Shown here: piece after piece, positions 1-64,000 of the stretch
How positions within the stretch are numbered: the first letter of the stretch is position 1
How the letters are laid out: the number at the start of each line of letters is the position of its first letter
Origin: Clostridia bacterium
GTDB taxonomy: Bacteria; Bacillota; Clostridia; UMGS1883
Direction: 5' to 3'
Length of the DNA: 64,000 nucleotides
NCBI GenBank assembly: GCA_017440585.1
Contig: JAFSGW010000008.1
Location: 3,976 to 67,975 of the forward strand
Notes under the pieces: model-generated
Databases searched by the model: none
What the model was told of the DNA's origin: nothing
What the model saw: only the letters and a program-made list of their open reading frames with translations
Program-made: the position numbers and the translations under genes

Positions 1-14
1 AAGAGTTTCCGTAT

Positions 15-974
15 ATGGACGATAATGAAAATATATGGGAGTATTCTTACCGAACTCAAACAAAAATGGAAATGAAGACGACCGCATATAAAGAGTATTT
101 AGGCGAGCACGAAGACCCATTTCCTGTGATGGAATATCAAGATGGAATGATTACTGTTTTAGAACCACCTCCGTTTCCACCTGCAGTTGAGGTTAATATG
201 ATTGCAGGAGATATAATTATCCCTGTGATGATAAGAAGAAAACCTTGCATGGAATACGGAGTGTTAATGTTTGAAACAGTTTCTAATGAGTGTGGTTTTA
301 ATGTTAATATTATAGTTAATGAAAAGCAAGGGACATCATCTTTTCGTATAGATAAAACATTAGATTGTAGTTTGTATGTTCAAGTGCAAAGAGAAAAATG
401 GCTTGAAGAGATACAAAGTAATAGGTTAATATCTATTATGTTAGGAGATGCTGAAATACTTAGGGCAGTTCCAAATGAAAAAGATTTAGATATGCCACTT
501 TTCAAATTAGCGCCATATATTAGATGTTATATTGAAAACTTGCTAACTATAGAACATCATACTGGTTGTAAATTTTCAACCAAGGTAAGTCAAATATCAA
601 TGAAGGATTACAATACTGCAAGAATAATGGCATCTTCTATTGAAGGCAAATGGTACTGCGAAAAGAAAGATTTTGACAATACAATTAGATGTGATTATGA
701 CAAATTACCTAAAGTTTTTTGCAGTGACAAAGATGGTCAAGATGAAATATTGGCTGTTGCTGATATTATTAACATTTCTTTATATGGGCAATGTTTTACT
801 ATTGATAAATATATAATTGGATATAAGCATGCGCGAATTAACAATTTAACTTCTGTTATAAAAAATCGGGACAAGAAGAAAAAGCAAATTCTTTTAACTT
901 TCCGTCCAATTAAGGGACATGATACCTTCTTTAAATATCAGAAATTCGAAGGAATTAGTCTTCTTTCTGAATGA
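15..974 (+). CDS. hypothetical protein on the AT-rich element arm; the N-terminus may extend upstream of the window
   Basis: 319-aa ORF with AT-rich codon usage like the rest of the island. No in-frame stop upstream within the window and no convincing RBS at nt 15. No recognisable motifs. Followed by hairpin repeat copy A. Confidence 0.45.
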   Translation: MDDNENIWEYSYRTQTKMEMKTTAYKEYLGEHEDPFPVMEYQDGMITVLEPPPFPPAVEVNMIAGDIIIPVMIRRKPCMEYGVLMFETVSNECGFNVNIIVNEKQGTSSFRIDKTLDCSLYVQVQREKWLEEIQSNRLISIMLGDAEILRAVPNEKDLDMPLFKLAPYIRCYIENLLTIEHHTGCKFSTKVSQISMKDYNTARIMASSIEGKWYCEKKDFDNTIRCDYDKLPKVFCSDKDGQDEILAVADIINISLYGQCFTIDKYIIGYKHARINNLTSVIKNRDKKKKQILLTFRPIKGHDTFFKYQKFEGISLLSE

Positions 975-987
975 TGCGTATAACAAG

Positions 988-1039
988 AAAAATCCGTATT
1001 ACTTCAAGGAAAATGAGCCAAGGAGAATACGGATTTTAG
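988..1039. repeat. 52-nt imperfect hairpin repeat, copy A (AGAAAAATCCGTATTACTTCAAGG-N-ATGAGCCAAGGAGAATACGGATTT)
   Basis: 11-bp stem AAATCCGTATT/AATACGGATTT around a ~25-nt loop, followed by a T-run. A near-identical copy (2 mismatches) lies at 3402..3452. Confidence 0.8.
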
Positions 1040-1093
1040 TTTTTTAATATGTAGGACTATGTAATAGAGAGCCTGCTATATTAAGGAAAATAA

Positions 1094-1122
1094 TTGACGA
1101 AAAAAGGGGATTGTTATATAAT
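1094..1122 (+). promoter_or_regulatory. sigma-A-type promoter for the two-gene module (TTGACG-17 nt-TATAAT)
   Basis: TTGACG at ~1094, a 17-nt spacer and TATAAT at ~1117, about 33 nt upstream of the RBS GGGGAG and the ATG at 1155. Confidence 0.6.
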
Positions 1123-1154
1123 ATTATTGAGTACATAAGAAAGGGGAGCGAGAT

Positions 1155-2411
1155 ATGATTAACATACCTGCTTCGTTTAAAAATGACCATGAGGATTATA
1201 TAACAGTTCCTGTACTTAAGGAGTTTGTTAAAACACATAATGTAAAGACTAATGTTTCGGAAAAAAGAGAAAATCTCTTTGATAAAATAATAGAATTTGG
1301 TAATGAAAGTGAAGAAAAAGGCGAACTTGTGTTGGACTGGATTGACTATGTTGTACAGGAAGGCATTAAAGATATACAGCTTCACTATGCTCCGTTGCCC
1401 GATAATATGAGTATGTTGGCGAAAGATAATGGGAAATTGTTAAATCATATTTCTGCATATGTTGATAAAAGCGTAAGTAGGCACCTCTGTCAAAATGTTT
1501 ACGGAGAACATTTTGTTCTTATTGATGCTAAAACAGAAAAATCTCGAGCAGGCGAAAAGATAGTATTCATTTTTTGTAAAAGCTTGTATGTTCATGACCC
1601 TAAGAAGAACATTACAAAGAAAATCGATTATCCTGTAATTGCAGAGTACTATAAAAAAGGGGAGTGGCTTCTTGTAAAAGCCAAGCCAAAAAGCAATTTG
1701 TATATTTATGAAAATAAAGAATTTAATCTTGAAAAAGCCCAATTAACAACAACCGAAAAGGAAACAAAGAAGATTGTGGATATGGTTAAAAAGATTTTGT
1801 CTGTTCAAGAGGTGAATGGGCGAGGTGTGGAATATGACTTGAAAAATAGAATATTTCAATTGTTGGATAAATACACTAATACGCCAGAAGAAATAAAGGG
1901 CGTCATGGAAAATGCTGATAGTTCAGTTCTTGAAATATCGAAAAAGATAAGTGACTTATGCTTTGTTGAAGGTAAATGCGGTATTCCTGAAAATATGAAG
2001 AAAGATATTGATGATGATATAAGAAACATATTAGAAAAATATTTATCGATTAATTGGAAGGATAAAGATGTTTTTGTGAAGGATAGGGATGCATATCCAG
2101 TAAAGTTAAGTGCCACAGATGAAGAAGAGTCAAAGGTGGAGCAGACAGCCGCTGCATTAGAACCGTTGCAGACAAAAGCGTTGTTTTTTGATAATAAGAA
2201 AATGTTGTACAAGAATAAGAGTTGTGATGGAATTGTGTTTAGGTGGAGAAGAATCAATCCTATCAATGGTCAAAAACTAATGTTTCCTGTGAAAATGTCG
2301 GCAAATGGTAGAGGTATATGCACGTTTAAATTTACAGAGTATACCGTTAAGGAGGATATTGAAAATGTTATCTTCTCAATTATTGAAACTGGAGAAAATA
2401 CTGAGTCATGA
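1155..2411 (+). CDS. hypothetical 418-aa protein, first gene of the cassette-like module; possible SAP-like helix pair at the N-terminus
   Basis: Strong RBS AAGGGGAG 7 nt before the ATG. No Walker or other catalytic motifs seen. Its 3' end overlaps the downstream gene by 47 nt. Confidence 0.7.
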   Translation: MINIPASFKNDHEDYITVPVLKEFVKTHNVKTNVSEKRENLFDKIIEFGNESEEKGELVLDWIDYVVQEGIKDIQLHYAPLPDNMSMLAKDNGKLLNHISAYVDKSVSRHLCQNVYGEHFVLIDAKTEKSRAGEKIVFIFCKSLYVHDPKKNITKKIDYPVIAEYYKKGEWLLVKAKPKSNLYIYENKEFNLEKAQLTTTEKETKKIVDMVKKILSVQEVNGRGVEYDLKNRIFQLLDKYTNTPEEIKGVMENADSSVLEISKKISDLCFVEGKCGIPENMKKDIDDDIRNILEKYLSINWKDKDVFVKDRDAYPVKLSATDEEESKVEQTAAALEPLQTKALFFDNKKMLYKNKSCDGIVFRWRRINPINGQKLMFPVKMSANGRGICTFKFTEYTVKEDIENVIFSIIETGENTES

Positions 2412-3387
2412 ACAGATTGACAGAATAGAAAGTTATATTACCTCTTTTTCGACAAATACTAAACTCACAGCTTCTAAATTTGCTATGGATATGCAATTTG
2501 ATATTGCACAAGCACGAAAAGTATTAGATGTGTTAGTAGATATTGGAGTGTTCAGGTTTAGCTTTATAGTACGGTGTCCATCATGTGGACTATTACTTGA
2601 ACCTGTAGAAGATATAACAGACATAGAATCACAAATTACTTGTTATGGTTGTGATGTAGAAAGTGATATTAGTACCGATGATGTAGAGGTAATATATACA
2701 TTAAAAGAAGTCCCTTTTGTTGAAGGGCAACAGAGTTATCAAATCGAAAGGTCAGAGACGTCTGTTGTCCTAAACGAAGACTCTCTGACAGCTTTTTTGG
2801 AATTACACGATTATAATTCAAACTTAGTTTTCTACAATCCTACACAATCAGAGGAGGATGTTCTTATAGAAAAATACAACGATATATTCTCTAAACATAA
2901 AACTACAACAGCTAAGGGAAAAACATTGGAAGATTTGGTAGCTACATTGTTCAATACTTGTAAGCATTTTAGAGCGACGACTGGTATGCGACTTCAGCCA
3001 AATCAAATTGACTGTTATGTTAGGAATAAGTTGTTTGCTCCAGGAGTGCCAGGCTTGACGGGTATAGATAGCTTTATGATAGAGTGCAAAAATGAAAAGA
3101 GACCACCTACAGCAACTTATTTCAATAAATTACACAGTGTTTTAAGAGTTGCAGGTAAGCACTTTGGGATTATAGTAAGCAAGGCATCTGCACCTAGTAC
3201 GTTTGTTAAACTTGCAAATCAAATCTTCTTAAGAGATGATATCGTAATCATTTCAATAGATAAGGATGATTTGGAAAACATAATTGTAAATAAAAATAAC
3301 CTTTTAGAATGTATAGGACGAAAGGTTAGCGAGGTAACAGTAAATGCAACAAAAGACTTAGTAGAATTGGGATTATACGATTGCTGA
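2365..3387 (+). CDS. Zn-ribbon + Mrr-type (PD-(D/E)xK) restriction-endonuclease-like domain protein, second gene of the module
   Basis: The track ORF 2305..3387 contains an internal ATG at 2365 with RBS AAGGAGG about 9 nt upstream. CxxC...CxxC lies at residues 71-96. The C-terminal stretch reads LEDLVATLF...NQIDCYV...FMIECKNEK...GIIVSKASAPSTF...IVIISIDKDDL, matching the Mrr_cat/restriction endonuclease family order with D216 and E240-x-K242. Confidence 0.7.
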   Translation: MLSSQLLKLEKILSHEQIDRIESYITSFSTNTKLTASKFAMDMQFDIAQARKVLDVLVDIGVFRFSFIVRCPSCGLLLEPVEDITDIESQITCYGCDVESDISTDDVEVIYTLKEVPFVEGQQSYQIERSETSVVLNEDSLTAFLELHDYNSNLVFYNPTQSEEDVLIEKYNDIFSKHKTTTAKGKTLEDLVATLFNTCKHFRATTGMRLQPNQIDCYVRNKLFAPGVPGLTGIDSFMIECKNEKRPPTATYFNKLHSVLRVAGKHFGIIVSKASAPSTFVKLANQIFLRDDIVIISIDKDDLENIIVNKNNLLECIGRKVSEVTVNATKDLVELGLYDC

Positions 3388-3401
3388 TTAACATGAGTTA
3401 A

Positions 3402-3452
3402 AGAAAAATCCGTATTACTTCAAGGCAGATGAGCCAAGGAGAATACGGATTT
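3402..3452. repeat. 52-nt imperfect hairpin repeat, copy B
   Basis: Near-identical to 988..1039 and lies immediately after the stop of the nuclease-like gene. Confidence 0.8.
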
Positions 3453-3458
3453 GTTATA

Positions 3459-3644
3459 TCATCCTGTCTTTCTTTCTTGATGGCTGTTAAGGATTTCTTC
3501 CAGTAACAATAATTTTTGAGATTTAGGACAGGACAAACTGTTGAGTTGAGCTGTGATTGCTTCAATATGCATTGTTGTAACCCTCTTTTTCAACTCTTCA
3601 ATTTTCTCCGATGTAGTCGGATAATGTACGATTATGTTCATCAC
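3459..3644 (-). CDS. small hypothetical protein (61 aa) downstream of the primase
   Basis: ORF only. The RBS AAAGGAGGG abuts the ATG with poor spacing. Confidence 0.3.
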   Translation of the reverse strand: MMNIIVHYPTTSEKIEELKKRVTTMHIEAITAQLNSLSCPKSQKLLLLEEILNSHQERKTG

Positions 3645-3696
3645 TGCCCTCCTTTCTAAAGTGTATGAACGGAGGATTGTACATTATTTCTACAAA

Positions 3697-3780
3697 GGGT
3701 AATTAGGGTAAATTTCTACCGAAAATTTCTTAATTTTTAAAATTTTCTTTATTTCTTTTAGAGAAAGATTTACCCTAATT
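3697..3780. repeat. long-range inverted repeat (TAGGGTAAATTTCT ... AGAAAGATTTACCCTAA) in the primase 3' intergenic region
   Basis: About 14-nt complementary arms separated by ~50 AT-rich nt, between the primase stop (3799) and the small ORF. Confidence 0.5.
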
Positions 3781-3798
3781 TCACTATACGGAGAAAAA

Positions 3799-5202
3799 TT
3801 AATTTTTTAATCTTTGTCTACGAGAGTTGTTATCAGAATAACAATTTTTCATCCTTTCCACAAATGCATTGACTTCTTGAATGTATTCAGTTTCTACAGT
3901 CAAGTTGTAATAATAATCGCTTGATTTATGGGCTTCTAAGCCATAGTAGTCAAAAAGTATTTTGGCTATATTATGTGACTTTTCAGCATGCAGTTTATTT
4001 TCTCTGCACCAAGCCATATATTCTGCATTAAAATCGGAACGCAAAGTTTTGCCGACTCCAATATTACAATAATGCTCAACGAAAGTGAGTAGAGTATTAT
4101 TGTCAGCAATATACTTAATTCTGTTGTTTTTAATAGATTCACTTTCAGTGAATTTATATCCTCTATCTATAGCATTTTTAAAATACTGTATGCATGCACT
4201 TGCAATAATATCTTTTTCTGTCAGCATTTTTTCTAACAAATATGGATCACGTTTTTCATTAGGAATAATATTTTTGCAATGTATAATATTAAATCTCTCA
4301 TATACATGACCCCCTGTATCTCCGCCAAACTTGGGCAAGTCATTACAGTTATACCAAAGGAAACCTTGGTATTTAAAAGAAAACTGAGGTTTATATTTGA
4401 CATTAGCGAATATTTCATCACCTCCCGTTAACTCTTTGAGAATATTAATTTCTCCAACACGAGCATAGGACATATCGCCACAACCAGCTAAACGTTTATT
4501 GTGTAACGGAGCTGTTCCGAATGTATCGTTAAGATTTTTTAAATCTATAGAGATACTGTTATGCTTGCCAATTAAGGATATAATAAGTTCTCTTAACTGT
4601 GTCTTGCCAGTATTGCCAGGACCTACTAACATTAATAGTTTCTTAAATTTATATCCGGGTACATTACTTAATATAGCACCCATGTATTCAAGCAAAAATT
4701 GCTTAGTCAGTTCGTCATCGCCAATAAGGTCTTGGAGATACTGTTTGAAAACAGGTGCATCATTCAAATCTGCATTATGAATATAATTGCAAGGGATTTG
4801 AATGGTGGACAATATATCCTTGTTGTGAGGCAGAAGCTCATTAGTATCTACTTTTAGAATGCCATTTTTAAAATTAATGATATTTTCGTCTCTGTTAAAA
4901 TGTCTTTCAGCTACGGTAAAGTTGGTTTTAAACTCATCATATACGGCTTCCCAAAGTTTCTTCTTTCTGATTTCAACAGGAATAAATTCCTTTATAAAAG
5001 CTTTGAAATCAGTATCAGAAACAGACATATATACACCATGGCTATTATAGATATAAATACTTGTTGGTGTAATTATTATAGGGTGGTTTTCCTTAATGTG
5101 CATATAAAGCAGTTGTGTATTAATGTGACGTTTGTCGACTTCGTCCCTGAAAATCCAAGAGGCATTTTCAAAATCGATTTTCAAATTAAATTTATTGTAC
5201 AT
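3799..5202 (-). CDS. phage/plasmid primase, P4/D5 family (primase-helicase with NTPase domain)
   Basis: Walker A LVGPGNTGKTQ and D5_N/primase-C-like architecture. Start chosen at the internal ATG 5202 (MYNKF...) with RBS GGAAAGG; the track ORF extends to 5250 without an RBS. Confidence 0.8.
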   Translation of the reverse strand: MYNKFNLKIDFENASWIFRDEVDKRHINTQLLYMHIKENHPIIITPTSIYIYNSHGVYMSVSDTDFKAFIKEFIPVEIRKKKLWEAVYDEFKTNFTVAERHFNRDENIINFKNGILKVDTNELLPHNKDILSTIQIPCNYIHNADLNDAPVFKQYLQDLIGDDELTKQFLLEYMGAILSNVPGYKFKKLLMLVGPGNTGKTQLRELIISLIGKHNSISIDLKNLNDTFGTAPLHNKRLAGCGDMSYARVGEINILKELTGGDEIFANVKYKPQFSFKYQGFLWYNCNDLPKFGGDTGGHVYERFNIIHCKNIIPNEKRDPYLLEKMLTEKDIIASACIQYFKNAIDRGYKFTESESIKNNRIKYIADNNTLLTFVEHYCNIGVGKTLRSDFNAEYMAWCRENKLHAEKSHNIAKILFDYYGLEAHKSSDYYYNLTVETEYIQEVNAFVERMKNCYSDNNSRRQRLKN

Positions 5203-5322
5203 ATGACAACCTTTCCGCATATTGCCAAAGCCTGTACACAACTTTGACAATATGCTTAAAAAAATTTTTTTTTCTTGGGTGCGCCCCCTATATAATAAAT
5301 ACCATATTTTTTATGTGTCAGT

Positions 5323-5351
5323 GCTTGAAAAATTGTATGCAATATGATATA
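5323..5351 (+). promoter_or_regulatory. putative promoter TTGAAA-17-TATACT for the 5385 gene
   Basis: Hexamers with a 17-nt spacer sit ~35 nt upstream of the RBS AAAAGGGGTGG, divergent from the primase. Confidence 0.45.
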
Positions 5352-5384
5352 CTTTAGCTTGCATACAACAAAAGGGGTGGAAAA

Positions 5385-6428
5385 ATGACTGATATTAAGG
5401 GAATTTCTGAACCGTTATATTTCTATTACAGAATAAACACTGTAACGAAGATGGAGACATTTATTTTAAGAGGAAAGCCTATAACTGATGATTTGGAAGA
5501 AATGTATTACTGTTTTCCGAGCGATATTGAAATGCCATTGGGGACTATTTTTTCAATCATTGGTGGGGTAACAGAGAACATCCTACTTTCAATATCAATG
5601 GAAGATACATTAAAGAGAAACGAAGAATATTTAGAGAAATTTGAACAAATAGAAAACATTGAGCTTTCGTTACAGGCTTTTTTGCTTTGTGCAAGTCTAA
5701 ATGCAGATTATAGTGATATTAACTCGAAAGAAAATATTGCTATCTATAATTTAAACAGGTTTATTAGTGAATGTGTGGCTAACTACAACTATGCTACAAA
5801 TGACTATTTAGAAAAAGTTATATTAGCAAATTCTATACCATTCCCGAAATTCGATAGAATTATTGTTGATTATTCTTATCTAAAAAGAAAAGGGGAGTAT
5901 AGTGATGAAGATATGAAAAATTTTTTAGATAATAAAATGCCGTTTCAAAAACAATGGAGTGAATGGGTAGACGGATTAAATATAGAAAAATACGAATACT
6001 ATTCTGTAGATACAGTGAGTGGGTTTTTAGCGACATTATTAAAAGTGATTTTTGATAATCGAAAGGTTATCAATATCTGTGAAAACTGTTGTTGTTATTT
6101 TGTTCCATTAAAAAGAAGTGATGAAAAATATTGTGTAACTAATAAGTATGCAGGTGAACAAGATTGCAAAATGGCAGTAAGAATAGAAAAGCAACGAAAT
6201 AGATTATCTTTGAAGCAAAGCCATATCGACAAAATGGAACGGAGCGTTAGGTCAATGCTATATTATCGTGTAAACAGTGCATTGCCTCGCAACCAAATTT
6301 CGCAAAAAGAATATGGTAAAATTTGCGAAGAGATACATTCATATAAGAAACGAATAGAAGAAGGCTTATGTAGCATTGAAGAATATGAGTTGTTTTTAAA
6401 GAAGTTTTTTAAAAGGAAATACAAATAG
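5385..6428 (+). CDS. hypothetical protein with C-terminal Cys cluster (CENCCCYF...C...C), element-borne
   Basis: 347-aa ORF with a good RBS. Cysteine-rich segment ICENCCCYFVPLKRSDEKYCVTNKYAGEQDC. No family recognised. Confidence 0.6.
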   Translation: MTDIKGISEPLYFYYRINTVTKMETFILRGKPITDDLEEMYYCFPSDIEMPLGTIFSIIGGVTENILLSISMEDTLKRNEEYLEKFEQIENIELSLQAFLLCASLNADYSDINSKENIAIYNLNRFISECVANYNYATNDYLEKVILANSIPFPKFDRIIVDYSYLKRKGEYSDEDMKNFLDNKMPFQKQWSEWVDGLNIEKYEYYSVDTVSGFLATLLKVIFDNRKVINICENCCCYFVPLKRSDEKYCVTNKYAGEQDCKMAVRIEKQRNRLSLKQSHIDKMERSVRSMLYYRVNSALPRNQISQKEYGKICEEIHSYKKRIEEGLCSIEEYELFLKKFFKRKYK

Positions 6429-6429
6429 A

Positions 6430-6472
6430 AAAAGCACATTATCATCGAAAAAAATGATAGTGTGCTTTTTGT
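6430..6472 (+). terminator. rho-independent terminator
   Basis: AAGCACATTATCAT...ATGATAGTGTGCTT hairpin followed by TTTTT. Confidence 0.7.
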
Positions 6473-6588
6473 TTGCTGGTTAAAAGGTTATTTTGTTGTT
6501 AAGGAGCGTTAAGAGGCTCACAGGGGATTTTTAAATACGTACTTGGGAAACGGGTGCGGGGGAAAGATTATTCGCCTTAAAAAGGGTG

Positions 6589-6876
6589 TCAGGAGTTTTT
6601 CTCCTTGTCGAAATAATTAAGAATGTTGCAGATGATGGCAATTTCTTCTTCGGTTAAGCCGTCTAATGATAAGGTTCTTTTGTTGTCAACCTCTAATAAA
6701 TAGTCGGTGGAGATACGGAACAGCTTTGCCATAGCAATGATATGCTTCATGGCAGGGACAGAGGTTTGGTTTTCCCATGCTAATACACTCGTCCTTGCAA
6801 TACCTAACTTATTTGCTAAGTCTGCCTGACTATAATTATATTGTTCTCTTAACATTTTAATGCGTTCATGTATCAT
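6589..6876 (-). CDS. XRE-family HTH transcriptional regulator (Cro/CI-like)
   Basis: MLREQYNYSQADLANKLGIARTSVLAWENQTSVP is a typical HTH_XRE segment. RBS AAAGGGTGGA. Confidence 0.85.
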   Translation of the reverse strand: MIHERIKMLREQYNYSQADLANKLGIARTSVLAWENQTSVPAMKHIIAMAKLFRISTDYLLEVDNKRTLSLDGLTEEEIAIICNILNYFDKEKNS

Positions 6877-6950
6877 TCAAATCCACCCTTTCTTATCATA
6901 ATTGTACACAATGTATTGTTATTTATACACAACATTAAAAGATGTGTATA

Positions 6951-6980
6951 TTGACAAAATAAAAAGGAATGTGTTATTAT
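6951..6980 (+). promoter_or_regulatory. putative promoter TTGACA-18-TATTAT for the SLH-protein gene
   Basis: Hexamers ~30 nt upstream of the ATG at 7012, in the divergent XRE/SLH intergenic region. Confidence 0.4.
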
Positions 6981-7011
6981 TTAGAAAGAAATTAAGAAAG
7001 GTTGTGACTAA

Positions 7012-9636
7012 ATGAAAAAATTTGTATCAATGGCAGTGATTATTTGTATGATGCTTAGTTTGTGTTTAGTGCCTATGGCATCAGGAGTACAGACATTTTG
7101 GGATGTGCCTGAAAGCCATTGGGCATATTCCCATGTAATGAACATGGTTGAAAGAGGTGTTGTATCAGGCTACCCTGACGGAGGATTCCATCCTGATGCA
7201 TACTTAACACGTGCAGAAGCGGCTACAATGATTGCAAAAATTGGAGGAAGTCAGAATTCTATATATTCAGGATTTTATGCTGATGTAACACAGAACGATT
7301 GGTTTTGTAATTATGTTGAAGGTGTAAAGCAGTATTTTAACAGCTATACCGAAAGCAATGGAACGGTAAATTTCCGACCTAATGATTACGCCACAAGAGA
7401 AGATGTAATTGTTGCATTGATGAAGCGAAATTCGAGCCAAGAGCTTTATGAGGTAAAAAGTCCTACAACAGCAATGACATATACAGATTTTGCGAATGTA
7501 AGAAAAGAAAATCAGCCATATTTTGAAGAGGCAATAAACCAAGGAATAGTAACAGGTTATGCAGACGGAACTGTTCGTCCTCACGGTAACTTGACACGTG
7601 CAGAGATGGTTACACTGTTATCTAAAATTTATGGAGTTCCATTGACTCCCGAAGAAATGCTTGCGTCAGGGCAGATGTCATATACTTTTGGGTGTACTTT
7701 AGAGGAATTTATTGAAAGATACAATAATGCCGTAAGTGCAAATTATGACATTCTTTTACAAGAGGATAGTTCTCCAACAAAAGAGGCAGATTTACTTATT
7801 GAAAAAGCCACAAAACCGTCAGATATGTATGAGGGCTGGTACAATTTTATTAACTTCAGTAAAGCTATTGAGTCATTTGACTTTGGTAGCATAAATAATT
7901 GTCAGGGGTATTTCCTTGGTAACGATTCATGGGGAGGGCTTCACTTCTTTGTAATTTGTAAGAACAACAGAGTTGTGTGGATTTCAAGAGAAGGATGGAA
8001 AGCAGAAAATAAATTTAAAACAGCATGTATGATTATTGCTTCCATGGGCACTAGCTATGAGGACGCTTGTAATATCATAAAAATGAAAAAAGAAAATCCC
8101 TACTTTACACGTGTAGGTAATGCTTGTATTGATGTTAGCAACAGCAGTTTTACATTGGCTGATATCAACGAAATTCAAAAAGTACAGTTTGGACTTGCTG
8201 TAGCAAAGCAAGGTGAAGAATTAGGAGCACTTGACATTACTATTGATAAACTCATTGAAAAGTATAATGCTAATATTAAGCAATGTTTTAAATACATAAC
8301 GGTAGATACTAATCAAAAATGGTCAGAGGACTACATGATTAATCCTAATGGTCTTGTAAGAGAAGAACTTCATAAGTACGATGGAAAATTGGTTGAAGTA
8401 AACAGATATTTTGCAGGAACTTTTGTGGCATATACTGACAAACAAAACCGTGTAATAGAAATAATTCCGCATACAGAATACGCCATGGGTAGCATACATG
8501 TTAATGATGACCCTAAGGTAATAGACATTTCAAATGCCGTACATATTTCGATGATTATGGCTTTAGAAAATATATCATTTTCCGAAGCAAAAGTTTATTA
8601 CGAGAAAATGCAGTCGGGAAGAATTACAAAGAGCAGTACTGTTAATTATGACTCGGAAGGATTTAAATCCATATTGGAACCAAAAGCACAACCAGGGACA
8701 ACTACAATTTCCGAAGAAAAAGAATATACACTTCGTAAACTGACAGATACATATGTATACAAGTCGTCTGTAACTCCCAATGGATATTATATGTTAAAAG
8801 TGTCAGGTATGACTGAATTCAAAGATGATATTTATTTCATCTATTACGAAAATCGTTATGATGATGGATTATACGTTTGCAAATTAGATGTTGAAAGTGG
8901 AAAAACAAGTAAGTTTTTTGACCCTTCTAATCTTGAATATGAGGGAGAATATCAAGGTGAAGACGTGGAATTTATGGATTTCTGTGCAACACAGGTGTTT
9001 TATGACAGAGAAAACGATAAGCTCCTTATGGCTGGAAGTTTCCGAGAAGCGGAAGATGAAGACGGAGAAAGAATAAATGTCCAGAACAACACTTTTGTAT
9101 ATGATATAACAAGCGGAAAAGCAAAATTCTGCTGTGAATTCATTGGAGGAAAGCATTATATTTACGGAGTGAAAGACAATTGTGTTATCCTTAGTGGTGG
9201 AGAAAGCATTCAATTGAAAAATGGATATTGGGTGGATATGGACACACAAAAAGTTACCAAGAGTTACTCGGGAGAACATATGATGGAGCATAATGGTGTA
9301 ACATACAGAATGAATTATAATTGTGTTCAGCGTAAATATGATGATAACGATAAGTTTTATGACCTTGTAAATATAATTGCCTTTAACGGAGATGATTATG
9401 AGGACAACTATATTGCTATCGGTGACGGATGTTATTATATTTACGATGCAGAGGGCAGCATTAATGGTTCAATATATAAATACTATGTCGAAGATGAAGA
9501 GGGGATAGAACTTATAACGAATAGTCCCGTAAAAGAGCTCGATGATGTGGATAAAACATTTTTTGCTATCAATGAAAATTGTTTTGTTTTCTACGACCAT
9601 GACACACAAGCATTTTATGCTTTAGAAGCAAATTAA
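7012..9636 (+). CDS. secreted SLH-domain cell-surface protein (signal peptide, 3 SLH repeats, large uncharacterised C-terminal region)
   Basis: N-terminal signal peptide, then three SLH motifs of the form FxDV...HWA...GYPDGxFxP...LTRAE, then ~650 aa without recognised domains. Confidence 0.8.
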   Translation: MKKFVSMAVIICMMLSLCLVPMASGVQTFWDVPESHWAYSHVMNMVERGVVSGYPDGGFHPDAYLTRAEAATMIAKIGGSQNSIYSGFYADVTQNDWFCNYVEGVKQYFNSYTESNGTVNFRPNDYATREDVIVALMKRNSSQELYEVKSPTTAMTYTDFANVRKENQPYFEEAINQGIVTGYADGTVRPHGNLTRAEMVTLLSKIYGVPLTPEEMLASGQMSYTFGCTLEEFIERYNNAVSANYDILLQEDSSPTKEADLLIEKATKPSDMYEGWYNFINFSKAIESFDFGSINNCQGYFLGNDSWGGLHFFVICKNNRVVWISREGWKAENKFKTACMIIASMGTSYEDACNIIKMKKENPYFTRVGNACIDVSNSSFTLADINEIQKVQFGLAVAKQGEELGALDITIDKLIEKYNANIKQCFKYITVDTNQKWSEDYMINPNGLVREELHKYDGKLVEVNRYFAGTFVAYTDKQNRVIEIIPHTEYAMGSIHVNDDPKVIDISNAVHISMIMALENISFSEAKVYYEKMQSGRITKSSTVNYDSEGFKSILEPKAQPGTTTISEEKEYTLRKLTDTYVYKSSVTPNGYYMLKVSGMTEFKDDIYFIYYENRYDDGLYVCKLDVESGKTSKFFDPSNLEYEGEYQGEDVEFMDFCATQVFYDRENDKLLMAGSFREAEDEDGERINVQNNTFVYDITSGKAKFCCEFIGGKHYIYGVKDNCVILSGGESIQLKNGYWVDMDTQKVTKSYSGEHMMEHNGVTYRMNYNCVQRKYDDNDKFYDLVNIIAFNGDDYEDNYIAIGDGCYYIYDAEGSINGSIYKYYVEDEEGIELITNSPVKELDDVDKTFFAINENCFVFYDHDTQAFYALEAN

Positions 9637-9660
9637 CGAAAGAAGAGGAGATAAAGAAAA

Positions 9661-10317
9661 ATGGCAAAGATGGATGAAATTTTAGGTAAAGCAAAAGACA
9701 TGGCAAGTGATGCTATGGAAAAAGCAAAAGAGTATGATTATAAAGGAAAAGCAGAAGAACTGAAAGAAAAGGCAGCAGAAACAGTTGAAAAAGCAAAGGC
9801 TTATGATTATGAGGCGAAGGCAAAAGAGATGTCTGAAACTGTTAAGAATTATGATTATAAGAGCGAAGCTGAAAACATTAGAAATGGTGGCATTAAATAT
9901 TTTTGGAATAAGCATAAGAAGTTAGCAATTATAGTATTAGTTGTATTAATAATTGGTGTTATTAAATTGTTTAGTGGTAATGGTAGTGATGCAATGTTCA
10001 TAAGAAATGATGATACGGCTGTGGACATTGCAATTGACCGTACATATAAAGCAGTAGGCGGAAAAGACCCTCAGTTTGTATCAGCTGACATTATAGAAAG
10101 AAACAAAAATAGTAACGGATATATAATTGAAGTTATATGGAAGGAAGACACAGCATATAGGTTTACAACTAACTTTGTCGTGTTTGTAGGCATCAAGGAT
10201 GATTCTGACAAAAATAACATTCAGTATAGCTACAACTATCTCTTTACACAAAGTGAAAATTATGAAAAAGAATTAGTCCCGAAATTAAAAGCTGAAGTAG
10301 ATTGGGATAATCAGTAA
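9661..10317 (+). CDS. membrane-anchored protein with three N-terminal (A/K)K-x-YDY(K/E) repeats
   Basis: Repeats KAKEYDYKGKAEE / KAKAYDYEAKAKE / VKNYDYKSEAEN, then a TM helix LAIIVLVVLIIGVI, then a ~110-aa extracellular domain. Good RBS AAGAGGAG. Confidence 0.6.
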   Translation: MAKMDEILGKAKDMASDAMEKAKEYDYKGKAEELKEKAAETVEKAKAYDYEAKAKEMSETVKNYDYKSEAENIRNGGIKYFWNKHKKLAIIVLVVLIIGVIKLFSGNGSDAMFIRNDDTAVDIAIDRTYKAVGGKDPQFVSADIIERNKNSNGYIIEVIWKEDTAYRFTTNFVVFVGIKDDSDKNNIQYSYNYLFTQSENYEKELVPKLKAEVDWDNQ

Positions 10318-10370
10318 AAGAGAATAAAATTAATATTTGAATAGCAATAATTGAAAAACACATAAAATAT

Positions 10371-10400
10371 TCCCCTGAATTGTTGGGAGTTCAGGGGGTG
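10371..10400 (+). terminator. hairpin terminator after the 218-aa gene
   Basis: CCCCTGAA TTGTTGGGAG TTCAGGGGG followed by a T-rich tail. Confidence 0.55.
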
Positions 10401-10614
10401 AGACTTTTGCTCAGAATTGTATTGGAAGATGATTCAATAGAAGTAGACGATATGATGGAACAAAAACTTATTGAAATTGCAAATCATATAAATGCGATTA
10501 TCGCTATTGTGTGCGAATATCCGCAATGTGACGAATGTGTTGTTCAGTTGAACGAATGCAGAAAAAAGATTAGAAAGTGTTTTAGATAAAACAAATTAAT
10601 AACTCCCACTAAGA

Positions 10615-10656
10615 GGCTGATATGGGTATAAATGATACCTGTATCAGTCTTTTTTA
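10615..10656 (+). terminator. hairpin plus T6, putative terminator
   Basis: CTGATA...TATCAG stem followed by TCTTTTTT. Confidence 0.45.
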
Positions 10657-10764
10657 ATGGCATTTAAGGAAAGTTTTTGCTTTTTGAGGAATTTAGGAGA
10701 ATAATTAAGTTTGGGAGCCGTTATGATAGTATTGTATCAATCTACTTTTAAGGAGTTATTAATT

Positions 10765-12483
10765 ATGGAAAACAAGAAAATTGCTGTCTATTCAAGAAAG
10801 TCAAAGTTTACTGGCAAAGGAGAAAGTATTGAAAATCAGATTGAATTATGTAAGGCTTATATAAAGCAGAAAAATCCAAGTATTACAGATGAAGATATTG
10901 TTGTGTATGAGGATGAAGGCTATTCGGGGAAGAACACTAACAGACCACAATTTCAGCAGATGATGAAGGATGCGAAAGGAAAAAAGCTGAAAGGAATAGT
11001 TTGTTACAGATTAGACCGTATAAGCAGAAGCGTAAGTGACTTTACACTGCTGATTACAGAGCTTGACGAATACGGAATGAGCTTTGACTCTATTAATGAA
11101 CAGTTTGATACATCCACATCAATGGGAAAAGCCATGATGTATATTTGCTCAATTTTTGCACAGTTGGAAAGGGAAACAATTGCAGAGAGAATAAGGGACA
11201 ATATGCATGAGCTTGCAAAAACGGGCAGATGGCTTGGCGGAAATACTCCCACAGGGTATGAGAGCGAAAAGATTGTAGAGAGAATAAACATAAACGGCAA
11301 AAAGATGGAGGCATTTAAACTTAAAACCATACCCGAAGAAGCGGAAATAATAAAATTGATTTATGGTAAGTTTATTGAATTTAACAGCCTTACAAAGACA
11401 GAGACGTTTTTCTTGCAGAACCATATTAAAACAAAGAACGGAAAAGACTTTACGAGATTTACCATAAGGACAATACTACAAAATCCCGTATATATGATTG
11501 CGGATGAAGATGCCTGGAAATACTTTGAGGATTTGGGAGTTGAAATATACTCGGAAAAAGAAAAGTTTGATGGTGTACATGGCTTAATTGGCTACAATAA
11601 AACCTTGCACAGAACAGGTAAAGCCAATATAGTAAAAAGCATTGACGAATGGATAATTGCAGTAGGCAAGCATAGGGGAATTATATCGGGTGCTGACTGG
11701 GTAAAGGCACAAAGACTTTTGGAGCAGAATGTGTCAAAGGCGTATAGAAAGCCAAGAAGTCATACAGCTTTACTATCGGGATTATTGGTATGTGGGCATT
11801 GTGGTGGCTTTATGCGACCGAAGGTATACAACAAGGATTTTGAGGGCGGAGAAAAAAGATTTGGCTATTTGTGCGAAACTAAGGAAAAGAGCAGAAGACA
11901 TAATTGTGATATGAAAAATCCCAACGGAAATACTTTAGATAGAGCTGTTTGTGAAGAAATAAAGAAGTTGTCCGAGCATGACAGCGAATTTATAACGCAG
12001 TTGGAAAACAGCAAGAAGAAAATTGTATCAAGTAGTGACGAGATAGACATGCAGATTGATGCTTTAGAAAAGAGTATTGGAGAAAAGCAGAAGCAAATTA
12101 ATAAACTTCTTGAAGCTATGGCAAAGGCTACAGGGGAGTTTTCTAATGATTATATAAATCAGTATATAGAAGAAATAGGCGGAGAAATTAAAAAAGCTGA
12201 ACAAAGACTAAAAGAGTTGAAGAGTATGACAAGAGAGCATGAGTTATCAGATAGTGAGTTTGATATATTGAAAGATATTTTAAAATCCTTTGCAAATACC
12301 TTTGAACATATGAGCATTGAGCAAAAGAGAGCTGCCATAAGAACATTTGTTAAAAAGATTGTTTGGGATGGGGAAAATGTGCATATGTATATGTATGGAA
12401 GTGACGAAAATTACAAGTTTGAGGTGGATTTTGACGGCGAAGAAAAAGGAGCCGTTGCGAGGGGGTTGAAAACGAGGTTTTAA
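10765..12483 (+). CDS. large serine recombinase (SpoIVCA-like, resolvase N-domain + recombinase domain + Zn-ribbon + coiled coil)
   Basis: IAVYSRKSK...GESIENQ places the catalytic Ser near the N-terminus. Further segments are GIVCYRLDRISRS and CGHCGGFMRP. Start is the internal ATG 10765 with RBS AAGGAG. The stop TAA shares a base with the ATG of the sigK 3' segment. Confidence 0.9.
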   Translation: MENKKIAVYSRKSKFTGKGESIENQIELCKAYIKQKNPSITDEDIVVYEDEGYSGKNTNRPQFQQMMKDAKGKKLKGIVCYRLDRISRSVSDFTLLITELDEYGMSFDSINEQFDTSTSMGKAMMYICSIFAQLERETIAERIRDNMHELAKTGRWLGGNTPTGYESEKIVERININGKKMEAFKLKTIPEEAEIIKLIYGKFIEFNSLTKTETFFLQNHIKTKNGKDFTRFTIRTILQNPVYMIADEDAWKYFEDLGVEIYSEKEKFDGVHGLIGYNKTLHRTGKANIVKSIDEWIIAVGKHRGIISGADWVKAQRLLEQNVSKAYRKPRSHTALLSGLLVCGHCGGFMRPKVYNKDFEGGEKRFGYLCETKEKSRRHNCDMKNPNGNTLDRAVCEEIKKLSEHDSEFITQLENSKKKIVSSSDEIDMQIDALEKSIGEKQKQINKLLEAMAKATGEFSNDYINQYIEEIGGEIKKAEQRLKELKSMTREHELSDSEFDILKDILKSFANTFEHMSIEQKRAAIRTFVKKIVWDGENVHMYMYGSDENYKFEVDFDGEEKGAVARGLKTRF

Positions 12484-12821
12484 TGTACTTAAGGCATGAG
12501 AAAAAGTTCAATTCCCAGATTTCCCTTTCGGAGCCTATAGGCTTTGACCAGGAGGGTAACGAAATAAGCCTGATGGATATTCTCATAGGAGACGGAGAAG
12601 ATGTATGCGAAAAGGTTGACAGAAGCGAAAAGCTTAAAAAGCTTTTTGAAAAGGTGAGGGCTATTAAGGATGCGAGGGAAAAGGAAATAATATACTTGCG
12701 TTACGGTTTGTCGGGTGGTGAGCCCATGACACAGAAGGAGGTTGCAAAAAAGATGGGAATAAGCCGCTCATATGTGTCAAGAATAGAAAAAAAGGCGATT
12801 TCTCACCTACGTGAAAGTTGA
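12483..12821 (+). CDS. sigK: 3' segment of interrupted sporulation sigma factor gene sigK (regions 3-4 only)
   Basis: EPIGFDQEGNEISLMDIL...GISRSYVSRIEKKAI is closest to B. subtilis SigK (PIGQDKEGNEISLIDVL...GISRSYVSRIEKRAL). Regions 1-2 are missing. In-frame homology (VENEVLM vs IENEILM) extends ~7 codons upstream of the ATG into the recombinase 3' end, so the true junction is near 12455-12465. Confidence 0.85.
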   Translation: MYLRHEKKFNSQISLSEPIGFDQEGNEISLMDILIGDGEDVCEKVDRSEKLKKLFEKVRAIKDAREKEIIYLRYGLSGGEPMTQKEVAKKMGISRSYVSRIEKKAISHLRES

Positions 12822-12873
12822 CATTTAATTTTTAAGAGAGTATAATTAACTGCAAATGACAAGGAGGATTACC

Positions 12874-13812
12874 ATGGAAGGTCTTTTGGTTATTATTGAA
12901 AAGATAGGCTACATCGGTATTATGATACTGATAGGCTTTTTATGTGAAAAAACAGGCTTTGTTAAAAACATTGCAAACTCGGTTTCGGGTATTATTAAAA
13001 ATATTACCTTGCCCTGCTTATTGCTTACCTCGCTTATAAGTAACACCCTTGATGCCTCTAAGGCAAAAAATGGTGCTCTGATTGTGGGAATGGGGTTATG
13101 TGCCATTGTGGTAATGATGCTTCTGGGAAACCTCTGGGGAAAGCTTTTAAAGCTGGACACAGGCAAAAGAGGCATACAGATTGCAATGGGAAGCTTTGGC
13201 AACGTTGCCTTTTTAGGCTACCCTCTCATACAGGCACTTTTGGGACCTGAGGGGCTTTTATATGCAGTTTTTTACAACCTCATAAACGATGGTCTTCTGT
13301 GGAGCTTTGGCTTAAGTGCCATAAGCGGTGAAAAGGGCATAAAGAAGCTTAAAAATATGCTTAACATATGCACTCTTTCCTTTGCGGTGGGGCTTGTGAT
13401 GCTTATTTTGGGGTTAAAGCTTCCTTCCATGCTGCAGGACTCACTTGCATCGGTTGGCAGTGCAACAACACCCCTTTCCATGCTCTTTATAGGTGCAACA
13501 ATGGCACGTGCGGATATTATAAGTGCACTTAAACGCCCTGCGGTTTATCTTTTGACCTTTACAAAGATGGTGTTTATGCCTCTTGTTATTATAGGTGTGC
13601 TTGCGGTATTTTTCAGAGGCGTTATGAACATAACTGCCATGATGACCCTTGTATTGCAGGTTGCAATGCCTGCACAGACAATGGTTGCAATACTTGCAAA
13701 GGAGTACGACCTGGACTCAAAGTACGCGGTGGAGGTTATATTCATAACAACGGTTTTTGCTCTTGTGAGTTTGCCGGTTATATATCAGTTTGCATTTAAC
13801 GTTCTGGGATAA
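12874..13812 (+). CDS. AEC-family (auxin efflux carrier/malate permease-like) transporter
   Basis: Polytopic membrane protein with the AEC pattern. Internal ATG 12874 is preceded by AAGGAGG. Confidence 0.75.
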   Translation: MEGLLVIIEKIGYIGIMILIGFLCEKTGFVKNIANSVSGIIKNITLPCLLLTSLISNTLDASKAKNGALIVGMGLCAIVVMMLLGNLWGKLLKLDTGKRGIQIAMGSFGNVAFLGYPLIQALLGPEGLLYAVFYNLINDGLLWSFGLSAISGEKGIKKLKNMLNICTLSFAVGLVMLILGLKLPSMLQDSLASVGSATTPLSMLFIGATMARADIISALKRPAVYLLTFTKMVFMPLVIIGVLAVFFRGVMNITAMMTLVLQVAMPAQTMVAILAKEYDLDSKYAVEVIFITTVFALVSLPVIYQFAFNVLG

Positions 13813-13823
13813 AGGAGAAAATT

Positions 13824-14276
13824 ATGAAATTATTACTTATAAACGGACCTAATATGAATATGCTGGGTATTCGTCAGCCCGAAATTTACGGGAAGGACAC
13901 CCTTGGGACAATTGAGGAGTTGACAGTCAACAAGGCAAAGGAGCTTGGCTGTGAGATGGACTGCTTTCAGTCAAACCACGAGGGTGCCATAATTGACAAA
14001 ATCCATGAGGCGTACGGAAAATATGACGGCATTGTGATTAACCCTGCGGCGTATACTCACTACAGCTACGCCATTGCAGATGCTTTGGGGGCAGTGGCTA
14101 TCCCTGCAATTGAAATTCACATGTCGGACATTCATTCCCGTGAAAGCTTTCGTGCAAATTCCGTTACCCTTCCTTACTGCATAGGTCAGGTGGCAGGCTA
14201 CGGAAAGGAAAGCTATGCAATGGGCGTGGAAAAACTGGTGGGACACTTAAAGCAATCAGCAATGAGTAATGAGTAA
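13824..14276 (+). CDS. aroQ: type II 3-dehydroquinate dehydratase
   Basis: LLINGPNMNMLGIRQPEIYG...QSNHEG...INPAAYTHYS...IEIHMSDIHSRE is a canonical AroQ sequence. Confidence 0.9.
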   Translation: MKLLLINGPNMNMLGIRQPEIYGKDTLGTIEELTVNKAKELGCEMDCFQSNHEGAIIDKIHEAYGKYDGIVINPAAYTHYSYAIADALGAVAIPAIEIHMSDIHSRESFRANSVTLPYCIGQVAGYGKESYAMGVEKLVGHLKQSAMSNE

Positions 14277-14292
14277 TGAGCAATTAAGGAAA

Positions 14293-14320
14293 GGATTTTG
14301 CAAGGGCAAAATCCTTTTTT
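14293..14320 (+). terminator. rho-independent terminator after aroQ
   Basis: GGATTTTGC AAGG GCAAAATCC followed by TTTTTT. Confidence 0.8.
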
Positions 14321-14349
14321 GTTGCATATAATAGACTGAGGTGCTGTAT

Positions 14350-15030
14350 ATGCGACTTGGAATTAGTTCTCCCTATGAAAAAAGAAGCCCCGTGAGGTTT
14401 TTGTGGTACATATTGTTTACGCTTACAGTAATTGCTGCAGTATTTATATGGATAAACATAAAGGTTGCCCCATTTGTTGTTTCGGTTACAAAGGGCTATG
14501 CGGAAAACGTGGCGTCAAACACTTTAAACACCATCGTTGACGAAACGCTGAAAAACGAAGAATACAGCTTTGTTGATGTGATAAGAGATGCAAACGACAG
14601 AGTTGTGGCGGTTACCATGAACAGTGCCGATACAAATATTTTTATGACTAAAATTGCCATTGGGCTGAAGGAGAGAATTGCAGAAATGAAGGAGGTTGAG
14701 GCAAAAATACCTCTTGGGAACTTTTTACCTTACCCTTTTCTTGCAGGACTTGGCCCCGAGGTGCCCGTGAAGTTCCTTATACTTGCAAACACGGCGGTAA
14801 GTGCAAAGGAGGATTTTGTGGCAAAGGGGATTAACCAGAGCCTTTATACGCTGTCTTTACATGTGGTTACGGACGTGGGAATTTACATACCTGCAATGCA
14901 CTCCTCCGTAACGGTTGAAAATGAGGTGCCCATTGCACAGACGGTGATTGTGGGAAGTGTTCCCGACAGCTATACAAACGTTGAAGGCATGGAAGGAAGC
15001 GTGCAGGATACGGTGCTTGATATAGAATAG
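14350..15030 (+). CDS. yunB: sporulation protein YunB
   Basis: N-terminal TM, then IPLGNFLPYPFLAGLGPEVPVKF and IYIPAMHSSVTVENEVPIAQTVIVGSVP, resembling the YunB family. ATG 14350 follows GAGGTG. Confidence 0.65.
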   Translation: MRLGISSPYEKRSPVRFLWYILFTLTVIAAVFIWINIKVAPFVVSVTKGYAENVASNTLNTIVDETLKNEEYSFVDVIRDANDRVVAVTMNSADTNIFMTKIAIGLKERIAEMKEVEAKIPLGNFLPYPFLAGLGPEVPVKFLILANTAVSAKEDFVAKGINQSLYTLSLHVVTDVGIYIPAMHSSVTVENEVPIAQTVIVGSVPDSYTNVEGMEGSVQDTVLDIE

Positions 15031-15083
15031 GTGAAAGAGGGCTAAAAAGTAACAAAAGTTAGTATTCAGGGCGAATAATACTC

Positions 15084-15112
15084 TTGACAGATGGAATTAA
15101 AAGTATTAAAAT
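15084..15112 (+). promoter_or_regulatory. putative promoter TTGACA-17-TAAAAT for ptsH
   Basis: Consensus -35 with a 17-nt spacer, ~45 nt upstream of ptsH. Confidence 0.5.
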
Positions 15113-15156
15113 ATGAGTAATAATAAATAATATTATACTTGTTAGGAGTAGGTACT

Positions 15157-15420
15157 ATGGTAGTAAAGCAGGTTGTTGTACAGAATCAGGTTGGTCTTCA
15201 TGCCCGTCCTGTTACATTTTTTATTCAGAAAGCAAACGAATTCAAGTCAAGTATATGGGTTGAAAAGGAAAACAAGAAGGTAAACGCAAAGAGCTTGCTG
15301 GGCGTTCTTTCCTTAGGCGTTGCAAGAGGTATGGAAATTACAATCAGCGCTGAAGGCGAGGATGAGCAGGCAGCTGTGGATGCACTTGAAGCTCTTATCG
15401 ATTCCAATTTTGAAGAATAA
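15157..15420 (+). CDS. ptsH: phosphocarrier protein HPr
   Basis: GLHARP holds His15 and KSLLGVLSLG holds Ser46. RBS TAGGAGTAGG. Confidence 0.9.
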   Translation: MVVKQVVVQNQVGLHARPVTFFIQKANEFKSSIWVEKENKKVNAKSLLGVLSLGVARGMEITISAEGEDEQAAVDALEALIDSNFEE

Positions 15421-15428
15421 TAAATTAA

Positions 15429-15463
15429 AGGCAGTTTTGCAATGGTAAAACTGCCTTATTAAT
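15429..15463 (+). terminator. rho-independent terminator after ptsH
   Basis: GGCAGTTTT-GCAATGGT-AAAACTGCC followed by a T-rich tail. Confidence 0.7.
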
Positions 15464-15480
15464 TAAAAAGGGGGATTAAC

Positions 15481-17883
15481 ATGAACAGAATCAAACAGTG
15501 CTTTGACCGTGAATGGGACTTTTATGCAGGCGACATTGACGTGCAGTATGCCATTAAAGCAGGCTGTACAGGCGGTGTTACCGTGTGTGACAAGCGTGCT
15601 GACGGTGAATGGCTTGCCATTGCCTACAACGACAAGGAGGTTGACATAAAGCTCGACAAGTCTCTTCTTAAGAAGGTGAACCTTCCTCACGACTGGGTTG
15701 TTGAGGGTAACTTCTCAAAGCGGGAATGGGATGCTCAGGGCTATCTTAAGCAGGGCATCGGCTGCTACAGAAAAGAATTTGACCTGCCCGAGGAATACAA
15801 GGGAAAGGTTGTAAGTATAGAATTTGACGGTGTTTCCAGAAATGCAACAGTATGGGTTAACGGACACCTTATCGGAAGCCACTTCTCCGGCTATTCTTCC
15901 TTCTCTTACGATATTTCCGAGTACCTCAAGTACGGTGAAGAGGGTATAAACTGTATTTTCGTAAAGGTTGAAGCGGACAAGTACGAGGGCTGGTGGTATG
16001 AAGGTGCAGGTATTTACCGTCACACATACCTTACAGTTACGGACAAGCTTCACGTTAAAAAGTGGGGTACATATGTTACAACACCTTCTGTTTCTGATGA
16101 AGAAGCCACAGTTGAGGTTGAAACAACAGTTGTAAACAAGTTTGCAAAGGGCGAAAAGGCTGTGCTTGAAACAACTATTTACGACAAAAACGGTGTTGAA
16201 TGTGCACAGGGCTCTGTGGAGTTTGAAGTGGGCATGCTGGACGAGGCTGTTTTAAAGCAGACCTTTACCGTTAAGAACCCCATGCCCTGGGATATTGAAA
16301 ACCCCAACCTTTACAGCATGGAAACAATTATTATGCAGGACGGCAACGTTATAGATACATACCAGACAACCTTTGGTATAAGAACACTTGCCTTTACAAA
16401 GGAAGGCTTCTTCTTAAACGGCAAGCACGTTGAGGTTAAGGGTACATGTAACCATCAGGATTTTGCAGGCTTAGGCGTTGCACTTCCCGATTCCATTAAC
16501 GAGTTCAAGATTAAGAAGCTCAAGGAAATGGGCTCCAACGCTTACCGCTGTTCACATCATCCGCCTACGCCTGAGCTTTTAGATGCATGTGACCGTCTTG
16601 GTATGCTTGTTATGGATGAAAACAGAAAGCTTGACTGCACAGACCGTGGCGTTGAAGACCTGACAAGCCTTCTTTACCGTGACAGAAACCATCCTTCCGT
16701 ATTTATGTGGTGTCTTGACAACGAAGAGGTTATCTTAGGCACAATAATCGGTAAGAGAATTGAGCAGAGACTTCGTGAAATTACTCACAAGATTGACCCC
16801 ACAAGACCCACAACAGTTGCGATGAACCATGGCTGGAATGAAAACGAATACTGGGAATGCATGGATATTATGGGTTATAACTACGGTCAGAGAAATAATC
16901 AGTACGTTAAGGACCTGGAAAATTATCCCGACAGAATGACAATCTGTACAGAGTCTACCTCAAGTACAACAACACGCGGCATTTACGAGGCAGACGTGGA
17001 GAAGGGTTACTGCACTTCCTACGAAACAAACCTTGCTTCCTGGTGCTGTACTCATGAACGCAGCTGGATGGATTATAAGAATAATCCCCGTCTTACAGGT
17101 ATTTTTGTATGGACAGGCTTTGACTATCGTGGTGAACCCACACCCTATGCATGGCCCTGCATTAACTCGCACTTTGGTATTATGGACACCTGCGGTCTTC
17201 CCAAGGATGGCTATTTCTACTACAAGGCTATGTGGCGTGATGAACCCAGTATTCACTTTATGCCCCATTGGGACCTTAAGGAAGAGGGCGAGGATGTTTG
17301 TGTAAGAGTGGTTACAAACTGTGAAACAGTTGAGCTTGTGCTTAACGGCAAATCCTTAGGCGAAAAGGAAATGGTTAAGTATGCTCACGTTGATTTTGAC
17401 GTGAAGTACGAAGCGGGCGAAATTAAGGCTATAGGTAAAAACGGTGGTGTTGCTGTTTGCGAATGTGTGAGAAGAACAAGCGGACACGCTTACAAGGTAG
17501 TGCTTGAACCCGACAGACAGACAATTAAAGCTGACGGCTGTGATGCAGTTGTTGTTTACGCTAAGATTTACGATGAAAAGGGCGATGTTGTGTCCTTTGC
17601 AGATAATGAGGTAAGATTCCGTGTGGAAGGTGCGGCTAACATTATAGGTGTTGGCAACGGTGACCCCTCAAGCTTAGAGCCTGACAAGGCTACACCTCTT
17701 AAGGACTTCCGCGGAAGACCCATTACTCTTGAGGCTTATAACCATGACAAGCAGAACAAGAGAAGAGCCTTCAACGGTGCTTGTATGGTAATTCTGCAGT
17801 CTGACGGCAATGCAGGGGAGGTTAAGCTCACTGCTAAGGCTAACGGATTGGTAAGTGACACAATTACAATAGTGGCTGAATAA
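15481..17883 (+). CDS. glycoside hydrolase family 2 (beta-galactosidase/beta-glucuronidase-like)
   Basis: GH2 sugar-binding, Ig-like and TIM-barrel regions (WVNGHLIGSHFSGYSSFSYDISEYL, NAYRCSHHPPTPELLDACDRLGMLVMDE). RBS AAGGGGGA. Confidence 0.85.
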   Translation: MNRIKQCFDREWDFYAGDIDVQYAIKAGCTGGVTVCDKRADGEWLAIAYNDKEVDIKLDKSLLKKVNLPHDWVVEGNFSKREWDAQGYLKQGIGCYRKEFDLPEEYKGKVVSIEFDGVSRNATVWVNGHLIGSHFSGYSSFSYDISEYLKYGEEGINCIFVKVEADKYEGWWYEGAGIYRHTYLTVTDKLHVKKWGTYVTTPSVSDEEATVEVETTVVNKFAKGEKAVLETTIYDKNGVECAQGSVEFEVGMLDEAVLKQTFTVKNPMPWDIENPNLYSMETIIMQDGNVIDTYQTTFGIRTLAFTKEGFFLNGKHVEVKGTCNHQDFAGLGVALPDSINEFKIKKLKEMGSNAYRCSHHPPTPELLDACDRLGMLVMDENRKLDCTDRGVEDLTSLLYRDRNHPSVFMWCLDNEEVILGTIIGKRIEQRLREITHKIDPTRPTTVAMNHGWNENEYWECMDIMGYNYGQRNNQYVKDLENYPDRMTICTESTSSTTTRGIYEADVEKGYCTSYETNLASWCCTHERSWMDYKNNPRLTGIFVWTGFDYRGEPTPYAWPCINSHFGIMDTCGLPKDGYFYYKAMWRDEPSIHFMPHWDLKEEGEDVCVRVVTNCETVELVLNGKSLGEKEMVKYAHVDFDVKYEAGEIKAIGKNGGVAVCECVRRTSGHAYKVVLEPDRQTIKADGCDAVVVYAKIYDEKGDVVSFADNEVRFRVEGAANIIGVGNGDPSSLEPDKATPLKDFRGRPITLEAYNHDKQNKRRAFNGACMVILQSDGNAGEVKLTAKANGLVSDTITIVAE

Positions 17884-17966
17884 ACAGGGCTGTTGCTTTT
17901 AGCGCAGACCGTTCAAAGGCAATGAATGTAGAATTTGTGGTGGTTTAAAAATATTTTATAGAGGTA

Positions 17967-17997
17967 GAGGAACGCAATGCTTTGCGTTCCTCTTTTC
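17967..17997 (+). terminator. rho-independent terminator after the GH2 gene
   Basis: GAGGAACGCAATGCTTTGCGTTCCTC followed by TTTTC. Confidence 0.75.
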
Positions 17998-18137
17998 AAT
18001 ATATGCCTTTGAACTACGAACCAAACTCACCGCTCGGCGTACCTTTGTACGCCGTCGGGCAACGGTCAACCGCAGGACGGACGCTGCGGTTTCCTGAGTT
18101 TGATTCATTCTGCATCTAAATTCAATCAGCCCAATGG

Positions 18138-18176
18138 AAAAGCGAGTATTGTGTTGAACAATACTCGCTTTTTTAT
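18138..18176 (+). terminator. hairpin + T6; plus-strand terminator, possibly bidirectional and also serving the convergent peptidase gene
   Basis: AAAAGCGAGTATTG-TGTTGAA-CAATACTCGCTTTTTT. Confidence 0.6.
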
Positions 18177-19144
18177 TATATGAAGCTTTTAGCTGACTTT
18201 AAGCCGTAAGCCGGGTCAGCATTTAAAACTGCATTGTTTATTGCCTTTGCCGTAACGTAGGAGGCAAGAGAGCCTAAAATGTCCTGATTGAAGTCGATAT
18301 TTCCCACACTGAGGGCATACATGCTGTCACCGTCCATTGAGGTGTTAACGGGGCGGATTGTGCGGACAATGCCGTTTGATGCCATTCGGGAGAGCTTATT
18401 TGCCTGAGCTTTGTCCATTTTTGCATTTGTTATTACTGCACCGATGGTGGTATTCTGAGGCGATGCTGCAGCTAACTGCATCATTTTAAAAATTTCCTCC
18501 TCGCTTGAAACCATAGCGGTTTTATCATAGGAGAGAAGCCCTGCAAGCTCCTTTTTACTGTCAACCTCATACACATCGCCAATAGCATTTACAATAACTA
18601 TTGCACCTATTTTAACACCGTTTATTTCAACTGCATAAGAGCCTAAGCCTGATTTCATGCTTCGCTCGGGTCCCATGAACTTGCCGACGGTTGCACCCGT
18701 ACCGCCACCCACGTTACCTTGCTTTTCTATGTTCTTTTCACTGTCAAGGCATGCTTCATAGCCCATGGAAGCATCGGGGCGTACAGTGGGACTCTGGCAG
18801 GAAAGGTCAAAAATACAGCTGCCGGGCACAATGGGCACAACAACGGGACCCACCGCTACGCCTTTGCCCTTTTCCTCAAGATATTTCATTACACCGCCTG
18901 CAGCATCCAACCCATAGGCACTGCCGCCACCTAAAAGGAGGGCGTTTATGCCATCGTTACTCATGTTTGTGTTAAGAAGCTCTGTTTCACGGCTTGCAGG
19001 ACCGCCACCGCGGATATCAACGCCGCAGATTGCCTTTTCCTCACAGATGATAACAGAGCATCCCGTGGCATTTTCCGCATCCTGAGCATGACCAATTCTG
19101 ATGCCTTCGATACTGTTTAAGCTGATTTCCTTTAAAAATTCCAT
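18176..19144 (-). CDS. P1/S58 family peptidase (DmpA/L-aminopeptidase-like)
   Basis: Family-typical Gly-rich segments (GVDIRGGGPASRETELL, GGGTGATVGK). Start at the internal ATG 19144 preceded by GGAGGTG. Confidence 0.75.
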   Translation of the reverse strand: MEFLKEISLNSIEGIRIGHAQDAENATGCSVIICEEKAICGVDIRGGGPASRETELLNTNMSNDGINALLLGGGSAYGLDAAGGVMKYLEEKGKGVAVGPVVVPIVPGSCIFDLSCQSPTVRPDASMGYEACLDSEKNIEKQGNVGGGTGATVGKFMGPERSMKSGLGSYAVEINGVKIGAIVIVNAIGDVYEVDSKKELAGLLSYDKTAMVSSEEEIFKMMQLAAASPQNTTIGAVITNAKMDKAQANKLSRMASNGIVRTIRPVNTSMDGDSMYALSVGNIDFNQDILGSLASYVTAKAINNAVLNADPAYGLKSAKSFI

Positions 19145-19231
19145 ACTGACACCTCCATAGGTTGAGTTTATCATATTTTCGTTGATAAAACAATGTGAAT
19201 GTGATAAAATTATATAAAAGGCGGTGATTGA

Positions 19232-21055
19232 GTGTTTGAGGATAAAATAAAAAAACTGCCTTCCTCTCCGGGCGTTTACATTATGAAAAACAAGGACGGC
19301 AAAATTATATATATAGGCAAGGCGAAGATACTTAAAAACAGAGTTAAGCAGTACTTTATGGCATCTTCAAACCATACGCCTAAGGTAAAAGCCATGGTCA
19401 GTAACATTCATGACTTTGACTACATCCTCTGCGACAGCGAGATGGAGGCTTTGGTTTTAGAGTGCAACCTTATAAAGGAGCACACGCCCAAATATAACAT
19501 TCTTTTAAAGGACGGCAAGCATTACCCTTATATAAAGCTTACATTGAATGAAGAGTACCCGAAAATGCTTTTCGTGAGGCGTATTGACCATGACGGGGCA
19601 AAATACTTCGGACCTTATCCCACGGGCTTTGGCATAAATGAAACCTTTGACATAGTTAAGGAGGCTTTTAAAATTGCTCACTGTAAAAAAAGCTTCCCCC
19701 GTGACATAGGCCGCGAAAGACCCTGCCTTTATCACGCCATGGGAAGATGTGTTGCACCCTGCAGCGGAAAGGTTACAAGCGGGGAATACAAGGGCATTTT
19801 CCGTGAGATTGACAAGTTTTTGTCGGGCAGTGACAAGGATTTGATAGACAAGCTCACAAAGGAAATGCGTGATGCGGCAGATAATTTTGAGTTTGAAAAG
19901 GCGGCACTTTGCCGTGACAAGATAGAAGCCCTCAAAAACTTAAGCGAAAAGCAAAAGGTTTTAAATGCAAGGGACGAGGATATGGATGTTTTAGCTGTAT
20001 GTGTTGAGGACATATTGGCTTCTGTGGAGCTTTTCACTATAAGAGGCGGAAAGCTTATAGGCTCACATTCCTTCGACATAAAGGGCGAGGGCACATTGGA
20101 CGAGAGAGAGGTTTTGTCGGATTTTGCTGACCAGTACTACACGGGGGACGTGTACGTGCCTAAAACCGTTTACCTTTCCCATGAAATTGAATTTGAAGAT
20201 GCTCTGGCAACTCTTCTTACAGAAAAGCGGGGCAACAAGGTGAGTGTTCTGGTGCCCAAAATAGGCGAAAGAAAAAAGATTGTGGAAATGGCACAGAAGA
20301 ATGCACGCCACAACATTGAGAAAATGAAAACTGCGGAGATTAAGGAAAAAATGAAGATGAATTCCTTGATTGAGCTTGCAGAGGCTTTGAAATTAGAGGT
20401 TATACCTGACAGAATTGAAAGCTATGATATTTCCCACACGGCAGGCGAGGAAAACGTTGCGGCAATGGCTGTTTTTAAAAACGGCAAGCCCAGCAAACGC
20501 GATTACAGAATATTCAAGATAAATACCGTTAAGGGGGCAGACGATATTGCATCCTTGAGAGAGACCCTTTTAAGGCGTTTTACCCACGAGGAGAGGGAGG
20601 GTGACGGAAAATTCAGTGAGCTTCCTGACCTTATTTTAATGGACGGCGGTATTGCACAGCTTAACTGTGCCCGTGAGGTTATAGATACCTTAGCTCTTGA
20701 TATCCCCGTTTTTGGCATGGTTAAGGATGACAAGCACCGCACCCGTGGTGTTGTGAGCGAGGCGGGTGAGGTGTACCTTAAGCCTACGGGCGGTGCAATA
20801 AGGCTTGTGACCTACATTCAGGATGAGGTTCACAAAACTGCTGTTGAATACCACCGCAAAAGGCGTGAAAAGAAAATGCTGGGAAGCGAGCTGGAAAAAA
20901 TTGAAGGCGTGGGCGAAGGCAAAAGAAAGGCACTGATGCTTTACTTCAGAAGCATTGACAAAATCAAAAATGCCTCAATTAAGGAACTTTGTATGGTTAA
21001 AGGAATAAGCGAAAGAATTGCAAAAAACATATATGAATACTTCAGAAATGAGTAA
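19232..21055 (+). CDS. uvrC: excinuclease ABC subunit C
   Basis: N-terminal GIY-YIG (PGVYIMKNKDGKIIYIGKAKILKNRVKQYF), UvrC homology region and C-terminal HhH. GTG start after AGGCGGTG. Confidence 0.9.
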   Translation: MFEDKIKKLPSSPGVYIMKNKDGKIIYIGKAKILKNRVKQYFMASSNHTPKVKAMVSNIHDFDYILCDSEMEALVLECNLIKEHTPKYNILLKDGKHYPYIKLTLNEEYPKMLFVRRIDHDGAKYFGPYPTGFGINETFDIVKEAFKIAHCKKSFPRDIGRERPCLYHAMGRCVAPCSGKVTSGEYKGIFREIDKFLSGSDKDLIDKLTKEMRDAADNFEFEKAALCRDKIEALKNLSEKQKVLNARDEDMDVLAVCVEDILASVELFTIRGGKLIGSHSFDIKGEGTLDEREVLSDFADQYYTGDVYVPKTVYLSHEIEFEDALATLLTEKRGNKVSVLVPKIGERKKIVEMAQKNARHNIEKMKTAEIKEKMKMNSLIELAEALKLEVIPDRIESYDISHTAGEENVAAMAVFKNGKPSKRDYRIFKINTVKGADDIASLRETLLRRFTHEEREGDGKFSELPDLILMDGGIAQLNCAREVIDTLALDIPVFGMVKDDKHRTRGVVSEAGEVYLKPTGGAIRLVTYIQDEVHKTAVEYHRKRREKKMLGSELEKIEGVGEGKRKALMLYFRSIDKIKNASIKELCMVKGISERIAKNIYEYFRNE

Positions 21056-21147
21056 AATATGAAACTTTGCGAAAATTCTTGATTATTCGGGAAATATGAT
21101 GTATAATAAATATGTATGCCAATAAACTATGATAGGTGGAGGCTGTT

Positions 21148-21825
21148 ATGAGTACATTAACCCAAAAAGAAGTAGAAATGCTTCGTGATGATTTAAAAAC
21201 AAATTATTTGAAAAAGAAGCGTATTTACTGGAATTTCAAGAGAGCCTTTGATATATGTGCCAGCCTTGCAGCCATTATTGTGCTGTTTGTTCCGCTGTGT
21301 ATTGTGGCACTTCTTATATATATTGACGACCCTCACGGAAGCCCTATTTTTACCCAGGACAGAGTAGGCAGGGACGGAAAGGTGTTTAAATTTTACAAGT
21401 TCCGTTCAATGGTTGTGAATGCGGAGGCACTCCTTGAGTCGCTTCAGGAGCAGAACGAAAAGACAGGTCCTGTTTTTAAAATTAAAGAGGATCCGAGAGT
21501 TACCCGAATAGGCAGGTTTATAAGAAAAACCAGTATTGATGAACTGCCGCAGCTTTTAAACATTCTTAAGGGTGATATGAGCGTTGTAGGCCCGAGACCG
21601 GCTCTTCCCAAAGAGGTGGAGCAGTATGACGATTATGCAAAACTACGCCTTCTTATTACTCCGGGGCTTACCTGCTACTGGCAGGTACAGAATAACCGTG
21701 ATGAGATAACCTTTGATGAATGGATGGACATGGATATTCAGTACATAAAGGAACGTACCTTCTTCGGTGATATGAAGCTTATTTTTAAGACATTGAAGGT
21801 TGCGGTAACAGGACAGGGAACATAA
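21148..21825 (+). CDS. bacterial sugar transferase (undecaprenyl-phosphate hexose-1-phosphate transferase family)
   Basis: N-terminal TM followed by the conserved C-terminal bacterial sugar transferase segment (PRPALPKEVEQYD...LTCYWQV). ATG 21148 follows TAGGTGGAGG. Confidence 0.8.
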   Translation: MSTLTQKEVEMLRDDLKTNYLKKKRIYWNFKRAFDICASLAAIIVLFVPLCIVALLIYIDDPHGSPIFTQDRVGRDGKVFKFYKFRSMVVNAEALLESLQEQNEKTGPVFKIKEDPRVTRIGRFIRKTSIDELPQLLNILKGDMSVVGPRPALPKEVEQYDDYAKLRLLITPGLTCYWQVQNNRDEITFDEWMDMDIQYIKERTFFGDMKLIFKTLKVAVTGQGT

Positions 21826-21877
21826 TAAATAAAGCGTGTCGGGACCGACACGCTTTAGCTTTAAAAAGGGTGAAGTT

Positions 21878-22588
21878 ATGAAAAAAAGTAAACTTATGAT
21901 TGCTTTGCTGGCTGTGCTTATGCTGTTTACGGCATGTAATAAGGCGGAGGATGAAATGACCGATTACGTTATGAATATATCTACCTTCATTACAATTGAC
22001 GGAGGCGGCGACACAAAGCAGAGTGCAATTGAACAGACACTTAAGGTTAACAATAAAGGCAGTGAGGATATGCTTTACCTGGTTGAAACAACTGCCACCT
22101 CTACCGATATGCTTTCCGGCAAGGTTGTGAGCGAGGAAAACAGTTATATATATTATGACAACACCTACTACTATACCTACCCCGGGGTGAGATACAAGAG
22201 CCCTGCAGATTATAAGCTGGCACTTGACAATATTGAAAACCTTACCCGTGTTATAACCTTTTCGGAAAAAGAAATGGTTAATGCGGAGTGGACAGAGAGC
22301 GGTGAAGAGAAAAGGGTGGATTACCAGGTGGAATATGAGGATGCTTCTCCCTTTGTGAAGGGCATACTTGAAAATGCAGCGGCAACCTTTGACGGTGTTA
22401 AGTTTTCCATGACGGAATTAAGTGCCTCGGCAACCTTTAAGGAGGATGAGGCTACCTCCCGTGAAATGTTCATATGCTACGATGGGGATAACGGAGAAAC
22501 CATTTCCGTGGAAATTTATACAAGCTATGGCGAAGCTGAAGTGCTTGAAGCACCCGATGAAAGTAAATATGTGAATATTATAAAATAA
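21878..22588 (+). CDS. hypothetical lipoprotein
   Basis: MKKSKLMIALLAVLMLFTAC provides a lipobox. No recognised domains. Confidence 0.6.
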   Translation: MKKSKLMIALLAVLMLFTACNKAEDEMTDYVMNISTFITIDGGGDTKQSAIEQTLKVNNKGSEDMLYLVETTATSTDMLSGKVVSEENSYIYYDNTYYYTYPGVRYKSPADYKLALDNIENLTRVITFSEKEMVNAEWTESGEEKRVDYQVEYEDASPFVKGILENAAATFDGVKFSMTELSASATFKEDEATSREMFICYDGDNGETISVEIYTSYGEAEVLEAPDESKYVNIIK

Positions 22589-22616
22589 AAGAGGGCACAG
22601 CCCTCTTTTATTTTAT
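22587..22616. terminator. bidirectional terminator between the lipoprotein gene and lexA
   Basis: AAAGAGGGC-ACAG-CCCTCTTT flanked by A/T runs on both sides. Confidence 0.7.
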
Positions 22617-23233
22617 AATATTCTATACACGCCTATAACCTTGCCTATAATTGCCACAGAATCCACAATGATGGGCTCTAAAGCATCGTTCTCGGGCTGA
22701 AGGCGGAAATGACCGTTTTCCTTATAAAAGGTTTTTACCGTTGCCGAGTCTTCAATTAAAGCGGCAACAATATCGCCGTTGTTTGCAACATTCTGGCTTT
22801 TTACAATTACAAAGTCACCATCTAAAATACCTGCATTTATCATGCTTTCGCCACGTATTTTAAGCATGAACACATCACTGCCACGGGCAAAATCACTTGG
22901 AAGGGGGAACATACGCTCGATATTTTCCTCCGCCAAAATGGGGCTGCCTGCACTTATCTGACCGATAACGGGCACGGAAAGGATAGAGTCGTCTGCTTCG
23001 GTAACTTGTGCCACATTATTACGGGCAGAAACGCGCACACTTCTTGAGGAGGCGGCATCCTTCTCAAGAAGCCCTGCCTTCTGCAGGCGGGAGATGTAGC
23101 CGTGAACCGTTGAGGGGGAATTGAGCCCTACTGCTGCACAGATTTCCCTCACCGTGGGAGGGTAGCCCTTTTCACGGGAATGCTCTTCTATAAAATTTAA
23201 AATTTGCTGTTGTTTACCTAAATTAGCTGCCAT
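22613..23233 (-). CDS. lexA: LexA repressor (S24 peptidase)
   Basis: N-terminal wHTH (GYPPTVREICAAVGL) and C-terminal S24 domain with the catalytic Ser in GESMINAGI and the Lys in DFVIVKSQ. RBS GGAGG. Confidence 0.9.
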   Translation of the reverse strand: MAANLGKQQQILNFIEEHSREKGYPPTVREICAAVGLNSPSTVHGYISRLQKAGLLEKDAASSRSVRVSARNNVAQVTEADDSILSVPVIGQISAGSPILAEENIERMFPLPSDFARGSDVFMLKIRGESMINAGILDGDFVIVKSQNVANNGDIVAALIEDSATVKTFYKENGHFRLQPENDALEPIIVDSVAIIGKVIGVYRIL

Positions 23234-23289
23234 AGTTTCGCCTCCGATAGCTTATTACAATATGAGTATAACACAGAAAAAAACAAAAT

Positions 23290-23379
23290 GCAAACATTTG
23301 TTCGAAAAATTTGTAAAAAAATATTGACATCGAACAAATGTTCTGCTATAGTAAGGGTAGAAAACACGAACACTTGTTC
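23290..23379. promoter_or_regulatory. three LexA (Cheo-type GAAC-N4-GTTC) boxes in the lexA/yneA-like divergent region
   Basis: Box 1 CAAACATTTGTTCG (~23290) is imperfect. Box 2 CGAACAAATGTTCT (~23330) and box 3 CGAACACTTGTTCG (~23366) are perfect. Box 2 lies in the spacer of the TTGACA-17-TATAGT promoter. Confidence 0.8.
23323..23351 (+). promoter_or_regulatory. SOS-regulated promoter TTGACA-17-TATAGT for the yneA-like gene
   Basis: Consensus hexamers with a LexA box inside the spacer. Confidence 0.65.
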
Positions 23380-23395
23380 GAAGAGAGGCGGAATT

Positions 23396-23791
23396 ATGAT
23401 GACAGAAGCTAAATATATAGGCAGAATTTCTCCCATACTTGCAGATGACTGGATGGACAATGTTCCTTCTTACCATTCTTATATTGAATTTCACAACAAA
23501 AGAAAGGCGGCAAAAAAGCAGCTTAAAAGGGAAAGAATGCTGTTTTTCACTGTTTGTGCAATTCTTGTTTGTATGTGCATGTCTTACTTCACAATAAGAC
23601 CTGAAAGCCGTGAAACATATACAGATTGCCCCACTCATGCAGTTATGTACGGCGACACACTCTGGAGCATTGCAAACGAATACAAGAGCGACGATATGTC
23701 CACAGGCGAATTTGTATATATGATAAAAAAGGCAAACAACCTTTCTACATCTGAAATTTCTGCAGGGGATGTGCTTGTTATTCCTGTGTAA
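23396..23791 (+). CDS. YneA-like SOS-induced cell-division inhibitor (TM + LysM domain)
   Basis: Internal start MMTEAK. TM segment MLFFTVCAILVCMCMSYFTI and C-terminal LysM (YGDTLWSIANEY...GDVLVIPV). Divergent from lexA across the Cheo boxes, as for B. subtilis yneA. Confidence 0.7.
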   Translation: MMTEAKYIGRISPILADDWMDNVPSYHSYIEFHNKRKAAKKQLKRERMLFFTVCAILVCMCMSYFTIRPESRETYTDCPTHAVMYGDTLWSIANEYKSDDMSTGEFVYMIKKANNLSTSEISAGDVLVIPV

Positions 23792-24171
23792 AAAAGAATA
23801 AAAAATTATATATTGGCAATGCTTTTAGTAAAAGGCGACAACTTAAGGCGAGGAGAGTTGAACCCCATATGCCTTTTTCGTGGTAAAATGGTGTCTTTTC
23901 GGCTTGTCGATTTTGAAAGGCGACAGCCTATCGGCAATCTCCGCACCAAAAATCCATCAATTTTGCCTACGAAAAAGGTCGCAGAGTTTTAATCGTGCAA
24001 ATTTTATGTCAGAGCGTGCCACAAGAGGAACCCATACTTGATGTTTTGGTGAGCATTTTGGTGTACTATGGCTTCAGATTTGCCGACTAAAACCATATTT
24101 GGTTCGACTCCCCTCACCTAAAAAGAGATTCGTTATGAATCTCTTTTGTCGTATAAAAAAGAGGGGTTTTT
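23792..24171 (+). other. ORF-free 380-nt structured region; an intrinsic terminator (24124..24150) abuts the RBS of the ABC transporter gene
   Basis: No ORF of 60 aa or more. Internal direct repeat AAAGGCGACA(A/G)C at ~23822 and ~23902. tRNA T-arm-like GGTTCGACTCC at ~24100. Hairpin AGAGATTCGTTATGAATCTCT plus TTTTG sits only ~20 nt before the ATG at 24172. Confidence 0.5.
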
Positions 24172-25503
24172 ATGAGAAAGCTTAGTATTTTACTTGCAAT
24201 TGCATTGCTTTTTTCTCTTCTGACGGGCTGTTGTCAGAGAGATGGAGGAGGAAATGTACAGGAGACTGTAAGGTTTTTGAATTTCAAACCTGAAAGTGCC
24301 TCGGTTTATGAAGAAATAGCCCGTGAGTACGAAAAAGAAACGGGAAAAAAGCTTATTGTGGAAACGGCGGCAGCCAATACTTACGAAAGCACACTTACTG
24401 CAAAAATGGCAACAAGGGAAGCACCTGCAATTTTCCAGATTAACGGCCCCCGTGGCTATGCCAACTGGAAGGCATATTGTAAGGATTTGTCCCAAAGCAG
24501 GATACGGGATATTGTTACAGAGGACAGCCTGCTTTTAAGAACAGATGAGGGCGTTTTCGGCATTCCCTACGTTGTGGAGGGCTACGGCATAATTTATAAC
24601 GATGAAATTATGCGTAAGTTTTTTGCTTTGCCTGACAAAAAAACTGATATTTCCTCAGCAGATGAAATTAATTCCTTCGACAAGCTCAAAGAGGTTGTGG
24701 AGGAAATGACCCAAAGGAAAAAGGATCTGGGCATAGAGGGGGTTTTTGCATCCACAAGCCTTAAGCCCGGTGAGGACTGGCGATGGCAGACACACCTTAT
24801 GAACATTCCCGTGCATTATGAATTTGAAAAGAATGATATTGACCTTGCAACAGACGAGGTTTCTGACTTTAACTTTGAATATGCCGAAAACTATAAAAAA
24901 ATATTTGACTTGTACCTTAATAATTCCGTTACAGAGCCTAAAATGCTCGGAGCAAAGATTGTGGGGGACTCCATGGCTGAATTTGCATTGGGAAAGTGTG
25001 CAATGGTGCAGAATGGCAACTGGGGCTACAGCCAGATAAAAGAGGTTGGCGGTAACAAGGTTAATGCAGAGGACGTTAAGATGATGCCCATTTACATGGG
25101 TATTGACGACGAAGACATGGGGCTTTGTATAGGCACGGAGGGTTACCTTGCCGTAAATAAAAAGATGGACGAAGCAACGCAAAAGGCGGCGGAGGATTTT
25201 CTTTACTGGCTGTTTTCATCGGAGACGGGCAAGAGGTATGTGACAGAAGGGCTTGGCTTTATAACACCCTTCAACACCTTCTCCGAGGAGGAAACTCCCG
25301 ATGACCCCCTTGCAAAAGAGGTTGTTTCCTGGATGAATAAGGAAGGCGTTGACACCGTGCCCTGGGATTTTACAATTTTCCCCTCCCAGATTTTTAAAAA
25401 CAACTTTGGCAGTAACCTTTTACAGTATGCCCAGGGCACCAAAAAGTGGGCTACAGTGAAGGATGAAACCGTTAAAGACTGGAAGAGCGAAAGCGGAAGG
25501 TAA
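24172..25503 (+). CDS. carbohydrate ABC transporter substrate-binding lipoprotein (family 1; probably maltodextrin/alpha-glucan given malQ in the operon)
   Basis: Lipobox LLTGCC and SBP_bac_1-like sequence. First gene of an operon with two permeases and malQ. Confidence 0.8.
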   Translation: MRKLSILLAIALLFSLLTGCCQRDGGGNVQETVRFLNFKPESASVYEEIAREYEKETGKKLIVETAAANTYESTLTAKMATREAPAIFQINGPRGYANWKAYCKDLSQSRIRDIVTEDSLLLRTDEGVFGIPYVVEGYGIIYNDEIMRKFFALPDKKTDISSADEINSFDKLKEVVEEMTQRKKDLGIEGVFASTSLKPGEDWRWQTHLMNIPVHYEFEKNDIDLATDEVSDFNFEYAENYKKIFDLYLNNSVTEPKMLGAKIVGDSMAEFALGKCAMVQNGNWGYSQIKEVGGNKVNAEDVKMMPIYMGIDDEDMGLCIGTEGYLAVNKKMDEATQKAAEDFLYWLFSSETGKRYVTEGLGFITPFNTFSEEETPDDPLAKEVVSWMNKEGVDTVPWDFTIFPSQIFKNNFGSNLLQYAQGTKKWATVKDETVKDWKSESGR

Positions 25504-25514
25504 GGGGTGATATT

Positions 25515-26348
25515 TTGAAAAAATATGCTCCTTTGTTTTTAATGCCGCTTACCCTGGCGTTTCTTGTGTTTTTCGTCCTTCCCTTTCTTGGTGGGCTTTT
25601 TCTGTCCTTTACGGAGTTTACCACCGTGGAGGATGCCTCCTTTGTGGGAATAGGAAACTACGTGAAAGCTTTCAGTACAGACAGCGGTTTTATAAATGCA
25701 CTGATTTTTACGGTTAAATTTACTGTTGTTTCGGTTATTTCGGTAAATGTGCTGGCGTTTTTGCTGGCACTTTTACTGACAAAACCACTAAAAGGCGTTA
25801 ACTTTTTCAGAACGGTGTTTTTTATGCCTAACCTCATAGGCGGTATTGTGCTTGGTTATATATGGAATGTTATAATAAACGGGGTGCTTTCCTACTTCGG
25901 GGTGGATATTACCTTCAGTGCGGATTACGGCTTCTGGGGGCTTGTTATTCTCATGAACTGGCAGATGATAGGCTACATGATGATTATTTATATAGCAGGG
26001 CTTCAGAGCGTTGACAGAGGGCTCATTGAGGCAGCTCACATTGACGGGGCAAGCCACATGAAGGCACTTTTCCATGTGACAATACCCTCCTTAATGCCTT
26101 CTGTTACAATATGCACCTTTTTAACCCTTACCAATTCCTTCAAGCTTTTTGACCAGAATTTAGCCCTGACGGGCGGTGCACCGGGCAGAGAAACAAGCAT
26201 GCTTGCCCTTGATATTTACGACACCTTTTACGGCAGGATAGGCTGGCAGGGGGTTGGGCAGGCAAAGGCTGTAGTATTTTTTGTGATTGTGGCAACAGTT
26301 GCCCTTCTGCAGCTTTATCTCACACGCTCGAAGGAGGTTGAGGTATAG
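25515..26348 (+). CDS. sugar ABC transporter permease (MalF-like)
   Basis: Six TM segments and EAA loop EAAHIDGASHMKALFHVTIP. TTG start after GGGGTG. Confidence 0.85.
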   Translation: MKKYAPLFLMPLTLAFLVFFVLPFLGGLFLSFTEFTTVEDASFVGIGNYVKAFSTDSGFINALIFTVKFTVVSVISVNVLAFLLALLLTKPLKGVNFFRTVFFMPNLIGGIVLGYIWNVIINGVLSYFGVDITFSADYGFWGLVILMNWQMIGYMMIIYIAGLQSVDRGLIEAAHIDGASHMKALFHVTIPSLMPSVTICTFLTLTNSFKLFDQNLALTGGAPGRETSMLALDIYDTFYGRIGWQGVGQAKAVVFFVIVATVALLQLYLTRSKEVEV

Positions 26349-27181
26349 TGAATAAGGTTACAAATAAGCCCTTGTGGTATATTCTTTTGTCCATTGCAGC
26401 TTTGTTTTTTCTTTTGCCCATAGGGATAATACTGATAAATTCCTTTAAAAGCAGGTTTATTATTATGTCGGAGCCCTTCAGTTTGCCAACAGGCGAGAGC
26501 TTTGTGGGGCTTACAAACTATTTGGCGGGCATTGAAGCCTCGGGTTTTTTCAAGGCTTTCGGCATAAGCCTTTTCGTGACGGCTGTGTCGGTTGCACTTA
26601 TTATTGTGTGCTCGGCAATGACCGCATGGTATATAACAAGGCGGAAAACCGCTTTTACAAAAATTTTGTATTTTGCCTTTGTTTTTTCCATGATAGTGCC
26701 TTTCCAGATGGTTATGTACACCTTAACCTATGTGGCTGTAAAAATTAATTTTGCAAACCCTTTAGGCATTGTTTTTATTTACCTCGGGTTTGGTGCAGGG
26801 CTGAGCGTGTTTATGTTTTCGGGCTTTATAAAGGGTATTCCCAGGGAAATTGAAGAGGCGGCAACCATTGACGGCTGTAACAGCCTGCAAACCTTCTTTT
26901 CTGTTGTATTTCCCATTTTAAAGCCCACCACGGTAACCGTTGCAATTTTAAACGCCATGTGGATATGGAACGACTATCTTCTGCCTTATCTCATTTTAGG
27001 TTCAAAGTACAAAACTATTCCCGTTGCGGTACAGCTTACCATGCAGGGGGCATATGGTTCTGTTGACTGGGGCGGCTTTATGGCAATGCTCACCTTGTCG
27101 GTTGTTCCCATAATTCTGTTGTATATTTTCCTTCAGAGGTATATAATAGAGGGTGTGTTGTCAGGTGCAGTAAAAGGCTGA
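26348..27181 (+). CDS. sugar ABC transporter permease (MalG-like)
   Basis: EAA loop EEAATIDGCNSLQTFFSVVFP. GTG start after AAGGAGG. Confidence 0.85.
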   Translation: MNKVTNKPLWYILLSIAALFFLLPIGIILINSFKSRFIIMSEPFSLPTGESFVGLTNYLAGIEASGFFKAFGISLFVTAVSVALIIVCSAMTAWYITRRKTAFTKILYFAFVFSMIVPFQMVMYTLTYVAVKINFANPLGIVFIYLGFGAGLSVFMFSGFIKGIPREIEEAATIDGCNSLQTFFSVVFPILKPTTVTVAILNAMWIWNDYLLPYLILGSKYKTIPVAVQLTMQGAYGSVDWGGFMAMLTLSVVPIILLYIFLQRYIIEGVLSGAVKG

Positions 27182-27272
27182 AACAATGAGCAATTAGTAA
27201 TGAGCAATTAGCAATTAAGGAATAAACTCCGCAAAGCGGAGTTTGATTTGAAGGCAGGAAGTGAAAAACAAA

Positions 27273-28739
27273 ATGCGGAAAAGCGGAATACTGATGCATA
27301 TATCCTCCCTTCCTTCGCCCTATGGTGTGGGCACAATGGGGGAGGAGGCGTACAATTTTATAGATTTTTTAGAAAATGCAGGGCAGAAGGCGTGGCAGGT
27401 TTTGCCCATTGGTCACACCTCCTACGGTGATTCGCCCTATCAGTCCTACTCCTCCTTTGCAGGCAACCCTTATTTTATTGATCTTGATATGCTTTATGGG
27501 GAGGGGTATCTGAAGAAAGAGGAAATTGAGGCTATTTCCCGGGAAATCGACTGTGAGAGGGTTGATTACGGCAGGCTTTTTAACGAGAGGTACCCTTTAT
27601 TGAAAAAGGCATGCAAGAGATTTCTTGAAATGCCCCCGGCTGAATTCTACACCTTTCTTGACGAAAACCGTGCATGGCTTGATGACTATGCCTCCTTTAT
27701 GGCAATTAAAGAAAAAATGGGCTTTAAGGGCAGGGAGGAATGGCCCTTGGAGCTGAGGGTCAAAGGGGATGCAGCACTGCTTTTTGCCGACGAGGATACG
27801 GTAAGGATATACAAGGCGATACAGTTTTTGTTTTTTAAGCAGTGGTTTGCACTAAAGGCATATGCAAACAAAAAAGGCATTGAAATAATAGGTGATTTGC
27901 CCATATACTGTGCATCGGACAGCAGTGATGTGTGGAGCGAGGGACGGGCATTTTTGCTGGATGAGGGGCATGCACCTTTCCTTGTGGCAGGTGTGCCCCC
28001 CGACGGCTTTTCACCCTTAGGGCAAAGATGGGGAAACCCCATTTACGACTGGGACTGGATGGAAAGGACAAAATTTGCCTGGTGGGTCGAAAGGCTCCGT
28101 TTTTCCCTTGCAATTTTTGACAGAGTGCGGATTGACCATTTCCGTGGCTTTGACAGCTATTTTGCAATAGATGCCAGAGAGGAGACGGCTGTTAACGGAA
28201 AATGGATTGACGGGCCGGGAATGAAGCTTTTTAAAGCTTTTGAAAGAGAACTGGGCGAGGAATTACCCATTATTGCCGAGGATCTGGGCTACCTTACAGA
28301 CAGCGTGAAAAGGCTTCTTAACGAAACGGGCTACCCGGGCATGAAAATTTTGCAGTTTGCCTTTGATGAGAGAGAATCGGGAGATTATCTGCCTCATAAC
28401 TACACAACGAACAGTGTTTGCTATGTGGGCACTCACGATAACGACACTGCATTGGGCTGGTATGCTGTAGTTGACGAAAGGGACCGTAAAAAGGCAACGG
28501 AATATTTTAACCTCAATGAGGAAGAGGGCATTTCAAAGGGTTTGATACGCGGGGCAATGAGCTCTGTTTCGGATTTGTGTGTTATATGCATGCAGGACGT
28601 GTTAGACCTTGGAAGTGAGGCAAGGATGAATACCCCTTCTACAGACTCAGGTAACTGGCAATGGAGAGCAAAAAGGGAAGACATTAATGCAGAAATTGCA
28701 AAAGAAATGCAGAAAATGACAAATTTGTACGGAAGATAG
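27273..28739 (+). CDS. malQ: 4-alpha-glucanotransferase (amylomaltase, GH77)
   Basis: MRKSGILMHISSLPSPYGVGTMGEEAYNFIDFL...WQVLPIGHTSYGDSPY is a canonical MalQ N-terminus. Start chosen at ATG 27273. Confidence 0.9.
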   Translation: MRKSGILMHISSLPSPYGVGTMGEEAYNFIDFLENAGQKAWQVLPIGHTSYGDSPYQSYSSFAGNPYFIDLDMLYGEGYLKKEEIEAISREIDCERVDYGRLFNERYPLLKKACKRFLEMPPAEFYTFLDENRAWLDDYASFMAIKEKMGFKGREEWPLELRVKGDAALLFADEDTVRIYKAIQFLFFKQWFALKAYANKKGIEIIGDLPIYCASDSSDVWSEGRAFLLDEGHAPFLVAGVPPDGFSPLGQRWGNPIYDWDWMERTKFAWWVERLRFSLAIFDRVRIDHFRGFDSYFAIDAREETAVNGKWIDGPGMKLFKAFERELGEELPIIAEDLGYLTDSVKRLLNETGYPGMKILQFAFDERESGDYLPHNYTTNSVCYVGTHDNDTALGWYAVVDERDRKKATEYFNLNEEEGISKGLIRGAMSSVSDLCVICMQDVLDLGSEARMNTPSTDSGNWQWRAKREDINAEIAKEMQKMTNLYGR

Positions 28740-28743
28740 AAAA

Positions 28744-28768
28744 AGACGGCATTTGCCGTCTTTTTTTA
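28744..28768. terminator. bidirectional terminator between malQ and recG
   Basis: AGACGGCATTTGCCGTCT flanked by A-runs and T-runs. Confidence 0.8.
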
Positions 28769-30808
28769 AACCATATATTCGTCTATGTGTGAATAAATGC
28801 TTTCTGCTCTTTTCTTTAAAAGGGCGTTTTCCTCATCTTTGAGTGTGGGGTCACGCTCCAAAAGGGCTGTGACCGCATCGGAAGATTTTTTCAGGGTTTC
28901 CATATCAAGTAATGAGGAAATTTTCAATGGAGGAAGACCGTGCTGACGTGTGCCGAAAAATTCACCGGGACCACGAAGCTGCAGGTCTGTTTGTGAAATA
29001 ACAAAGCCGTCGTTTGTTTTTGTCATGATGCCCATACGTTTTTTTATGTCCTCGTCCATAGCGGAGGGGAGGAGGATGCAATAGCTCTTATCCTTGCCGC
29101 GTCCTACTCTGCCTCGGAGCTGATGAAGCTGGCTAAGACCGAAACGCTCGGCATTTTCAATAATCATAAGAGTTGCCTCCGGCACATTTACGCCAACCTC
29201 GATAACTGTGGTGGAAACTAAAATGTCGGTATCGCCGAAGGCGAAGTCATTCATAACGGCATCCTTTTCGCTATCCTTCATTTTGCCGTGAACAAGACCC
29301 ACCTTAAGGTCGGGGAAAATGTTATTGGCAAGGTTATCACGGTAGGAGGTGGCACTCTTTAAGTCGAGCTCGTCATTTTCGTCAACCATGGGGCATACTA
29401 TGTAAACCTTATGGTTTTCGGAAACCTCTTTTCGGATGAAGTTATACATTCTTTCGCGGATATTTTCACCTATACAGAAGGTGTCCACCTTCTGACGTCC
29501 GGGAGGAAGAGTGTCGATAACGCTGATGTCTAAATCACCGTAGATAATGAGGGCAAGTGTACGGGGAATGGGGGTTGCGGTCATGACAAGTACATGGGGG
29601 TTCATGCCCTTGGAAACAAGTGCACCACGCTGACGTACGCCGAAGCGGTGCTGTTCGTCGGTTACAACAAGACGAAGGCTTTGAAAGGTGACATTGTCCT
29701 GGAAAAGGGCGTGAGTGCCGATAACAAGATCAATTTCACCGTTGGAAAGTGCTTCGTAAACTGCCGTTTTTTCCTTTTTGGTCATACTGCCGATTAAAAG
29801 AGCTGTTCTGTAGCCTAAGGATTCAAGCATGGGGGCAAGGTCCTCATAGTGCTGACGGGCAAGTATGCTTGTAGGTGCCATGAAAGCTGCCTGAAAGCCG
29901 TTTTTAACGGTGAGGTATATGGCAATGAGGGCAACGGCTGTTTTACCTGAGCCTACGTCACCCTGAACAAGGCGGTTCATGGGTGTGCCTGATGTGATGT
30001 CTGTTATGATTTCACCTACAACACGGTTCTGTGCACCTGTAAGGGTGAAGGGGAGCTTTTTTGTTATTTCCTCAAGGTCTGTATTTTCATAGGGCATTAC
30101 AGTTGCCTTATTTGCACTTGATTTGTGGATTTTGAGCGCAAGCTGAAGAAGGAAAAGCTCCTCAAAGGCGAGGCGGTTACGTGCAGACTCATACGCATCG
30201 TAGTCGGTTGGGAAGTGAATGTTCCTTACTGCATAGTCCGCCCGACAGAGGTTATAGTGCTCAATTATTGATTTTGGCATAAAGTCCTCAATAGAGTCCC
30301 CTGCTTCCTCAATGCACTTTTTGATGGTGGCAACCATAACCTTTTGTGTGATTTGTGCCCCCGTGCGATAGATGGGCACAATGTTATTTGTTACGTTGTT
30401 TACCCCGTAAGCCTCATAAATGGGGGTTATAATTTGCTTTTTGCCGAATTTGTGCTCGATTTTGCCGTAGAAATTGTAATATGAGCCAACACGGAAGTTG
30501 TTCATTACATAGGGGTTATTATAGAAAACTGCTGTTATGACCCCCGTGTCGTCCCGAAGGGGGACGGAATAGACCGAAAAGCCCTTGCGGATACGCTTAA
30601 CTGAAGGAGAAGCGCCCACTATGGCGGTTATGCAAGTAGTTTCACCGTCAACTAAGTCGGTTACTTTTTTTGTTATACGTCTGTCCTCGACGGAGGTGGG
30701 GAAGTAGTAGAGCATGTCACGGACGGTTTCAACGCCTAAAGCGGCAAGCTTTTCCGCTCTTTGTGTGCCGATGCCCTTAATTGATGAAATGCGGTCATAT
30801 AGTGCCAT
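28766..30808 (-). CDS. recG: ATP-dependent DNA helicase RecG
   Basis: N-terminal wedge, DEAD/DEAH box (VVTDEQHRFG) and helicase C domains. Start at the internal ATG 30808 with RBS AAAGGAGG. Confidence 0.9.
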   Translation of the reverse strand: MALYDRISSIKGIGTQRAEKLAALGVETVRDMLYYFPTSVEDRRITKKVTDLVDGETTCITAIVGASPSVKRIRKGFSVYSVPLRDDTGVITAVFYNNPYVMNNFRVGSYYNFYGKIEHKFGKKQIITPIYEAYGVNNVTNNIVPIYRTGAQITQKVMVATIKKCIEEAGDSIEDFMPKSIIEHYNLCRADYAVRNIHFPTDYDAYESARNRLAFEELFLLQLALKIHKSSANKATVMPYENTDLEEITKKLPFTLTGAQNRVVGEIITDITSGTPMNRLVQGDVGSGKTAVALIAIYLTVKNGFQAAFMAPTSILARQHYEDLAPMLESLGYRTALLIGSMTKKEKTAVYEALSNGEIDLVIGTHALFQDNVTFQSLRLVVTDEQHRFGVRQRGALVSKGMNPHVLVMTATPIPRTLALIIYGDLDISVIDTLPPGRQKVDTFCIGENIRERMYNFIRKEVSENHKVYIVCPMVDENDELDLKSATSYRDNLANNIFPDLKVGLVHGKMKDSEKDAVMNDFAFGDTDILVSTTVIEVGVNVPEATLMIIENAERFGLSQLHQLRGRVGRGKDKSYCILLPSAMDEDIKKRMGIMTKTNDGFVISQTDLQLRGPGEFFGTRQHGLPPLKISSLLDMETLKKSSDAVTALLERDPTLKDEENALLKKRAESIYSHIDEYMV

Positions 30809-30942
30809 AGGTGAGCCTCCTTTCTGTAAAATGAAGAATACCACAAAAGTAAACCGAAACCCAAAGGGTGGTCAGAAGCTGCCATAGGGTGGTCAGAATC
30901 TGATATGAAAAAAGGGAAACCTGAGTTTCCCTTTTATTAATT

Positions 30943-32568
30943 TTATTCTACTGCGAGGAAGAAGTAGTATACAGGCTGACCGCCGCATCTTACGTATACG
31001 TCACAGTCGGGATACTTTTCTTCAAGAGATTCGCAAAGGGCATTTGCATCCTCTTCGGAAACATCTTCGCCGTAGTAAATTGTGATGATTTCACTGTCTT
31101 CATCAACCATTTCATCGATAAGAGCTGTAAAGGTTTCGCCTAAATCAGGGTTAACGAGGGCGATTTTGCCTTCACGCATACCGAGATAGTCACCCTCGTG
31201 GATTTCCTTATCGTCGATGGATGTATTTCTTACAGCGTGAGTGATGCTGCCGCTCTTAACTAAAGTGATAGCTTCGTTCATTGCTTCAACGTTGTCCTCA
31301 AGAGTGCCCTCGGGAAGGAAGCTTGTCATAGCTGTGATGCCCTGGGGAATTGTCTTTGTGGGGATAACTGCCACATTAACCTCTGCAAGCTCAACTGCCT
31401 GCTCTGCTGCAAGAATAATATTCTTATTGTTGGGAAGAACGATAACGTTCTTTGCATTAACCTCTTCAACAGCGGCCAAAATATCGTCTGTGGAGGGGTT
31501 CATTGTCTGTCCGCCACGGATAACGTAGGAAACGCCAAGCTCAGTAAACACTTCGGCAATGCCTTCGCCTGCGGAAACAGAGATCACTGCAAGCTCCTTC
31601 ATGGGACCCTTTGCCTTGGGAGCGGGCTCAGCCTCTGCAATTATGTTGGAGTGCTGATAACGCATGTTATCGATCTTGATATTGATGAGCTGACCAAGCT
31701 TTACTGCCTGCTCAAGCACAAAGCCGGGGTTGTTTGTGTGGATGTGAACCTTAACGATTTCGCCCTCTTCAATAACAAGGAGACAGTCGCCTGTGGGTGC
31801 AATCTTTGCACGGAAAGCTTCTGCTGTGTCCTTTTCATTGTACTTTTCAATAATAAATTCAGTACAGTAGCCAAATTCAATATCATCGGGGTCAATTGCC
31901 TGCTGTGCAGCAGATGCGGTCTGTGCTGTAGCGGGAGCATCGGAGAGAGTAACGCTCTTTCCGTCGAGAGCTGCCTGCATACCTTCAAAAATGAAGAGGA
32001 GACCCTTACCGCCTGCGTCAACAACACCTGCCTGCTTAAGCTGAGGAAGCATTTCAGGTGTCTGGTCTAAAGCGTAGTTACCCTCTGCCATAAATGCAGT
32101 GAACAATGCATCGATGCTTTCTGCCTCTGCATTTTCAACTGCGGCTTTTGCCATGAAGCGGATAACTGTAAGAATTGTACCCTCTGTGGGCTTCATTACT
32201 GCACTGTAGGCAGTGTCACAGCCCTTCTGGATTGCATGGGCAAGGTCGGAGACGGAAATCTCGTCCTTACCTGCCATGCCGAGGGAGAGACCACGGAAAA
32301 TCTGGGAAAGGATAACACCGGAGTTACCTCTTGCACCACGGAGAGTAGCCTTTGCAACAGCAGCGGCTACATCAGAGGCAGAGGAAAATTCCTTCGTGGA
32401 AATGTCCTTTGCGGCAGATGTAAATGTGAGAGCCATGTTCGTACCTGTGTCACCATCGGGAACGGGGAACACGTTGAGTGAGTCAACATAAGCTTTGTTT
32501 TCGTTTAACTTATTTGCGGCGGAAAGAATCATATTTTTCAAAAGAGCCGCATTAATAGCCTTTGTCAT
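30943..32568 (-). CDS. DAK2 domain fusion protein (YloV family)
   Basis: PDGDTGTNMALT DAK2 motif and a C-terminal DegV/YloV-type domain, in the conserved asp23-yloV-recG arrangement. Confidence 0.8.
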   Translation of the reverse strand: MTKAINAALLKNMILSAANKLNENKAYVDSLNVFPVPDGDTGTNMALTFTSAAKDISTKEFSSASDVAAAVAKATLRGARGNSGVILSQIFRGLSLGMAGKDEISVSDLAHAIQKGCDTAYSAVMKPTEGTILTVIRFMAKAAVENAEAESIDALFTAFMAEGNYALDQTPEMLPQLKQAGVVDAGGKGLLFIFEGMQAALDGKSVTLSDAPATAQTASAAQQAIDPDDIEFGYCTEFIIEKYNEKDTAEAFRAKIAPTGDCLLVIEEGEIVKVHIHTNNPGFVLEQAVKLGQLINIKIDNMRYQHSNIIAEAEPAPKAKGPMKELAVISVSAGEGIAEVFTELGVSYVIRGGQTMNPSTDDILAAVEEVNAKNVIVLPNNKNIILAAEQAVELAEVNVAVIPTKTIPQGITAMTSFLPEGTLEDNVEAMNEAITLVKSGSITHAVRNTSIDDKEIHEGDYLGMREGKIALVNPDLGETFTALIDEMVDEDSEIITIYYGEDVSEEDANALCESLEEKYPDCDVYVRCGGQPVYYFFLAVE

Positions 32569-32588
32569 AACTGATTACTCCCCCTAAC

Positions 32589-32945
32589 TTAGTCGTCAAC
32601 ACGCATGCCTTCAACATGAACGTTAACTGCCTTAACTTCAAAACCTGTCATGGATGCAACCTGGTAGCTTACATTGTGCATAATGCTTTCGCAAATAGCG
32701 GAAATGTTAACACCGTACTGCACCATAATGTGCATATCAATAATAATGGCATCGTTTTCAACTTCAACCCTGATGCCCTTGGAAAGGCTTCCTGCCTTAA
32801 GAAGACTTACAATACCATCCTTTGTGTTTCTGACAGCCATACCAACCACGCCGTAGCAATTGTTGGCAACAGCACCTGCGATGTTTGCGATAACGCTGTT
32901 ACTGATAACGATTTCACCGAAATTATTTTCAATTTTAGCAGCCAT
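32589..32945 (-). CDS. Asp23/Gls24 family alkaline-shock protein
   Basis: Asp23-family hydrophobic core (VISNSVIANIAGAVA...GVVGM). Start at the internal ATG with RBS GGAGGTG. Confidence 0.8.
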   Translation of the reverse strand: MAAKIENNFGEIVISNSVIANIAGAVANNCYGVVGMAVRNTKDGIVSLLKAGSLSKGIRVEVENDAIIIDMHIMVQYGVNISAICESIMHNVSYQVASMTGFEVKAVNVHVEGMRVDD

Positions 32946-32976
32946 TGTGCCACCTCCAGTTTCATAGTTAATATTA

Positions 32977-34653
32977 TTATACATCATTTTGGGGGCTGAT
33001 GTCAACCCAATTGCATTTTAATTGGCTGAAGAGTTCGTTATGACGGTTGGTGAAAATAATAATCTGCCTATCCTTTGAAAGGGAAAAAAGCAGGTTTATA
33101 AGGGCTTTTTCACGATAATCGTCACTGCCTGCGAAGGGATCGTCGATTATTAAGGGAAAATCTTTTCCAAATAAAAATTCTGCCCAGGCGATACGGAAGC
33201 AAAGGTATAATTCCTCACGGAAGCCGAAGGACTGGGAGGAGAGGGGGTGGTGCACACCGTCGGTGACGGTGATGGTCATGTCCTTTGAAAGGGTAGCGAC
33301 ACGACCCTCCTTTGGTGCAATTGAATTTAAAAGCTCCATGGCACGCTCCGTTACCTTGGGGGTGAAGTCGGTTGCAATTATTTCCTTTGCGTAATTTATG
33401 CCGTCGAGCGCCAGGCGTACAGCCTCAAGCTTGTCTGAAAGCTCACGGTGCAGACCTCTGTAATATAAAAGGTCGCTTTTTATAAGGCTTAACTCACGGG
33501 TGGAGGGGGGCATTGCCCTCTTTAAGTCATCAGCCTCATTTTTTAAGGCGAGTATTTTCCTATATAATAGCTCCAATTCTCCCGACTGACCGCCTGAGGA
33601 AACAAGGTCAGACTTTTTCTTTAAAAGAGAGGTGTAGTAAGAGTCTGCCTCTGCTTTGTCGGAAAGCATTTTTTCATACTCCTCATAATTGAGACAATTA
33701 AGGGAGGCAAAAAAGCTTGCAAGATGCTTTCTGTAACGTGAAATTTTGCCTGCATAAAGGGATAAATACAGCAAAATGGGCAAAAGTGAGGACAAAGATA
33801 TTTCCCACCGGGTGAAAAAGCCTGCAATAAAACATACAGACGAGCATAGTATATAAAAAACAATGCTTTTATTTAAAAAGCAGGGCTTTTCGGGAAGGGG
33901 AGCTATCTTCGGGAAGGAATTTATATATTCCTCCTGAGCCTTTATTTCACGGTCAATTTTATAAAGCTCCTCATCATGAGAGGTTTTTGCCTTGTTCTCC
34001 GCATTTTTTGCCTGCTCCTCATATTCTGCCATAAGCTTTTCCTTTGCACTGATTGCTGAAGCTACGGTTTCCGATTGCCGTGAAAGAGAGAGGGCTGTGG
34101 CATATTCGTTTTCCAGAAGAGAAATTTTATTCTCATATTCCTTAAGCTTTCCCCCCGTATTAAGGCTTCGGCGGAGCTTTTCAAGGTTTTTCAGTGCACT
34201 TTGTGCACCGATGGACTCGTCACCTGAGGTGAGAAGGTTGGAAATTAATGCCTCCAGATGGTCTGTTGTGCCAAATGCACCCATACTGCCTTCGGGAGAA
34301 TATACGCTTTTACGGAAAGAGTCACGGTCAGAGGGGATTAAGCCCTTTAAGGAAAAGCCTTTTGGCTCAAGCTCGTCGCCCTTTGGCTGTGTGCCGAATT
34401 TTCGGTAGAAGGTTTCCACTTTTCCATTAGCCTCAATTGTCATTTCGCCTGCAGCGGTGGAATTATCCCAGGGAAGGTACTTTGAGCGGTCACTTCGGGG
34501 CGGAAATGAGTACAACATTGCCTCAATGAAGGCGGAAAGGGTTGTTTTGCCGCTTTCATTCCTGCCGTATATTACGTTAAGATTGTCCGAAAATGTGATT
34601 TTCAAGTTTTTAAGCTTCCCGAAGGAGATAAGGTTAAGATTTTTTATAATCAT
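32977..34653 (-). CDS. SbcC/Rad50-like AAA ATPase, short (558 aa), with a central predicted membrane hairpin
   Basis: N-terminal Walker A GRNESGKTT and C-terminal signature/Walker B region (LIIDDPFAGSDD). Two hydrophobic helices (SIVFYILCSSVCFIAGFF, LSSLLPILLYLSLYAG) sit where the coiled coil/zinc hook normally lies. ATGA overlap with the upstream phosphoesterase gene. Confidence 0.7.
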   Translation of the reverse strand: MIIKNLNLISFGKLKNLKITFSDNLNVIYGRNESGKTTLSAFIEAMLYSFPPRSDRSKYLPWDNSTAAGEMTIEANGKVETFYRKFGTQPKGDELEPKGFSLKGLIPSDRDSFRKSVYSPEGSMGAFGTTDHLEALISNLLTSGDESIGAQSALKNLEKLRRSLNTGGKLKEYENKISLLENEYATALSLSRQSETVASAISAKEKLMAEYEEQAKNAENKAKTSHDEELYKIDREIKAQEEYINSFPKIAPLPEKPCFLNKSIVFYILCSSVCFIAGFFTRWEISLSSLLPILLYLSLYAGKISRYRKHLASFFASLNCLNYEEYEKMLSDKAEADSYYTSLLKKKSDLVSSGGQSGELELLYRKILALKNEADDLKRAMPPSTRELSLIKSDLLYYRGLHRELSDKLEAVRLALDGINYAKEIIATDFTPKVTERAMELLNSIAPKEGRVATLSKDMTITVTDGVHHPLSSQSFGFREELYLCFRIAWAEFLFGKDFPLIIDDPFAGSDDYREKALINLLFSLSKDRQIIIFTNRHNELFSQLKCNWVDISPQNDV

Positions 34654-35657
34654 ATGCTGATATCCCCTTTCATGGCATTTGTCCCGTAGCGGAGGGCAAG
34701 GGAAGATATTTCACCTTCGGAATGGGCGGTTACGTAGTCGGAAAAAAGCTTGTAAAGCATAGAAGTGGTAATGCTTGTGTCGAAATTTGTGTTATCTGTT
34801 ACCGAAGAAGAGAAAAACTTTTGGGAAATAAAGCCTTCTATTGCGGAAGCATTGGGTGTGAAGCCTTCACGTGGAGTGCCCGTGAGGGTGAATTTGTAAA
34901 TCCCGTCGGGGAAGGCTGCCATAAGTGCATCGGCTATTTCCGCCGAGGAATAATAGGGGGAAACGTCGAAGCTTTCCTTTGAATAAACAAGGGAAGAGGA
35001 AGGGATAAAGTTGTAGGTGCGAGATGAAGTGTCCCCATAAATAAAGCCTTTTATGCCCGTTTCATCGAAGCCTGAGCCGTCGTGACAGCCGGGATAGCGG
35101 ATGTTTTTGTATTCAAAAAACTCATGGATGTGACCAAGGGCGATGTAATCGTAGCCCAGAGAGGAAAGATAATCCTTATCCATGCTGTTGTAGTCACTTT
35201 TTGTGAAAATGTCACCATGAAGGAGAAGAATGGAGAAGGAATTGCCCGAGGGTGCGGGGATAAGACCTGAAAAGCACCCGGAAGGGGAGGCGAAGGAGGC
35301 GCCGGTAATAAGGCAGTCCTTTACCGCCACGGTTTCAAAGCTTTCGGGGAAAATGTGAACATTTCCCGGGAAATCGAAGCTTTCTTTCAGATAATCGTGA
35401 TTGCCAAGGGCTATGAAAACAGGAATGTCCGAAAGCCTTGAAAACTCCTTCTTTACAAATTCCACCACAGAACGGGGCGGATTGGGGGAGTCGAAAAGGT
35501 CGCCCGAGATTAAAAGTGCATCGGCACTTTTGATAGTATAATCTATTATTTTTGAAAAGGATGCCAGACGCATGTCCCGTCTTATCTGTGCCTTTTGGGG
35601 CGGGATGGATGCTATGGGAGAGTCGAGATGATTGTCGGCAGTGTGTACAAATCGCAT
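34650..35657 (-). CDS. SbcD/Mre11-like metallophosphoesterase (DNA repair exonuclease)
   Basis: MRFVHTADNHL, GDLFD, GNHD and GHIHE metallophosphatase motifs. Start at the internal ATG 35657 with RBS GGAAAGGA. Confidence 0.8.
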   Translation of the reverse strand: MRFVHTADNHLDSPIASIPPQKAQIRRDMRLASFSKIIDYTIKSADALLISGDLFDSPNPPRSVVEFVKKEFSRLSDIPVFIALGNHDYLKESFDFPGNVHIFPESFETVAVKDCLITGASFASPSGCFSGLIPAPSGNSFSILLLHGDIFTKSDYNSMDKDYLSSLGYDYIALGHIHEFFEYKNIRYPGCHDGSGFDETGIKGFIYGDTSSRTYNFIPSSSLVYSKESFDVSPYYSSAEIADALMAAFPDGIYKFTLTGTPREGFTPNASAIEGFISQKFFSSSVTDNTNFDTSITTSMLYKLFSDYVTAHSEGEISSLALRYGTNAMKGDISI

Positions 35658-35935
35658 AAATTTATGTCCTTTCCGTAAAAAACTGACAGAGTTTCTTCCT
35701 ATTATATATGTACTGTCTGAAAGAGAGTACATATAAATGATATCATAACATAGTGCCTGTGTCAAAGCTTTGGTTAATCCGTTGTAAAAATTTTACTGAA
35801 CGGAAAAAAGTTTTAGTAAAATTGTTTAAAAAATTTTAAAAATATTAGGCAAAAGTTATAAAAAACTCTTGAAGTTTATTGAAAATTTGTGTATAATGAA
35901 AGAAGTAATAATATAGTAGGGGGTAGTGCGTGGTT

Positions 35936-37951
35936 ATGAAAATAAAATGCAAGCCTTTAATTGCGGCACTTATCGGTGTTGCTATGGTTATTCCGCTTCT
36001 GGGAGGCTGTGCAAACAACGGTAAAAAAGACGATGGCGTTTTAAAAACAATACGAATAGGTACTCATGCTCAAAGTGAAGACGATCCTTATATGATTGAT
36101 GCCATCACCGGTGAGCAGAATCCCGGCATGAATGCCGACAAGAAGAAAGCTTCTATCACGGCTCTTGAAAAGGTTAAGGAAGAGCTTGGAGTTGAAATTC
36201 AGTTCCTTCAGTATTCCAGTGACTTAAAGCAGCTTCTTCTGCAGACGGTTCTTGCTGGCGATCCTTACTGTGAGCTTGCTGTTCTCTGGGGCGGTGTGCA
36301 GGGTACAATCCTTTCACAGAACGTTCTTCAGCCTCTTGATGATTATGCTTACATATTCCATGATGACCCCGACGGTGCATGGATTCTTCCGCAGAAAACC
36401 TTCGGTGCATATTATCTTATGAACAGAGACCTTCTGTTTTCTAACACATGGCCGATATGCTATAACATAACAATGATTGAAGCTGTTCCTTCCTTAAAGG
36501 ATGCAAACGGCAGAACAATTTATCCTTCGGACCTTTACTACTCCGGTGAGTGGACCTGGTCAAGGTTCAAGGATTACCTTACAAAAATCAAACAGTATTA
36601 TTCAGGTAAGAAGGCGGCCTCCGGTGCGGATATTGTAGCTTGTAATACAAACTTCACATTCTTCGGTCTCTTTGCTCTCCACTCTGTGGGTACGGGCGTT
36701 TATGACGGCGGTGCAATGAGCTTTGATACTGATGCGGCAATTGAAGCTTGTGAATATGTTGACCAGCTTATAACGGCAGACGTTGTGTCCTGCTCAAGTG
36801 CACAGAGAGGTGTGAAGGCTGACTCCGGTTGGCTTACAGGTACGGAAGCTTTCCTCCGTGGTGAAACAGTTTTCACAAACTGTGCACGTTGGAGAATGGA
36901 TGATGCTTCCACAGCACTTACTACACGTGGTGAGTCAATGGGTGTAATTCCCTTCCCTTATCCCGACGGGACAAACCCCCATACTGATGAAAATTCAAAG
37001 TATCGTCATGTAACTCCTATGGCTGACTCTGTTGGTCTTATGAGAGGTACAGATAAAGAAACAAGTATTCTTGCTCTTGAAGCTTACAAGATGTACAAGG
37101 TTGAGTTCTACAAGGCTTATGCTCAGGTTGATTCTATTGCTCAGTACATGGAAGAGAGAGCAAGTGCCGACGCGCTTACCTTCGGTGTTGATATCTTCCA
37201 CCCCGAGGTTGGTGAGCAGAACCTGGCAATCTGGCAGGAGTTTGGCGCAGAACCGGCTAATGAATATTCCGAAGCCTGCGACGTAATGTGGGGCTGGAGT
37301 GATATATTAGGCAGATCCATTTATGGCGTAAACGGTTATGCAAAATACAGAACAGCAGTTCAGGCAAACAAGCAGGAAATTTACAAGAAGCTTGAAACTA
37401 TTGGTGAGGCACTTAACTCCGACGGTGCTGTGGATGCGGTTGCTCCTTCCTTATCTTCAAAGAAGACAATTGCTCTTTGCGAGGGTACTGACCCTGCAAA
37501 GGTTGATTGGAGTGAATACATCGGCGCAAGCGATAACGCTGACGGAGAGTATGAAATTGACAGAGTGACGTTTGACTTCTCAGAGGTTGACTTCAACACT
37601 GTCGGAACATATAAGGACTTGCTTAAGGCAAGTGTTCAGGACAACGGCGGCAACACAGGTTCAAGAAACTTCACTGTTCTTGTTTACAGAAAGGATAACC
37701 AGGAGGCACCTTCACTGGTAGCCAAGGAGGTTGTTCCTGAGGTGGACAGAAACAAGGATGTTTCCACAATCAAGTGGAGCGACTACGTTGAAATGGCACA
37801 GGATGCCGACGGAATTGATATTTCGGGTAACATTTCTGCCGATACGGGCTGGCTGGATGTAACCGAAGCCGGTGAATATCCTGTTGACCTTGTTGCAACT
37901 GACTATGTTGGCAATAAGGCAGAAGTTACTATTACGGTTAAGGTAAAATAA
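35936..37951 (+). CDS. extracellular solute-binding lipoprotein (ABC SBP family 1) with C-terminal Ig-like (DUF5011-type) extension
   Basis: Lipobox LLGGCA, SBP-like core and a C-terminal ~120-aa Ig-like region (DISGNISADTGWLDVTEAGEYPVDLVATDYVGNKAEVTITVKV). A paralog starts at 63574. Confidence 0.7.
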   Translation: MKIKCKPLIAALIGVAMVIPLLGGCANNGKKDDGVLKTIRIGTHAQSEDDPYMIDAITGEQNPGMNADKKKASITALEKVKEELGVEIQFLQYSSDLKQLLLQTVLAGDPYCELAVLWGGVQGTILSQNVLQPLDDYAYIFHDDPDGAWILPQKTFGAYYLMNRDLLFSNTWPICYNITMIEAVPSLKDANGRTIYPSDLYYSGEWTWSRFKDYLTKIKQYYSGKKAASGADIVACNTNFTFFGLFALHSVGTGVYDGGAMSFDTDAAIEACEYVDQLITADVVSCSSAQRGVKADSGWLTGTEAFLRGETVFTNCARWRMDDASTALTTRGESMGVIPFPYPDGTNPHTDENSKYRHVTPMADSVGLMRGTDKETSILALEAYKMYKVEFYKAYAQVDSIAQYMEERASADALTFGVDIFHPEVGEQNLAIWQEFGAEPANEYSEACDVMWGWSDILGRSIYGVNGYAKYRTAVQANKQEIYKKLETIGEALNSDGAVDAVAPSLSSKKTIALCEGTDPAKVDWSEYIGASDNADGEYEIDRVTFDFSEVDFNTVGTYKDLLKASVQDNGGNTGSRNFTVLVYRKDNQEAPSLVAKEVVPEVDRNKDVSTIKWSDYVEMAQDADGIDISGNISADTGWLDVTEAGEYPVDLVATDYVGNKAEVTITVKVK

Positions 37952-37974
37952 TGAAACGGAGGGATAAATAAAAA

Positions 37975-40900
37975 ATGGCAACTCAGGTAAAGAAACAAAA
38001 GAAAACCAATGTCAAACTGATTGTTCTTGCATCAGTTCTGGCGGTATGTTTAATCCTTGTGGGCCTTGCCTTCGTACTTCCCGGTAACAGTGATACAACT
38101 GCTAACGCGGGTGTGCAGGGCGAATTTGTGGATTCTTCCTACGCTGAATATCTTGAAAGCGTTGGATACGATTCCGAAAGTGTAATTTCATCCGAAGTAG
38201 TAGTTGTAGATGTTACAAACTTCTCTACTCCTGCTGACGTTGAAGAGATTGAGGTTGTTGAAGAAGCAACAGACAACATTGAAGCAGTGGCTGAAGAAGC
38301 TGTGGAAACTATCACAGTTGACGAAAGCGTTGCTAAAGTTGTTGACGGCGGCGTAGCTATCAGCGAACGCGGAAATGTCACATGGGCATTTACAGTTCCT
38401 TCTGAAGGCTACTACAACCTTAAGTTTACTTACACATCTATTGATGGTACAACATCCAATCCTCAGAGAACTCTTCTTATCGACGGCGAGCAGCTCTTCG
38501 ACGGCATGCGCCAGGTTGACTTTAAGAGAATCTGGGACAACGGTGAAATCACATCAAAGGGCGGCGACGAAATCCGTCCCACAGCAACAGAAGTGTTTGA
38601 AACTGTTGAAATGTTTGTATCTGATACAAACATGAGAACACTTACTCCTTATGTGTTCTACCTTTCTGCAGGCGAACACACACTCACACTTGAAGAAAAC
38701 CGTGAGCCCGTACAGATTAATGCTATCAGCTTTGAAAAGGCTCCCGTAGAACCCACATATGCTGAGTACCTTGCTCTTCATGCAGATGCACCTACATATG
38801 CAGGTGAAAACATGGTTATGCAGGCTGAAAGATACGAAGGCGGCACAAAGAAGATTACAAAGTCTTCTCCCTCCATCGGTGTATCTACAGACTACTCCAG
38901 CTCCTACACAGTTCCTTATCACCACTGGAATCAGCTCCTTAACATTGTGGGCGGTTCCAACTGGGCAACAGCAGGTCAGTCCGTAACATGGACTATCGAA
39001 GTTCCCGAAGCAGGCTTCTATCAGATTGCACCCCGTGCAAGACAGAACGTTAACCGTGGTGTAAAGAGCTTCAGAAGAGTTAAGATTAACGGTGAGGTTC
39101 CTTTCAAGGAAGCAAACAAGATCGGTTTTGACTATGCAACAAGCTTTGAAAACTATGTTCTTTCCGATGCTGAAGGAAACACACTTCTCTTCTATCTTGA
39201 TGCAGGTGAAAACACAATCACTATGGACGTTGTTCTCGGTGACTTTGCAAATGCTCTCTCTTCTGTAGAAGAAAGCGTGCTCGAGCTTAACAACATGTAC
39301 CGTAAGGTTGTACAGATTACAGGTGTTGTTCCCGATACATATATCGACTACGAAATCGCTACAAAGGTTGTAGGCTTTGAGGAAGAAATGGAAGCACAGG
39401 CTGAAATTCTTTACGGCGTAGTTGACGAGCTTGTGGCAATCACAGGCGAAAAGGGCTCCGGTACTATTCAGATTGAAAAGGTTGCTCGTCAGTGTGCTCA
39501 GTTTGCTGAAGAACCCGACGATGTAGTTGCTGAAATTTCTGACTTCAAGAGTAACATTTCTGCTCTTGGTACATGGATGCTTGAAATTTCTTCAATGCCT
39601 CTTGAAATTGACTCATTTACAGTATCTGCTCCCGGTGCAGAACTTAAGAATGCTGAACCCAATGCACTTATTGCAGCAGCTAACGAAGCTATCAGATTCT
39701 TTGCAACATTCGTTGTAGACGATACACAGATCGCTTCCGACACTGAAGTTACAAGCGATGCTGTTAAGGTTTGGATTGCTACAGGTCGTGACCAGGCTCA
39801 GATTATCCGTAACCTTGTTGACGGTAGCTACTCTCCTGCTCATGAAAAGAGTATCGACCTTCAGCTTATCCCCGGTGGCGTTCTTCTTCCTGCTACACTT
39901 GCAGGTAACGGCCCCGACATTTCCCTTTCAAACGGTCAGGCAAGCGTTGTTGACTTTGCAGTTCGTGGTGCTCTTGCAGACCTTAAGCAGTTCGATGACT
40001 TTGATGCTATAGCAGCTCAGTTCGAAGAAAGTGCTATCAGAACAGCAAGCTATGACGGCGGTGTATACGGTCTTCCCGAAACACAGTCCTTCAGCGTATT
40101 GTTCTACCGCAGCGATATTCTTGAAGAGCTTGAACTTGAAGTACCCACAACATGGGACGAAGTAGAGGATGCTATCAACGTTCTTCATATTAATAACTAC
40201 GATTTCTACATTCCTACATCTGCTCTTTACTCCACACTGGTATTCCAGTATGGTGGTGACCTTTATCACGGTGCTGCAGGCACAGTTGATGAAAACGGTT
40301 ATGAGTATGCGTTAGATGGCAGTGACTACGGTATCAGAAGTGGTCTTCGTGATGAACCTGCAATGCTTGCATTCCAGAAGCTTACAGAATTCTTCACAAC
40401 ATATGCACTTCCTGTTTCCGCAGACTTCTCCAACCGTTTCAGAACAGGTGAAATTCCGATTGGTGTAGCTGACTATACACTCTTCAATACATTGGAAATC
40501 TTCGCTCCCGAAATTAAGGGTCTCTGGAACTTCGCACCCCTTCCCGGATACGTTGATCCCGTTACAGGTGAAGTTAACAATGTAGCAGTATCAGGTTCTT
40601 CTCATACAATTATGATGGAATCCTCCAAGAAGAAGGATGACGCCTGGGAATTCCTCAAGTGGTGGCTTGAAGAAGATACACAGGTACAGTATGGTAACAC
40701 ACTTGAAGCTATCCTTGGTAGTGGTGCAAGATATGCAACTGCTAACACAAAGGTACTTACACAGTTGCCCTGGGCAACAAGTCAGTCTGACGTAATCTTA
40801 GAGCAGTTTGGCAACACAATCGGTGTTCCCGATGTTCCCGGTTACTACATGACAGGCCGTGAAATTGACTACGCTTTCAAGGGCGTTGTTACAGACGGTC

Positions 40901-41019
40901 AGAACCCCAGAGAAGCTCTTTATCTTAACGTTAAGGAAATCAACGATGAACTTACAAACAAGCGTGAAGAGTTTGACTTAACAATTTACAACGAGGAGGG
41001 TGAAGTGGTAAATGAGTAA
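37975..41019 (+). CDS. TM-anchored extracellular protein: two carbohydrate-binding-module-like repeats fused to an ABC SBP (family 1) domain
   Basis: N-terminal signal anchor. Repeated beta-sandwich-like units (VTWAFTVPSEGYYNLKFTY... and VTWTIEVPEAGFYQIAPRA...). C-terminal ~430 aa is SBP-like. Followed by two permease genes. Confidence 0.65.
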   Translation: MATQVKKQKKTNVKLIVLASVLAVCLILVGLAFVLPGNSDTTANAGVQGEFVDSSYAEYLESVGYDSESVISSEVVVVDVTNFSTPADVEEIEVVEEATDNIEAVAEEAVETITVDESVAKVVDGGVAISERGNVTWAFTVPSEGYYNLKFTYTSIDGTTSNPQRTLLIDGEQLFDGMRQVDFKRIWDNGEITSKGGDEIRPTATEVFETVEMFVSDTNMRTLTPYVFYLSAGEHTLTLEENREPVQINAISFEKAPVEPTYAEYLALHADAPTYAGENMVMQAERYEGGTKKITKSSPSIGVSTDYSSSYTVPYHHWNQLLNIVGGSNWATAGQSVTWTIEVPEAGFYQIAPRARQNVNRGVKSFRRVKINGEVPFKEANKIGFDYATSFENYVLSDAEGNTLLFYLDAGENTITMDVVLGDFANALSSVEESVLELNNMYRKVVQITGVVPDTYIDYEIATKVVGFEEEMEAQAEILYGVVDELVAITGEKGSGTIQIEKVARQCAQFAEEPDDVVAEISDFKSNISALGTWMLEISSMPLEIDSFTVSAPGAELKNAEPNALIAAANEAIRFFATFVVDDTQIASDTEVTSDAVKVWIATGRDQAQIIRNLVDGSYSPAHEKSIDLQLIPGGVLLPATLAGNGPDISLSNGQASVVDFAVRGALADLKQFDDFDAIAAQFEESAIRTASYDGGVYGLPETQSFSVLFYRSDILEELELEVPTTWDEVEDAINVLHINNYDFYIPTSALYSTLVFQYGGDLYHGAAGTVDENGYEYALDGSDYGIRSGLRDEPAMLAFQKLTEFFTTYALPVSADFSNRFRTGEIPIGVADYTLFNTLEIFAPEIKGLWNFAPLPGYVDPVTGEVNNVAVSGSSHTIMMESSKKKDDAWEFLKWWLEEDTQVQYGNTLEAILGSGARYATANTKVLTQLPWATSQSDVILEQFGNTIGVPDVPGYYMTGREIDYAFKGVVTDGQNPREALYLNVKEINDELTNKREEFDLTIYNEEGEVVNE

Positions 41020-41962
41020 GCAGAAAGTAGAAAAAGTTCAGCCCGAACAGAAGAGAAGAAAGCTTCAGTCCATGGAATGGAAGAACGCCTGGAAGCTTCA
41101 CAAGGAAAAGTACATTCTTGTATTACCCTTTGCTCTTATCTTCCTTCTCTTTACGGCTCTTCCCGTTGCAGTGTCAATGGTATTGAGTTTCACAAACTTC
41201 AACATGCTTCAGGTTCCCGATTTTATCGCTCTTGAAAACTACATTAACCTTATAGTTTTCGACGATATCTTCCTTATAGCTGTTAAGAACACATTGTTCT
41301 TCGCTATAGTAACAGGTCCTGTCAGCTATCTTATGTGCTTTGTATTTGCGTGGATTATCAACGAACTTCCGCCCAAAGTAAGAGCAGTCATGGTGTGTGT
41401 ATTCTACGCACCCTCTATCTCCGGTAACGCTTTCGTTATCTGGAAGCTCCTCTTCTCAAGTGATATGTACGGTTACATAAACGCTTATCTTTTGAAGTGG
41501 AACATTATTTCAAGCCCCATTCTCTGGTTTGAAACAGCAGAATATATTATGCCTATCCTTATCATTGTACAGCTCTGGCTCTCTCTTGGTGTCGGCTTCC
41601 TGTCTTTCGTTGCAGGTTTGCAGTCCCAGGATATGGCTCTTTATGAAGCAGGTGCAATCGATGGTATCAAGAACCGTTGGCAGGAACTTTGGTATATCAC
41701 ACTTCCTTCCATGAAGCCTCAGCTCATGTTCGGTGCCGTAATGCAGATCACATCTTCTTTCGGTGTTGCAGGTATCGCAGATGCTCTCGTTGGTTTCCCC
41801 TCGGTTGATTACGCAGGTCACTTCATTTTGAACCACTTGAATGACTACGGCGGACTTCGTTATGAAATGGGTTATGCTTCTGCAATCGCAGTTATCCTCT
41901 TCTTCGTAATGATCTTTGCTAACATTCTCGTTCAGAAGGTACTCAGAAAGGTGGGTTCGTAA
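41012..41962 (+). CDS. sugar ABC transporter permease
   Basis: TM-rich with EAA loop YEAGAIDGIKNRWQELWYITLP. ATGAGTAA overlap with the upstream gene. Confidence 0.85.
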   Translation: MSKQKVEKVQPEQKRRKLQSMEWKNAWKLHKEKYILVLPFALIFLLFTALPVAVSMVLSFTNFNMLQVPDFIALENYINLIVFDDIFLIAVKNTLFFAIVTGPVSYLMCFVFAWIINELPPKVRAVMVCVFYAPSISGNAFVIWKLLFSSDMYGYINAYLLKWNIISSPILWFETAEYIMPILIIVQLWLSLGVGFLSFVAGLQSQDMALYEAGAIDGIKNRWQELWYITLPSMKPQLMFGAVMQITSSFGVAGIADALVGFPSVDYAGHFILNHLNDYGGLRYEMGYASAIAVILFFVMIFANILVQKVLRKVGS

Positions 41963-41966
41963 TAAT

Positions 41967-42896
41967 ATGAAAAAGTTATTTTCTAAAATAGGTGCGGCCC
42001 TTGTAAAGGTACCTCCCTTTAAGCAGATTTCTGCCTGGCTTGCACACAGAAGAATCACAAGAAGAAACCGTTCTCTGGGTGTGGATATCGCACTTACAGT
42101 ATTCCTTGGTTTCTTCGGTATAATCAGTGTACTTCCTCTCTGGCTTATCGTTGTAAACGCTTTCAAGCCTCTTAACGAAGTATTCATGTTCCCCCCGAAG
42201 TTCTATGTGGTTAACCCCACAATGGATAACTTCCTCGATTTGTTCCAGTTAATCGGTAACTCTTGGGTTCCTTTCTCAAGATATATCTTTAACACAGTGT
42301 TCATCACACTTTTGGGTACAATCGGTTCTGTTATTATTGCATCTATGGCAGCTTATCCTCTTGCAAAGTATCAGTTCCCCGGCTCAAAGTTCATGAGCAG
42401 CCTGATCGTATACTCTCTTATGTTCAACGGTTCCGTAACAGGTATCCCCAACTACATTATCATGAGTAAGATCGGTCTTATCGATACATACTGGGCAGTT
42501 GTTCTTCCGGCTATCGGCTCTACAATGGGTCTTTACCTTATGAGAAACAACATGACACATATTCCTACATCGCTTCTTGAATCCTGTAAGATTGACGGTG
42601 CAAGCGAATTCAAGATTTACTGGAAGATTATCATGCCTCTTTCCAAGCCTGCATGGATTACACTTGTTATCCTTTCTTTCCAGAGCTTGTGGGGCACAAC
42701 AGGCGGTACTTATCTTTACACAGAAAAACTGAAGCCCGTTACATATGCACTCAGCCAGATTCTTGCGGCAGGTGTTGTAAGAACAGGTGTATCCAGTGCG
42801 GTAAGCTTGATTATGCTTATTGTTCCCGTAGCGGTATTCGTAATTTCTCAGAGTAACGTTGTTGAAACAATGGCTTCATCCGGTATGAAGGACTAA
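41967..42896 (+). CDS. sugar ABC transporter permease
   Basis: EAA loop LESCKIDGASEFKIYWKIIMP. Start at the internal ATG 41967. Confidence 0.85.
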   Translation: MKKLFSKIGAALVKVPPFKQISAWLAHRRITRRNRSLGVDIALTVFLGFFGIISVLPLWLIVVNAFKPLNEVFMFPPKFYVVNPTMDNFLDLFQLIGNSWVPFSRYIFNTVFITLLGTIGSVIIASMAAYPLAKYQFPGSKFMSSLIVYSLMFNGSVTGIPNYIIMSKIGLIDTYWAVVLPAIGSTMGLYLMRNNMTHIPTSLLESCKIDGASEFKIYWKIIMPLSKPAWITLVILSFQSLWGTTGGTYLYTEKLKPVTYALSQILAAGVVRTGVSSAVSLIMLIVPVAVFVISQSNVVETMASSGMKD

Positions 42897-42909
42897 GGAG
42901 GTGCAGATT

Positions 42910-44394
42910 GTGAAAAAGAGAATTATGACATTTGTTCTGGCTTTGGCTTTTACACTTATCCTTTTTGTGCAAGCTGTACCCGTTATGGCAGAGCATACTA
43001 AGGACGCAAGCTACATTTACGACTTCTGGGGCAATGCAAACCAGAGCCTCTCGGCTTTCCAGCTTGCAACTGTTATCGATGGCAACTCCATGGGTAACGG
43101 TCTTGACCTCAAGAGCGTAAAGGACGTATTCGTTTATAACAACGAAGAAATCTATGTTGTAGACTCTGTTTCAGGCAGAGTAAACGTTTTTGATACAGAG
43201 TTTAACTTCTTAAGCTCTATCAGAATTATCAGAAACGAAGAAGGCAAAATCGTTGTCAGTGAAGAAACTAACAAGCAGATGCTTCTTAACAACCCTGAAG
43301 GTGTTTACGTAACTGATGAATGTATTTACATTGCAGATACAGGTAATGACAGAGTGCTTGTTCTTGAAAGAGACACACATGCACTTGTAAGAGAAATCAC
43401 AAAGCCTGAAACTATGGTTGGTGATTCCCTCTTCAAGCCTTCCAAGATTGCTGTTGACCACTCCGGCAGAATTTTCATCGTGGTACAGAACAGCACAGAA
43501 GGTATTATCGAGCTTAACAGCGACGGTAGCTTCTCCCGTTACTACGGTGTTAACTCTCCCACAGTAAACCTTCTTGACTACTTCTGGAGAAGTATCGCAA
43601 GTGATGAACAGAAGGACACAATGGCTAAGGTTTATGCTCCCGCATTCAGCAACCTCCATGTTGACCAGGAAGGTTTCGTATATGCAGTAACTCTTGATAC
43701 TGCATCCAAGGAAATGGTATTCCGTTTCAACTCCAACGGTGAAAACGTTCTTCGTAAGTTCGGTTATTCCGAACAGATGGGTGACTTGCCCGCTCCTATG
43801 GATGAAGGCTTCTCCATGAGCACATTTACAGACGTTGCAGTAAACGAATTTGGTGTATATGCACTTTTAGATACTGTTAAGAACCGTGTGTTCGTATACA
43901 ACTTCGACGGAAACCTTCTTTCCATCTTTGGTGGTTCAGGCAGCACAAAGGGCACATTCGCACGTCCCACAAGTATTGCATGGATGGGTAACGACCTTAT
44001 CGTAGGTGACGAAAACCTTTCCTCAGTATTCGTATTCAAGACAACAGACTTCGGTGACCTTATTCTTGCGGCTGAAGAAAAGTACTATACAGGTGACTTT
44101 GAAGCTGCGGCAATGCTTTACCAGGATGCTGTTGACATGAATGCAAACTATGACCACGCTTATGTATCCATCGGTAAGAACTTACTTATGCAGGATGAAT
44201 ATGAACAGTCTATGTACTACTTCCGTTTAGGTAACGACAAGACTTATTATTCTACAGCTTTCATGGGCTACAGAAACTTAATCATCCAGAAGTACTTCTT
44301 CCTATTTGCAATAGTTGTTCTTGCATTTATCTGGTGGGTAATCAGTGGCGAAATCAAGTACAATAAGCAGCAGCGTAAGCTTGAAGAACTGTGA
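42910..44394 (+). CDS. secreted NHL-repeat (beta-propeller) protein with C-terminal TPR-like segment and TM anchor
   Basis: Signal peptide. NHL-like repeats (YVTDECIYIADTGNDRVLVLE, IAVDHSGRIFIV, IAWMGNDLIVGD). TPR-like YQDAVDMNANYDHAYVSIGKNL. C-terminal TM FFLFAIVVLAFIWWVI. GTG start 9 nt after AGGAGG. Confidence 0.6.
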   Translation: MKKRIMTFVLALAFTLILFVQAVPVMAEHTKDASYIYDFWGNANQSLSAFQLATVIDGNSMGNGLDLKSVKDVFVYNNEEIYVVDSVSGRVNVFDTEFNFLSSIRIIRNEEGKIVVSEETNKQMLLNNPEGVYVTDECIYIADTGNDRVLVLERDTHALVREITKPETMVGDSLFKPSKIAVDHSGRIFIVVQNSTEGIIELNSDGSFSRYYGVNSPTVNLLDYFWRSIASDEQKDTMAKVYAPAFSNLHVDQEGFVYAVTLDTASKEMVFRFNSNGENVLRKFGYSEQMGDLPAPMDEGFSMSTFTDVAVNEFGVYALLDTVKNRVFVYNFDGNLLSIFGGSGSTKGTFARPTSIAWMGNDLIVGDENLSSVFVFKTTDFGDLILAAEEKYYTGDFEAAAMLYQDAVDMNANYDHAYVSIGKNLLMQDEYEQSMYYFRLGNDKTYYSTAFMGYRNLIIQKYFFLFAIVVLAFIWWVISGEIKYNKQQRKLEEL

Positions 44395-44404
44395 GGTGAG
44401 AGTG

Positions 44405-45028
44405 ATGAAAAAGTTTCTTAAAGATTTTAAATATTTAACTCACGTCATCTTTCATCCTTTCGATGGGTTCTATGAAGTGAGATTCAGAGGAATGGGTAAC
44501 TACGCAATCGTAGCTCTCATATTCCTCCTCAGTGGTCTTTTAAACGTAATCGCATATCAGTATACAGGCTTTATTATGAACAATAATCCTCTCTACGGTA
44601 TGAACTCGGTTACAACCTTCATTTTCGGATTGTTCCCTTATCTTCTGTTTGCAATCAGTAACTGGAGTATGACAGCAATCTTTGAAGGCAGCGGTAAGTT
44701 CTTAGACATTTTAACTGTTCTGGCTTATGCGCTTTTCCCCAAGCTTATTACAGATTTAATTGTAATTATTTTCTCAAACGTTGTTACTGCAGAAGAAGCT
44801 ATGATTCTTACAGCTGTTCAGATGATCGGTCTTGTATGGTTCTGCTTCCTCGTATTCAGCGGTTTGTGCGTAATTCATGAGTATGGTGCAGGCAGAAACC
44901 TTGCTATGATTATTGCAACCTTCGTTGCAGCTATAGTAATTATCTTCCTTGCTACACTTTATGTAACACTTGTTGAGAAGGCTCTTACATTCTTTACAGA
45001 CTTCGCAACAGAATTTGCTAGGAGGTGA
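44405..45028 (+). CDS. Yip1-family integral membrane protein
   Basis: Five TM segments and a Yip1-like pattern. RBS GAGGTGAGAG. Confidence 0.6.
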   Translation: MKKFLKDFKYLTHVIFHPFDGFYEVRFRGMGNYAIVALIFLLSGLLNVIAYQYTGFIMNNNPLYGMNSVTTFIFGLFPYLLFAISNWSMTAIFEGSGKFLDILTVLAYALFPKLITDLIVIIFSNVVTAEEAMILTAVQMIGLVWFCFLVFSGLCVIHEYGAGRNLAMIIATFVAAIVIIFLATLYVTLVEKALTFFTDFATEFARR

Positions 45029-45032
45029 TGAT

Positions 45033-47882
45033 ATGAAGAAGATTTTAGAAAAAATTTCACTGTTAAAGATTGTTACACTTATTCTTGCAGTTATACTTGT
45101 AGTATCCTTCGTATCAAAGCTCCCTGAGTTCATCATGAAGTCCACACCCGTTCAGGAAGTGCTTCAGAGCGGTATCAGCCAGGAAGTTGGCGAAGTGATT
45201 GAAAAAAGCCTCGACGGTTACGTTAAGGTTGCTGAAAACGGTGGCAGAGAGCTCTATGTGGCTCCCAAGAGCGTTAATGTAGCTGTTGTTGATACTGCTA
45301 CAGGTCAGGTATGGAGATCCTCTCCCGAGGATGGCTCTCTTACAGAAGCTGAAAAGGCTCCCATCTTTATTTCCTTCCTTGATGCAACAGGTGCTCTCAA
45401 GACATGGGATGCTTACACATATTCTATCGCTAACGACAACACAACACGTGAGCTTGAAGCAGGCGAGAGCCTTACTGACACTTACCAGATTGCAAAGATA
45501 GAAGACGGCTTCAGAGCAACTCTTCGTATCAGTGAAAGTGAATCTACTGAGCTTGACCAGTATATGCCCAAGAAGATTTCTATCGAAAGATATGAAGAAT
45601 GCTTCTTGAATAAGGCAACAGCACTTTATGAAGCAGGCAAGATCAGCGAAGATGATCTTACAAAGTACAACAAGGCTCTTTCCATGATTTATGCGAAGGA
45701 CGCTGAAGTTGGCGACCACTACTACAACAAGTATGCAGGTACACCCCCTGTAACTGTTACAAAGATTCTTATTGACCTTTCCAAGAAGGTTGAGTACACA
45801 CGTGATGACCTTATCAACGACTCCAGAGAATGGGACGTTACAGAAGTTGAATTCTCTCAGCCCGCTGACTTTACGGTTATCGTGGATGTAACACTGGAGG
45901 ATGGTGACCTTGTAGTTCACATTCCTACATACGAAATCACAGATAACAGTGAAGACGTTGACTACTACACACTTCACGATATCTCTGTTTTCCCCAACTT
46001 TGGTTTAGTGAATGCAAAGAACTATGACAACGGCTTTATCTTTGTTCCCGACGGCAGCGGTGCACTCTTCAACCTTAACAGCTACGACAGCGGTTATGTT
46101 GAATACAACCGTCCCGTTTACAACAATGCATATTATGACACTCTTTACCAGGATACAGAATACAACGAGGATCTTATGATGCCCGTATTCGGTTTGGGTA
46201 AGGATGGCGGCGAAGCAGTTAAGGCTCCCGAGGTTCCTGAAGTGGCTGAGGGTGAAGAAGCTGAAGAACCCACAGAGGTTGAAACAGTTCCTGCCGAAGA
46301 GCCTGCAAGCGTTAAGCTTGAAACAGAACACAAGAAGAACACCGGCGCGATGACAGGCTTTATGGGCATCATCGAAAGCGGTGCAGAAACAGCAACAATT
46401 TCCGTTAAGCTCGGTGTTGCAGACACTGCAAATGGTGGTACAAACTTCAATAAGGTTTACCCCACATTTGAAGTTATGCAGTACTCCAACGTAAAGGTAT
46501 TTGGTCCTTACAGCACAAATGAAGCTAAGTTCCTTGCAACAACAACTTCCTTTGATGTTGACCTTAAGGTACGTTACAAGCTTTACACAGATAACTGCAG
46601 CTACTACACAATGGCTACAGATTATAAGGATTACCTTGTTAAGGCTAATGACCTTACTGTAAACTATGAAGCTGCTCCCGGAGTATTCCTTGATGTTGTT
46701 TCTTCCCTTACAATGGAAGACAGATTCATGGGCGTTCCCTATGACAGAACAACAAGCATGACAACTTACTCCGAGCTGGACGAAATTCTTGACGACCTTT
46801 CCGGTATCAGCAAGGTTGTAAGCTACAAGGGTGCATATAACGGTGGTATTTACAACACTGTTAACCTTAAGGCTAAGAAGACAGGTTCTAACGGCTCCAA
46901 GGGTGACTATGAAGCTCTTATGAAGGAACATGGAGATTCTATCTACATGTCCACACCTGTTTCCTACGTATTTAAGGATACAGCAATGTTTAACCCCGTA
47001 AAGCATGGTCTTTTAGGCTATGACTCTGAACCTGCAAAGGTTTATGACTACGATATTCCCACAGGCAGATTCAACCTCTTCGGCGAAGGCCACTATGTAC
47101 TTAGCCCCTTCTATTTACCCGAGGCTGTTGAATCCTTCTCCGAAACAGCAGGTAATGTAAACCTTGCTATCGAAGACCTGGGTAACATTGTATATGCAAA
47201 CTACAGCCCCGAAGAAGAGGTTAACCTCTACGAGGGCGAACAGGTTATTCAGAATGCTCTTGCAACACTTTCTGCAAACGACAGAAAGGTAGTGCTCTAC
47301 AATCCCTTTGTAAGCCGTATGAAGTACGCTGAATACTGCGCAGATATTTCCCGCGAAAGCAGCGACTACGGTCTTATCGAGCACAACATACCCTTCAGAC
47401 AGATTGTTATGAACGGTATTACAAAGTATACAACACTTAACATTAACGAATCTTCCACAGGTAAGGCTTACTACCTCCTTCAGGCTCTTGAATTAGGCAG
47501 CATGCCCAAGTACAAGATTACTTATAAGAGTGTTGACAGACTTAAGGAAAACAACTACAGTGAGCTTTATTCCACAGAATATAAGCATAACAGCGAAAAC
47601 ATCAAGGCTATGGCTGAAACTGTAGCGAAGGAATTTGCTAAGATCGGTACAACTGAAATTACAGGTCACAAGATTCTTGGCGAAAAGGTATTTGAAACAA
47701 CATATGCAACTGGCGTGAAGGTAGTTGTAAACTACAACACACTTCCTGCAGATGTTGAAGGCTACGGCACAATCGATGCAGAAGGCTACGTAATCGTTGG
47801 CGCTGATGCTCAGGACGAAGTTCCCGTGCCCGAGCCCGTTGCTGAAGAAGCAGTTGAGGAAGGAGGAGAAATCAATGAGTAA
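45033..47882 (+). CDS. large TM-anchored extracellular protein (949 aa) with acidic E/P-rich linker, function unknown
   Basis: N-terminal signal anchor and linker EVPEVAEGEEAEEPTEVETVPAEEPA. No recognised catalytic motifs. RBS AGGAGGTG. Confidence 0.6.
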   Translation: MKKILEKISLLKIVTLILAVILVVSFVSKLPEFIMKSTPVQEVLQSGISQEVGEVIEKSLDGYVKVAENGGRELYVAPKSVNVAVVDTATGQVWRSSPEDGSLTEAEKAPIFISFLDATGALKTWDAYTYSIANDNTTRELEAGESLTDTYQIAKIEDGFRATLRISESESTELDQYMPKKISIERYEECFLNKATALYEAGKISEDDLTKYNKALSMIYAKDAEVGDHYYNKYAGTPPVTVTKILIDLSKKVEYTRDDLINDSREWDVTEVEFSQPADFTVIVDVTLEDGDLVVHIPTYEITDNSEDVDYYTLHDISVFPNFGLVNAKNYDNGFIFVPDGSGALFNLNSYDSGYVEYNRPVYNNAYYDTLYQDTEYNEDLMMPVFGLGKDGGEAVKAPEVPEVAEGEEAEEPTEVETVPAEEPASVKLETEHKKNTGAMTGFMGIIESGAETATISVKLGVADTANGGTNFNKVYPTFEVMQYSNVKVFGPYSTNEAKFLATTTSFDVDLKVRYKLYTDNCSYYTMATDYKDYLVKANDLTVNYEAAPGVFLDVVSSLTMEDRFMGVPYDRTTSMTTYSELDEILDDLSGISKVVSYKGAYNGGIYNTVNLKAKKTGSNGSKGDYEALMKEHGDSIYMSTPVSYVFKDTAMFNPVKHGLLGYDSEPAKVYDYDIPTGRFNLFGEGHYVLSPFYLPEAVESFSETAGNVNLAIEDLGNIVYANYSPEEEVNLYEGEQVIQNALATLSANDRKVVLYNPFVSRMKYAEYCADISRESSDYGLIEHNIPFRQIVMNGITKYTTLNINESSTGKAYYLLQALELGSMPKYKITYKSVDRLKENNYSELYSTEYKHNSENIKAMAETVAKEFAKIGTTEITGHKILGEKVFETTYATGVKVVVNYNTLPADVEGYGTIDAEGYVIVGADAQDEVPVPEPVAEEAVEEGGEINE

Positions 47883-48804
47883 AAATGCAGTACAGAAGGC
47901 TCCTAAGGTTAAGAAGCCTATGAAGTTCCAGACTACTCAGAAAATCAACGGTTATGTGTTCTTGCTTCCGTGGATTATCGGTTTCCTTCTGTTCTTCCTT
48001 ATGCCCATGGTTAACACAATTATCTACTCCTTCAACGAAGTAGGTGTTGCGGAAGCCGGCGGTATGGAAATGACATACAGAGGCATCCAGAACTACATTG
48101 ATTTGTTCCAGAAGGAACTTTCCACAGCTAACCAGCAGTTCACACGTGTATTTGCTGAAGAAAACTCAAACATTGTTATGAATACTCCTCTTATCGTTGT
48201 ATTCAGCCTTTTCTCAGCACTTCTGGTTAACGCAAACTACAAGGGAAGAGACATTGTAAGAGTTATCTTCTTCCTTCCCATCGTACTTGGTATTTCCATC
48301 GTTACTACTCTTGTAACAACAACAGGCGGCGATGTAACAGGTGTTACAGCAGTTGCTACAGAAGAGTCCGGCTTCATTATGAGGCTGCTCACATCCTATT
48401 CCTTCCTTCCTAAGGACGTAATCGGATTTATCATGGGTGTTGTTGCAGACATTTCTTCCATTATTTCCAAGGCAGGCGTTCAGACACTTCTTTACCTTGC
48501 AGCACTTCAGGGTATCAGCCCCTCTCTTTACGAGGTTGCTAAGATCGAAGGTGCTACAACATACGAAGTATTCTGGAAGGTTACTTTCCCCATCGTTGGT
48601 TCAATCACATTGTTCAACTTTGTTTATACATTCGTTGACCTGTTCCTTGACTCCTCGATTGCTCAGGAAGTTTACGCATTCGCGTTCCAGAAGAACAACA
48701 TTGGTGTAGGTAGTGCACTTTCCGTTGTTTACATGTTTGACGTACTTGCAATTCTGGTTGTAATGGTATTGATTCTTACGAAGGTGGTGAAGATTGGTGA
48801 ATAA
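47875..48804 (+). CDS. sugar ABC transporter permease
   Basis: EAA loop YEVAKIEGATTYEVFWKVTFP. Start at the internal ATG 47875 after AGGAGGAG. Confidence 0.8.
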   Translation: MSKNAVQKAPKVKKPMKFQTTQKINGYVFLLPWIIGFLLFFLMPMVNTIIYSFNEVGVAEAGGMEMTYRGIQNYIDLFQKELSTANQQFTRVFAEENSNIVMNTPLIVVFSLFSALLVNANYKGRDIVRVIFFLPIVLGISIVTTLVTTTGGDVTGVTAVATEESGFIMRLLTSYSFLPKDVIGFIMGVVADISSIISKAGVQTLLYLAALQGISPSLYEVAKIEGATTYEVFWKVTFPIVGSITLFNFVYTFVDLFLDSSIAQEVYAFAFQKNNIGVGSALSVVYMFDVLAILVVMVLILTKVVKIGE

Positions 48805-49852
48805 GAAGACAAAAGCCCCCAAGGCTCCTAAAGCAAAAAAGACAGGTCTTTTCACTTGGTTGAAGAATGCCTGGAACGACAACTCCATCACTGATCCCCT
48901 CGTATGTAAGAGAACACTTCAGAGTATTGTTTTCAAGTTCTTCGGTATTACAGTTATCCTGGGTATGTGCTTTGCGATTCTTTATCCTATCTTAAAGCTT
49001 TTCCCCATGATTCTTTGTGACGTTGAAGACTTAGGTAACCCTGACGTTGTATGGATTCCCATCCATTACTCCATCGTAAGCTTCAAAGCTGCTATAAGAC
49101 TGGTGTTTGGTAACTTCTCAACAATGTTCCTTTCACTTCTTTATGCTGCTGTTACAGCTTTCATTCAGGTTGTTATCTGTGCTATGGCAGGTTACACAAT
49201 CGGTAGAATCAAGATTCCCTTCAAGGGCTTGGTTTTCGGTCTGGTAGTATTCCAGTTCGTTGTACCTCCTCAGTCGCTTCTTATTTCTCAGTACTTAAAC
49301 TTCAAGAACTTTGATATTCTTGGTTTGTTCCAGCTTTTCACAGGCGACACTGTTGACCTCATCAACAACCCTGTAACACTTTACATGCTCTCCATTCTTG
49401 GTCAGGGCTTAAAGCAGAGCTTGTTCATTTACATTTTCTCTTCCTTCTTCCAGGGTCTTCCCAAGGAATTGGAAGAAGCAGCTCTTATCGACGGTTGCGG
49501 CTTCTACAAGACATATCTTAAGATTGCTCTTCCCAATGCTGTTCCTTCGATCATGGTTGTTGCAGTGCTTTCCTTCATCTGGAACTACGGCGATACATAC
49601 TACACAGGTTACTTCCATCCCGATGGACCTTACCTTGCAATGAAGCTTAATCAGCAGTTCGCAGCTACAAACGCTAACACTGTTACTGATGCGGTTTCCA
49701 AGTGGTATGATAAGCCCGCAGCATCGAGCTTCACATACGATGCTGTTAAGCAGGCGGCAGTTCTCATCTACCTTATTCCTCTTCTTGTTATTTACTTCAT
49801 CGTACAGAAGAGACTTGTTGAAAACTTCGCAGCCAGCGGTATTGTTGGTTAA
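48797..49852 (+). CDS. sugar ABC transporter permease
   Basis: EAA loop EEAALIDGCGFYKTYLKIALP. GTG 48797 (or TTG 48794) after AGGTGGTG. Confidence 0.8.
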   Translation: MNKKTKAPKAPKAKKTGLFTWLKNAWNDNSITDPLVCKRTLQSIVFKFFGITVILGMCFAILYPILKLFPMILCDVEDLGNPDVVWIPIHYSIVSFKAAIRLVFGNFSTMFLSLLYAAVTAFIQVVICAMAGYTIGRIKIPFKGLVFGLVVFQFVVPPQSLLISQYLNFKNFDILGLFQLFTGDTVDLINNPVTLYMLSILGQGLKQSLFIYIFSSFFQGLPKELEEAALIDGCGFYKTYLKIALPNAVPSIMVVAVLSFIWNYGDTYYTGYFHPDGPYLAMKLNQQFAATNANTVTDAVSKWYDKPAASSFTYDAVKQAAVLIYLIPLLVIYFIVQKRLVENFAASGIVG

Positions 49853-49861
49853 AAACTTTAA

Positions 49862-49892
49862 AAGACGTCCAAGAAATTGGACGTCTTTTTTG
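49862..49892 (+). terminator. rho-independent terminator ending the permease operon
   Basis: AAGACGTCCAAGAAATTGGACGTCTT followed by TTTTTG. Confidence 0.85.
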
Positions 49893-49904
49893 TTTAAACC
49901 AACA

Positions 49905-50080
49905 GCGATATAAATCCCTTACGGGATTTGCGATATTCCCCTTCGGGGAGCGATATGTCTGCGACGCGATATGCCCTACGGGCGTGAGGGATTTAAATCA
50001 TATCGCGTTTGAGCATAGCGAAAACATATCGCAACGAGGCAACGCCGAGTTATATCGAATTTGCAAAGCAAATATATCGC
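49905..50080. repeat. array of 8 heptamer repeats: 4 x GCGATAT then 4 x ATATCG(C/A), interleaved with GGGATTT / CCTACGGG hairpins
   Basis: GCGATAT at ~49905, 49930, 49950 and 49966. ATATCGC/A at ~50000, 50026, 50052 and 50074. Hairpins AAATCCCTTACGGGATTT, CCCCTTCGGGG and CCCTACGGGCGTGAGGG. Confidence 0.75.
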
Positions 50081-50187
50081 CAAAAACGAGCTGTATAGAC
50101 CGATAAAGGGCGAGTGAAATACTATTGCGGGAAGGGGAAAGAAGTGGTATAATTATTATGTAAAAACAAATATAAACGGTGATTGAT

Positions 50188-50496
50188 ATGGCAATGGTAC
50201 ACAAGTTTAATGTAATGAAGCCTGATGATGCGGAGTGGGAAGAGATGGAAATACCAATCCACGACAGCTTTATTTTTCCAAACCTTGAAAGGTTTAAGGC
50301 TGTTGATACCTTTTGGGGCAGCTGTGACAAAAAAACTTCAAAAGGGCTTGATTATTGCGGTTACACATATATTCCGCCTGAGAGCATGGATGCTCTTTTA
50401 AATGCGGTTAAAGGCGTTGAGGGTCTGGAAGAGCTTGAGAAGCTGGCTCTTTTTGCAAAAGAAAAAAACGCCCGGATTGAACACATTGGATTGTAA
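50188..50496 (+). CDS. hypothetical small protein (about 103 aa)
   Basis: ORF only. Start ambiguous (GTG 50179, ATG 50188 or ATG 50194) and weak RBS. Confidence 0.4.
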   Translation: MAMVHKFNVMKPDDAEWEEMEIPIHDSFIFPNLERFKAVDTFWGSCDKKTSKGLDYCGYTYIPPESMDALLNAVKGVEGLEELEKLALFAKEKNARIEHIGL

Positions 50497-50543
50497 TCAG
50501 TTAAACGATATTTTATATGGTACAGAAGTGAGGGGAGTTTGGT

Positions 50544-51362
50544 TTGATGGAAGAAAAAACGCTCAGGTTTCCTGTTTTGTTTGTTCACGGAATGGGTTTC
50601 CGTGACAGGAAAGGACTTTGCTATTGGGGGAGAATTCCCGAAGCGGTTGAAAAGCTCGGCTGCAATGTTTTTTACGGAGAACAGGACAGCAACGGAAGCA
50701 TAGAAGCTAATGCGGAATTTATCGGAAATAGGATAAATGAAATTCTTGAAGAAACAGGTAAGGAAAGGGTCAACATAATTGCCCATTCGAAGGGCGGACT
50801 TGATTGCAGATATCTTATTTCAACATTGGACTTTGGGGATAAGGTTGCATCACTAACCACAATAAGTACACCTCATCACGGCTCTGAAACTATAGATATA
50901 TTGATGAAGTTTCCCGATTGCTTGGTGAAATTGGTGGGTTTTTGTGCAGATTGTTGTTTCCGCTTGTGCGGAGATATAAATCCGTCCACGTATACGGTTT
51001 TAAAGTCATTTACAACAAAGGCATCAAAAGAGTTTAACAGAGAAAACCCCGATAACGAGAGCGTATATTATCAAAGTTATGCCTTTGTTATGAAAAACCC
51101 CTTTAGTGATATTTTCATGTGTATACCTAATTTTATTGTGAATTTGGTTGAAGGCGAGAATGATGGGCTTGTAACGCCTTCATCGGCAAAATGGAGCAAT
51201 TTTAAAGGTGTCTTCAAAGGATGTGGCAAGCGAGGCATTTCTCATTGTGATGAAGTCGACATGCGAAGGCGAGCTCTGTGCAAATACGAAGGTGAGGGTG
51301 TGTCAGATATTATAGATGTGTATAAAAGCATTGTGATAGATTTGTGCGAAAGAGGTTTTTGA
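50544..51362 (+). CDS. alpha/beta-hydrolase lipase/esterase (lipase class 2-like, AHSKGG nucleophile elbow)
   Basis: VLFVHGMGF and GxSxG-type motif IIAHSKGG. RBS GAGGGGAG. Confidence 0.7.
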   Translation: MMEEKTLRFPVLFVHGMGFRDRKGLCYWGRIPEAVEKLGCNVFYGEQDSNGSIEANAEFIGNRINEILEETGKERVNIIAHSKGGLDCRYLISTLDFGDKVASLTTISTPHHGSETIDILMKFPDCLVKLVGFCADCCFRLCGDINPSTYTVLKSFTTKASKEFNRENPDNESVYYQSYAFVMKNPFSDIFMCIPNFIVNLVEGENDGLVTPSSAKWSNFKGVFKGCGKRGISHCDEVDMRRRALCKYEGEGVSDIIDVYKSIVIDLCERGF

Positions 51363-51368
51363 CATATT

Positions 51369-51821
51369 ATGGACAGAAGCGAAAGAGTTATTTTGACAAA
51401 TATGTGCATGGTATATGACGGTGAAAAGGTGCTTGTGCAAAGAAGGGTGAAGCCGGGTTGGACAGGCATAGCATTCCCCGGAGGGCACGTGGAAAAGGGC
51501 GAGTCTTTCACGGAAAGCGTTATCCGCGAGGTAAAAGAGGAAACAGGGCTTACAATTAAAAACCCCAGGATGTGCGGAATTAAAAGCTGGTACACAAAGG
51601 ATGGCAGCCGATACATAATTCTTTTTTACAAGACAGATAAATTTTCGGGTACACTGCAATCCTCCGAGGAGGGGGAGGTTTTCTGGGCGGATGTTAAATC
51701 AGTGCCCGAAATGGAGCTTGCAAACGGCTTTGGCGATATGCTTAAGGTTTTCCTTGACGAGGATTTAAGCGAATTTTACTATTATACAGAAAACGGCGAA
51801 TGGAAATATGACTTGAAGTAG
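51369..51821 (+). CDS. NUDIX hydrolase
   Basis: NUDIX box GGHVEKGESFTESVIREVKEETGL. Confidence 0.85.
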   Translation: MDRSERVILTNMCMVYDGEKVLVQRRVKPGWTGIAFPGGHVEKGESFTESVIREVKEETGLTIKNPRMCGIKSWYTKDGSRYIILFYKTDKFSGTLQSSEEGEVFWADVKSVPEMELANGFGDMLKVFLDEDLSEFYYYTENGEWKYDLK

Positions 51822-51832
51822 GAGTGATAATT

Positions 51833-52309
51833 ATGTTCCGTGAATTAGTGAGGAAGAAAAAGCAGATTACAAATGAAGAATGCATAGAAATACTGAAAAA
51901 TGAAAAAAGGGGTGTTCTCAGCGTTATTGGTGACGAGGGGTATCCCTACGGAATGCCCATGAATCACTTTTACAATGAAGAAGACGGGTGCATATACTTT
52001 CATTCGGGAAAGCAGGGCCACAGATGCGATGCTCTTAATAATTGCGACAAGGTGTCCTTCTGTGTGTACGATGAGGGCTACAAAGAGGAAGGTAAATGGG
52101 CTCTTAACATAAAAAGTGTGATTGTTTTCGGCAAAATGGAGGTTATTTCCGACATTGATGAAATAGCCCGTATTACATACCTTTTAAGCCGTAAATTTAC
52201 CGAAGATGATGAATATATTAAAAATGAAATAAAGCTCTATGCCTCAAAAACCCTTCTTTTAAAGCTGAAGGTGGAGCATATGTGCGGAAAAATTGTTGAA
52301 GAATCATAA
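51833..52309 (+). CDS. pyridoxamine 5'-phosphate oxidase-like FMN-binding protein (NimA/nitroimidazole-reductase-like family)
   Basis: PNPOx split-barrel pattern (RGVLSVIGDEGYPYGMPMNHFY...IYFHS). Confidence 0.65.
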   Translation: MFRELVRKKKQITNEECIEILKNEKRGVLSVIGDEGYPYGMPMNHFYNEEDGCIYFHSGKQGHRCDALNNCDKVSFCVYDEGYKEEGKWALNIKSVIVFGKMEVISDIDEIARITYLLSRKFTEDDEYIKNEIKLYASKTLLLKLKVEHMCGKIVEES

Positions 52310-52322
52310 AGGGGGATATGGC

Positions 52323-52943
52323 ATGAAAAAGATATTGATAACAATTCTTTGTGTTTTACTTACGGTGGCACTTTTGGCAGGCTGCAGCTGTGAAAGAGGG
52401 GCTATTGACCCTACAGAAGCTACAGAAGAGGTAACTGAGCCTACAGAGGAGGAAGTGCTTTTACCCATTGAAGGAAGTCTTGATATGATTTATTCTTCCG
52501 GGGCAGGTGCTTGGGAGAGCCATATTTCGCTTAAGGCTGACGGCAGCTTCACGGGAGGCTATCACGACATGGACATGGGCTTCTCAGGTGAGGGCTATGA
52601 TGCTACCGTTTACGAGAGCATTTTCAAGGGGAAATTTAAAGACATTAAAATGACAGAGGATTATGCATTTGAAATGACCCTTGATTGGGTTGAAACCGCA
52701 AAGAAAGAGGGCACGGAGGTTATTGAGGACCAGGGCGGTGTACTGGTAAGAAAGGTTTCAAGTGAAGCGATGGGTATAGAGGGGGGAGATAAATTCATAT
52801 TATACCTGCCCACAGCACCTGTAAGCGAGCTTAGCGAGGAGTTTTTGTGGTGGAACCCGGGAAGATATGAAGAAACTGAAACCCTTCAGCGGTACGGCTT
52901 ATACAATGTGGTGACGGATGCAGGCTTTTTCTGTTACGAGTAA
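52323..52943 (+). CDS. hypothetical lipoprotein
   Basis: MKKILITILCVLLTVALLAGCS lipobox and an acidic T/E-rich linker. Confidence 0.6.
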   Translation: MKKILITILCVLLTVALLAGCSCERGAIDPTEATEEVTEPTEEEVLLPIEGSLDMIYSSGAGAWESHISLKADGSFTGGYHDMDMGFSGEGYDATVYESIFKGKFKDIKMTEDYAFEMTLDWVETAKKEGTEVIEDQGGVLVRKVSSEAMGIEGGDKFILYLPTAPVSELSEEFLWWNPGRYEETETLQRYGLYNVVTDAGFFCYE

Positions 52944-52988
52944 TGCAAAAATATTTACTTCCTTGCATAATTATTCGCACAAAATGTA

Positions 52989-53016
52989 TTGACTTTTCTG
53001 AAATTGGTGGTATAAT
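52989..53016 (+). promoter_or_regulatory. putative promoter TTGACT-16-TGgTATAAT (extended -10) for the amino-acid ABC operon
   Basis: Hexamers plus a TG dinucleotide ~60 nt upstream of the ATG at 53077. Confidence 0.5.
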
Positions 53017-53076
53017 CTTGTTATTGAGTGAAAAGCTCAATACATAAATGTTCAAATTTGAAAGGAAGTAGTTAAA

Positions 53077-53868
53077 ATGAAAAAGATTTTAACAATCGCA
53101 CTTTGCCTTATGCTTGCTCTTTCTTTTGCAGCTTGCGGCGGCAACACAGTAACAGAAAACCCCACAGATGCAACAGAAGAAGCTTCCAAGCTTGTTCTTA
53201 CAATGGCAACAAACGCAGAATTCCCTCCTTATGAATTCTACGACGGTGAAGTTGTTGTAGGTATCGATGCTGAGGTTGCAGCAGTAATTGCTGAAAAGCT
53301 TGGTATGGAGCTTGAAATCGTTGATACAGCATTTGACTCCATCATCCCCGCAATCGTTGCAGGTAAGTACGATATGGGTATGGCAGGTATGACAGTTACA
53401 GAAGAAAGACTTGAAGAAGTTAACTTCTCCACAAGCTATGCTAAGGGCGTACAGGTTGTTATCGTTGCAGCTGACTCTGACATCAAGACTGTAGATGACC
53501 TCTTTGGTGACAAGAACTACACAATCGGTGTTCAGACAGGCACAACAGGTGACCTTTACTCCACTTGGGATATCGAAGACGAAGGTCTTGGTACAGTTTC
53601 CCGTTACAACAAGGGTGCTGACGCTGTAGAAGCACTTAAGGTTGGTAAGGTTGACTGCGTAATCATCGACAACGAGCCTGCAAAGGCATTTGTTGCTGAC
53701 AGCGAAAACCTTGTAATTCTTGACACAGCTTACGCTGAAGAAGACTACGCTATCGCAGTAGCTAAGGACAACACAGAGCTCCTTGAAAAGATCAACACAG
53801 CTCTTGAAGAACTCATGGCTGACGGTACACTCCAGTCTATCGTAGACAAGTACATTTCTGCTGAATAA
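53077..53868 (+). CDS. polar amino-acid ABC transporter substrate-binding lipoprotein (PBP family 3)
   Basis: Lipobox LSFAAC and SBP_bac_3 pattern (YDMGMAGMTVTEER...TIGVQTGTTG). Confidence 0.85.
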   Translation: MKKILTIALCLMLALSFAACGGNTVTENPTDATEEASKLVLTMATNAEFPPYEFYDGEVVVGIDAEVAAVIAEKLGMELEIVDTAFDSIIPAIVAGKYDMGMAGMTVTEERLEEVNFSTSYAKGVQVVIVAADSDIKTVDDLFGDKNYTIGVQTGTTGDLYSTWDIEDEGLGTVSRYNKGADAVEALKVGKVDCVIIDNEPAKAFVADSENLVILDTAYAEEDYAIAVAKDNTELLEKINTALEELMADGTLQSIVDKYISAE

Positions 53869-53931
53869 TTAATATGAAAAAAAGGGAGCAGGGAAACCCG
53901 CTCCCTTATTTTAAAGCGAGGGGAAAAGATT

Positions 53932-54660
53932 ATGTCAGAATTTTTTCAGACTTTACAGGCTGACTTTATAAAGTGCTTTATAACAAAAGACCGCTGGAAG
54001 CTTATCTGGGACGGTCTCGGTTCGACACTTCAGATTACTCTCTTTGCTTGTCTTATGGGTATTGCAATTGGTCTTGTTGTGGCTGTAATAAGAAGCACCT
54101 ATGATAAAAACGGTAAGGAAATGCGCAACGGTGCAGCAAAAGCTCTTTTGAGTGTTGTAAACTGGATTTGTAATGTTTATCTTACTGTTATAAGAGGAAC
54201 ACCCGTTGTTGTTCAGCTTATGATTATGTATTATATTGTTTTTGCTTCCTCAAGAAACAGTGTGATGATTGCAGTTGTGGCTTTTGGTATTAATTCCGGT
54301 GCTTACGTTGCGGAAATTTTCCGCTCGGGTATTATGAGCATTGACCAGGGGCAGTTTGAAGCCGGCAGAAGCCTGGGCTTCGGATATATAAGCACAATGC
54401 TGTATATTGTTTTCCCTCAGGCATTCAAGAGTGTTTTGCCTACACTTGCAAATGAATTTATCGTGCTTTTGAAGGAAACTTCCGTTGCAGGTTATGTTGC
54501 AATTCAGGACCTTACAAAGGGTGGGGATATCATAAGAGGTGCTACGTATGAAACCTTTATGCCTCTTCTCACAGTAGCTGCAATATATCTTATACTTGTA
54601 ATATTCTTTACAAGACTTGTAAGTATTCTTGAAAGGAGATTGAGAAACAGTGAACGATAA
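53932..54660 (+). CDS. amino-acid ABC transporter permease (HisM/GlnP family)
   Basis: TM-rich with the conserved EAGRSLGF loop region. Confidence 0.85.
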
Positions 54661-55396
54661 TGTAATTATCAGAACGGAAAATCTCTGTAAGTATTACGGC
54701 GAGAAAATCCACGCTTTGGAAATGGTTAATGCTGAAATTAAAAAGGGCGAAGTGGTTGTTGTTATCGGCCCTTCGGGCTCAGGTAAGTCCACCTTTTTAC
54801 GCTCCTTAAACCTTCTTGAAACTGCAACAAGCGGCAAGGTTTATTTTGAGGGAGTTGATATTACTGACCCCAAGGTTAATATTAATATTCACCGTCAGAA
54901 GATGGGCATGGTTTTCCAGCAGTTTAACCTGTTCCCTCATATGACCGTTTTAAAGAACCTTACATTGGCTCCCATGAAGCTTAAGGGCATGAAGGCAGAG
55001 AAGGCAGAAGAGCTTGCTCTCAGAATGCTTGATAAGGTTGGTCTGAAGGATAGAGCAAATGCATATCCCAGCCAGCTTTCAGGCGGACAGAAGCAGAGAG
55101 TTGCAATTGTACGTGCTCTTTGCATGAACCCCGAGGTTATGCTTTTCGACGAGCCTACAAGTGCTCTTGACCCCGAAATGGTAGGCGAGGTATTGCAGGT
55201 AATGAAAGACCTTGCGAAGGAAGGCATGACAATGGTTGTTGTTACTCATGAGATGGGCTTTGCCAAGGAGGTTGCAGACCGAGTAATCTTCATGGCAGAG
55301 GGTGCAATTATTGAAGAAGGCACCCCCGATGAAATTTTCTCAAACCCCGGGGATGAGAGAACACAGGGCTTCCTTAAATCTGTATTGAATGTATAA
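54650..55396 (+). CDS. amino-acid ABC transporter ATP-binding protein (GlnQ-like)
   Basis: Walker [10 protein letters not shown], signature [15 protein letters not shown] and Walker [15 protein letters not shown] start after GAAAGGAG. Confidence 0.9.
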
Positions 55397-55407
55397 AAAA
55401 TATAAAA

Positions 55408-55437
55408 AATACGCTGTCACAGACAGCGTATTTTTTT
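55408..55437 (+). terminator. rho-independent terminator, copy 1 of a duplicated 30-nt element AATACGCTGTCACAGACAGCGTATTTTTTT
   Basis: ACGCTGTC-ACAG-ACAGCGT hairpin plus T7, right after the glnQ-like stop. Confidence 0.85.
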
Positions 55438-55667
55438 CAGGCTGTCGATAAACCTGAAATTTTGCATAATCGCGAAGGGCTCGGGGAAGAAGGTTCCCCG
55501 AATAAAATCGGAGGGGCAATCGCATTGCTCCTCCGAAAGTGCCGATTTTAGGGGGCTCGCAAGCCCCTTGCACGAGAAATTGGCACTTTGTTCCTCGGAA
55601 AAATATTAACAAAAAATATTGCTCTCAGCAAGATTTTTTGTTGCGTGTCGACTTTTCGACACGCTCA
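55438..55667 (+). other. highly structured ~230-nt non-coding segment between the duplicated terminators (candidate sRNA or miniature insertion)
   Basis: Serial hairpins GGGGAAGAAGGTTCCCC, AAAATCGGAGGGGCAATCGCATTGCTCCTCCGAAAGTGCCGATTTT, GGGGGCTCGCAAGCCCC and GCGTGTCGACTTTTCGACACGC. The only ORFs are overlapping ones of 90 aa or less on both strands. Confidence 0.5.
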
Positions 55668-55697
55668 AATACGCTGTCACAGACAGCGTATTTTTTT
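55668..55697 (+). terminator. rho-independent terminator, copy 2 of the duplicated 30-nt element
   Basis: Identical 30-mer to 55408..55437. Confidence 0.8.
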
Positions 55698-55701
55698 GTG
55701 C

Positions 55702-57072
55702 TTAATATTCATACAGTTTCATTGCTGAGGATATGTCGAGGTACCAGTTGTCATTCTTTTTTACGAAGATAACCTCAATTGTTTCATACCAGTTTTCGTC
55801 ACCATTTACAAAGTTAATGCTTATTTCAGCCTTTGCGGCATTGTCGCAGGGGTAGGTGAGGCTTTCTGAATCGATATATACCAAAGAATCAAGGGAGAAG
55901 GTTTCATCTGCATGCTCAAACTCTCCGGTAAGCACTTTGGAAATGTTCGTAAATTCCAGATTAAGCTGTGCATTTGTTTTATGAGAAAATGCCGCCTTAT
56001 AATCATCAGGATGGACTAATGCGAATGCCTTTTTTGCCTGAGCGGCTGTGAGGGCACTCACAAAAGCCTTTACCTGGGTATTTATCATTGTAGAGTCTGC
56101 ATTTGTACCGATGTACTTTTCGTTTTCACCAAGAGGCTTGTCGGGAAAAGGGGTGATGGGAAATTCAAAGTCCTCGCCATAGCTTAAAGGTGCGGTGACG
56201 GTAAAGCTCTGATTAAGGATAACACCGCCGTAGGAGGCATTGGCATAAAAATTCATTGTGATTGATTTTATATAGCCACCCTTTGTGGAGAGGTATATAT
56301 ATAAGGAAGAATAGTCAGTAGGAGTTTGCTGCATTGTAAGCTTTTCCTGCAAAAGCTGGTCGGAAATGAACTTTGTTGAAGGCACAACCATAAAATACTT
56401 GCCGCTTCCGAGATATGCGACATATTCCGTATAATTATCGGGAAGGATGGTTGAAAGGGTAAAGCCCGTGAGAGAATATTTTACATCTGCCGAGTTTTCC
56501 TTTTCGGAAAAAACCGTGCCGTTTACACTTCCCGTGGCATTTACTGTAAGGTTCACATCAATACCTGAAAGAGAGGCGGTGTTTTTAATGCTGTCTGCAA
56601 GGTAGGAAAGAGCACTTTCCGATGCTTTTGTTGTGAGGGAGGCTGTCTGTGTGAGGTTATCCCAGTAAACCTTTTTGCCGAAAAGCTCACCTATGCTTCG
56701 CAGGGGAAGAAAGGTTGTGCCCTCACGGAGAATGGGGTATATGCGGTTGCCGTTTGAGTCATTACATATAAATTCCTCACCGTTATAATAAATGTTGATT
56801 TCGTCCCCGGGTTCGGGTGAGCCGCCCTCTTTGCCAAGGTGAACCGTTTTTGTTTCCTGGTCCCAGGAAACGTTTACATTGAAAGCAGTTGCAATTGCCC
56901 TTACGGGAGCATAGGTTGCACCCTCATGAACAAAGGGTTCTACCAAAGCACCGTTTGTGTCATAGCACAGAAGGCTTTCACCGTCAATTAAGATGTTACA
57001 TTCCGCATTGGCAAGAGTGGGTATTAATAATATTAAAATTGTTACAAAAATAATTGCAGAGAGACGTTTCAT
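55702..57072 (-). CDS. secreted protein with two copper-amine-oxidase N-terminal-like (stalk) domains and an uncharacterised C-terminal domain
   Basis: Signal peptide. Repeated LIDGESLLCYDTNGALVEPFVHEGATYAPVRAIATAFNVNVSWD and FICNDSNGNRIYPILREGTTFLPLRSIGELFGKKVYWD motifs. Start at the internal ATG 57072. Confidence 0.65.
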   Translation of the reverse strand: MKRLSAIIFVTILILLIPTLANAECNILIDGESLLCYDTNGALVEPFVHEGATYAPVRAIATAFNVNVSWDQETKTVHLGKEGGSPEPGDEINIYYNGEEFICNDSNGNRIYPILREGTTFLPLRSIGELFGKKVYWDNLTQTASLTTKASESALSYLADSIKNTASLSGIDVNLTVNATGSVNGTVFSEKENSADVKYSLTGFTLSTILPDNYTEYVAYLGSGKYFMVVPSTKFISDQLLQEKLTMQQTPTDYSSLYIYLSTKGGYIKSITMNFYANASYGGVILNQSFTVTAPLSYGEDFEFPITPFPDKPLGENEKYIGTNADSTMINTQVKAFVSALTAAQAKKAFALVHPDDYKAAFSHKTNAQLNLEFTNISKVLTGEFEHADETFSLDSLVYIDSESLTYPCDNAAKAEISINFVNGDENWYETIEVIFVKKNDNWYLDISSAMKLYEY

Positions 57073-57318
57073 ATTTTTTACTCCCATGTTAATATTTTTT
57101 AATAAGTCTGCATATATTAAAAAAGCTTTGTCAGTACGCGTAAAGAAAAGGGTTTTTGACGAAATTTCACGCTCTGTGTAACATTATATCACAAAAATGT
57201 GCACAATGCAATTGCTAAAAACGGGGTAAAAGCTACCCCAAAAGGCAGCTTTTGGTGCAAAAAAGTGTTAAAAAATTAAACAAATGTTACAAAATTATCA
57301 CAAAAGTGCGAAAAAGTA

Positions 57319-57348
57319 TTGACAAAGCACCTCAAAATGAATATAATG
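57319..57348 (+). promoter_or_regulatory. promoter TTGACA-18-TATAAT upstream of the yabE-like gene
   Basis: Consensus hexamers, leaving a ~110-nt 5' leader. Confidence 0.6.
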
Positions 57349-57354
57349 CCTATT

Positions 57355-57464
57355 GCGATCAAAGTCGACCATTGCGAGGAACAAAAATTTATCTATGTTC
57401 GGCAGCTAAATCAAGGGAGCCGCAGAGTATCAGGGAAAACGGCAAACGGAAATGAGGTTAGATT
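57355..57464 (+). promoter_or_regulatory. long 5' leader of the yabE-like gene; possible c-di-AMP (ydaO-type) riboswitch-like element
   Basis: Leader contains the direct repeat CATTGCGA(GGAAC) and AATCAAGGGAGCC, loosely resembling ydaO-motif half-sites (ACGAGGAAUCCGGGGAACC). ydaO leaders commonly precede 3D/G5 cell-wall-hydrolase genes. The leader is short for a full aptamer. Confidence 0.3.
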
Positions 57465-58439
57465 ATGAAAGAATTTATGAAAAAGAGTATGGCAGCAAAA
57501 AAGAGAATTATGGCATTTGTGCTTTGTGCACTTATGGCAGTGAGCATTTTCACAGCTGCTGTAGAGGATAACTCGGTAATTATTTCTGTAAACTATGACG
57601 GTGTTGAATACAGCTATTTTACATTTGCAGAAACAGTTGGAGAATTTCTTGAAATTGAAGGCATTCAGGTTAAGGCTAATGACTACATGAGCCATGCCAA
57701 GACGGCTTTGATAGAAGATGGCATGACAATTGTGGTTAACGTAGCAAAGTACGTTACAGTACATGACGACTTGGAAACCTACGGTGCCATTACTTACGAA
57801 ACAACAGTTGAAGGCGTGCTTAGTGAGTTCGGTGCTCCTTTGGAAGGCAGAGACTCTTCCTTCCCTGAAAAGGACGAAAGAATTTACGATGGTATAAAAA
57901 TTACCGTATCAAGAGCAAAGCTTATTACATTTACACGTGACGGTGAAGAGCTTCAGTACTACACATATAACAACACAGTAGGCGAGTTTTTAGATGAAAT
58001 GGGTGTTGTATGCGAAGACGACGAAAAGGTTGTTCCCGGCGTTGAGGAGCTTCTTACAGACGGCATGACAGTTGCTGTTAAGCCTAAGGTTGAGGCAATG
58101 TCTGCAATGGACTTTGGCTTGGACCTTTCCCAGGCAAAGAGAGTTATTACATGTGAAGCTACAGCATACACATCTGCAGCAGATGAGTGCGGTAAGTCCG
58201 ACGGTATCACAGCTTCCGGCATGATGTTTGAGGTTGGCGTTGTTGCAGTTGACCGCAGACAGATTCCTTTGGGAACAAAGCTTTACATTGAATCCTTGGA
58301 CGGCAAGTATGTTTACGGCTATTGTATCGCAGCTGACACAGGCGGAGCAATCAAGGGCAACAAGGTTGACCTTGCTATGAACACAAAGAGCGAATGCTTC
58401 CAGTTCGGCAGAAGAAACGTACGCGTGTATATCTTTTAA
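57465..58439 (+). CDS. YabE-like 3D-domain protein (DUF348 repeats + G5 + C-terminal 3D domain)
   Basis: N-terminal TM and two DUF348-like repeats (YSYFTFAETVGEFLEIEGIQV, LQYYTYNNTVGEFLDEMGVV). C-terminal 3D domain (TASGMMFEVGVVAVDRRQIPLGTKLYIESLDGKYVYGYCIAADTGGAIKGNKVDLAM). Confidence 0.8.
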   Translation: MKEFMKKSMAAKKRIMAFVLCALMAVSIFTAAVEDNSVIISVNYDGVEYSYFTFAETVGEFLEIEGIQVKANDYMSHAKTALIEDGMTIVVNVAKYVTVHDDLETYGAITYETTVEGVLSEFGAPLEGRDSSFPEKDERIYDGIKITVSRAKLITFTRDGEELQYYTYNNTVGEFLDEMGVVCEDDEKVVPGVEELLTDGMTVAVKPKVEAMSAMDFGLDLSQAKRVITCEATAYTSAADECGKSDGITASGMMFEVGVVAVDRRQIPLGTKLYIESLDGKYVYGYCIAADTGGAIKGNKVDLAMNTKSECFQFGRRNVRVYIF

Positions 58440-58447
58440 GAAATAAA

Positions 58448-58476
58448 AGTCTCGGATTTTCCGAGACTTTTTCTTT
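58448..58476 (+). terminator. rho-independent terminator
   Basis: AGTCTCGGATTTTCCGAGACT followed by TTTTC. Confidence 0.8.
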
Positions 58477-58523
58477 ACTTTTATGCTCCGAGAGGTTAAA
58501 ATAAAGAGGAGTGAGGTGTGATT

Positions 58524-59381
58524 ATGCTTGATTTAACAAATATTGAAGTAATTAAATACTTATGCAATAAATACGGCTTTAAGTTCTCAAAGGATATGGG
58601 TCAGAACTTTTTAACCGACAGCGAGGTTATTGATGCCATTTCCGCCACAGCGGCAGAGGGCGTTTCCGGTGTGATTGAAATTGGCCCCGGTTTTGGCTGT
58701 CTGACGGCAGCTTTAGGGCAGAGAGCAAAAAAGGTTGTTTCCATAGAGCTTGACAAAAGGCTTGAAAAGGTTCTTAACGAAACCCTCATGGGCTTTGACA
58801 ATATAAAGCTTCATTGGGAAGACTGTATGAAGGCTGATATTAAGAAGATTATTGAAGAAAACTTTGACGGGCAGGTGTCTGTTGCGGCAAATTTACCCTA
58901 TTATATAACAACGCCTATTGTTATGAAGCTTTTGGAGGGCGATTACGGCTTTAAGAAAATTGTTATAATGGTACAGAAGGAGGTTGCAGAGCGTTTTTGT
59001 GCAACCCCCGGCGGAAAGGAATACGGAGCTGTTACCTTAGGGGTGCAGTACAGAGCAGATGCACGTGTTATATGTGAAGTGGGAAAGGAGAAGTTTGTTC
59101 CCTCGCCAAAGGTTGACAGTGCGGTTATCGAAATGACCATACGTGAAACGCCTCCTGTTATGCCTAAGGATGAAAAAATGTTCTTTCGTGTTATTAAGGC
59201 GGCATTTGCACAGAGAAGAAAAACCCTTGTAAATTCACTTTGCAATGCAGGGTGCTTTGGAAGTAAGGAAAGCATAACGGCGGCTGTTGAAAAGATAGGA
59301 AAAGATGCAAATATACGAGGCGAAAAGCTTTCCATGGAGGACTTTTGTGCATTAGCTGATATATTTTCCGAAAGCCTTTGA
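58524..59381 (+). CDS. rsmA: 16S rRNA (adenine1518/1519-N6)-dimethyltransferase
   Basis: GQNFLTD, VIEIGPGFGCLT SAM motif and NLPYYITTP, canonical for KsgA/RsmA. Confidence 0.9.
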   Translation: MLDLTNIEVIKYLCNKYGFKFSKDMGQNFLTDSEVIDAISATAAEGVSGVIEIGPGFGCLTAALGQRAKKVVSIELDKRLEKVLNETLMGFDNIKLHWEDCMKADIKKIIEENFDGQVSVAANLPYYITTPIVMKLLEGDYGFKKIVIMVQKEVAERFCATPGGKEYGAVTLGVQYRADARVICEVGKEKFVPSPKVDSAVIEMTIRETPPVMPKDEKMFFRVIKAAFAQRRKTLVNSLCNAGCFGSKESITAAVEKIGKDANIRGEKLSMEDFCALADIFSESL

Positions 59382-59726
59382 AAAAAGGGCAACGGGAAGG
59401 CAGAGGAGTGTCCATAAAATTGTGTAGGGAAGGCATATCTGACCTAAAAGGTTAAAGGGTGCCAATGAATAATTCCACACATTCCAGCCTAAAGACAGAT
59501 TGACAATACAGCCAGTAAGAAATTCGGCGACGGTTATTATACCGCCGCCGATTATTGCTTTTAATAAAAGCGGTGCGGAATTTATACGGTTAAAGGTACA
59601 AAAAAGAATGTAAAGGCATAGCCCGCCAAGTAAAAACATGCTCCAGTGGGTATAGCCACGCCACAGTATTTCAAGAATGCAGTAGAGCATGCCCCCTGAC
59701 GGGAACAGAATAATAAACTTTTTCAT
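59352..59726 (-). CDS. small hydrophobic membrane protein (4 predicted TM helices), unknown function
   Basis: 124-aa ORF rich in hydrophobic segments. Convergent with rsmA, overlapping its end by 30 nt. Confidence 0.5.
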   Translation of the reverse strand: MKKFIILFPSGGMLYCILEILWRGYTHWSMFLLGGLCLYILFCTFNRINSAPLLLKAIIGGGIITVAEFLTGCIVNLSLGWNVWNYSLAPFNLLGQICLPYTILWTLLCLPVALFSKAFGKYIS

Positions 59727-59841
59727 GATTTCCTCCGATATTGTTATCGGAAGATATTATTCCACGAAAATTAATGCTTTATTTATTGAAAACAATGTGT
59801 TATAATATTATTATCTATAATTATATAAAGGTGGATTTAAA

Positions 59842-60138
59842 ATGATAAGACATATAGTGATGTGGAAGTACAAGGCAGAATTGTCCATGGAAGAGAGAAA
59901 GGCACTTTTTGAAAAGCTCACAAAAGCCGCAGAGGACATGAACGGTAACATAAAGGGGCTTATAAAGGCTGAGCTTATTGAAAATGTAAACAGCGAAGAA
60001 AAGTACGACCTGTGCCTTTACTGCGAGTTTGAAACACTTCCGGATATTCACGCCTACCAGGAGGACCCTGTTCACATAGCTTTTAAAAACATAATCGCAG
60101 GCAATGTGTTTGACCGTGCCTGCATTGATGCTATGTAA
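59842..60138 (+). CDS. Dabb-family stress-responsive alpha/beta-barrel protein
   Basis: MIRHIVMWKYKAE...PDIHAYQEDPVHIAFKN is a typical Dabb sequence. Confidence 0.8.
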   Translation: MIRHIVMWKYKAELSMEERKALFEKLTKAAEDMNGNIKGLIKAELIENVNSEEKYDLCLYCEFETLPDIHAYQEDPVHIAFKNIIAGNVFDRACIDAM

Positions 60139-60161
60139 CAGAGGAAGGGAAGGAAAAGCAT

Positions 60162-61148
60162 ATGAAAAAGTTTATTGCAGTAATTCTTTGTGTTATAACT
60201 GCTGTGTGCATGCTGACGGCATGCGGCAATGAAATAGTTGAGCAGGAGGAAAAGAAGGCGGTGCTTTCGGCAACCTCCATGAGCATCCGCATGGGCGAGA
60301 GTGCTCAGCTGAATGTTCTCAATTATGCAGGGGACATAAGATGGTCCAGCTCTGCAAAAAGCATTGCAACGGTTACCAATACGGGTGTTATTGAGGCTGT
60401 GGCCATAGGCAGTGTTGCAGTAACTGCAACTCTTTCCGACGGCAGAACAATGACCTGCGTTGTGGATGTTCAGGCAGGTACCTCTCTTATACAGAGCATA
60501 AGAGTGACAAGCCTTTATTCCGATACAAACGACATTACGGTGAATTATGAAAACGGCAGTACGGTAAACCTTCGTGCAATATGCACACCTGAGGCAAATG
60601 AAAAGCTCACCTGGACCTCATCCGATGAAATGCTTGCAACCGTTGACTCAAACGGTGTTGTAACCGTGTGGGGCAACGGTATTGCCGAAATCAAGGCAAC
60701 AGCCTTAAACGGCATTGAAGGCACCTGCAAGGTGAGAATAAAGAACGTGCCTGCAAATGTAAAGCCTAAGGCTTTGCCCAAAACAGACGGTGAAATACCC
60801 GTTATAGGTGATGACGAAGCCTCGGGCAAGTTTACTTCCCCCGTGCCGGTAACCTCTCCCTCGGCAAAAACAAGCGTTATTGTAAGCGATAAAAACGTGT
60901 ACCTTAAGGTGGGCGAAAGCTTCACTCTTACGTATGCGGTGGGAAATACAAAGGCAGACAGCGTTACATGGATGAGCTCTGACAAGGCTGTGGCTGTTGT
61001 GGCAAAGGGCAGGATTGTTGCCGTAGGCGAGGGCAGAGCAGTTATAAGTGCCGTGACGGAGGACGGAGCAGTTGCAAGCTGTAGCGTTGCCGTGGGCGAA
61101 AAAGAAATAAAGCTCATGAAAAAGGAAGTTTCTGATGCAAAGAAGTGA
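60162..61148 (+). CDS. lipoprotein with bacterial Ig-like (Big_2) domains
   Basis: Lipobox MLTACG. Three Big_2-like repeats (e.g. ...ATVTNTGVIEAVAIGSVAVTATLSDGRTMTCVVDV). Confidence 0.75.
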   Translation: MKKFIAVILCVITAVCMLTACGNEIVEQEEKKAVLSATSMSIRMGESAQLNVLNYAGDIRWSSSAKSIATVTNTGVIEAVAIGSVAVTATLSDGRTMTCVVDVQAGTSLIQSIRVTSLYSDTNDITVNYENGSTVNLRAICTPEANEKLTWTSSDEMLATVDSNGVVTVWGNGIAEIKATALNGIEGTCKVRIKNVPANVKPKALPKTDGEIPVIGDDEASGKFTSPVPVTSPSAKTSVIVSDKNVYLKVGESFTLTYAVGNTKADSVTWMSSDKAVAVVAKGRIVAVGEGRAVISAVTEDGAVASCSVAVGEKEIKLMKKEVSDAKK

Positions 61149-63504
61149 TATTGTGAATTTGGCTGAAAACAACGGATTTATATTTTTAGATGGGGCTATG
61201 GGAACCATGCTCCAGAAAATGGGGCTTGAAAGAGGCGAAAAACCCGAAATTTTTGCCTTCAGAAACCCTGAAGCGGTAATAGGAGTACATAAAAGCTATA
61301 TTGAAAGCGGAAGCGACATTATTTATGCAAACACCTTTGGTGCAAATCGCTTTAAAATGGCAGATGCTGGAAAAAGTGTTGACGAGATAATAAAAAACAG
61401 CGTAAAGCTTGCAAAATGTGCATCCGAAGGAAAAGCAAGGGTTGCTCTTGACGTGGGGCCTCTGGGTGAAATGCTTGAGCCTAACGGCTCTCTTACCTTT
61501 GAAGAGGCATATGATGCCTTCCGTGAGGAAATGATTGCAGGTGAAGAAGCGGGCTGTGACCTTATTGTTATAGAAACAATGACAGACCTTTACGAGGCAA
61601 GGGCGGCAGTCCTTGCGGCAAAAGAAAATACCCGTCTTCCGGTTATTGTTACAATGAGCTTTGAAAAGAACGGAAGAACCTTCTCCGGCTGCAGTGCGGA
61701 GTGTGCGGCAATTACCCTTACTGCACTTGGAGTGGATGCTGTGGGAATAAACTGCTCATTAGGACCCGATGAAATTTATCCCATTGCCAGAAGCATGAGC
61801 GAAAATACTCATTTGCCTGTAGTTGTGAAGGCAAATGCAGGGCTTCCTGACCCTGAGAGCGGTGAATATAACATTTCGGCAGAGGAATTTGCCCGGGCGA
61901 TGAAAAAGTATGCCGACATAGGCGTGAAGCTTGTGGGCGGCTGCTGTGGTACATCACCTGAATTTATAGCGGCTCTTAAGAAGGCATTTGACGGCATGGA
62001 AGGAAAAAAGCCTGAAATAAATAAGAAGAGCGTTGTCTGCACGGCATCTAGGGCTATATATATAGACGGAGTACGTATTATAGGCGAAAGGATTAACCCT
62101 ACGGGCAAAAAGGTTTTAAGAGAAGCTTTAAAGAACAATGATATGGATTATATCCTCTCTACCGCTGTGGCTGAAACCGAAGCAGGCTGTCATATACTTG
62201 ACGTTAATGTGGGTGCACCCGGTATAAACGAAGAGGAAATGATGGCAAAGTGTGTAAAGGCAATTCAGACGGTGACTTCGTTACCTCTGCAGATAGATTC
62301 TACCCTTCCCGGGGCAATAGAGGCGGGGCTCAGGGTATATAACGGTAAGGCAATTGTAAATTCCGTCAATGGTGAGGATAAGGTTCTTGACCAAATATTG
62401 CCGATAGTAAAAAAATACGGTGCCGCTGTTGTGGGGCTTACACTGGATGATAACGGAATCCCCAAAACGTGGCAGGAGAGAGTGGAAATAGCAAGGAAAA
62501 TACTTAAAAAGGCACAGGAGTACGGCATCAAAAAGGAAGATGTTTTTATCGATACTTTGACATTGACTGTTTCCACAGAGCAGGAGGGCATGTACGAAAC
62601 CCTTAAGGCTCTTAGGTTTATACGTGAGGAAATGGGGCTTAAAACCGTATTGGGCGTGTCAAACATTTCCTTTGGCTTGCCGAAAAGACAGACGGTTAAC
62701 TGTGCTTTTCTTACCCTTGCACTGGAGTACGGGCTCACAATGCCCATTTTAAACCCCAATGACGAGGCAATGATGGGTGCGGTGTATGCCTACGGTGCTC
62801 TTTCGGGCAGTGACAAGGACTGCAGAGAGTATACCGAAAAAATGGCAGACAGCGTGCAGGCAGCTGTAACGGAGACGAAGAATGAAACCCTTGAGGGTGC
62901 CGTTATTAAAGGTCTCCGCGGTGAAGCGGCAAAAAAATGCAGTGAGCTTCTTAAAGAGAAGGATGAGCTTACTTTGGTGAATGAGTACCTCATACCTGCA
63001 CTTGACGTGGCAGGGGGAAAATTTGAAAAGGGTGAGTTTTTCCTGCCACAGCTTCTTGGTGCGGCAAATGCGGCAAAGGAAGCCTTTGAGGTTATAAAAA
63101 AATCCCTCGAGGAAAAAGGCTCGGGCGGTGTTAAGAAGGGAAAAATAATTCTTGCCACCGTAAAGGGCGACGTACATGATATAGGTAAGAACATAGTTAA
63201 GGTTATACTTGAAAACTACGGCTATGAGGTTATCGATTTAGGTAAGGACGTGAAAAAAGAGGACGTTGTTGAGTGTGCGAAACGGGAAAATGTGAAGCTT
63301 ATAGGGCTTTCGGCACTTATGACAACTACGCTTAAAAGCATGGAGGAAACAATCTGTCTTATCAGAGAAAGCGGTATTGATGCAAAGGTCATGTGCGGTG
63401 GTGCCGTGCTCACAGAGGATTATGCAAAATCCATAGGTGCAGACTACTATGCCAATGATGCAAAACGGGCTGCGGATATTGCAAAAGAGGTATTCGGTAC
63501 TTGA
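61135..63504 (+). CDS. metH: cobalamin-dependent methionine synthase lacking the C-terminal reactivation domain (Hcy-binding + pterin-binding + B12-binding)
   Basis: S-methyltransferase domain at the N-terminus, pterin-binding central region, and C-terminal B12-binding DxHxxG (GDVHDIGKN) with a Rossmann domain. Ends after the B12 domain. Confidence 0.85.
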   Translation: MQRSDIVNLAENNGFIFLDGAMGTMLQKMGLERGEKPEIFAFRNPEAVIGVHKSYIESGSDIIYANTFGANRFKMADAGKSVDEIIKNSVKLAKCASEGKARVALDVGPLGEMLEPNGSLTFEEAYDAFREEMIAGEEAGCDLIVIETMTDLYEARAAVLAAKENTRLPVIVTMSFEKNGRTFSGCSAECAAITLTALGVDAVGINCSLGPDEIYPIARSMSENTHLPVVVKANAGLPDPESGEYNISAEEFARAMKKYADIGVKLVGGCCGTSPEFIAALKKAFDGMEGKKPEINKKSVVCTASRAIYIDGVRIIGERINPTGKKVLREALKNNDMDYILSTAVAETEAGCHILDVNVGAPGINEEEMMAKCVKAIQTVTSLPLQIDSTLPGAIEAGLRVYNGKAIVNSVNGEDKVLDQILPIVKKYGAAVVGLTLDDNGIPKTWQERVEIARKILKKAQEYGIKKEDVFIDTLTLTVSTEQEGMYETLKALRFIREEMGLKTVLGVSNISFGLPKRQTVNCAFLTLALEYGLTMPILNPNDEAMMGAVYAYGALSGSDKDCREYTEKMADSVQAAVTETKNETLEGAVIKGLRGEAAKKCSELLKEKDELTLVNEYLIPALDVAGGKFEKGEFFLPQLLGAANAAKEAFEVIKKSLEEKGSGGVKKGKIILATVKGDVHDIGKNIVKVILENYGYEVIDLGKDVKKEDVVECAKRENVKLIGLSALMTTTLKSMEETICLIRESGIDAKVMCGGAVLTEDYAKSIGADYYANDAKRAADIAKEVFGT

Positions 63505-63573
63505 CTTGATAGATAAAAAGTATTATTATATAATTATGAGGCTATATGGAAAAAGTTTATAGGAGGAACAGCT

Positions 63574-64000
63574 ATGACAGACAGAATTAAGCGCGCGGCA
63601 GCATATCTGATGGTTGCTATAATGGTCATTGCACTTCTTGCAGGTTGCGGTGAACAGGAAAGCGAATTGGATAATGTTACCGACACAATTATCATCGGTC
63701 ACCACTATATGCAGGAGGATGACCCCAACTGGGTAAGTGAAATTACAGGCGAGGGCGTAATGGACCCCGTTAAGCAGAGAGCTGCTCTTGCTGCACTTGC
63801 AACAGTTAAGGAAAAGCTCGGTGTTGATATTATCTGGAAAAACTGGCCCAGCGGTGTTACACAGGACTGCTTACAGACAGTTCTTGCAGGCGACCCCTAT
63901 TGCCACATTGCTATTTTGTCTAACGGTTTCCAGGGCAGAGTAATGGTGCAGAACGTGCTTCAGCCCCTTGACGAGTTTATGGATATTTTTGAGCCCGAAG
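63574..64000 (+). CDS. extracellular solute-binding lipoprotein, paralog of the 35936 gene (5' part only; runs off the window end)
   Basis: RBS AGGAGG 7 nt before the ATG. Lipobox LLAGCG. Segment IIIGHHYMQEDDPNW...VLAGDPYCHIAIL...VLQPLDEF parallels IRIGTHAQSEDDPYM...VLAGDPYCELAVL...VLQPLDDY of the 35936 protein. Confidence 0.7.
   Translation, partial: MTDRIKRAAAYLMVAIMVIALLAGCGEQESELDNVTDTIIIGHHYMQEDDPNWVSEITGEGVMDPVKQRAALAALATVKEKLGVDIIWKNWPSGVTQDCLQTVLAGDPYCHIAILSNGFQGRVMVQNVLQPLDEFMDIFEPE

Follow-up and report, generated by a model that had tools for sequence, protein, structure and literature searches.

The first part of a 64,000-nt stretch of DNA from an uncultured gut Clostridia bacterium (hereafter the window) carries an isolated ORF for the C-terminal half of the sporulation sigma factor SigK, and the locus thereby raises the question of where the other half lies and what separates the two. 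A preliminary description read this region as one arm of a skin-like intervening element that splits sigK and whose left end, together with the gene's 5' half, lies beyond the window. That observation is confirmed here by contigs 99.98% identical to the window which carry the 5' half, and its interpretation is supported. The interrupting DNA is, with high probability, a non-phage element of the skin class that was inserted in sigK by its own recombinase, would be excised in the mother cell, and splits its own recombinase-helix-turn-helix (HTH) gene upon integration.

The two halves of sigK and the ends of the element

The 112-aa ORF at 12483..12821 (+ strand) covers SigK profile positions 115-223 of 227 and scores 132 bits with TIGR02846 and 137 bits with NF004471 against 92-99 bits with SigE models, making it SigK-specific rather than an unrelated truncated sigma gene, as had been considered. 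Likeness to SigK starts at 12465 (V-E-N-E-V-L-M), 5' of the ATG at 12483 with which the isolated ORF begins; the sigK 3' half itself, as placed by the NCBIfam SigK models and the splice described below, occupies 12473..12821 (+ strand) and comprises codons 108-223, encoding regions 3-4. Within the 64-kb window neither a 5' piece nor a second sigK was found. The left end was taken from near-identical metagenome contigs, molecules other than the window's own, one of which (L011) is 99.98% identical to window positions 1..12411. At 546..866 of L011, 3.09 kb to the left of window position 1, lies a 116-aa SigK N-terminal fragment corresponding to TIGR02846 positions 12-111 and ending ...ATYAARCVE, so that the upstream extension proposed earlier yielded both the fragment and a shared GAAAA core, and the case of an element end with no 5' fragment does not apply.

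Measured from core to core the element spans 15,559 bp, in line with the earlier estimate of more than 12.5 kb, window positions 1..12472 holding the right-hand 12,472 bp and the remaining 3,087 bp with attL lying outside to the left (L011 864..3955). The 5-nt core GAAAA is found in attR (12468..12472, + strand), in attL (L011 864..868) and in the attB sites of sister genomes, the attR of one related element (L027) having only AA in common with it. Crossover is predicted at the AA dinucleotide at 12471..12472, the last AA also lying on the dyad axis of attP as reconstructed. The element-side (P) arm of attR, the 18-nt GAGCCGTTGCGAGGGGGT (12449..12466, + strand), has an imperfect inverted partner, ACCCACTCATTACGGCTC, just inside attL (L011 ~873..890); 14 of 22 positions of the reconstructed attP arms are complementary, giving the best axis in the region. 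The same arms recur in an element on contig L104 (15 of 18 positions matching by eye) and within an unsplit gene on contig L102. Independently of these repeats, the boundaries are defined by steps in identity to two related loci (L023 and L027), which drops from 0.88-1.00 on the element side to 0.60-0.80 on the host side exactly at the cores. Composition changes as well, the GC content of ~0.32 inside the element (0.30-0.38 over 1..12500) rising to ~0.43 to the right of it (0.41-0.48), which bears out the AT-richness first noted for the left side.

The insertion point falls at nt 321-323 of the 672 nt of sigK, at codons Glu107/Asn108. Splicing the two halves in silico at the common core yields an in-frame SigK of 223 aa, which scores 302 bits with NF004471 (cut-off 252) and 298.2 bits with TIGR02846, marginally under the cut-off of 298.65. 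The same length of 223 aa is found in the closest intact SigK proteins, two of which (P0001 and P0004) match the splice identically over the junction. The spliced protein carries an N-terminal leader, as does B. subtilis pro-sigma-K with its cleavage site. The comparison with sister genomes that had been suggested revealed in two of them (L021 and L022) an uninterrupted 223-aa sigK with the same five genes behind it, representing the empty site in shared synteny. The sporulation gene yunB adjoins the region of the sigK 3' half.

Such an arrangement might be a dead insertion, with sigK permanently inactivated, its pieces decaying and the host either asporogenous or using another copy of the gene. 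At least 16 contigs, drawn from several samples, carry the split form, as does every contig sampled; no intact SigK of at least 90% identity was found in the protein collection, nor an intact allele of the same species; junction scans, made on DNA collections without this species, gave no excision product; and the search for a second sigK covers the 64-kb window alone. Integrated DNA as the only sampled form is, however, what excision confined to the mother cell predicts, and decay is at odds with halves that have remained open and whose in-frame splice has precisely the length of intact relatives. Both halves show dN/dS values of 0.07-0.09 against intact sister genes (0.08-0.09 for the 3' half) and the recombinase 0.04 against L023, the sole population variant in the halves is synonymous, and the native upstream blocks and ribosome-binding site of sigK are kept in split and intact hosts alike. 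As judged from these substitution ratios, the sigK halves and the recombinase are under purifying selection. With related elements occupying the same site in several species, and with yunB alongside, a dead insertion is regarded as most improbable.

The recombinase gene and its detached HTH part

The large serine recombinase (LSR) gene lies at 10765..12483 (+ strand), directly 5' of the sigK 3' half and in the same orientation as originally described, its TAA stop (12481-12483) overlapping the ATG of the sigK ORF. An AAGGAG ribosome-binding site 9 nt 5' of 10765 supports the start, and the 572-aa product of the integrated form contains Resolvase, Recombinase and Zn_ribbon_recom domains (PF00239, 3e-37; PF07508, 5e-17; PF13408, 2e-11), matches PHROG 95 'integrase' (8.8e-114) and has PDB matches that include the catalytic domain of TP901-1 integrase. 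The term 'SpoIVCA-like', under which it was first listed, holds for family and position only, and scores with the NCBIfam equivalog models CcrB, CcrC and XisF were far below their cut-offs. The preliminary description overlooked that the opposite end of the element holds a continuation of this gene.

The final three codons of the 572-aa ORF (T-R-F) and its stop come from sigK, and the ORF supplies the first 569 codons of a gene of 771, which is whole only in the excised circle as reconstructed. In this circle attP lies within the recombinase ORF, which encodes a 771-aa fusion with two C-terminal XRE-type HTH domains; the segment encoded by attP is predicted to be disordered, the rest of the C-terminal part comprising a small beta unit and the tandem XRE-type HTH domains. 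The fusion aligns end to end with a contiguous 773-aa protein (P0190), with 54% identity over 770 aa. The contig encoding the latter (L102) carries element genes on either side of the ORF, the same att arms inside it and no sigK; its ends do not overlap, and its circularity is thus not demonstrable. An independent 10,324-bp element in L104 likewise yields an in-frame fusion, of 761 aa, with 70% identity over 768 aa. Single ORFs spanning both the recombinase and HTH parts were also found in L033, L034, L036 and L037 (672-690 aa) and in about 10 of the best 150 representatives (700-823 aa).

The two parts could nonetheless be separate genes, a 572-aa recombinase and an HTH protein of ~200 aa, that stand in frame by chance. 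Most HTH homologues in databases are called as stand-alone proteins (~139 of 155-217 aa in assemblies), and the 572-aa form already possesses all standard LSR domains. Chance does not readily account for the contiguous ORFs in five contigs and the representative clusters, for an in-frame junction that occurs again in an independent lineage, or for att arms inside the unsplit ORF of L102. The 5' end of the HTH ORF, moreover, offers no start of its own: no start codon occurs inside the element before residue ~47, and the starts chosen by gene callers fall in sigK-derived DNA. A coincidental junction is accordingly considered unlikely, and the HTH part, with a dN/dS of 0.09, is read as the detached end of the recombinase gene. 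The HTH ORF could act as an independent protein while the element is integrated, in which case the fusion need not be the sole functional form.

In the proposed mechanism, the recombinase would have inserted the element at the AA dinucleotide at Glu107/Asn108 of sigK, leaving the gene in two fragments from which sigma-K would not be made. Since the attachment site lies inside the recombinase frame, in a predicted disordered linker, integration would cut off the last ~200 codons with the two XRE-type HTH domains and leave them at the left end, beside the sigK 5' half. Recombination between attL and attR would rejoin the gene for the 223-aa pro-sigma-K, free a 15.6-kb circle and restore the 771-aa recombinase-HTH protein, so that the 771-aa form would belong to the free element only and the 572-aa form to the integrated state only. 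The literature on sigK-type intervening elements compared here describes no attP inside the recombinase ORF and mentions only slight ORF overlaps.

Cargo, spread and the control of excision

At the left edge of the window (1..974, + strand) lie the last 324 codons for an AbiGii-like protein of 443 aa, the gene for which begins 357 nt outside the window on that side and whose full-length counterpart in L011 matches PADLOC AbiGii (4.9e-13) and Pfam AbiGii_2 (7.8e-08). As judged from such matches, the cargo of the element includes defence-type genes. Two overlapping genes follow at 1155..3387 (+ strand), for proteins of 418 aa (1155..2411) and 340 aa (2365..3387), lying between two direct repeats of 52 nt (985..1036 and 3401..3452; family D1, 96% identity). 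This pair has no significant match in Pfam, NCBIfam, PHROG or PADLOC, and the 'nuclease' label once given to it is not borne out. The P4-family primase, XRE protein and SLH protein reported earlier were all recovered. The first, a D5-type helicase-primase (3799..5250, - strand; TIGR01613, 6e-43; D5_N and DUF5906; PHROG 864 DNA primase, 2e-72), is called as 467-483 aa, its start being uncertain. The second is a 95-aa XRE-family HTH protein (6589..6876, - strand; HTH_3, 1.8e-13), a cargo gene or regulator divergent from the gene for the third, an 874-aa secreted cargo protein with SLH domains (7012..9636, + strand; PF00395, 2.9e-26). Further cargo proteins of 347 aa (5385..6428, + strand) and 218 aa (9661..10317, + strand; a charged N-terminal part and then a hydrophobic segment) match no family above threshold, the former having been compared with Pfam, NCBIfam, PHROG and PADLOC.

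A prophage, intact or defective, that uses sigK as attB and excises for lytic growth would also place a recombinase at this site. Functional phages integrating in sigK are known (PhiS63, MMB025), the recombinase matches a phage integrase PHROG and has relatives in phages of Terrisporobacter and C. perfringens (38-40% identity), and the primase and XRE regulators are of phage or plasmid type. However, no virion, packaging or lysis gene, be it for capsid, portal, terminase or tail, was found among the 14 called element proteins (11 compared with PHROGs, the other three with Pfam alone), and 15.6 kb is below the size of tailed phages. Phage records showed no likeness beyond the integrase; in related elements, genes for rolling-circle Rep or a primase accompany surface-protein and defence cargo. 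The word 'prophage-derived' is hence not retained, and the prophage reading is held to be very improbable.

Relatives of the non-phage element set out above are tied to the same target. All eight recombinases of at least 52% identity (L023-L030) adjoin a SigK C-terminal fragment starting at residue 106 and none of those at 44% or less does so, the same sigK site holding related elements in several species. In two other species the recombinase module shares 91–94% identity, against only 71–74% for the sigK 3' halves; the far closer module indicates that the element moved between hosts.

When and in which cell type excision occurs, which protein is the directionality factor and what role the HTH module plays are matters on which we infer rather than observe. 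If B. subtilis and C. difficile are a guide, excision would take place in the sporulating mother cell and would presumably require a directionality factor, for which there are two candidates, neither matching a known family: the detached HTH polypeptide and a 60-aa acidic protein (pI 4.8) encoded directly 5' of the recombinase (10407..10589, + strand). The latter is a candidate by position, likened to CD1234 and GirX, and had no family match in Pfam, PHROG and PADLOC scans. A Shine-Dalgarno sequence, GGGGGTGA, stands 6-7 nt ahead of its TTG start, and L023, L027, L104 and L024 have the small ORF at the same position with the same conserved leader. The leader (10361..10397, + strand) consists of the motif CATAAAATA (10361..10369), judged by eye to be a putative sigma-E/K-type -10 element, and a hairpin formed by CCCCTGAA (10372..10379) and TTCAGGGG (10390..10397), the 3' arm of which overlaps the Shine-Dalgarno sequence; the whole block is near-invariant across lineages with diverged flanks. 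In the interval from the small ORF to the recombinase gene, a terminator-like hairpin with a T-run was read from the sequence at 10617..10655 (+ strand), which a simple consensus terminator scan did not list.

Excision might alternatively serve a reversible switch unrelated to sporulation, occurring in vegetative cells, as in the 'active lysogeny' of comK, or only at host transfer, with sigK as a safe site. The element has clearly moved between species, the C. difficile recombinase is constitutively expressed and the sporulation promoter here is putative. Against this, sigK is needed only late and in the mother cell, a terminal cell; the characterised intervening elements of sigK, spsM and gerE in the literature compared all excise during sporulation; and it is the split form that prevails throughout the sampled DNA. 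A vegetative or transfer-bound switch is therefore thought improbable, and mother-cell excision is the timing adopted here.

Comparison with known elements and integrases

Like skinBs (recombinase SpoIVCA) and skinCd (CD1231, with the directionality factor CD1234), the element is inserted in sigK's coding sequence and has a short common core between imperfect inverted repeats. An LSR gene at the element edge, directly 5' of the sigK 3' half, is shared with skinCd and most of 15 surveyed species. The size is near that of skinCd (14.6 kb), and CD1234 (72 aa, pI 5.5) is, like the 60-aa protein, small, acidic and encoded near the recombinase. In contrast to the skin elements, the cargo is wholly different and not phage-like, and the recombinase ORF runs on for ~200 codons at the far element end; the insertion at nt 321-323 of 672 also differs from the region used by skinCd, skinCt and PhiS63 (nt 427 in C. 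perfringens).

The absence of phage genes and the use of a serine recombinase are shared with gin, a B. cereus element in gerE (GirC/GirX), and with island IV, which lies in sigK of B. cereus biovar anthracis. Gin employs a small directionality factor and has a predicted cleavage at a central AA in a short core, as is predicted here, and its potential mobility between species has been noted, while island IV carries defence-type cargo in the form of a restriction-modification system of type I. The targets differ, being gerE for gin and nt 195 of sigK for island IV, the recombinase of which, unlike the present one, lies beside the 5' fragment in opposite orientation. A split recombinase has been reported for neither.

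Different proteins in the free and integrated states are known from the integration-dependent immunity of mycobacteriophages, in which attP lies inside the repressor gene. There integration shortens, from the 3' end, a repressor gene that stands apart from the integrase, whereas here a repressor-type HTH is fused to the integrase and then separated, and any immunity role for the HTH module would be hypothetical.

The SSV-type ('suicidal') integrases of archaeal viruses and plasmids likewise have attP in the integrase ORF, with an att site translated within the protein and a gene that integration partitions and excision restores. This trait is present here in silico, in three lineages and an unsplit relative. 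SSV-type integrases, however, are tyrosine recombinases, described as so far confined to archaea, which have tRNA genes as their targets and lose activity through the split. The present enzyme is a bacterial serine recombinase with a developmental protein-coding target, and its 572-aa form retains all core domains, so that the catalytic and DNA-binding core stays intact and only the accessory HTH module is detached.

The split sigK gene and its attachment sites

The preliminary description placed a skin-like element inside sigK, the gene for a sporulation sigma factor, an interpretation that is supported by the 5' half of the gene, an in-frame splice of the two halves, and empty sites in sister genomes. 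The 112 aa of the C-terminal half, encoded at window 12483..12821, match SigK models at positions 115-223 of 227, clearly above SigE models, and SigK similarity begins at 12465 in the same frame, reading V-E-N-E-V-L-M. As described, no further piece of sigK lies within the 64-kb window, and GC content steps from 0.30-0.38 left of about 12.5 kb to 0.41-0.48 right of it. At least 16 public contigs encode the 112-aa product; its downstream genes are kept in all ten contigs compared, and the recombinase gene precedes it in every one of these extending far enough upstream. One contig, L006, carries an AT-rich, low-complexity stretch of 36 nt (1..36) in place of the recombinase gene upstream of window 12342, which is probably an assembly artefact.

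The left end was reached by walking leftward with a 418-aa protein of the element, leading to three contigs (L011, L012 and L014), the first of which is 99.98% identical to window 1..12411. The 5' half expected upstream is present in all three, 3.09 kb beyond window position 1, as a 116-aa gene with a Sigma70_r2 domain. Its product corresponds to SigK profile positions 12-111, reading …NTRLATYAARCVE before a divergent tail, K-ATHSLRLF-stop. The junctions attL and attR have the core GAAAA in common, the core-to-core length of the element is 15,559 bp, and joining the halves in silico at GAAAA yields an in-frame SigK of 223 aa that scores 302 bits against NF004471 (cut-off 252), each half by itself scoring about 137-141 bits. 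The predicted attB junction sequence is …GCCGCCAGATGTGTGGAAAACGAGGTTTTAATGTAC…. Among 5.8 billion protein clusters the nearest intact SigK proteins are likewise exactly 223 aa long, and two database proteins (P0001 and P0004) are identical to the spliced SigK across the junction; since no intact SigK in these clusters reaches 90% identity, no empty-site allele of this species is recorded.

Both halves are constrained, with dN/dS of 0.07-0.09 against the intact sister genes, and the three substitutions in the only sampled population variant (L009) are all synonymous. SigK retains an N-terminal leader resembling that of pro-sigma-K, and the upstream blocks and ribosome-binding site of sigK are conserved in hosts with split and with intact genes. 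By analogy with known sigK elements, the element is predicted to be excised in the mother cell.

Two sister genomes (L021 and L022; SigK 85% identical) have an uninterrupted sigK with GAAAA at the same codons, followed, as in the window, by Mem_trans, aroQ, yunB, HPr and GH2. The boundaries are further delimited by other Clostridia metagenome-assembled genomes, L023 and L027, whose recombinases are 97% and 94% identical to that of the window at the protein level: at both junctions, DNA identity to the window lies at 0.88-1.00 within the element and falls to 0.60-0.80 in the host flank, the step coinciding exactly with the core. The reconstructed attP, with the predicted junction …GCGAGGGGGTTGAAAAAGCGACCCACTCATTACGG…, has 18-nt imperfect inverted arms (GAGCCGTTGCGAGGGGGT / ACCCACTCATTACGGCTC) whose best dyad axis is the last AA of the core. 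This dinucleotide, at window 12471..12472, is the predicted site of crossover, and the attR of L027, which has only the final AA of the core in common, is consistent with this assignment. Exact scans of viral contigs and JGI metagenomes for the attP junction returned no match, nor did an exact scan for the host-side half that attB and attR would both match; because the species is absent from the scanned collections, these nulls carry no information on excision.

A recombinase gene divided by its own attachment site

The large serine recombinase described as ending at 12483 carries Resolvase, Recombinase and Zn_ribbon_recom domains and matches the PHROG 95 integrase, its start at 10765 being backed by an AAGGAG ribosome-binding site to give 572 aa. 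The reading frame runs across attR, such that sigK DNA supplies the last three codons and the stop. In the reconstructed circle it continues instead into the ORF at the left end of the element (…GLK-KRPTHYGSFEPKEG…), producing a 771-aa fusion whose C-terminus contains two XRE-type helix-turn-helix (HTH) domains.

Five lines of evidence argue, from sequence comparison, that this in-frame junction is not coincidental. A contiguous 773-aa database protein, P0190, aligns end to end with the fusion at 54% identity over 770 aa, and its contig (L102) has element genes on both sides, no sigK, and the same att arms within the ORF, although its ends do not overlap and it is not demonstrably circular. 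From the independent element in L104, an in-frame fusion of 761 aa can be reconstructed, with 70% identity over 768 aa. In L033, L034, L036 and L037, which are more distant relatives, both parts form single ORFs of 672-690 aa. Purifying selection acts on the HTH part, with dN/dS of 0.09 against L023 (0.04 for the recombinase core). Finally, the 5' end of the HTH part lacks its own start codon, and gene callers resort to an ATG or TTG inside sigK-derived DNA.

About 10 of the best 150 representatives from 1.84 billion proteins are 700-823 aa long and match both parts. Assemblies are dominated by the split state, with about 139 stand-alone HTH homologues called and fusions rare, and none of the phage or plasmid records searched carries the full-length fusion. 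Structure prediction gives a disordered attP-encoded segment, the rest of the detached part being modelled as a small beta unit with tandem SinR / cI / ImmR-like domains after it; a fold search with the HTH part returned generic XRE-domain matches only (E >= 3.5e-3), resembling no known directionality factor. In a 321-aa protein, P0301, a Sigma70_r2 domain and the HTH part lie within one ORF; in this lineage the detached HTH apparently continues the reading frame of the sigK 5' half, and the integrated state thereby encodes a SigK(N)-HTH chimera. Because attP lies inside the recombinase gene, the free and integrated states of the element would encode different recombinase isoforms.

Variable cargo and spread between species

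From left to right the element encodes the detached HTH ORF; a KAP-family P-loop NTPase (L011 1540..3312; PADLOC candidate system PDC-S49, 1.8e-50); a 50-aa ORF; an AbiGii-like protein (L011 3598..4929, running into window 1..974; 4.9e-13) for which no AbiGi partner was recognised; a two-gene module of 418 and 340 aa with no assigned function, flanked by 52-nt repeats; a 60-aa ORF; a P4-type primase; a 347-aa protein with no assigned function; an XRE regulator; an SLH protein; a 218-aa protein, again with no assigned function; a small 60-aa protein; and, at the right end, the recombinase. The window ORF 15..974, for which an exact look-up was empty, is an internal fragment of the 443-aa AbiGii-like gene starting left of the window. 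Profile searches bore out the P4-family primase, the XRE regulator and the SLH protein. The 'nuclease' label attached to the 418-aa/340-aa pair found no profile support even at E<=1, and a D...E-C-K stretch noticed by eye in the pair was not taken as nuclease evidence. 'Prophage-derived' is equally unsupported, because no element gene matches capsid, terminase, tail or lysis families. The repeats at 985..1036 and 3401..3452 are direct, 96% identical and exactly bracket the pair; both copies are hairpins in their own right (AAATCCGTATT…AATACGGATTT), and they resemble the edge of a cassette or a terminator that was duplicated.

Other copies of the element are smaller (10.4 kb in L023, 10.3 kb in L104) and differ in cargo, the variable genes including Fic, rolling-circle Rep, and LRR or cohesin/dockerin surface proteins. 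The position before the small ORF and recombinase repeatedly holds a large gene for a secreted or surface protein: SLH in the window (within 6589..9636), LRR_5 in L104 (13139..16189), Big_2/cohesin/dockerin in L103 (9902..13069) and a secreted protein in L023 (12296..15658). It looks like a swappable cargo slot. In the window and L103 the surface-protein gene directly follows a divergent XRE gene. The population variant L009 (1..1290) is 97.7% identical over small ORF, recombinase and sigK, with different cargo left of the small ORF. In L022, tRNA-Met and the intact sigK are separated by an island of about 4.3 kb, where an XRE gene with its divergent promoter (1028..1445) is 92% identical to window 6576..6995, host genes being 83-86% identical; the large genes after this XRE gene differ from those of the element.

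In a survey of 79 recombinase loci from species-representative genomes, all recombinases at least 52% identical to that of the window adjoin a SigK C-terminal fragment starting at residue 106; several of those at 45-48% identity, and none at 44% or below, are near sigK halves. Recombinase gene DNA is 91-94% identical between the window and L023/L027, compared with 71-74% for the neighbouring sigK 3' half and about 76% for downstream host genes. As the recombinase is more conserved than sigK and host genes, the element has spread between species after these had diverged, and judged by these sequence comparisons the clade is mobile among gut Clostridia species, always landing at the same sigK codon. 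L023 also contains, downstream of a complete sigK 3' half, a stretch (12296..16212) in which a gene for a repeat-rich secreted protein of 1,120 aa is followed by a second small-ORF region (96.7% identity to window 10356..10714) and then by an ORF in which recombinase codons 1-14 run straight into SigK residues ~164-222 (MENKKIAVYSRKSK|LFEKVKGIKD…). This chimeric ORF is what a deletion has left of a second recombinase/sigK junction, which suggests an earlier tandem or nested insertion.

Regulation and comparison with known systems

Directly upstream of the recombinase, the small ORF (10407..10589) encodes an acidic protein of 60 aa (pI 4.8) with a strong Shine-Dalgarno sequence and a conserved leader, an arrangement found in every lineage with recombinase identity of at least 75%; a hairpin and T-run separate the two genes. 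In position and size the protein is like the directionality factors CD1234 and GirX, and it is by this analogy a candidate for the same role. The leader hairpin shows no convincing compensatory changes and is better read as a Shine-Dalgarno-occluding or protein-binding site than taken for an established RNA structure. A sigma-70 consensus scan near the recombinase gave no more matches than shuffled sequence, and sigma-E/K-like motifs there, judged by eye, are not claimed as promoter elements. A perfect sigma-70 promoter (TTGACA, 17 nt, TATAAT; 12/12) lies at window 12818..12846, its -35 hexamer overlapping the sigK stop, and presumably serves the downstream Mem_trans (auxin-efflux-carrier family) gene. 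Rfam has no match in the window and, upstream of the sigK 5' half, matches tRNA-Met (CAT) only, about 460 nt away in the L011 84..545 region; the intervening GC-rich stretch of about 400 nt, itself without an Rfam match, is partly repeated several times in L021.

No plus-strand terminator is found between the 5' fragment of sigK and the HTH ORF, so transcription from the sigK promoter could reach the latter. An unlikely but far-reaching reading is that the reciprocal split is itself a regulatory device, in which the sigK promoter drives the detached HTH and the HTH triggers excision. With integration, the double-HTH module would come to lie immediately after the 5' fragment of sigK, no terminator intervening, so that the mother-cell promoter of the host would transcribe it exactly when sigma-K is needed; the HTH polypeptide would then trigger excision, either acting as a directionality factor or lifting repression of the small ORF and recombinase, while in the free element the recombinase-fused HTH would favour integration or repress element genes. 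If true, the directionality control of a serine integrase would be connected directly to a developmental promoter of the host.

The sigK-intervening elements are a textbook developmentally programmed DNA rearrangement of which few examples have been dissected, and they are mostly regarded as immobile prophage relics. The clade described here is still moving, with swappable surface-protein and anti-phage cargo. The isoform difference between free and integrated states would offer a testable handle on the control of directionality and timing, and the elements supply natural 46-nt att sites for an integrase family targeting a conserved gene.

Split sigK genes have been documented in 15 species, in elements of 2.6 to 48 kb with only the recombinase in common, its gene lying 'usually immediately upstream of spoIIIC'; skinCd requires the recombinase CD1231 and the sigma-E/SpoIIID-dependent directionality factor CD1234. 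Whereas PhiS63, skinCd and skinCt insert near sigK nt 427 and island IV at nt 195, the element here inserts at nt 321-323. Its closest described analogues are the non-phage intervening elements gin and island IV of B. cereus bv. anthracis. A slight overlap of recombinase and sigK-fragment ORFs has already been noted; no description was found in the literature of a recombinase with its C-terminal ~200 codons displaced to the opposite element end. As a skin-like element it is of a kind already well known, and what appears new, on the sequence evidence, is a recombinase gene split and restored together with sigK, along with recent interspecies spread. An attP inside the integrase gene is described as so far restricted to archaeal tyrosine integrases (Badel et al. 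2020), whereas here a bacterial serine integrase has attP in its own gene.

What the first reader, a model, noticed from the sequence alone, without database searches (positions are those of the whole stretch)
1094..3452. Cassette-like two-gene module: unknown 418-aa protein coupled to a Zn-ribbon + Mrr-type PD-(D/E)xK nuclease, a candidate undescribed defence or abortive-infection system
The module has its own consensus promoter (TTGACG-17-TATAAT). Gene A (1155..2411) is a 418-aa protein with a SAP-like N-terminus and no recognisable enzymatic motifs. Gene B (2365..3387) starts 47 nt inside the end of gene A behind AAGGAGG, which implies translational coupling. Gene B has a helical N-terminal region, a CxxC...CxxC zinc ribbon (residues 71-96) and a C-terminal Mrr_cat/restriction-endonuclease-like domain. 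That domain has the canonical D (D216, nt 3010) ... E-x-K (E240/K242, nt 3082-3090) arrangement and the family-typical G-rich and hydrophobic blocks. A nuclease effector joined to an unknown partner, on a hairpin-bracketed cassette inside a mobile, phage-derived element, matches the architecture of anti-phage systems. The partner fits no system I can name. Its C-terminal ~100 aa could be a small beta-barrel reader domain; that is speculation.
Basis: partly seen in the sequence, partly recalled or inferred. Interest (0 to 1): 0.85.

Follow-up and report, generated by a model that had tools for sequence, protein, structure and literature searches.

The report
RdgC-fold sensor plus nuclease defence pair
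Two overlapping genes on a mobile island in a gut Clostridia genome form a conserved, unnamed pair that looks like a new anti-phage system: the first protein has a DNA-clamp-like (RdgC/RexA-type) fold, and the second carries either a restriction-type nuclease or, in relatives, a membrane-spanning tail.

Summary
The promoter, both ORFs, the 47-nt overlap behind AAGGAGG, the CxxC...CxxC zinc ribbon, the D216/E240-x-K242 motif and the two flanking hairpins are all present. The four cysteines and D/ExK are invariant in 37 homologs.

In all 44 loci with downstream DNA, A is followed by an overlapping partner carrying B's N-terminal domain. The C-terminus is the nuclease in about three quarters and two transmembrane helices in about a quarter.

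The pair sits in prophage accessory positions and mobile islands. Here it follows an AbiGii homolog and a KAP NTPase (PADLOC candidate PDC-S49).

Pfam, NCBIfam and PADLOC do not recognise either protein above threshold, PHROGs gives B only a function-unknown family, and no paper describes the pair.

Best reading: an unvalidated Rex/PANGU-like sensor-effector abortive-infection system. New variant of a known kind.

The parts
985..1036 (+). Upstream copy of the 52-nt direct repeat. It forms a stem-loop followed by a T-run and is the likely terminator of the AbiGii-like gene.
1094..1122 (+). Sigma-70-type promoter-like site TTGACG-17-TATAAT (11 of 12 positions).
   Evidence: function inferred
1155..2411 (+). 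Gene A, 418 aa. Helical N-terminus, then an RdgC/RexA/CENP-N-class alpha/beta fold with a helical insert. Most conserved block is KLSATDEEESKVEQTAA..EPLQTKALFFDNKKMLYK (residues about 316-352). Proposed sensor/activator.
2349..2355 (+). AAGGAGG Shine-Dalgarno sequence of gene B, inside the coding sequence of gene A.
2365..3387 (+). Gene B, 340 aa, overlapping A by 47 nt. Carries the adaptor domains and the effector domain.
2365..2709 (+). B residues 1-115: winged helix-turn-helix plus a four-Cys zinc ribbon (C71, C74, C93, C96). This is the part shared by all partners of gene A, so it is the proposed A-docking or DNA-binding adaptor.
2845..3384 (+). B residues 161-340: PD-(D/E)xK restriction-endonuclease-fold domain with invariant D216 (nt 3010-3012) and E240-C-K242 (nt 3082-3090).
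3401..3452 (+). Downstream copy of the 52-nt direct repeat. Stem-loop with A-run and T-run on either side, possibly a bidirectional terminator.
15..974 (+). Neighbour, not part of the pair: C-terminal part of a 443-aa AbiGii-like protein. Shows that the pair lies in a defence cargo region.

Best explanation
The two genes form one functional unit, most likely a prophage- and island-borne anti-phage system of the sensor-plus-effector (abortive infection or exclusion) type.

Gene A is a soluble protein with the RdgC/RexA/CENP-N fold, a class whose characterised members bind DNA non-specifically as clamps or dimers. I infer that A monitors a DNA state changed by infection, such as incoming or replicating phage DNA, recombination intermediates or damaged host DNA. 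It may instead sense a phage protein.

Gene B is translated in step with A from one promoter. Its N-terminal winged-helix plus zinc-ribbon module, the only part present in every partner, is inferred to dock onto A and possibly onto DNA. Its C-terminal domain is the executioner. Here it is a PD-(D/E)xK DNase that would cut DNA once licensed by A. In about a quarter of relatives it is a two-helix membrane tail that would damage the membrane instead.

Shown: gene structure, folds, conserved catalytic residues, strict pairing, effector exchange and genomic context.
Inferred: DNA binding by A, the A-B contact, activation rather than inhibition, and the anti-phage phenotype.
For: (1) Strict pairing. 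All 20 loci from species-representative genomes and all 24 viral contigs that include downstream DNA have a partner with B's N-domain overlapping A's 3' end by 28-61 nt. Pairwise identities of A and of B's N-domain correlate at r = 0.91.
(2) Effector exchange on a constant adaptor. The nuclease is replaced by two predicted TM helices in L004, L027, L033, L037, L039, L049, L053, L054, L056, L057 and L059.
(5) Context. In this island the pair follows a KAP NTPase (PADLOC PDC-S49, 2e-50) and an AbiGii homolog. Elsewhere it sits between tail genes, before the terminase, or between the lysis genes and the integrase of Clostridium phage vB_CpeS-CP51. Neighbours include portal, terminase and capsid genes, DNA methylases and type I/III restriction genes.
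(6) A carries a nonsense mutation (L022, L023) or a frameshift (L038) while B stays intact with its catalytic residues. This fits A as an activator better than A as an antitoxin.
Against: - There is no experimental phenotype.
- PADLOC (2023 models) does not recognise the pair, so its defence role rests on context and architecture only.
- A has no detectable sequence similarity to RdgC, RexA or YejK, so DNA binding is inferred from fold alone.
- A is mildly acidic overall (pI about 6). Only its first beta-module is basic, at pI 9.3.
- The A-B contact was not modelled.
- The loci with a disrupted A could be recent decay, or polarity could silence B.
- Neighbouring defence genes were seen in only some loci. 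Many neighbours are ordinary phage structural genes.
Confidence: 0.55

Rival explanations
1. Toxin-antitoxin or addiction module. B (nuclease or membrane toxin) is constitutively toxic and A is its protein antitoxin. The main role is to stabilise the prophage or island, with any phage defence being secondary.
For: The module is a two-gene, translationally coupled operon on mobile elements. The effector is potentially lethal. Many toxin-antitoxin systems also defend against phage.
Against: - A (about 400 aa, highly conserved, two-module fold) comes first and is far larger than typical antitoxins.
- Loci with a nonsense or frameshifted A retain an intact B.
- In the analogous PANGU systems neither gene alone was toxic (10.64898/2026.04.06.716658).
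- No labile-antitoxin features are evident.
Confidence: 0.15
2. Direct restriction-like nuclease complex. A encircles or binds foreign DNA (for example modified, unprotected or linear DNA) and recruits B to cut it, giving non-abortive immunity in the manner of a type IV restriction enzyme.
For: B's catalytic domain is closest to restriction and nicking endonucleases and to Mrr-like AF1548. B has its own winged helix. Methylases and restriction-modification genes occur among the neighbours.
Against: - About a quarter of partners replace the nuclease with a membrane tail on the same adaptor. A membrane tail cannot restrict DNA, which argues for a signal-to-effector logic.
- No cognate methylase is consistently linked.
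- The Pfam Mrr_cat threshold is not met.
Confidence: 0.15
3. The pair serves the element's own life cycle. An RdgC-like recombination or replication modulator and a structure-specific nuclease would serve prophage or island replication, excision or recombination rather than immunity.
For: RdgC modulates RecA, and phage RdgC-like proteins are annotated in recombination modules. In this island the pair lies next to the primase gene.
Against: - The position of the pair varies: between tail genes, before the terminase, after the lysis genes, or in islands. This is typical of accessory cargo, not of a core module.
- The family is small and patchy, with 230 representatives at 50% identity among 1.84 billion proteins.
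- The membrane-tail variants do not fit a DNA-processing role.
- Disrupted copies persist in otherwise intact contexts.
Confidence: 0.1

Closest known systems
Lambda RexA/RexB and Rex-like exclusion systems (Sbash gp30/31, CarolAnn, Butters)
   Same: - A two-gene prophage-borne exclusion module.
- The second protein is the effector, membrane-embedded in Rex and in about a quarter of the present family.
   Different: - There is no sequence similarity between the A family and lambda RexA (hhalign probability 0.1%).
- The partner here has a winged-helix plus zinc-ribbon adaptor that RexB lacks. In most loci its effector is a PD-(D/E)xK nuclease, not a membrane protein.
- The pair is not linked to a cI-type immunity region.
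- The hosts are Firmicutes.
PANGU systems (YejK-like nucleoid-associated protein plus toxSAS or TM effector; bioRxiv 10.64898/2026.04.06.716658)
   Same: - A bicistronic operon of a DNA-clamp-like sensor and a modular effector, including a TM-effector type, acting by abortive infection.
- The YejK N-domain is a weak structural relative of RdgC and Cenp-N (PMC11229321), the same relatives found for A.
   Different: - None of 58 members of the A family hits Pfam NA37/YejK or RdgC even at E 0.1.
- hhalign of the A profile against E. coli YejK gives no match.
- The ten largest PANGU effector clusters listed do not include a wHTH-Zn-ribbon-nuclease.
- The genes here overlap by 28-61 nt.
E. coli RdgC and phage RdgC-like proteins
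   Different: - Only 10% identity. There is no Pfam RdgC hit in 58 members and no hhalign match.
- A has an extra helical N-terminus and a long helical insert.
- A is always paired with an effector gene.
Mrr/FokI-type PD-(D/E)xK nuclease domains, as found in type IV and IIS restriction enzymes and in CRISPR or CBASS effectors such as Can2 and NucC
   Same: The same catalytic fold and the same D...ExK arrangement.
   Different: - Below the Pfam Mrr_cat threshold. The weak sequence matches are rather to DUF2130 (14 of 37 members) and Mrr_cat (3 of 37).
- A different N-terminal architecture, with no Mrr_N, CARF or SAVED domain.
- Obligate pairing with gene A.

Membership tests
RexAB exclusion system | The first protein is a sequence homolog of RexA. 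| tested here: not met
   hhalign of the 58-sequence A profile against lambda RexA gives probability 0.1%. PHROGs gives A only a marginal hit (E 0.041) to an unrelated bacteriocin-immunity family.
RexAB exclusion system | The first protein has the RdgC/IML3/CHL4-class two-domain fold. | tested here: met
RexAB exclusion system | The partner is a polytopic membrane protein (RexB). | tested here: not met
   The window's partner is a soluble nuclease. About a quarter of relatives have two predicted TM helices, but these sit on a wHTH-Zn-ribbon adaptor that RexB lacks.
PANGU (NAP-sensor defence) | The sensor is a YejK/NdpA-family protein (Pfam NA37). | tested here: not met
   None of the 58 A-family members has an NA37 hit at E <= 0.1. 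hhalign against E. coli YejK gives probability 0.08%.
PANGU (NAP-sensor defence) | The sensor gene is in an operon with a variable effector, including TM effectors. | tested here: met
   The genes overlap in 44 of 44 loci, and the effectors are a nuclease or a two-TM tail.
PANGU (NAP-sensor defence) | The sensor binds DNA and relocates when the genome is damaged, then activates the effector. | not testable with these tools
   Needs EMSA, ChIP, microscopy and infection assays.
PD-(D/E)xK nuclease superfamily (gene B, C-terminal domain) | Restriction-endonuclease-like alpha/beta fold with a conserved D...(D/E)xK. | tested here: met
Pfam Mrr_cat (PF04471) | Score above the Pfam gathering threshold. 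| tested here: not met
   The window protein gives no hit. Three of 37 homologs give sub-threshold hits, best E 0.0065.
Known anti-phage systems in PADLOC-DB v2.0.0 | Either protein matches a PADLOC model. | tested here: not met
   No families for A or B at E <= 1. DefenseFinder models and models newer than 2023 could not be run.
Type II toxin-antitoxin module | The toxin is lethal without its cognate antitoxin. | tested here: inconclusive
   A is disrupted while B is intact in L022, L023 and L038. This argues against the feature, but expression and toxicity were not measured.

The most novel reading that the evidence does not exclude
The A/B pair is a third, independently evolved lineage of 'DNA-clamp-fold sentinel plus licensed effector' immunity, alongside RexAB and PANGU. 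An RdgC-fold protein reads the state of DNA in the infected cell. Through a dedicated winged-helix/zinc-ribbon adaptor it switches on interchangeable killers, either a DNase or a membrane tail. This would make RdgC-fold proteins a general infection-sensing scaffold in bacteria.
Probability: 0.35. Interest if true: 0.75.

Novelty: new variant of a known kind. Interest (0 to 1): 0.62.

Why it matters
If the pair protects against phage, it adds a new, sequence-unrelated family to an emerging class of defences in which a DNA-clamp-like, RdgC-fold protein is the sensor (RexA, PANGU's YejK-like proteins).

It would show that the same sensor scaffold can drive a restriction-type DNase as well as membrane effectors, through a distinct winged-helix/zinc-ribbon adaptor.

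It would annotate about 230 sequence clusters of 'hypothetical' proteins in gut and rumen Clostridia and their prophages. It would also give Rex-type sensing a tractable Gram-positive model, since the pair is present in the cultured Clostridium perfringens phage vB_CpeS-CP51. What RexA actually senses has remained unclear since Rex exclusion was first described.

Tried and rejected
- Sequence family searches for both proteins (Pfam, NCBIfam, PADLOC, PHROGs) gave nothing above threshold for A. B gave only phrog_18586, of unknown function, at 1e-6.
- Profile searches of the A and B families against PDB sequences gave no significant hit.
- hhalign of the A profile against lambda RexA, E. coli RdgC and E. 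coli YejK gave no similarity. This is a weak test because each template was a single sequence.
- A profile search with B's N-domain for more effector types returned only 7 short proteins (134-179 aa), some of them fragments. One of these, P0164, sits in phage-like contigs without gene A. This search was uninformative for effector diversity.
- The cassette idea: the 52-nt hairpin repeat was not found in JGI metagenomes. It occurs only as the same two copies in the identical islands L008-L013. Homologous modules in L001, L006 and L017 have no flanking repeat, and L002 has only a weak 37-nt one. The hairpin bracket is therefore a local feature of this island and not a hallmark of the family.
- Rfam found nothing in 1..13000.
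- AFDB50 Foldseek was unavailable.
- No plasmid in PLSDB encodes gene A.
Full report
**1. What is in the sequence**

- A sigma-70-type site, TTGACG-17-TATAAT, lies at 1094..1122 and matches 11 of 12 positions.
- Gene A runs 1155..2411 and encodes 418 aa.
- Gene B starts at the ATG at 2365, 9 nt after AAGGAGG (2349..2355), and ends at 3387, encoding 340 aa. It overlaps A by 47 nt.
- The longest mechanical ORF for B begins at 2305. All homologs, however, start with M(L/S/Y)xSQL aligned to 2365, so 2365 is the real start.
- A 52-nt direct repeat, 96% identical, brackets the pair at 985..1036 and 3401..3452.
- Each repeat copy folds into a stable stem-loop, at -19.3 and -22.2 kcal/mol with z-scores of -5.9 and -4.7. 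There are no further copies in the window.

**2. Gene B**

Searches and family:
- Pfam, NCBIfam and PADLOC give nothing above threshold. PHROGs gives only an unannotated family at 1e-6.
- A search of 5.8 billion proteins found 41 homologs.
- In an alignment of 37 of them, C71, C74, C93, C96, D216, E240, C241, K242, N243, E244 and K255 are invariant.

Predicted structure:
- The AlphaFold2 model has mean pLDDT 85.
- It shows a helical/winged-helix N-terminus, a beta-ribbon holding the four cysteines, a disordered linker (residues 120-133) and a C-terminal alpha/beta domain.

Weak sequence signals across the family:
- DUF5939 for the N-terminal part, in 19 of 37 members.
- DUF2130 in 14 of 37 members and Mrr_cat in 3 of 37, best E 0.0065, for the nuclease.
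- TFIIE_alpha in 2 of 37 members.

B is therefore a wHTH plus zinc-ribbon plus PD-(D/E)xK protein. 'Mrr-type' is acceptable as a loose description. It is not a Pfam assignment.

**3. Gene A**

Searches and family:
- No library recognises A.
- It has more than 200 homologs in the word-indexed search.
- An exhaustive profile search of 1.84 billion cluster representatives found 230 representatives at E <= 0.001. Nearly all are about 400 aa and none shows fusions.
- This is a small, compact family. In the genome scan it occurs in Clostridia (Oscillospiraceae, Lachnospiraceae, Ruminococcus and others) plus one Paenibacillaceae MAG.

Predicted structure:
- The AlphaFold2 model is confident, with pLDDT 90.7 and pTM 0.87.
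- It has a helical N-terminus, a five-stranded sheet module (about residues 73-215), a helical insert (about 222-300) and a second alpha/beta module (about 313-416).
- Foldseek against viral models puts phage RdgC or 'exonuclease' proteins on top, with E about 1e-4 and probability 1.0 but low global TM-score.
- The 'SAP-like' N-terminus is only a predicted helix-loop-helix with no sequence support.

**4. The fold in the literature**

- The crystal structure paper on lambda RexA (PMC11077077) reports that RexA's closest structural relatives are RdgC, IML3 and CHL4. It also reports that RexA and its actinophage homologs are dimeric, non-specific DNA binders working with the membrane protein RexB.
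- The YejK structure paper (PMC11229321) finds RdgC and Cenp-N as weak relatives of the YejK N-domain.
- A 2026 preprint (10.64898/2026.04.06.716658) describes PANGU. In these systems YejK-like nucleoid proteins in two-gene operons sense phage-induced genome degradation and activate toxSAS or transmembrane effectors. Many other effector clusters are predicted.
- A therefore belongs structurally to a class already used twice as the sensing half of two-gene abortive-infection systems.
- At the sequence level A is unrelated to all three. hhalign of the A profile against RexA, RdgC and YejK gives probabilities below 0.3%. None of 58 family members hits Pfam RdgC or NA37 at E <= 0.1.

**5. Are the two genes a unit?**

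Yes.
- Nearly every examined contig carries the pair with the overlap; only L005, where IS200 truncates the partner, departs from this.
- In 23 loci from species-representative genomes and 26 IMG/VR viral contigs, every locus that includes downstream DNA (20 and 24 loci) has a partner with B's N-terminal domain. The partner starts 28-61 nt before A's stop.
- Pairwise identities of A and of B's N-domain correlate at r = 0.91 over 210 pairs.

The C-terminus of the partner is not constant.
- In 11 loci (L004, L027, L033, L037, L039, L049, L053, L054, L056, L057, L059) the nuclease is replaced by a charged linker and two strongly hydrophobic helices.
- In one locus (L041) the partner is the N-domain alone, followed by an unrelated ORF.

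A constant sensor and adaptor with interchangeable lethal domains is the standard architecture of abortive-infection systems. It is hard to reconcile with a DNA-metabolic housekeeping role.

**6. Context**

This island:
- The window's first 12.6 kb has 31-38% GC, against 42-47% beyond it.
- Longer copies of the same island (L008-L013) give the gene order: sigma-70 region 2-like, HTH, KAP NTPase, 50 aa, AbiGii-like (443 aa), A, B, (60 aa), D5_N/DUF5906 primase, 347 aa, XRE, SLH protein, 218 aa, large serine recombinase.
- The KAP NTPase matches PADLOC candidate PDC-S49 at 2e-50, and the 443-aa protein matches AbiGii at 5e-13. The pair therefore sits in a small defence cargo region.
- The island has no phage structural genes. 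'Phage-derived' is not shown for this element.

Elsewhere:
- The pair is a prophage accessory gene set. It lies between tail-chaperone and tape-measure genes (L006), just before the terminase (L004), and next to a serine recombinase and restriction-modification genes (L002).
- In the cultured temperate Clostridium perfringens phage vB_CpeS-CP51 it lies between the lysis genes and the integrase, as phiCP51_0027/0028, both annotated hypothetical.
- Among 147 neighbouring ORFs in 21 genomes, the commonest families are portal, terminase, capsid, ClpP, C5 and N6 DNA methylases, type I/III restriction subunits and integrases.

**7. Mechanism**

My best-supported reading is a sensor-effector system.
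- A is the sensor. By analogy of fold it is probably a DNA-binding dimer or clamp, and its first beta-module is basic with pI 9.3.
- It would detect an infection-specific DNA state or protein and then license B.
- B's wHTH/zinc-ribbon module is the part that co-varies with A and is always present, so it is the likely docking or DNA-positioning element.
- The nuclease (D216, E240, K242) or the membrane tail then executes.
- A's invariant acidic hairpin and the following basic block (ATDEEESKVEQ ... FFDNKKMLYK, residues about 320-352) form its most conserved surface and are candidates for the functional interface.

The direction of control, activation rather than inhibition, is suggested by two observations.
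- A carries a CGA-to-TGA nonsense codon in L022 and L023, or a frameshift in L038, while B is intact with all catalytic residues.
- Neither PANGU gene was toxic alone in the published experiments.

Everything beyond folds, conservation, pairing and context is inference.

**8. Rivals**

- A toxin-antitoxin/addiction module (0.15). It is disfavoured by A's size and order and by the loci with A disrupted and B intact.
- A direct restriction-type complex (0.15). It is disfavoured by the membrane-tail variants and by the lack of a linked methylase.
- An element-intrinsic recombination or replication function (0.10). It is disfavoured by the variable accessory positions, the patchy distribution and the membrane variants.

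**9. The hairpin 'cassette'**

- The 52-nt repeat is real but local.
- It is absent from JGI metagenomes and is present only as the same two copies in identical islands.
- Homologous modules elsewhere lack flanking repeats, apart from a weak 37-nt repeat around the L002 module.
- It most simply reflects a duplicated terminator created when the pair was inserted or recombined behind the AbiGii gene.
- There is no evidence that it is a mobility signal of the family.

**10. Novelty and score**

- No library or paper available here names this pair. PADLOC models date from 2023, and DefenseFinder could not be run.
- Conceptually the pair parallels RexAB and PANGU, but it fails their sequence-membership tests and has a distinctive adaptor-nuclease partner.
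- I rate it a new variant of a known kind. It is unvalidated, with interest 0.62.

Noticed in passing
window 15..974 (full copy L008:3598-4926); L008:1540-3312: The gene just upstream of the pair is the C-terminal three quarters of a 443-aa AbiGii-like protein (Pfam AbiGii_2 5e-8, PADLOC AbiGii 5e-13). In longer copies of the island it is preceded by a KAP-family NTPase that matches PADLOC candidate system PDC-S49 (2e-50). The island's left arm is therefore a small defence cargo region.
   Followed up: partly
window 1..~12600: A low-GC island (31-38% against 42-47% beyond). It carries a D5_N/DUF5906 primase (3799..5250, minus strand), a 347-aa ORF (5385..6428), an XRE repressor (6589..6876, minus strand), an 874-aa SLH-domain protein (7012..9636) and a large serine recombinase (10711..12483) at its right end. 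It has no phage structural genes. L001 shows the same element type, with the A/B pair directly after the sigma-like and HTH genes.
   Followed up: partly
L022:1118-2347, L023:6001-7230, L038:6001-7408, L036:7196-8217, L005:5214-5648: Decayed copies of the pair. A has an in-frame TGA (CGA to TGA, codon 136) in two water-deer MAGs and a frameshift in a Ruminococcus MAG, while B stays intact. B is split in L036 and truncated next to an IS200-type transposase gene in L005.
   Followed up: partly
NC_021325.1 24453..26793 (L069:4977-7317): The cultured temperate Clostridium perfringens phage vB_CpeS-CP51 carries the pair as phiCP51_0027/0028 (annotated hypothetical) between the lysis genes and the integrase. 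Blautia and Coprococcus phages (PV036437, PV036435, PV036424) also encode gene A homologs.
   Followed up: partly
gene A residues ~274-311 (window ~1974..2087): Fourteen of 58 A-family members give sub-threshold Pfam MinE hits at this helix-strand segment (best E 5.7e-5, below the 25-bit cut-off). This is probably a local secondary-structure resemblance.
   Followed up: no
L014-L016 (P0164), P0162-P0167: Short proteins (134-179 aa) consisting of only the wHTH plus zinc-ribbon module of B. The one whose context was examined, P0164 (L014-L016), lies in a phage-like contig without gene A, next to a glycosyltransferase gene. Their role is unknown.
   Followed up: partly
L041:6139-7457: One viral contig has a 186-aa partner (B's N-domain only) followed by an unrelated 248-aa ORF with no Pfam hit and then a metallo-beta-lactamase-fold protein. 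This may be a third effector arrangement or a decayed locus.
   Followed up: partly
L002:8736-8772 and 11092-11128: The homologous module in L002 is flanked by an imperfect 37-nt direct repeat containing TTGACA (a promoter-like duplication). It lies downstream of a gene cluster (PEP-utilizers, metallo-beta-lactamase/Apyc1-like, PNP_UDP_1, CTP_transf_like) that looks like another defence or nucleotide-signalling locus.
   Followed up: no
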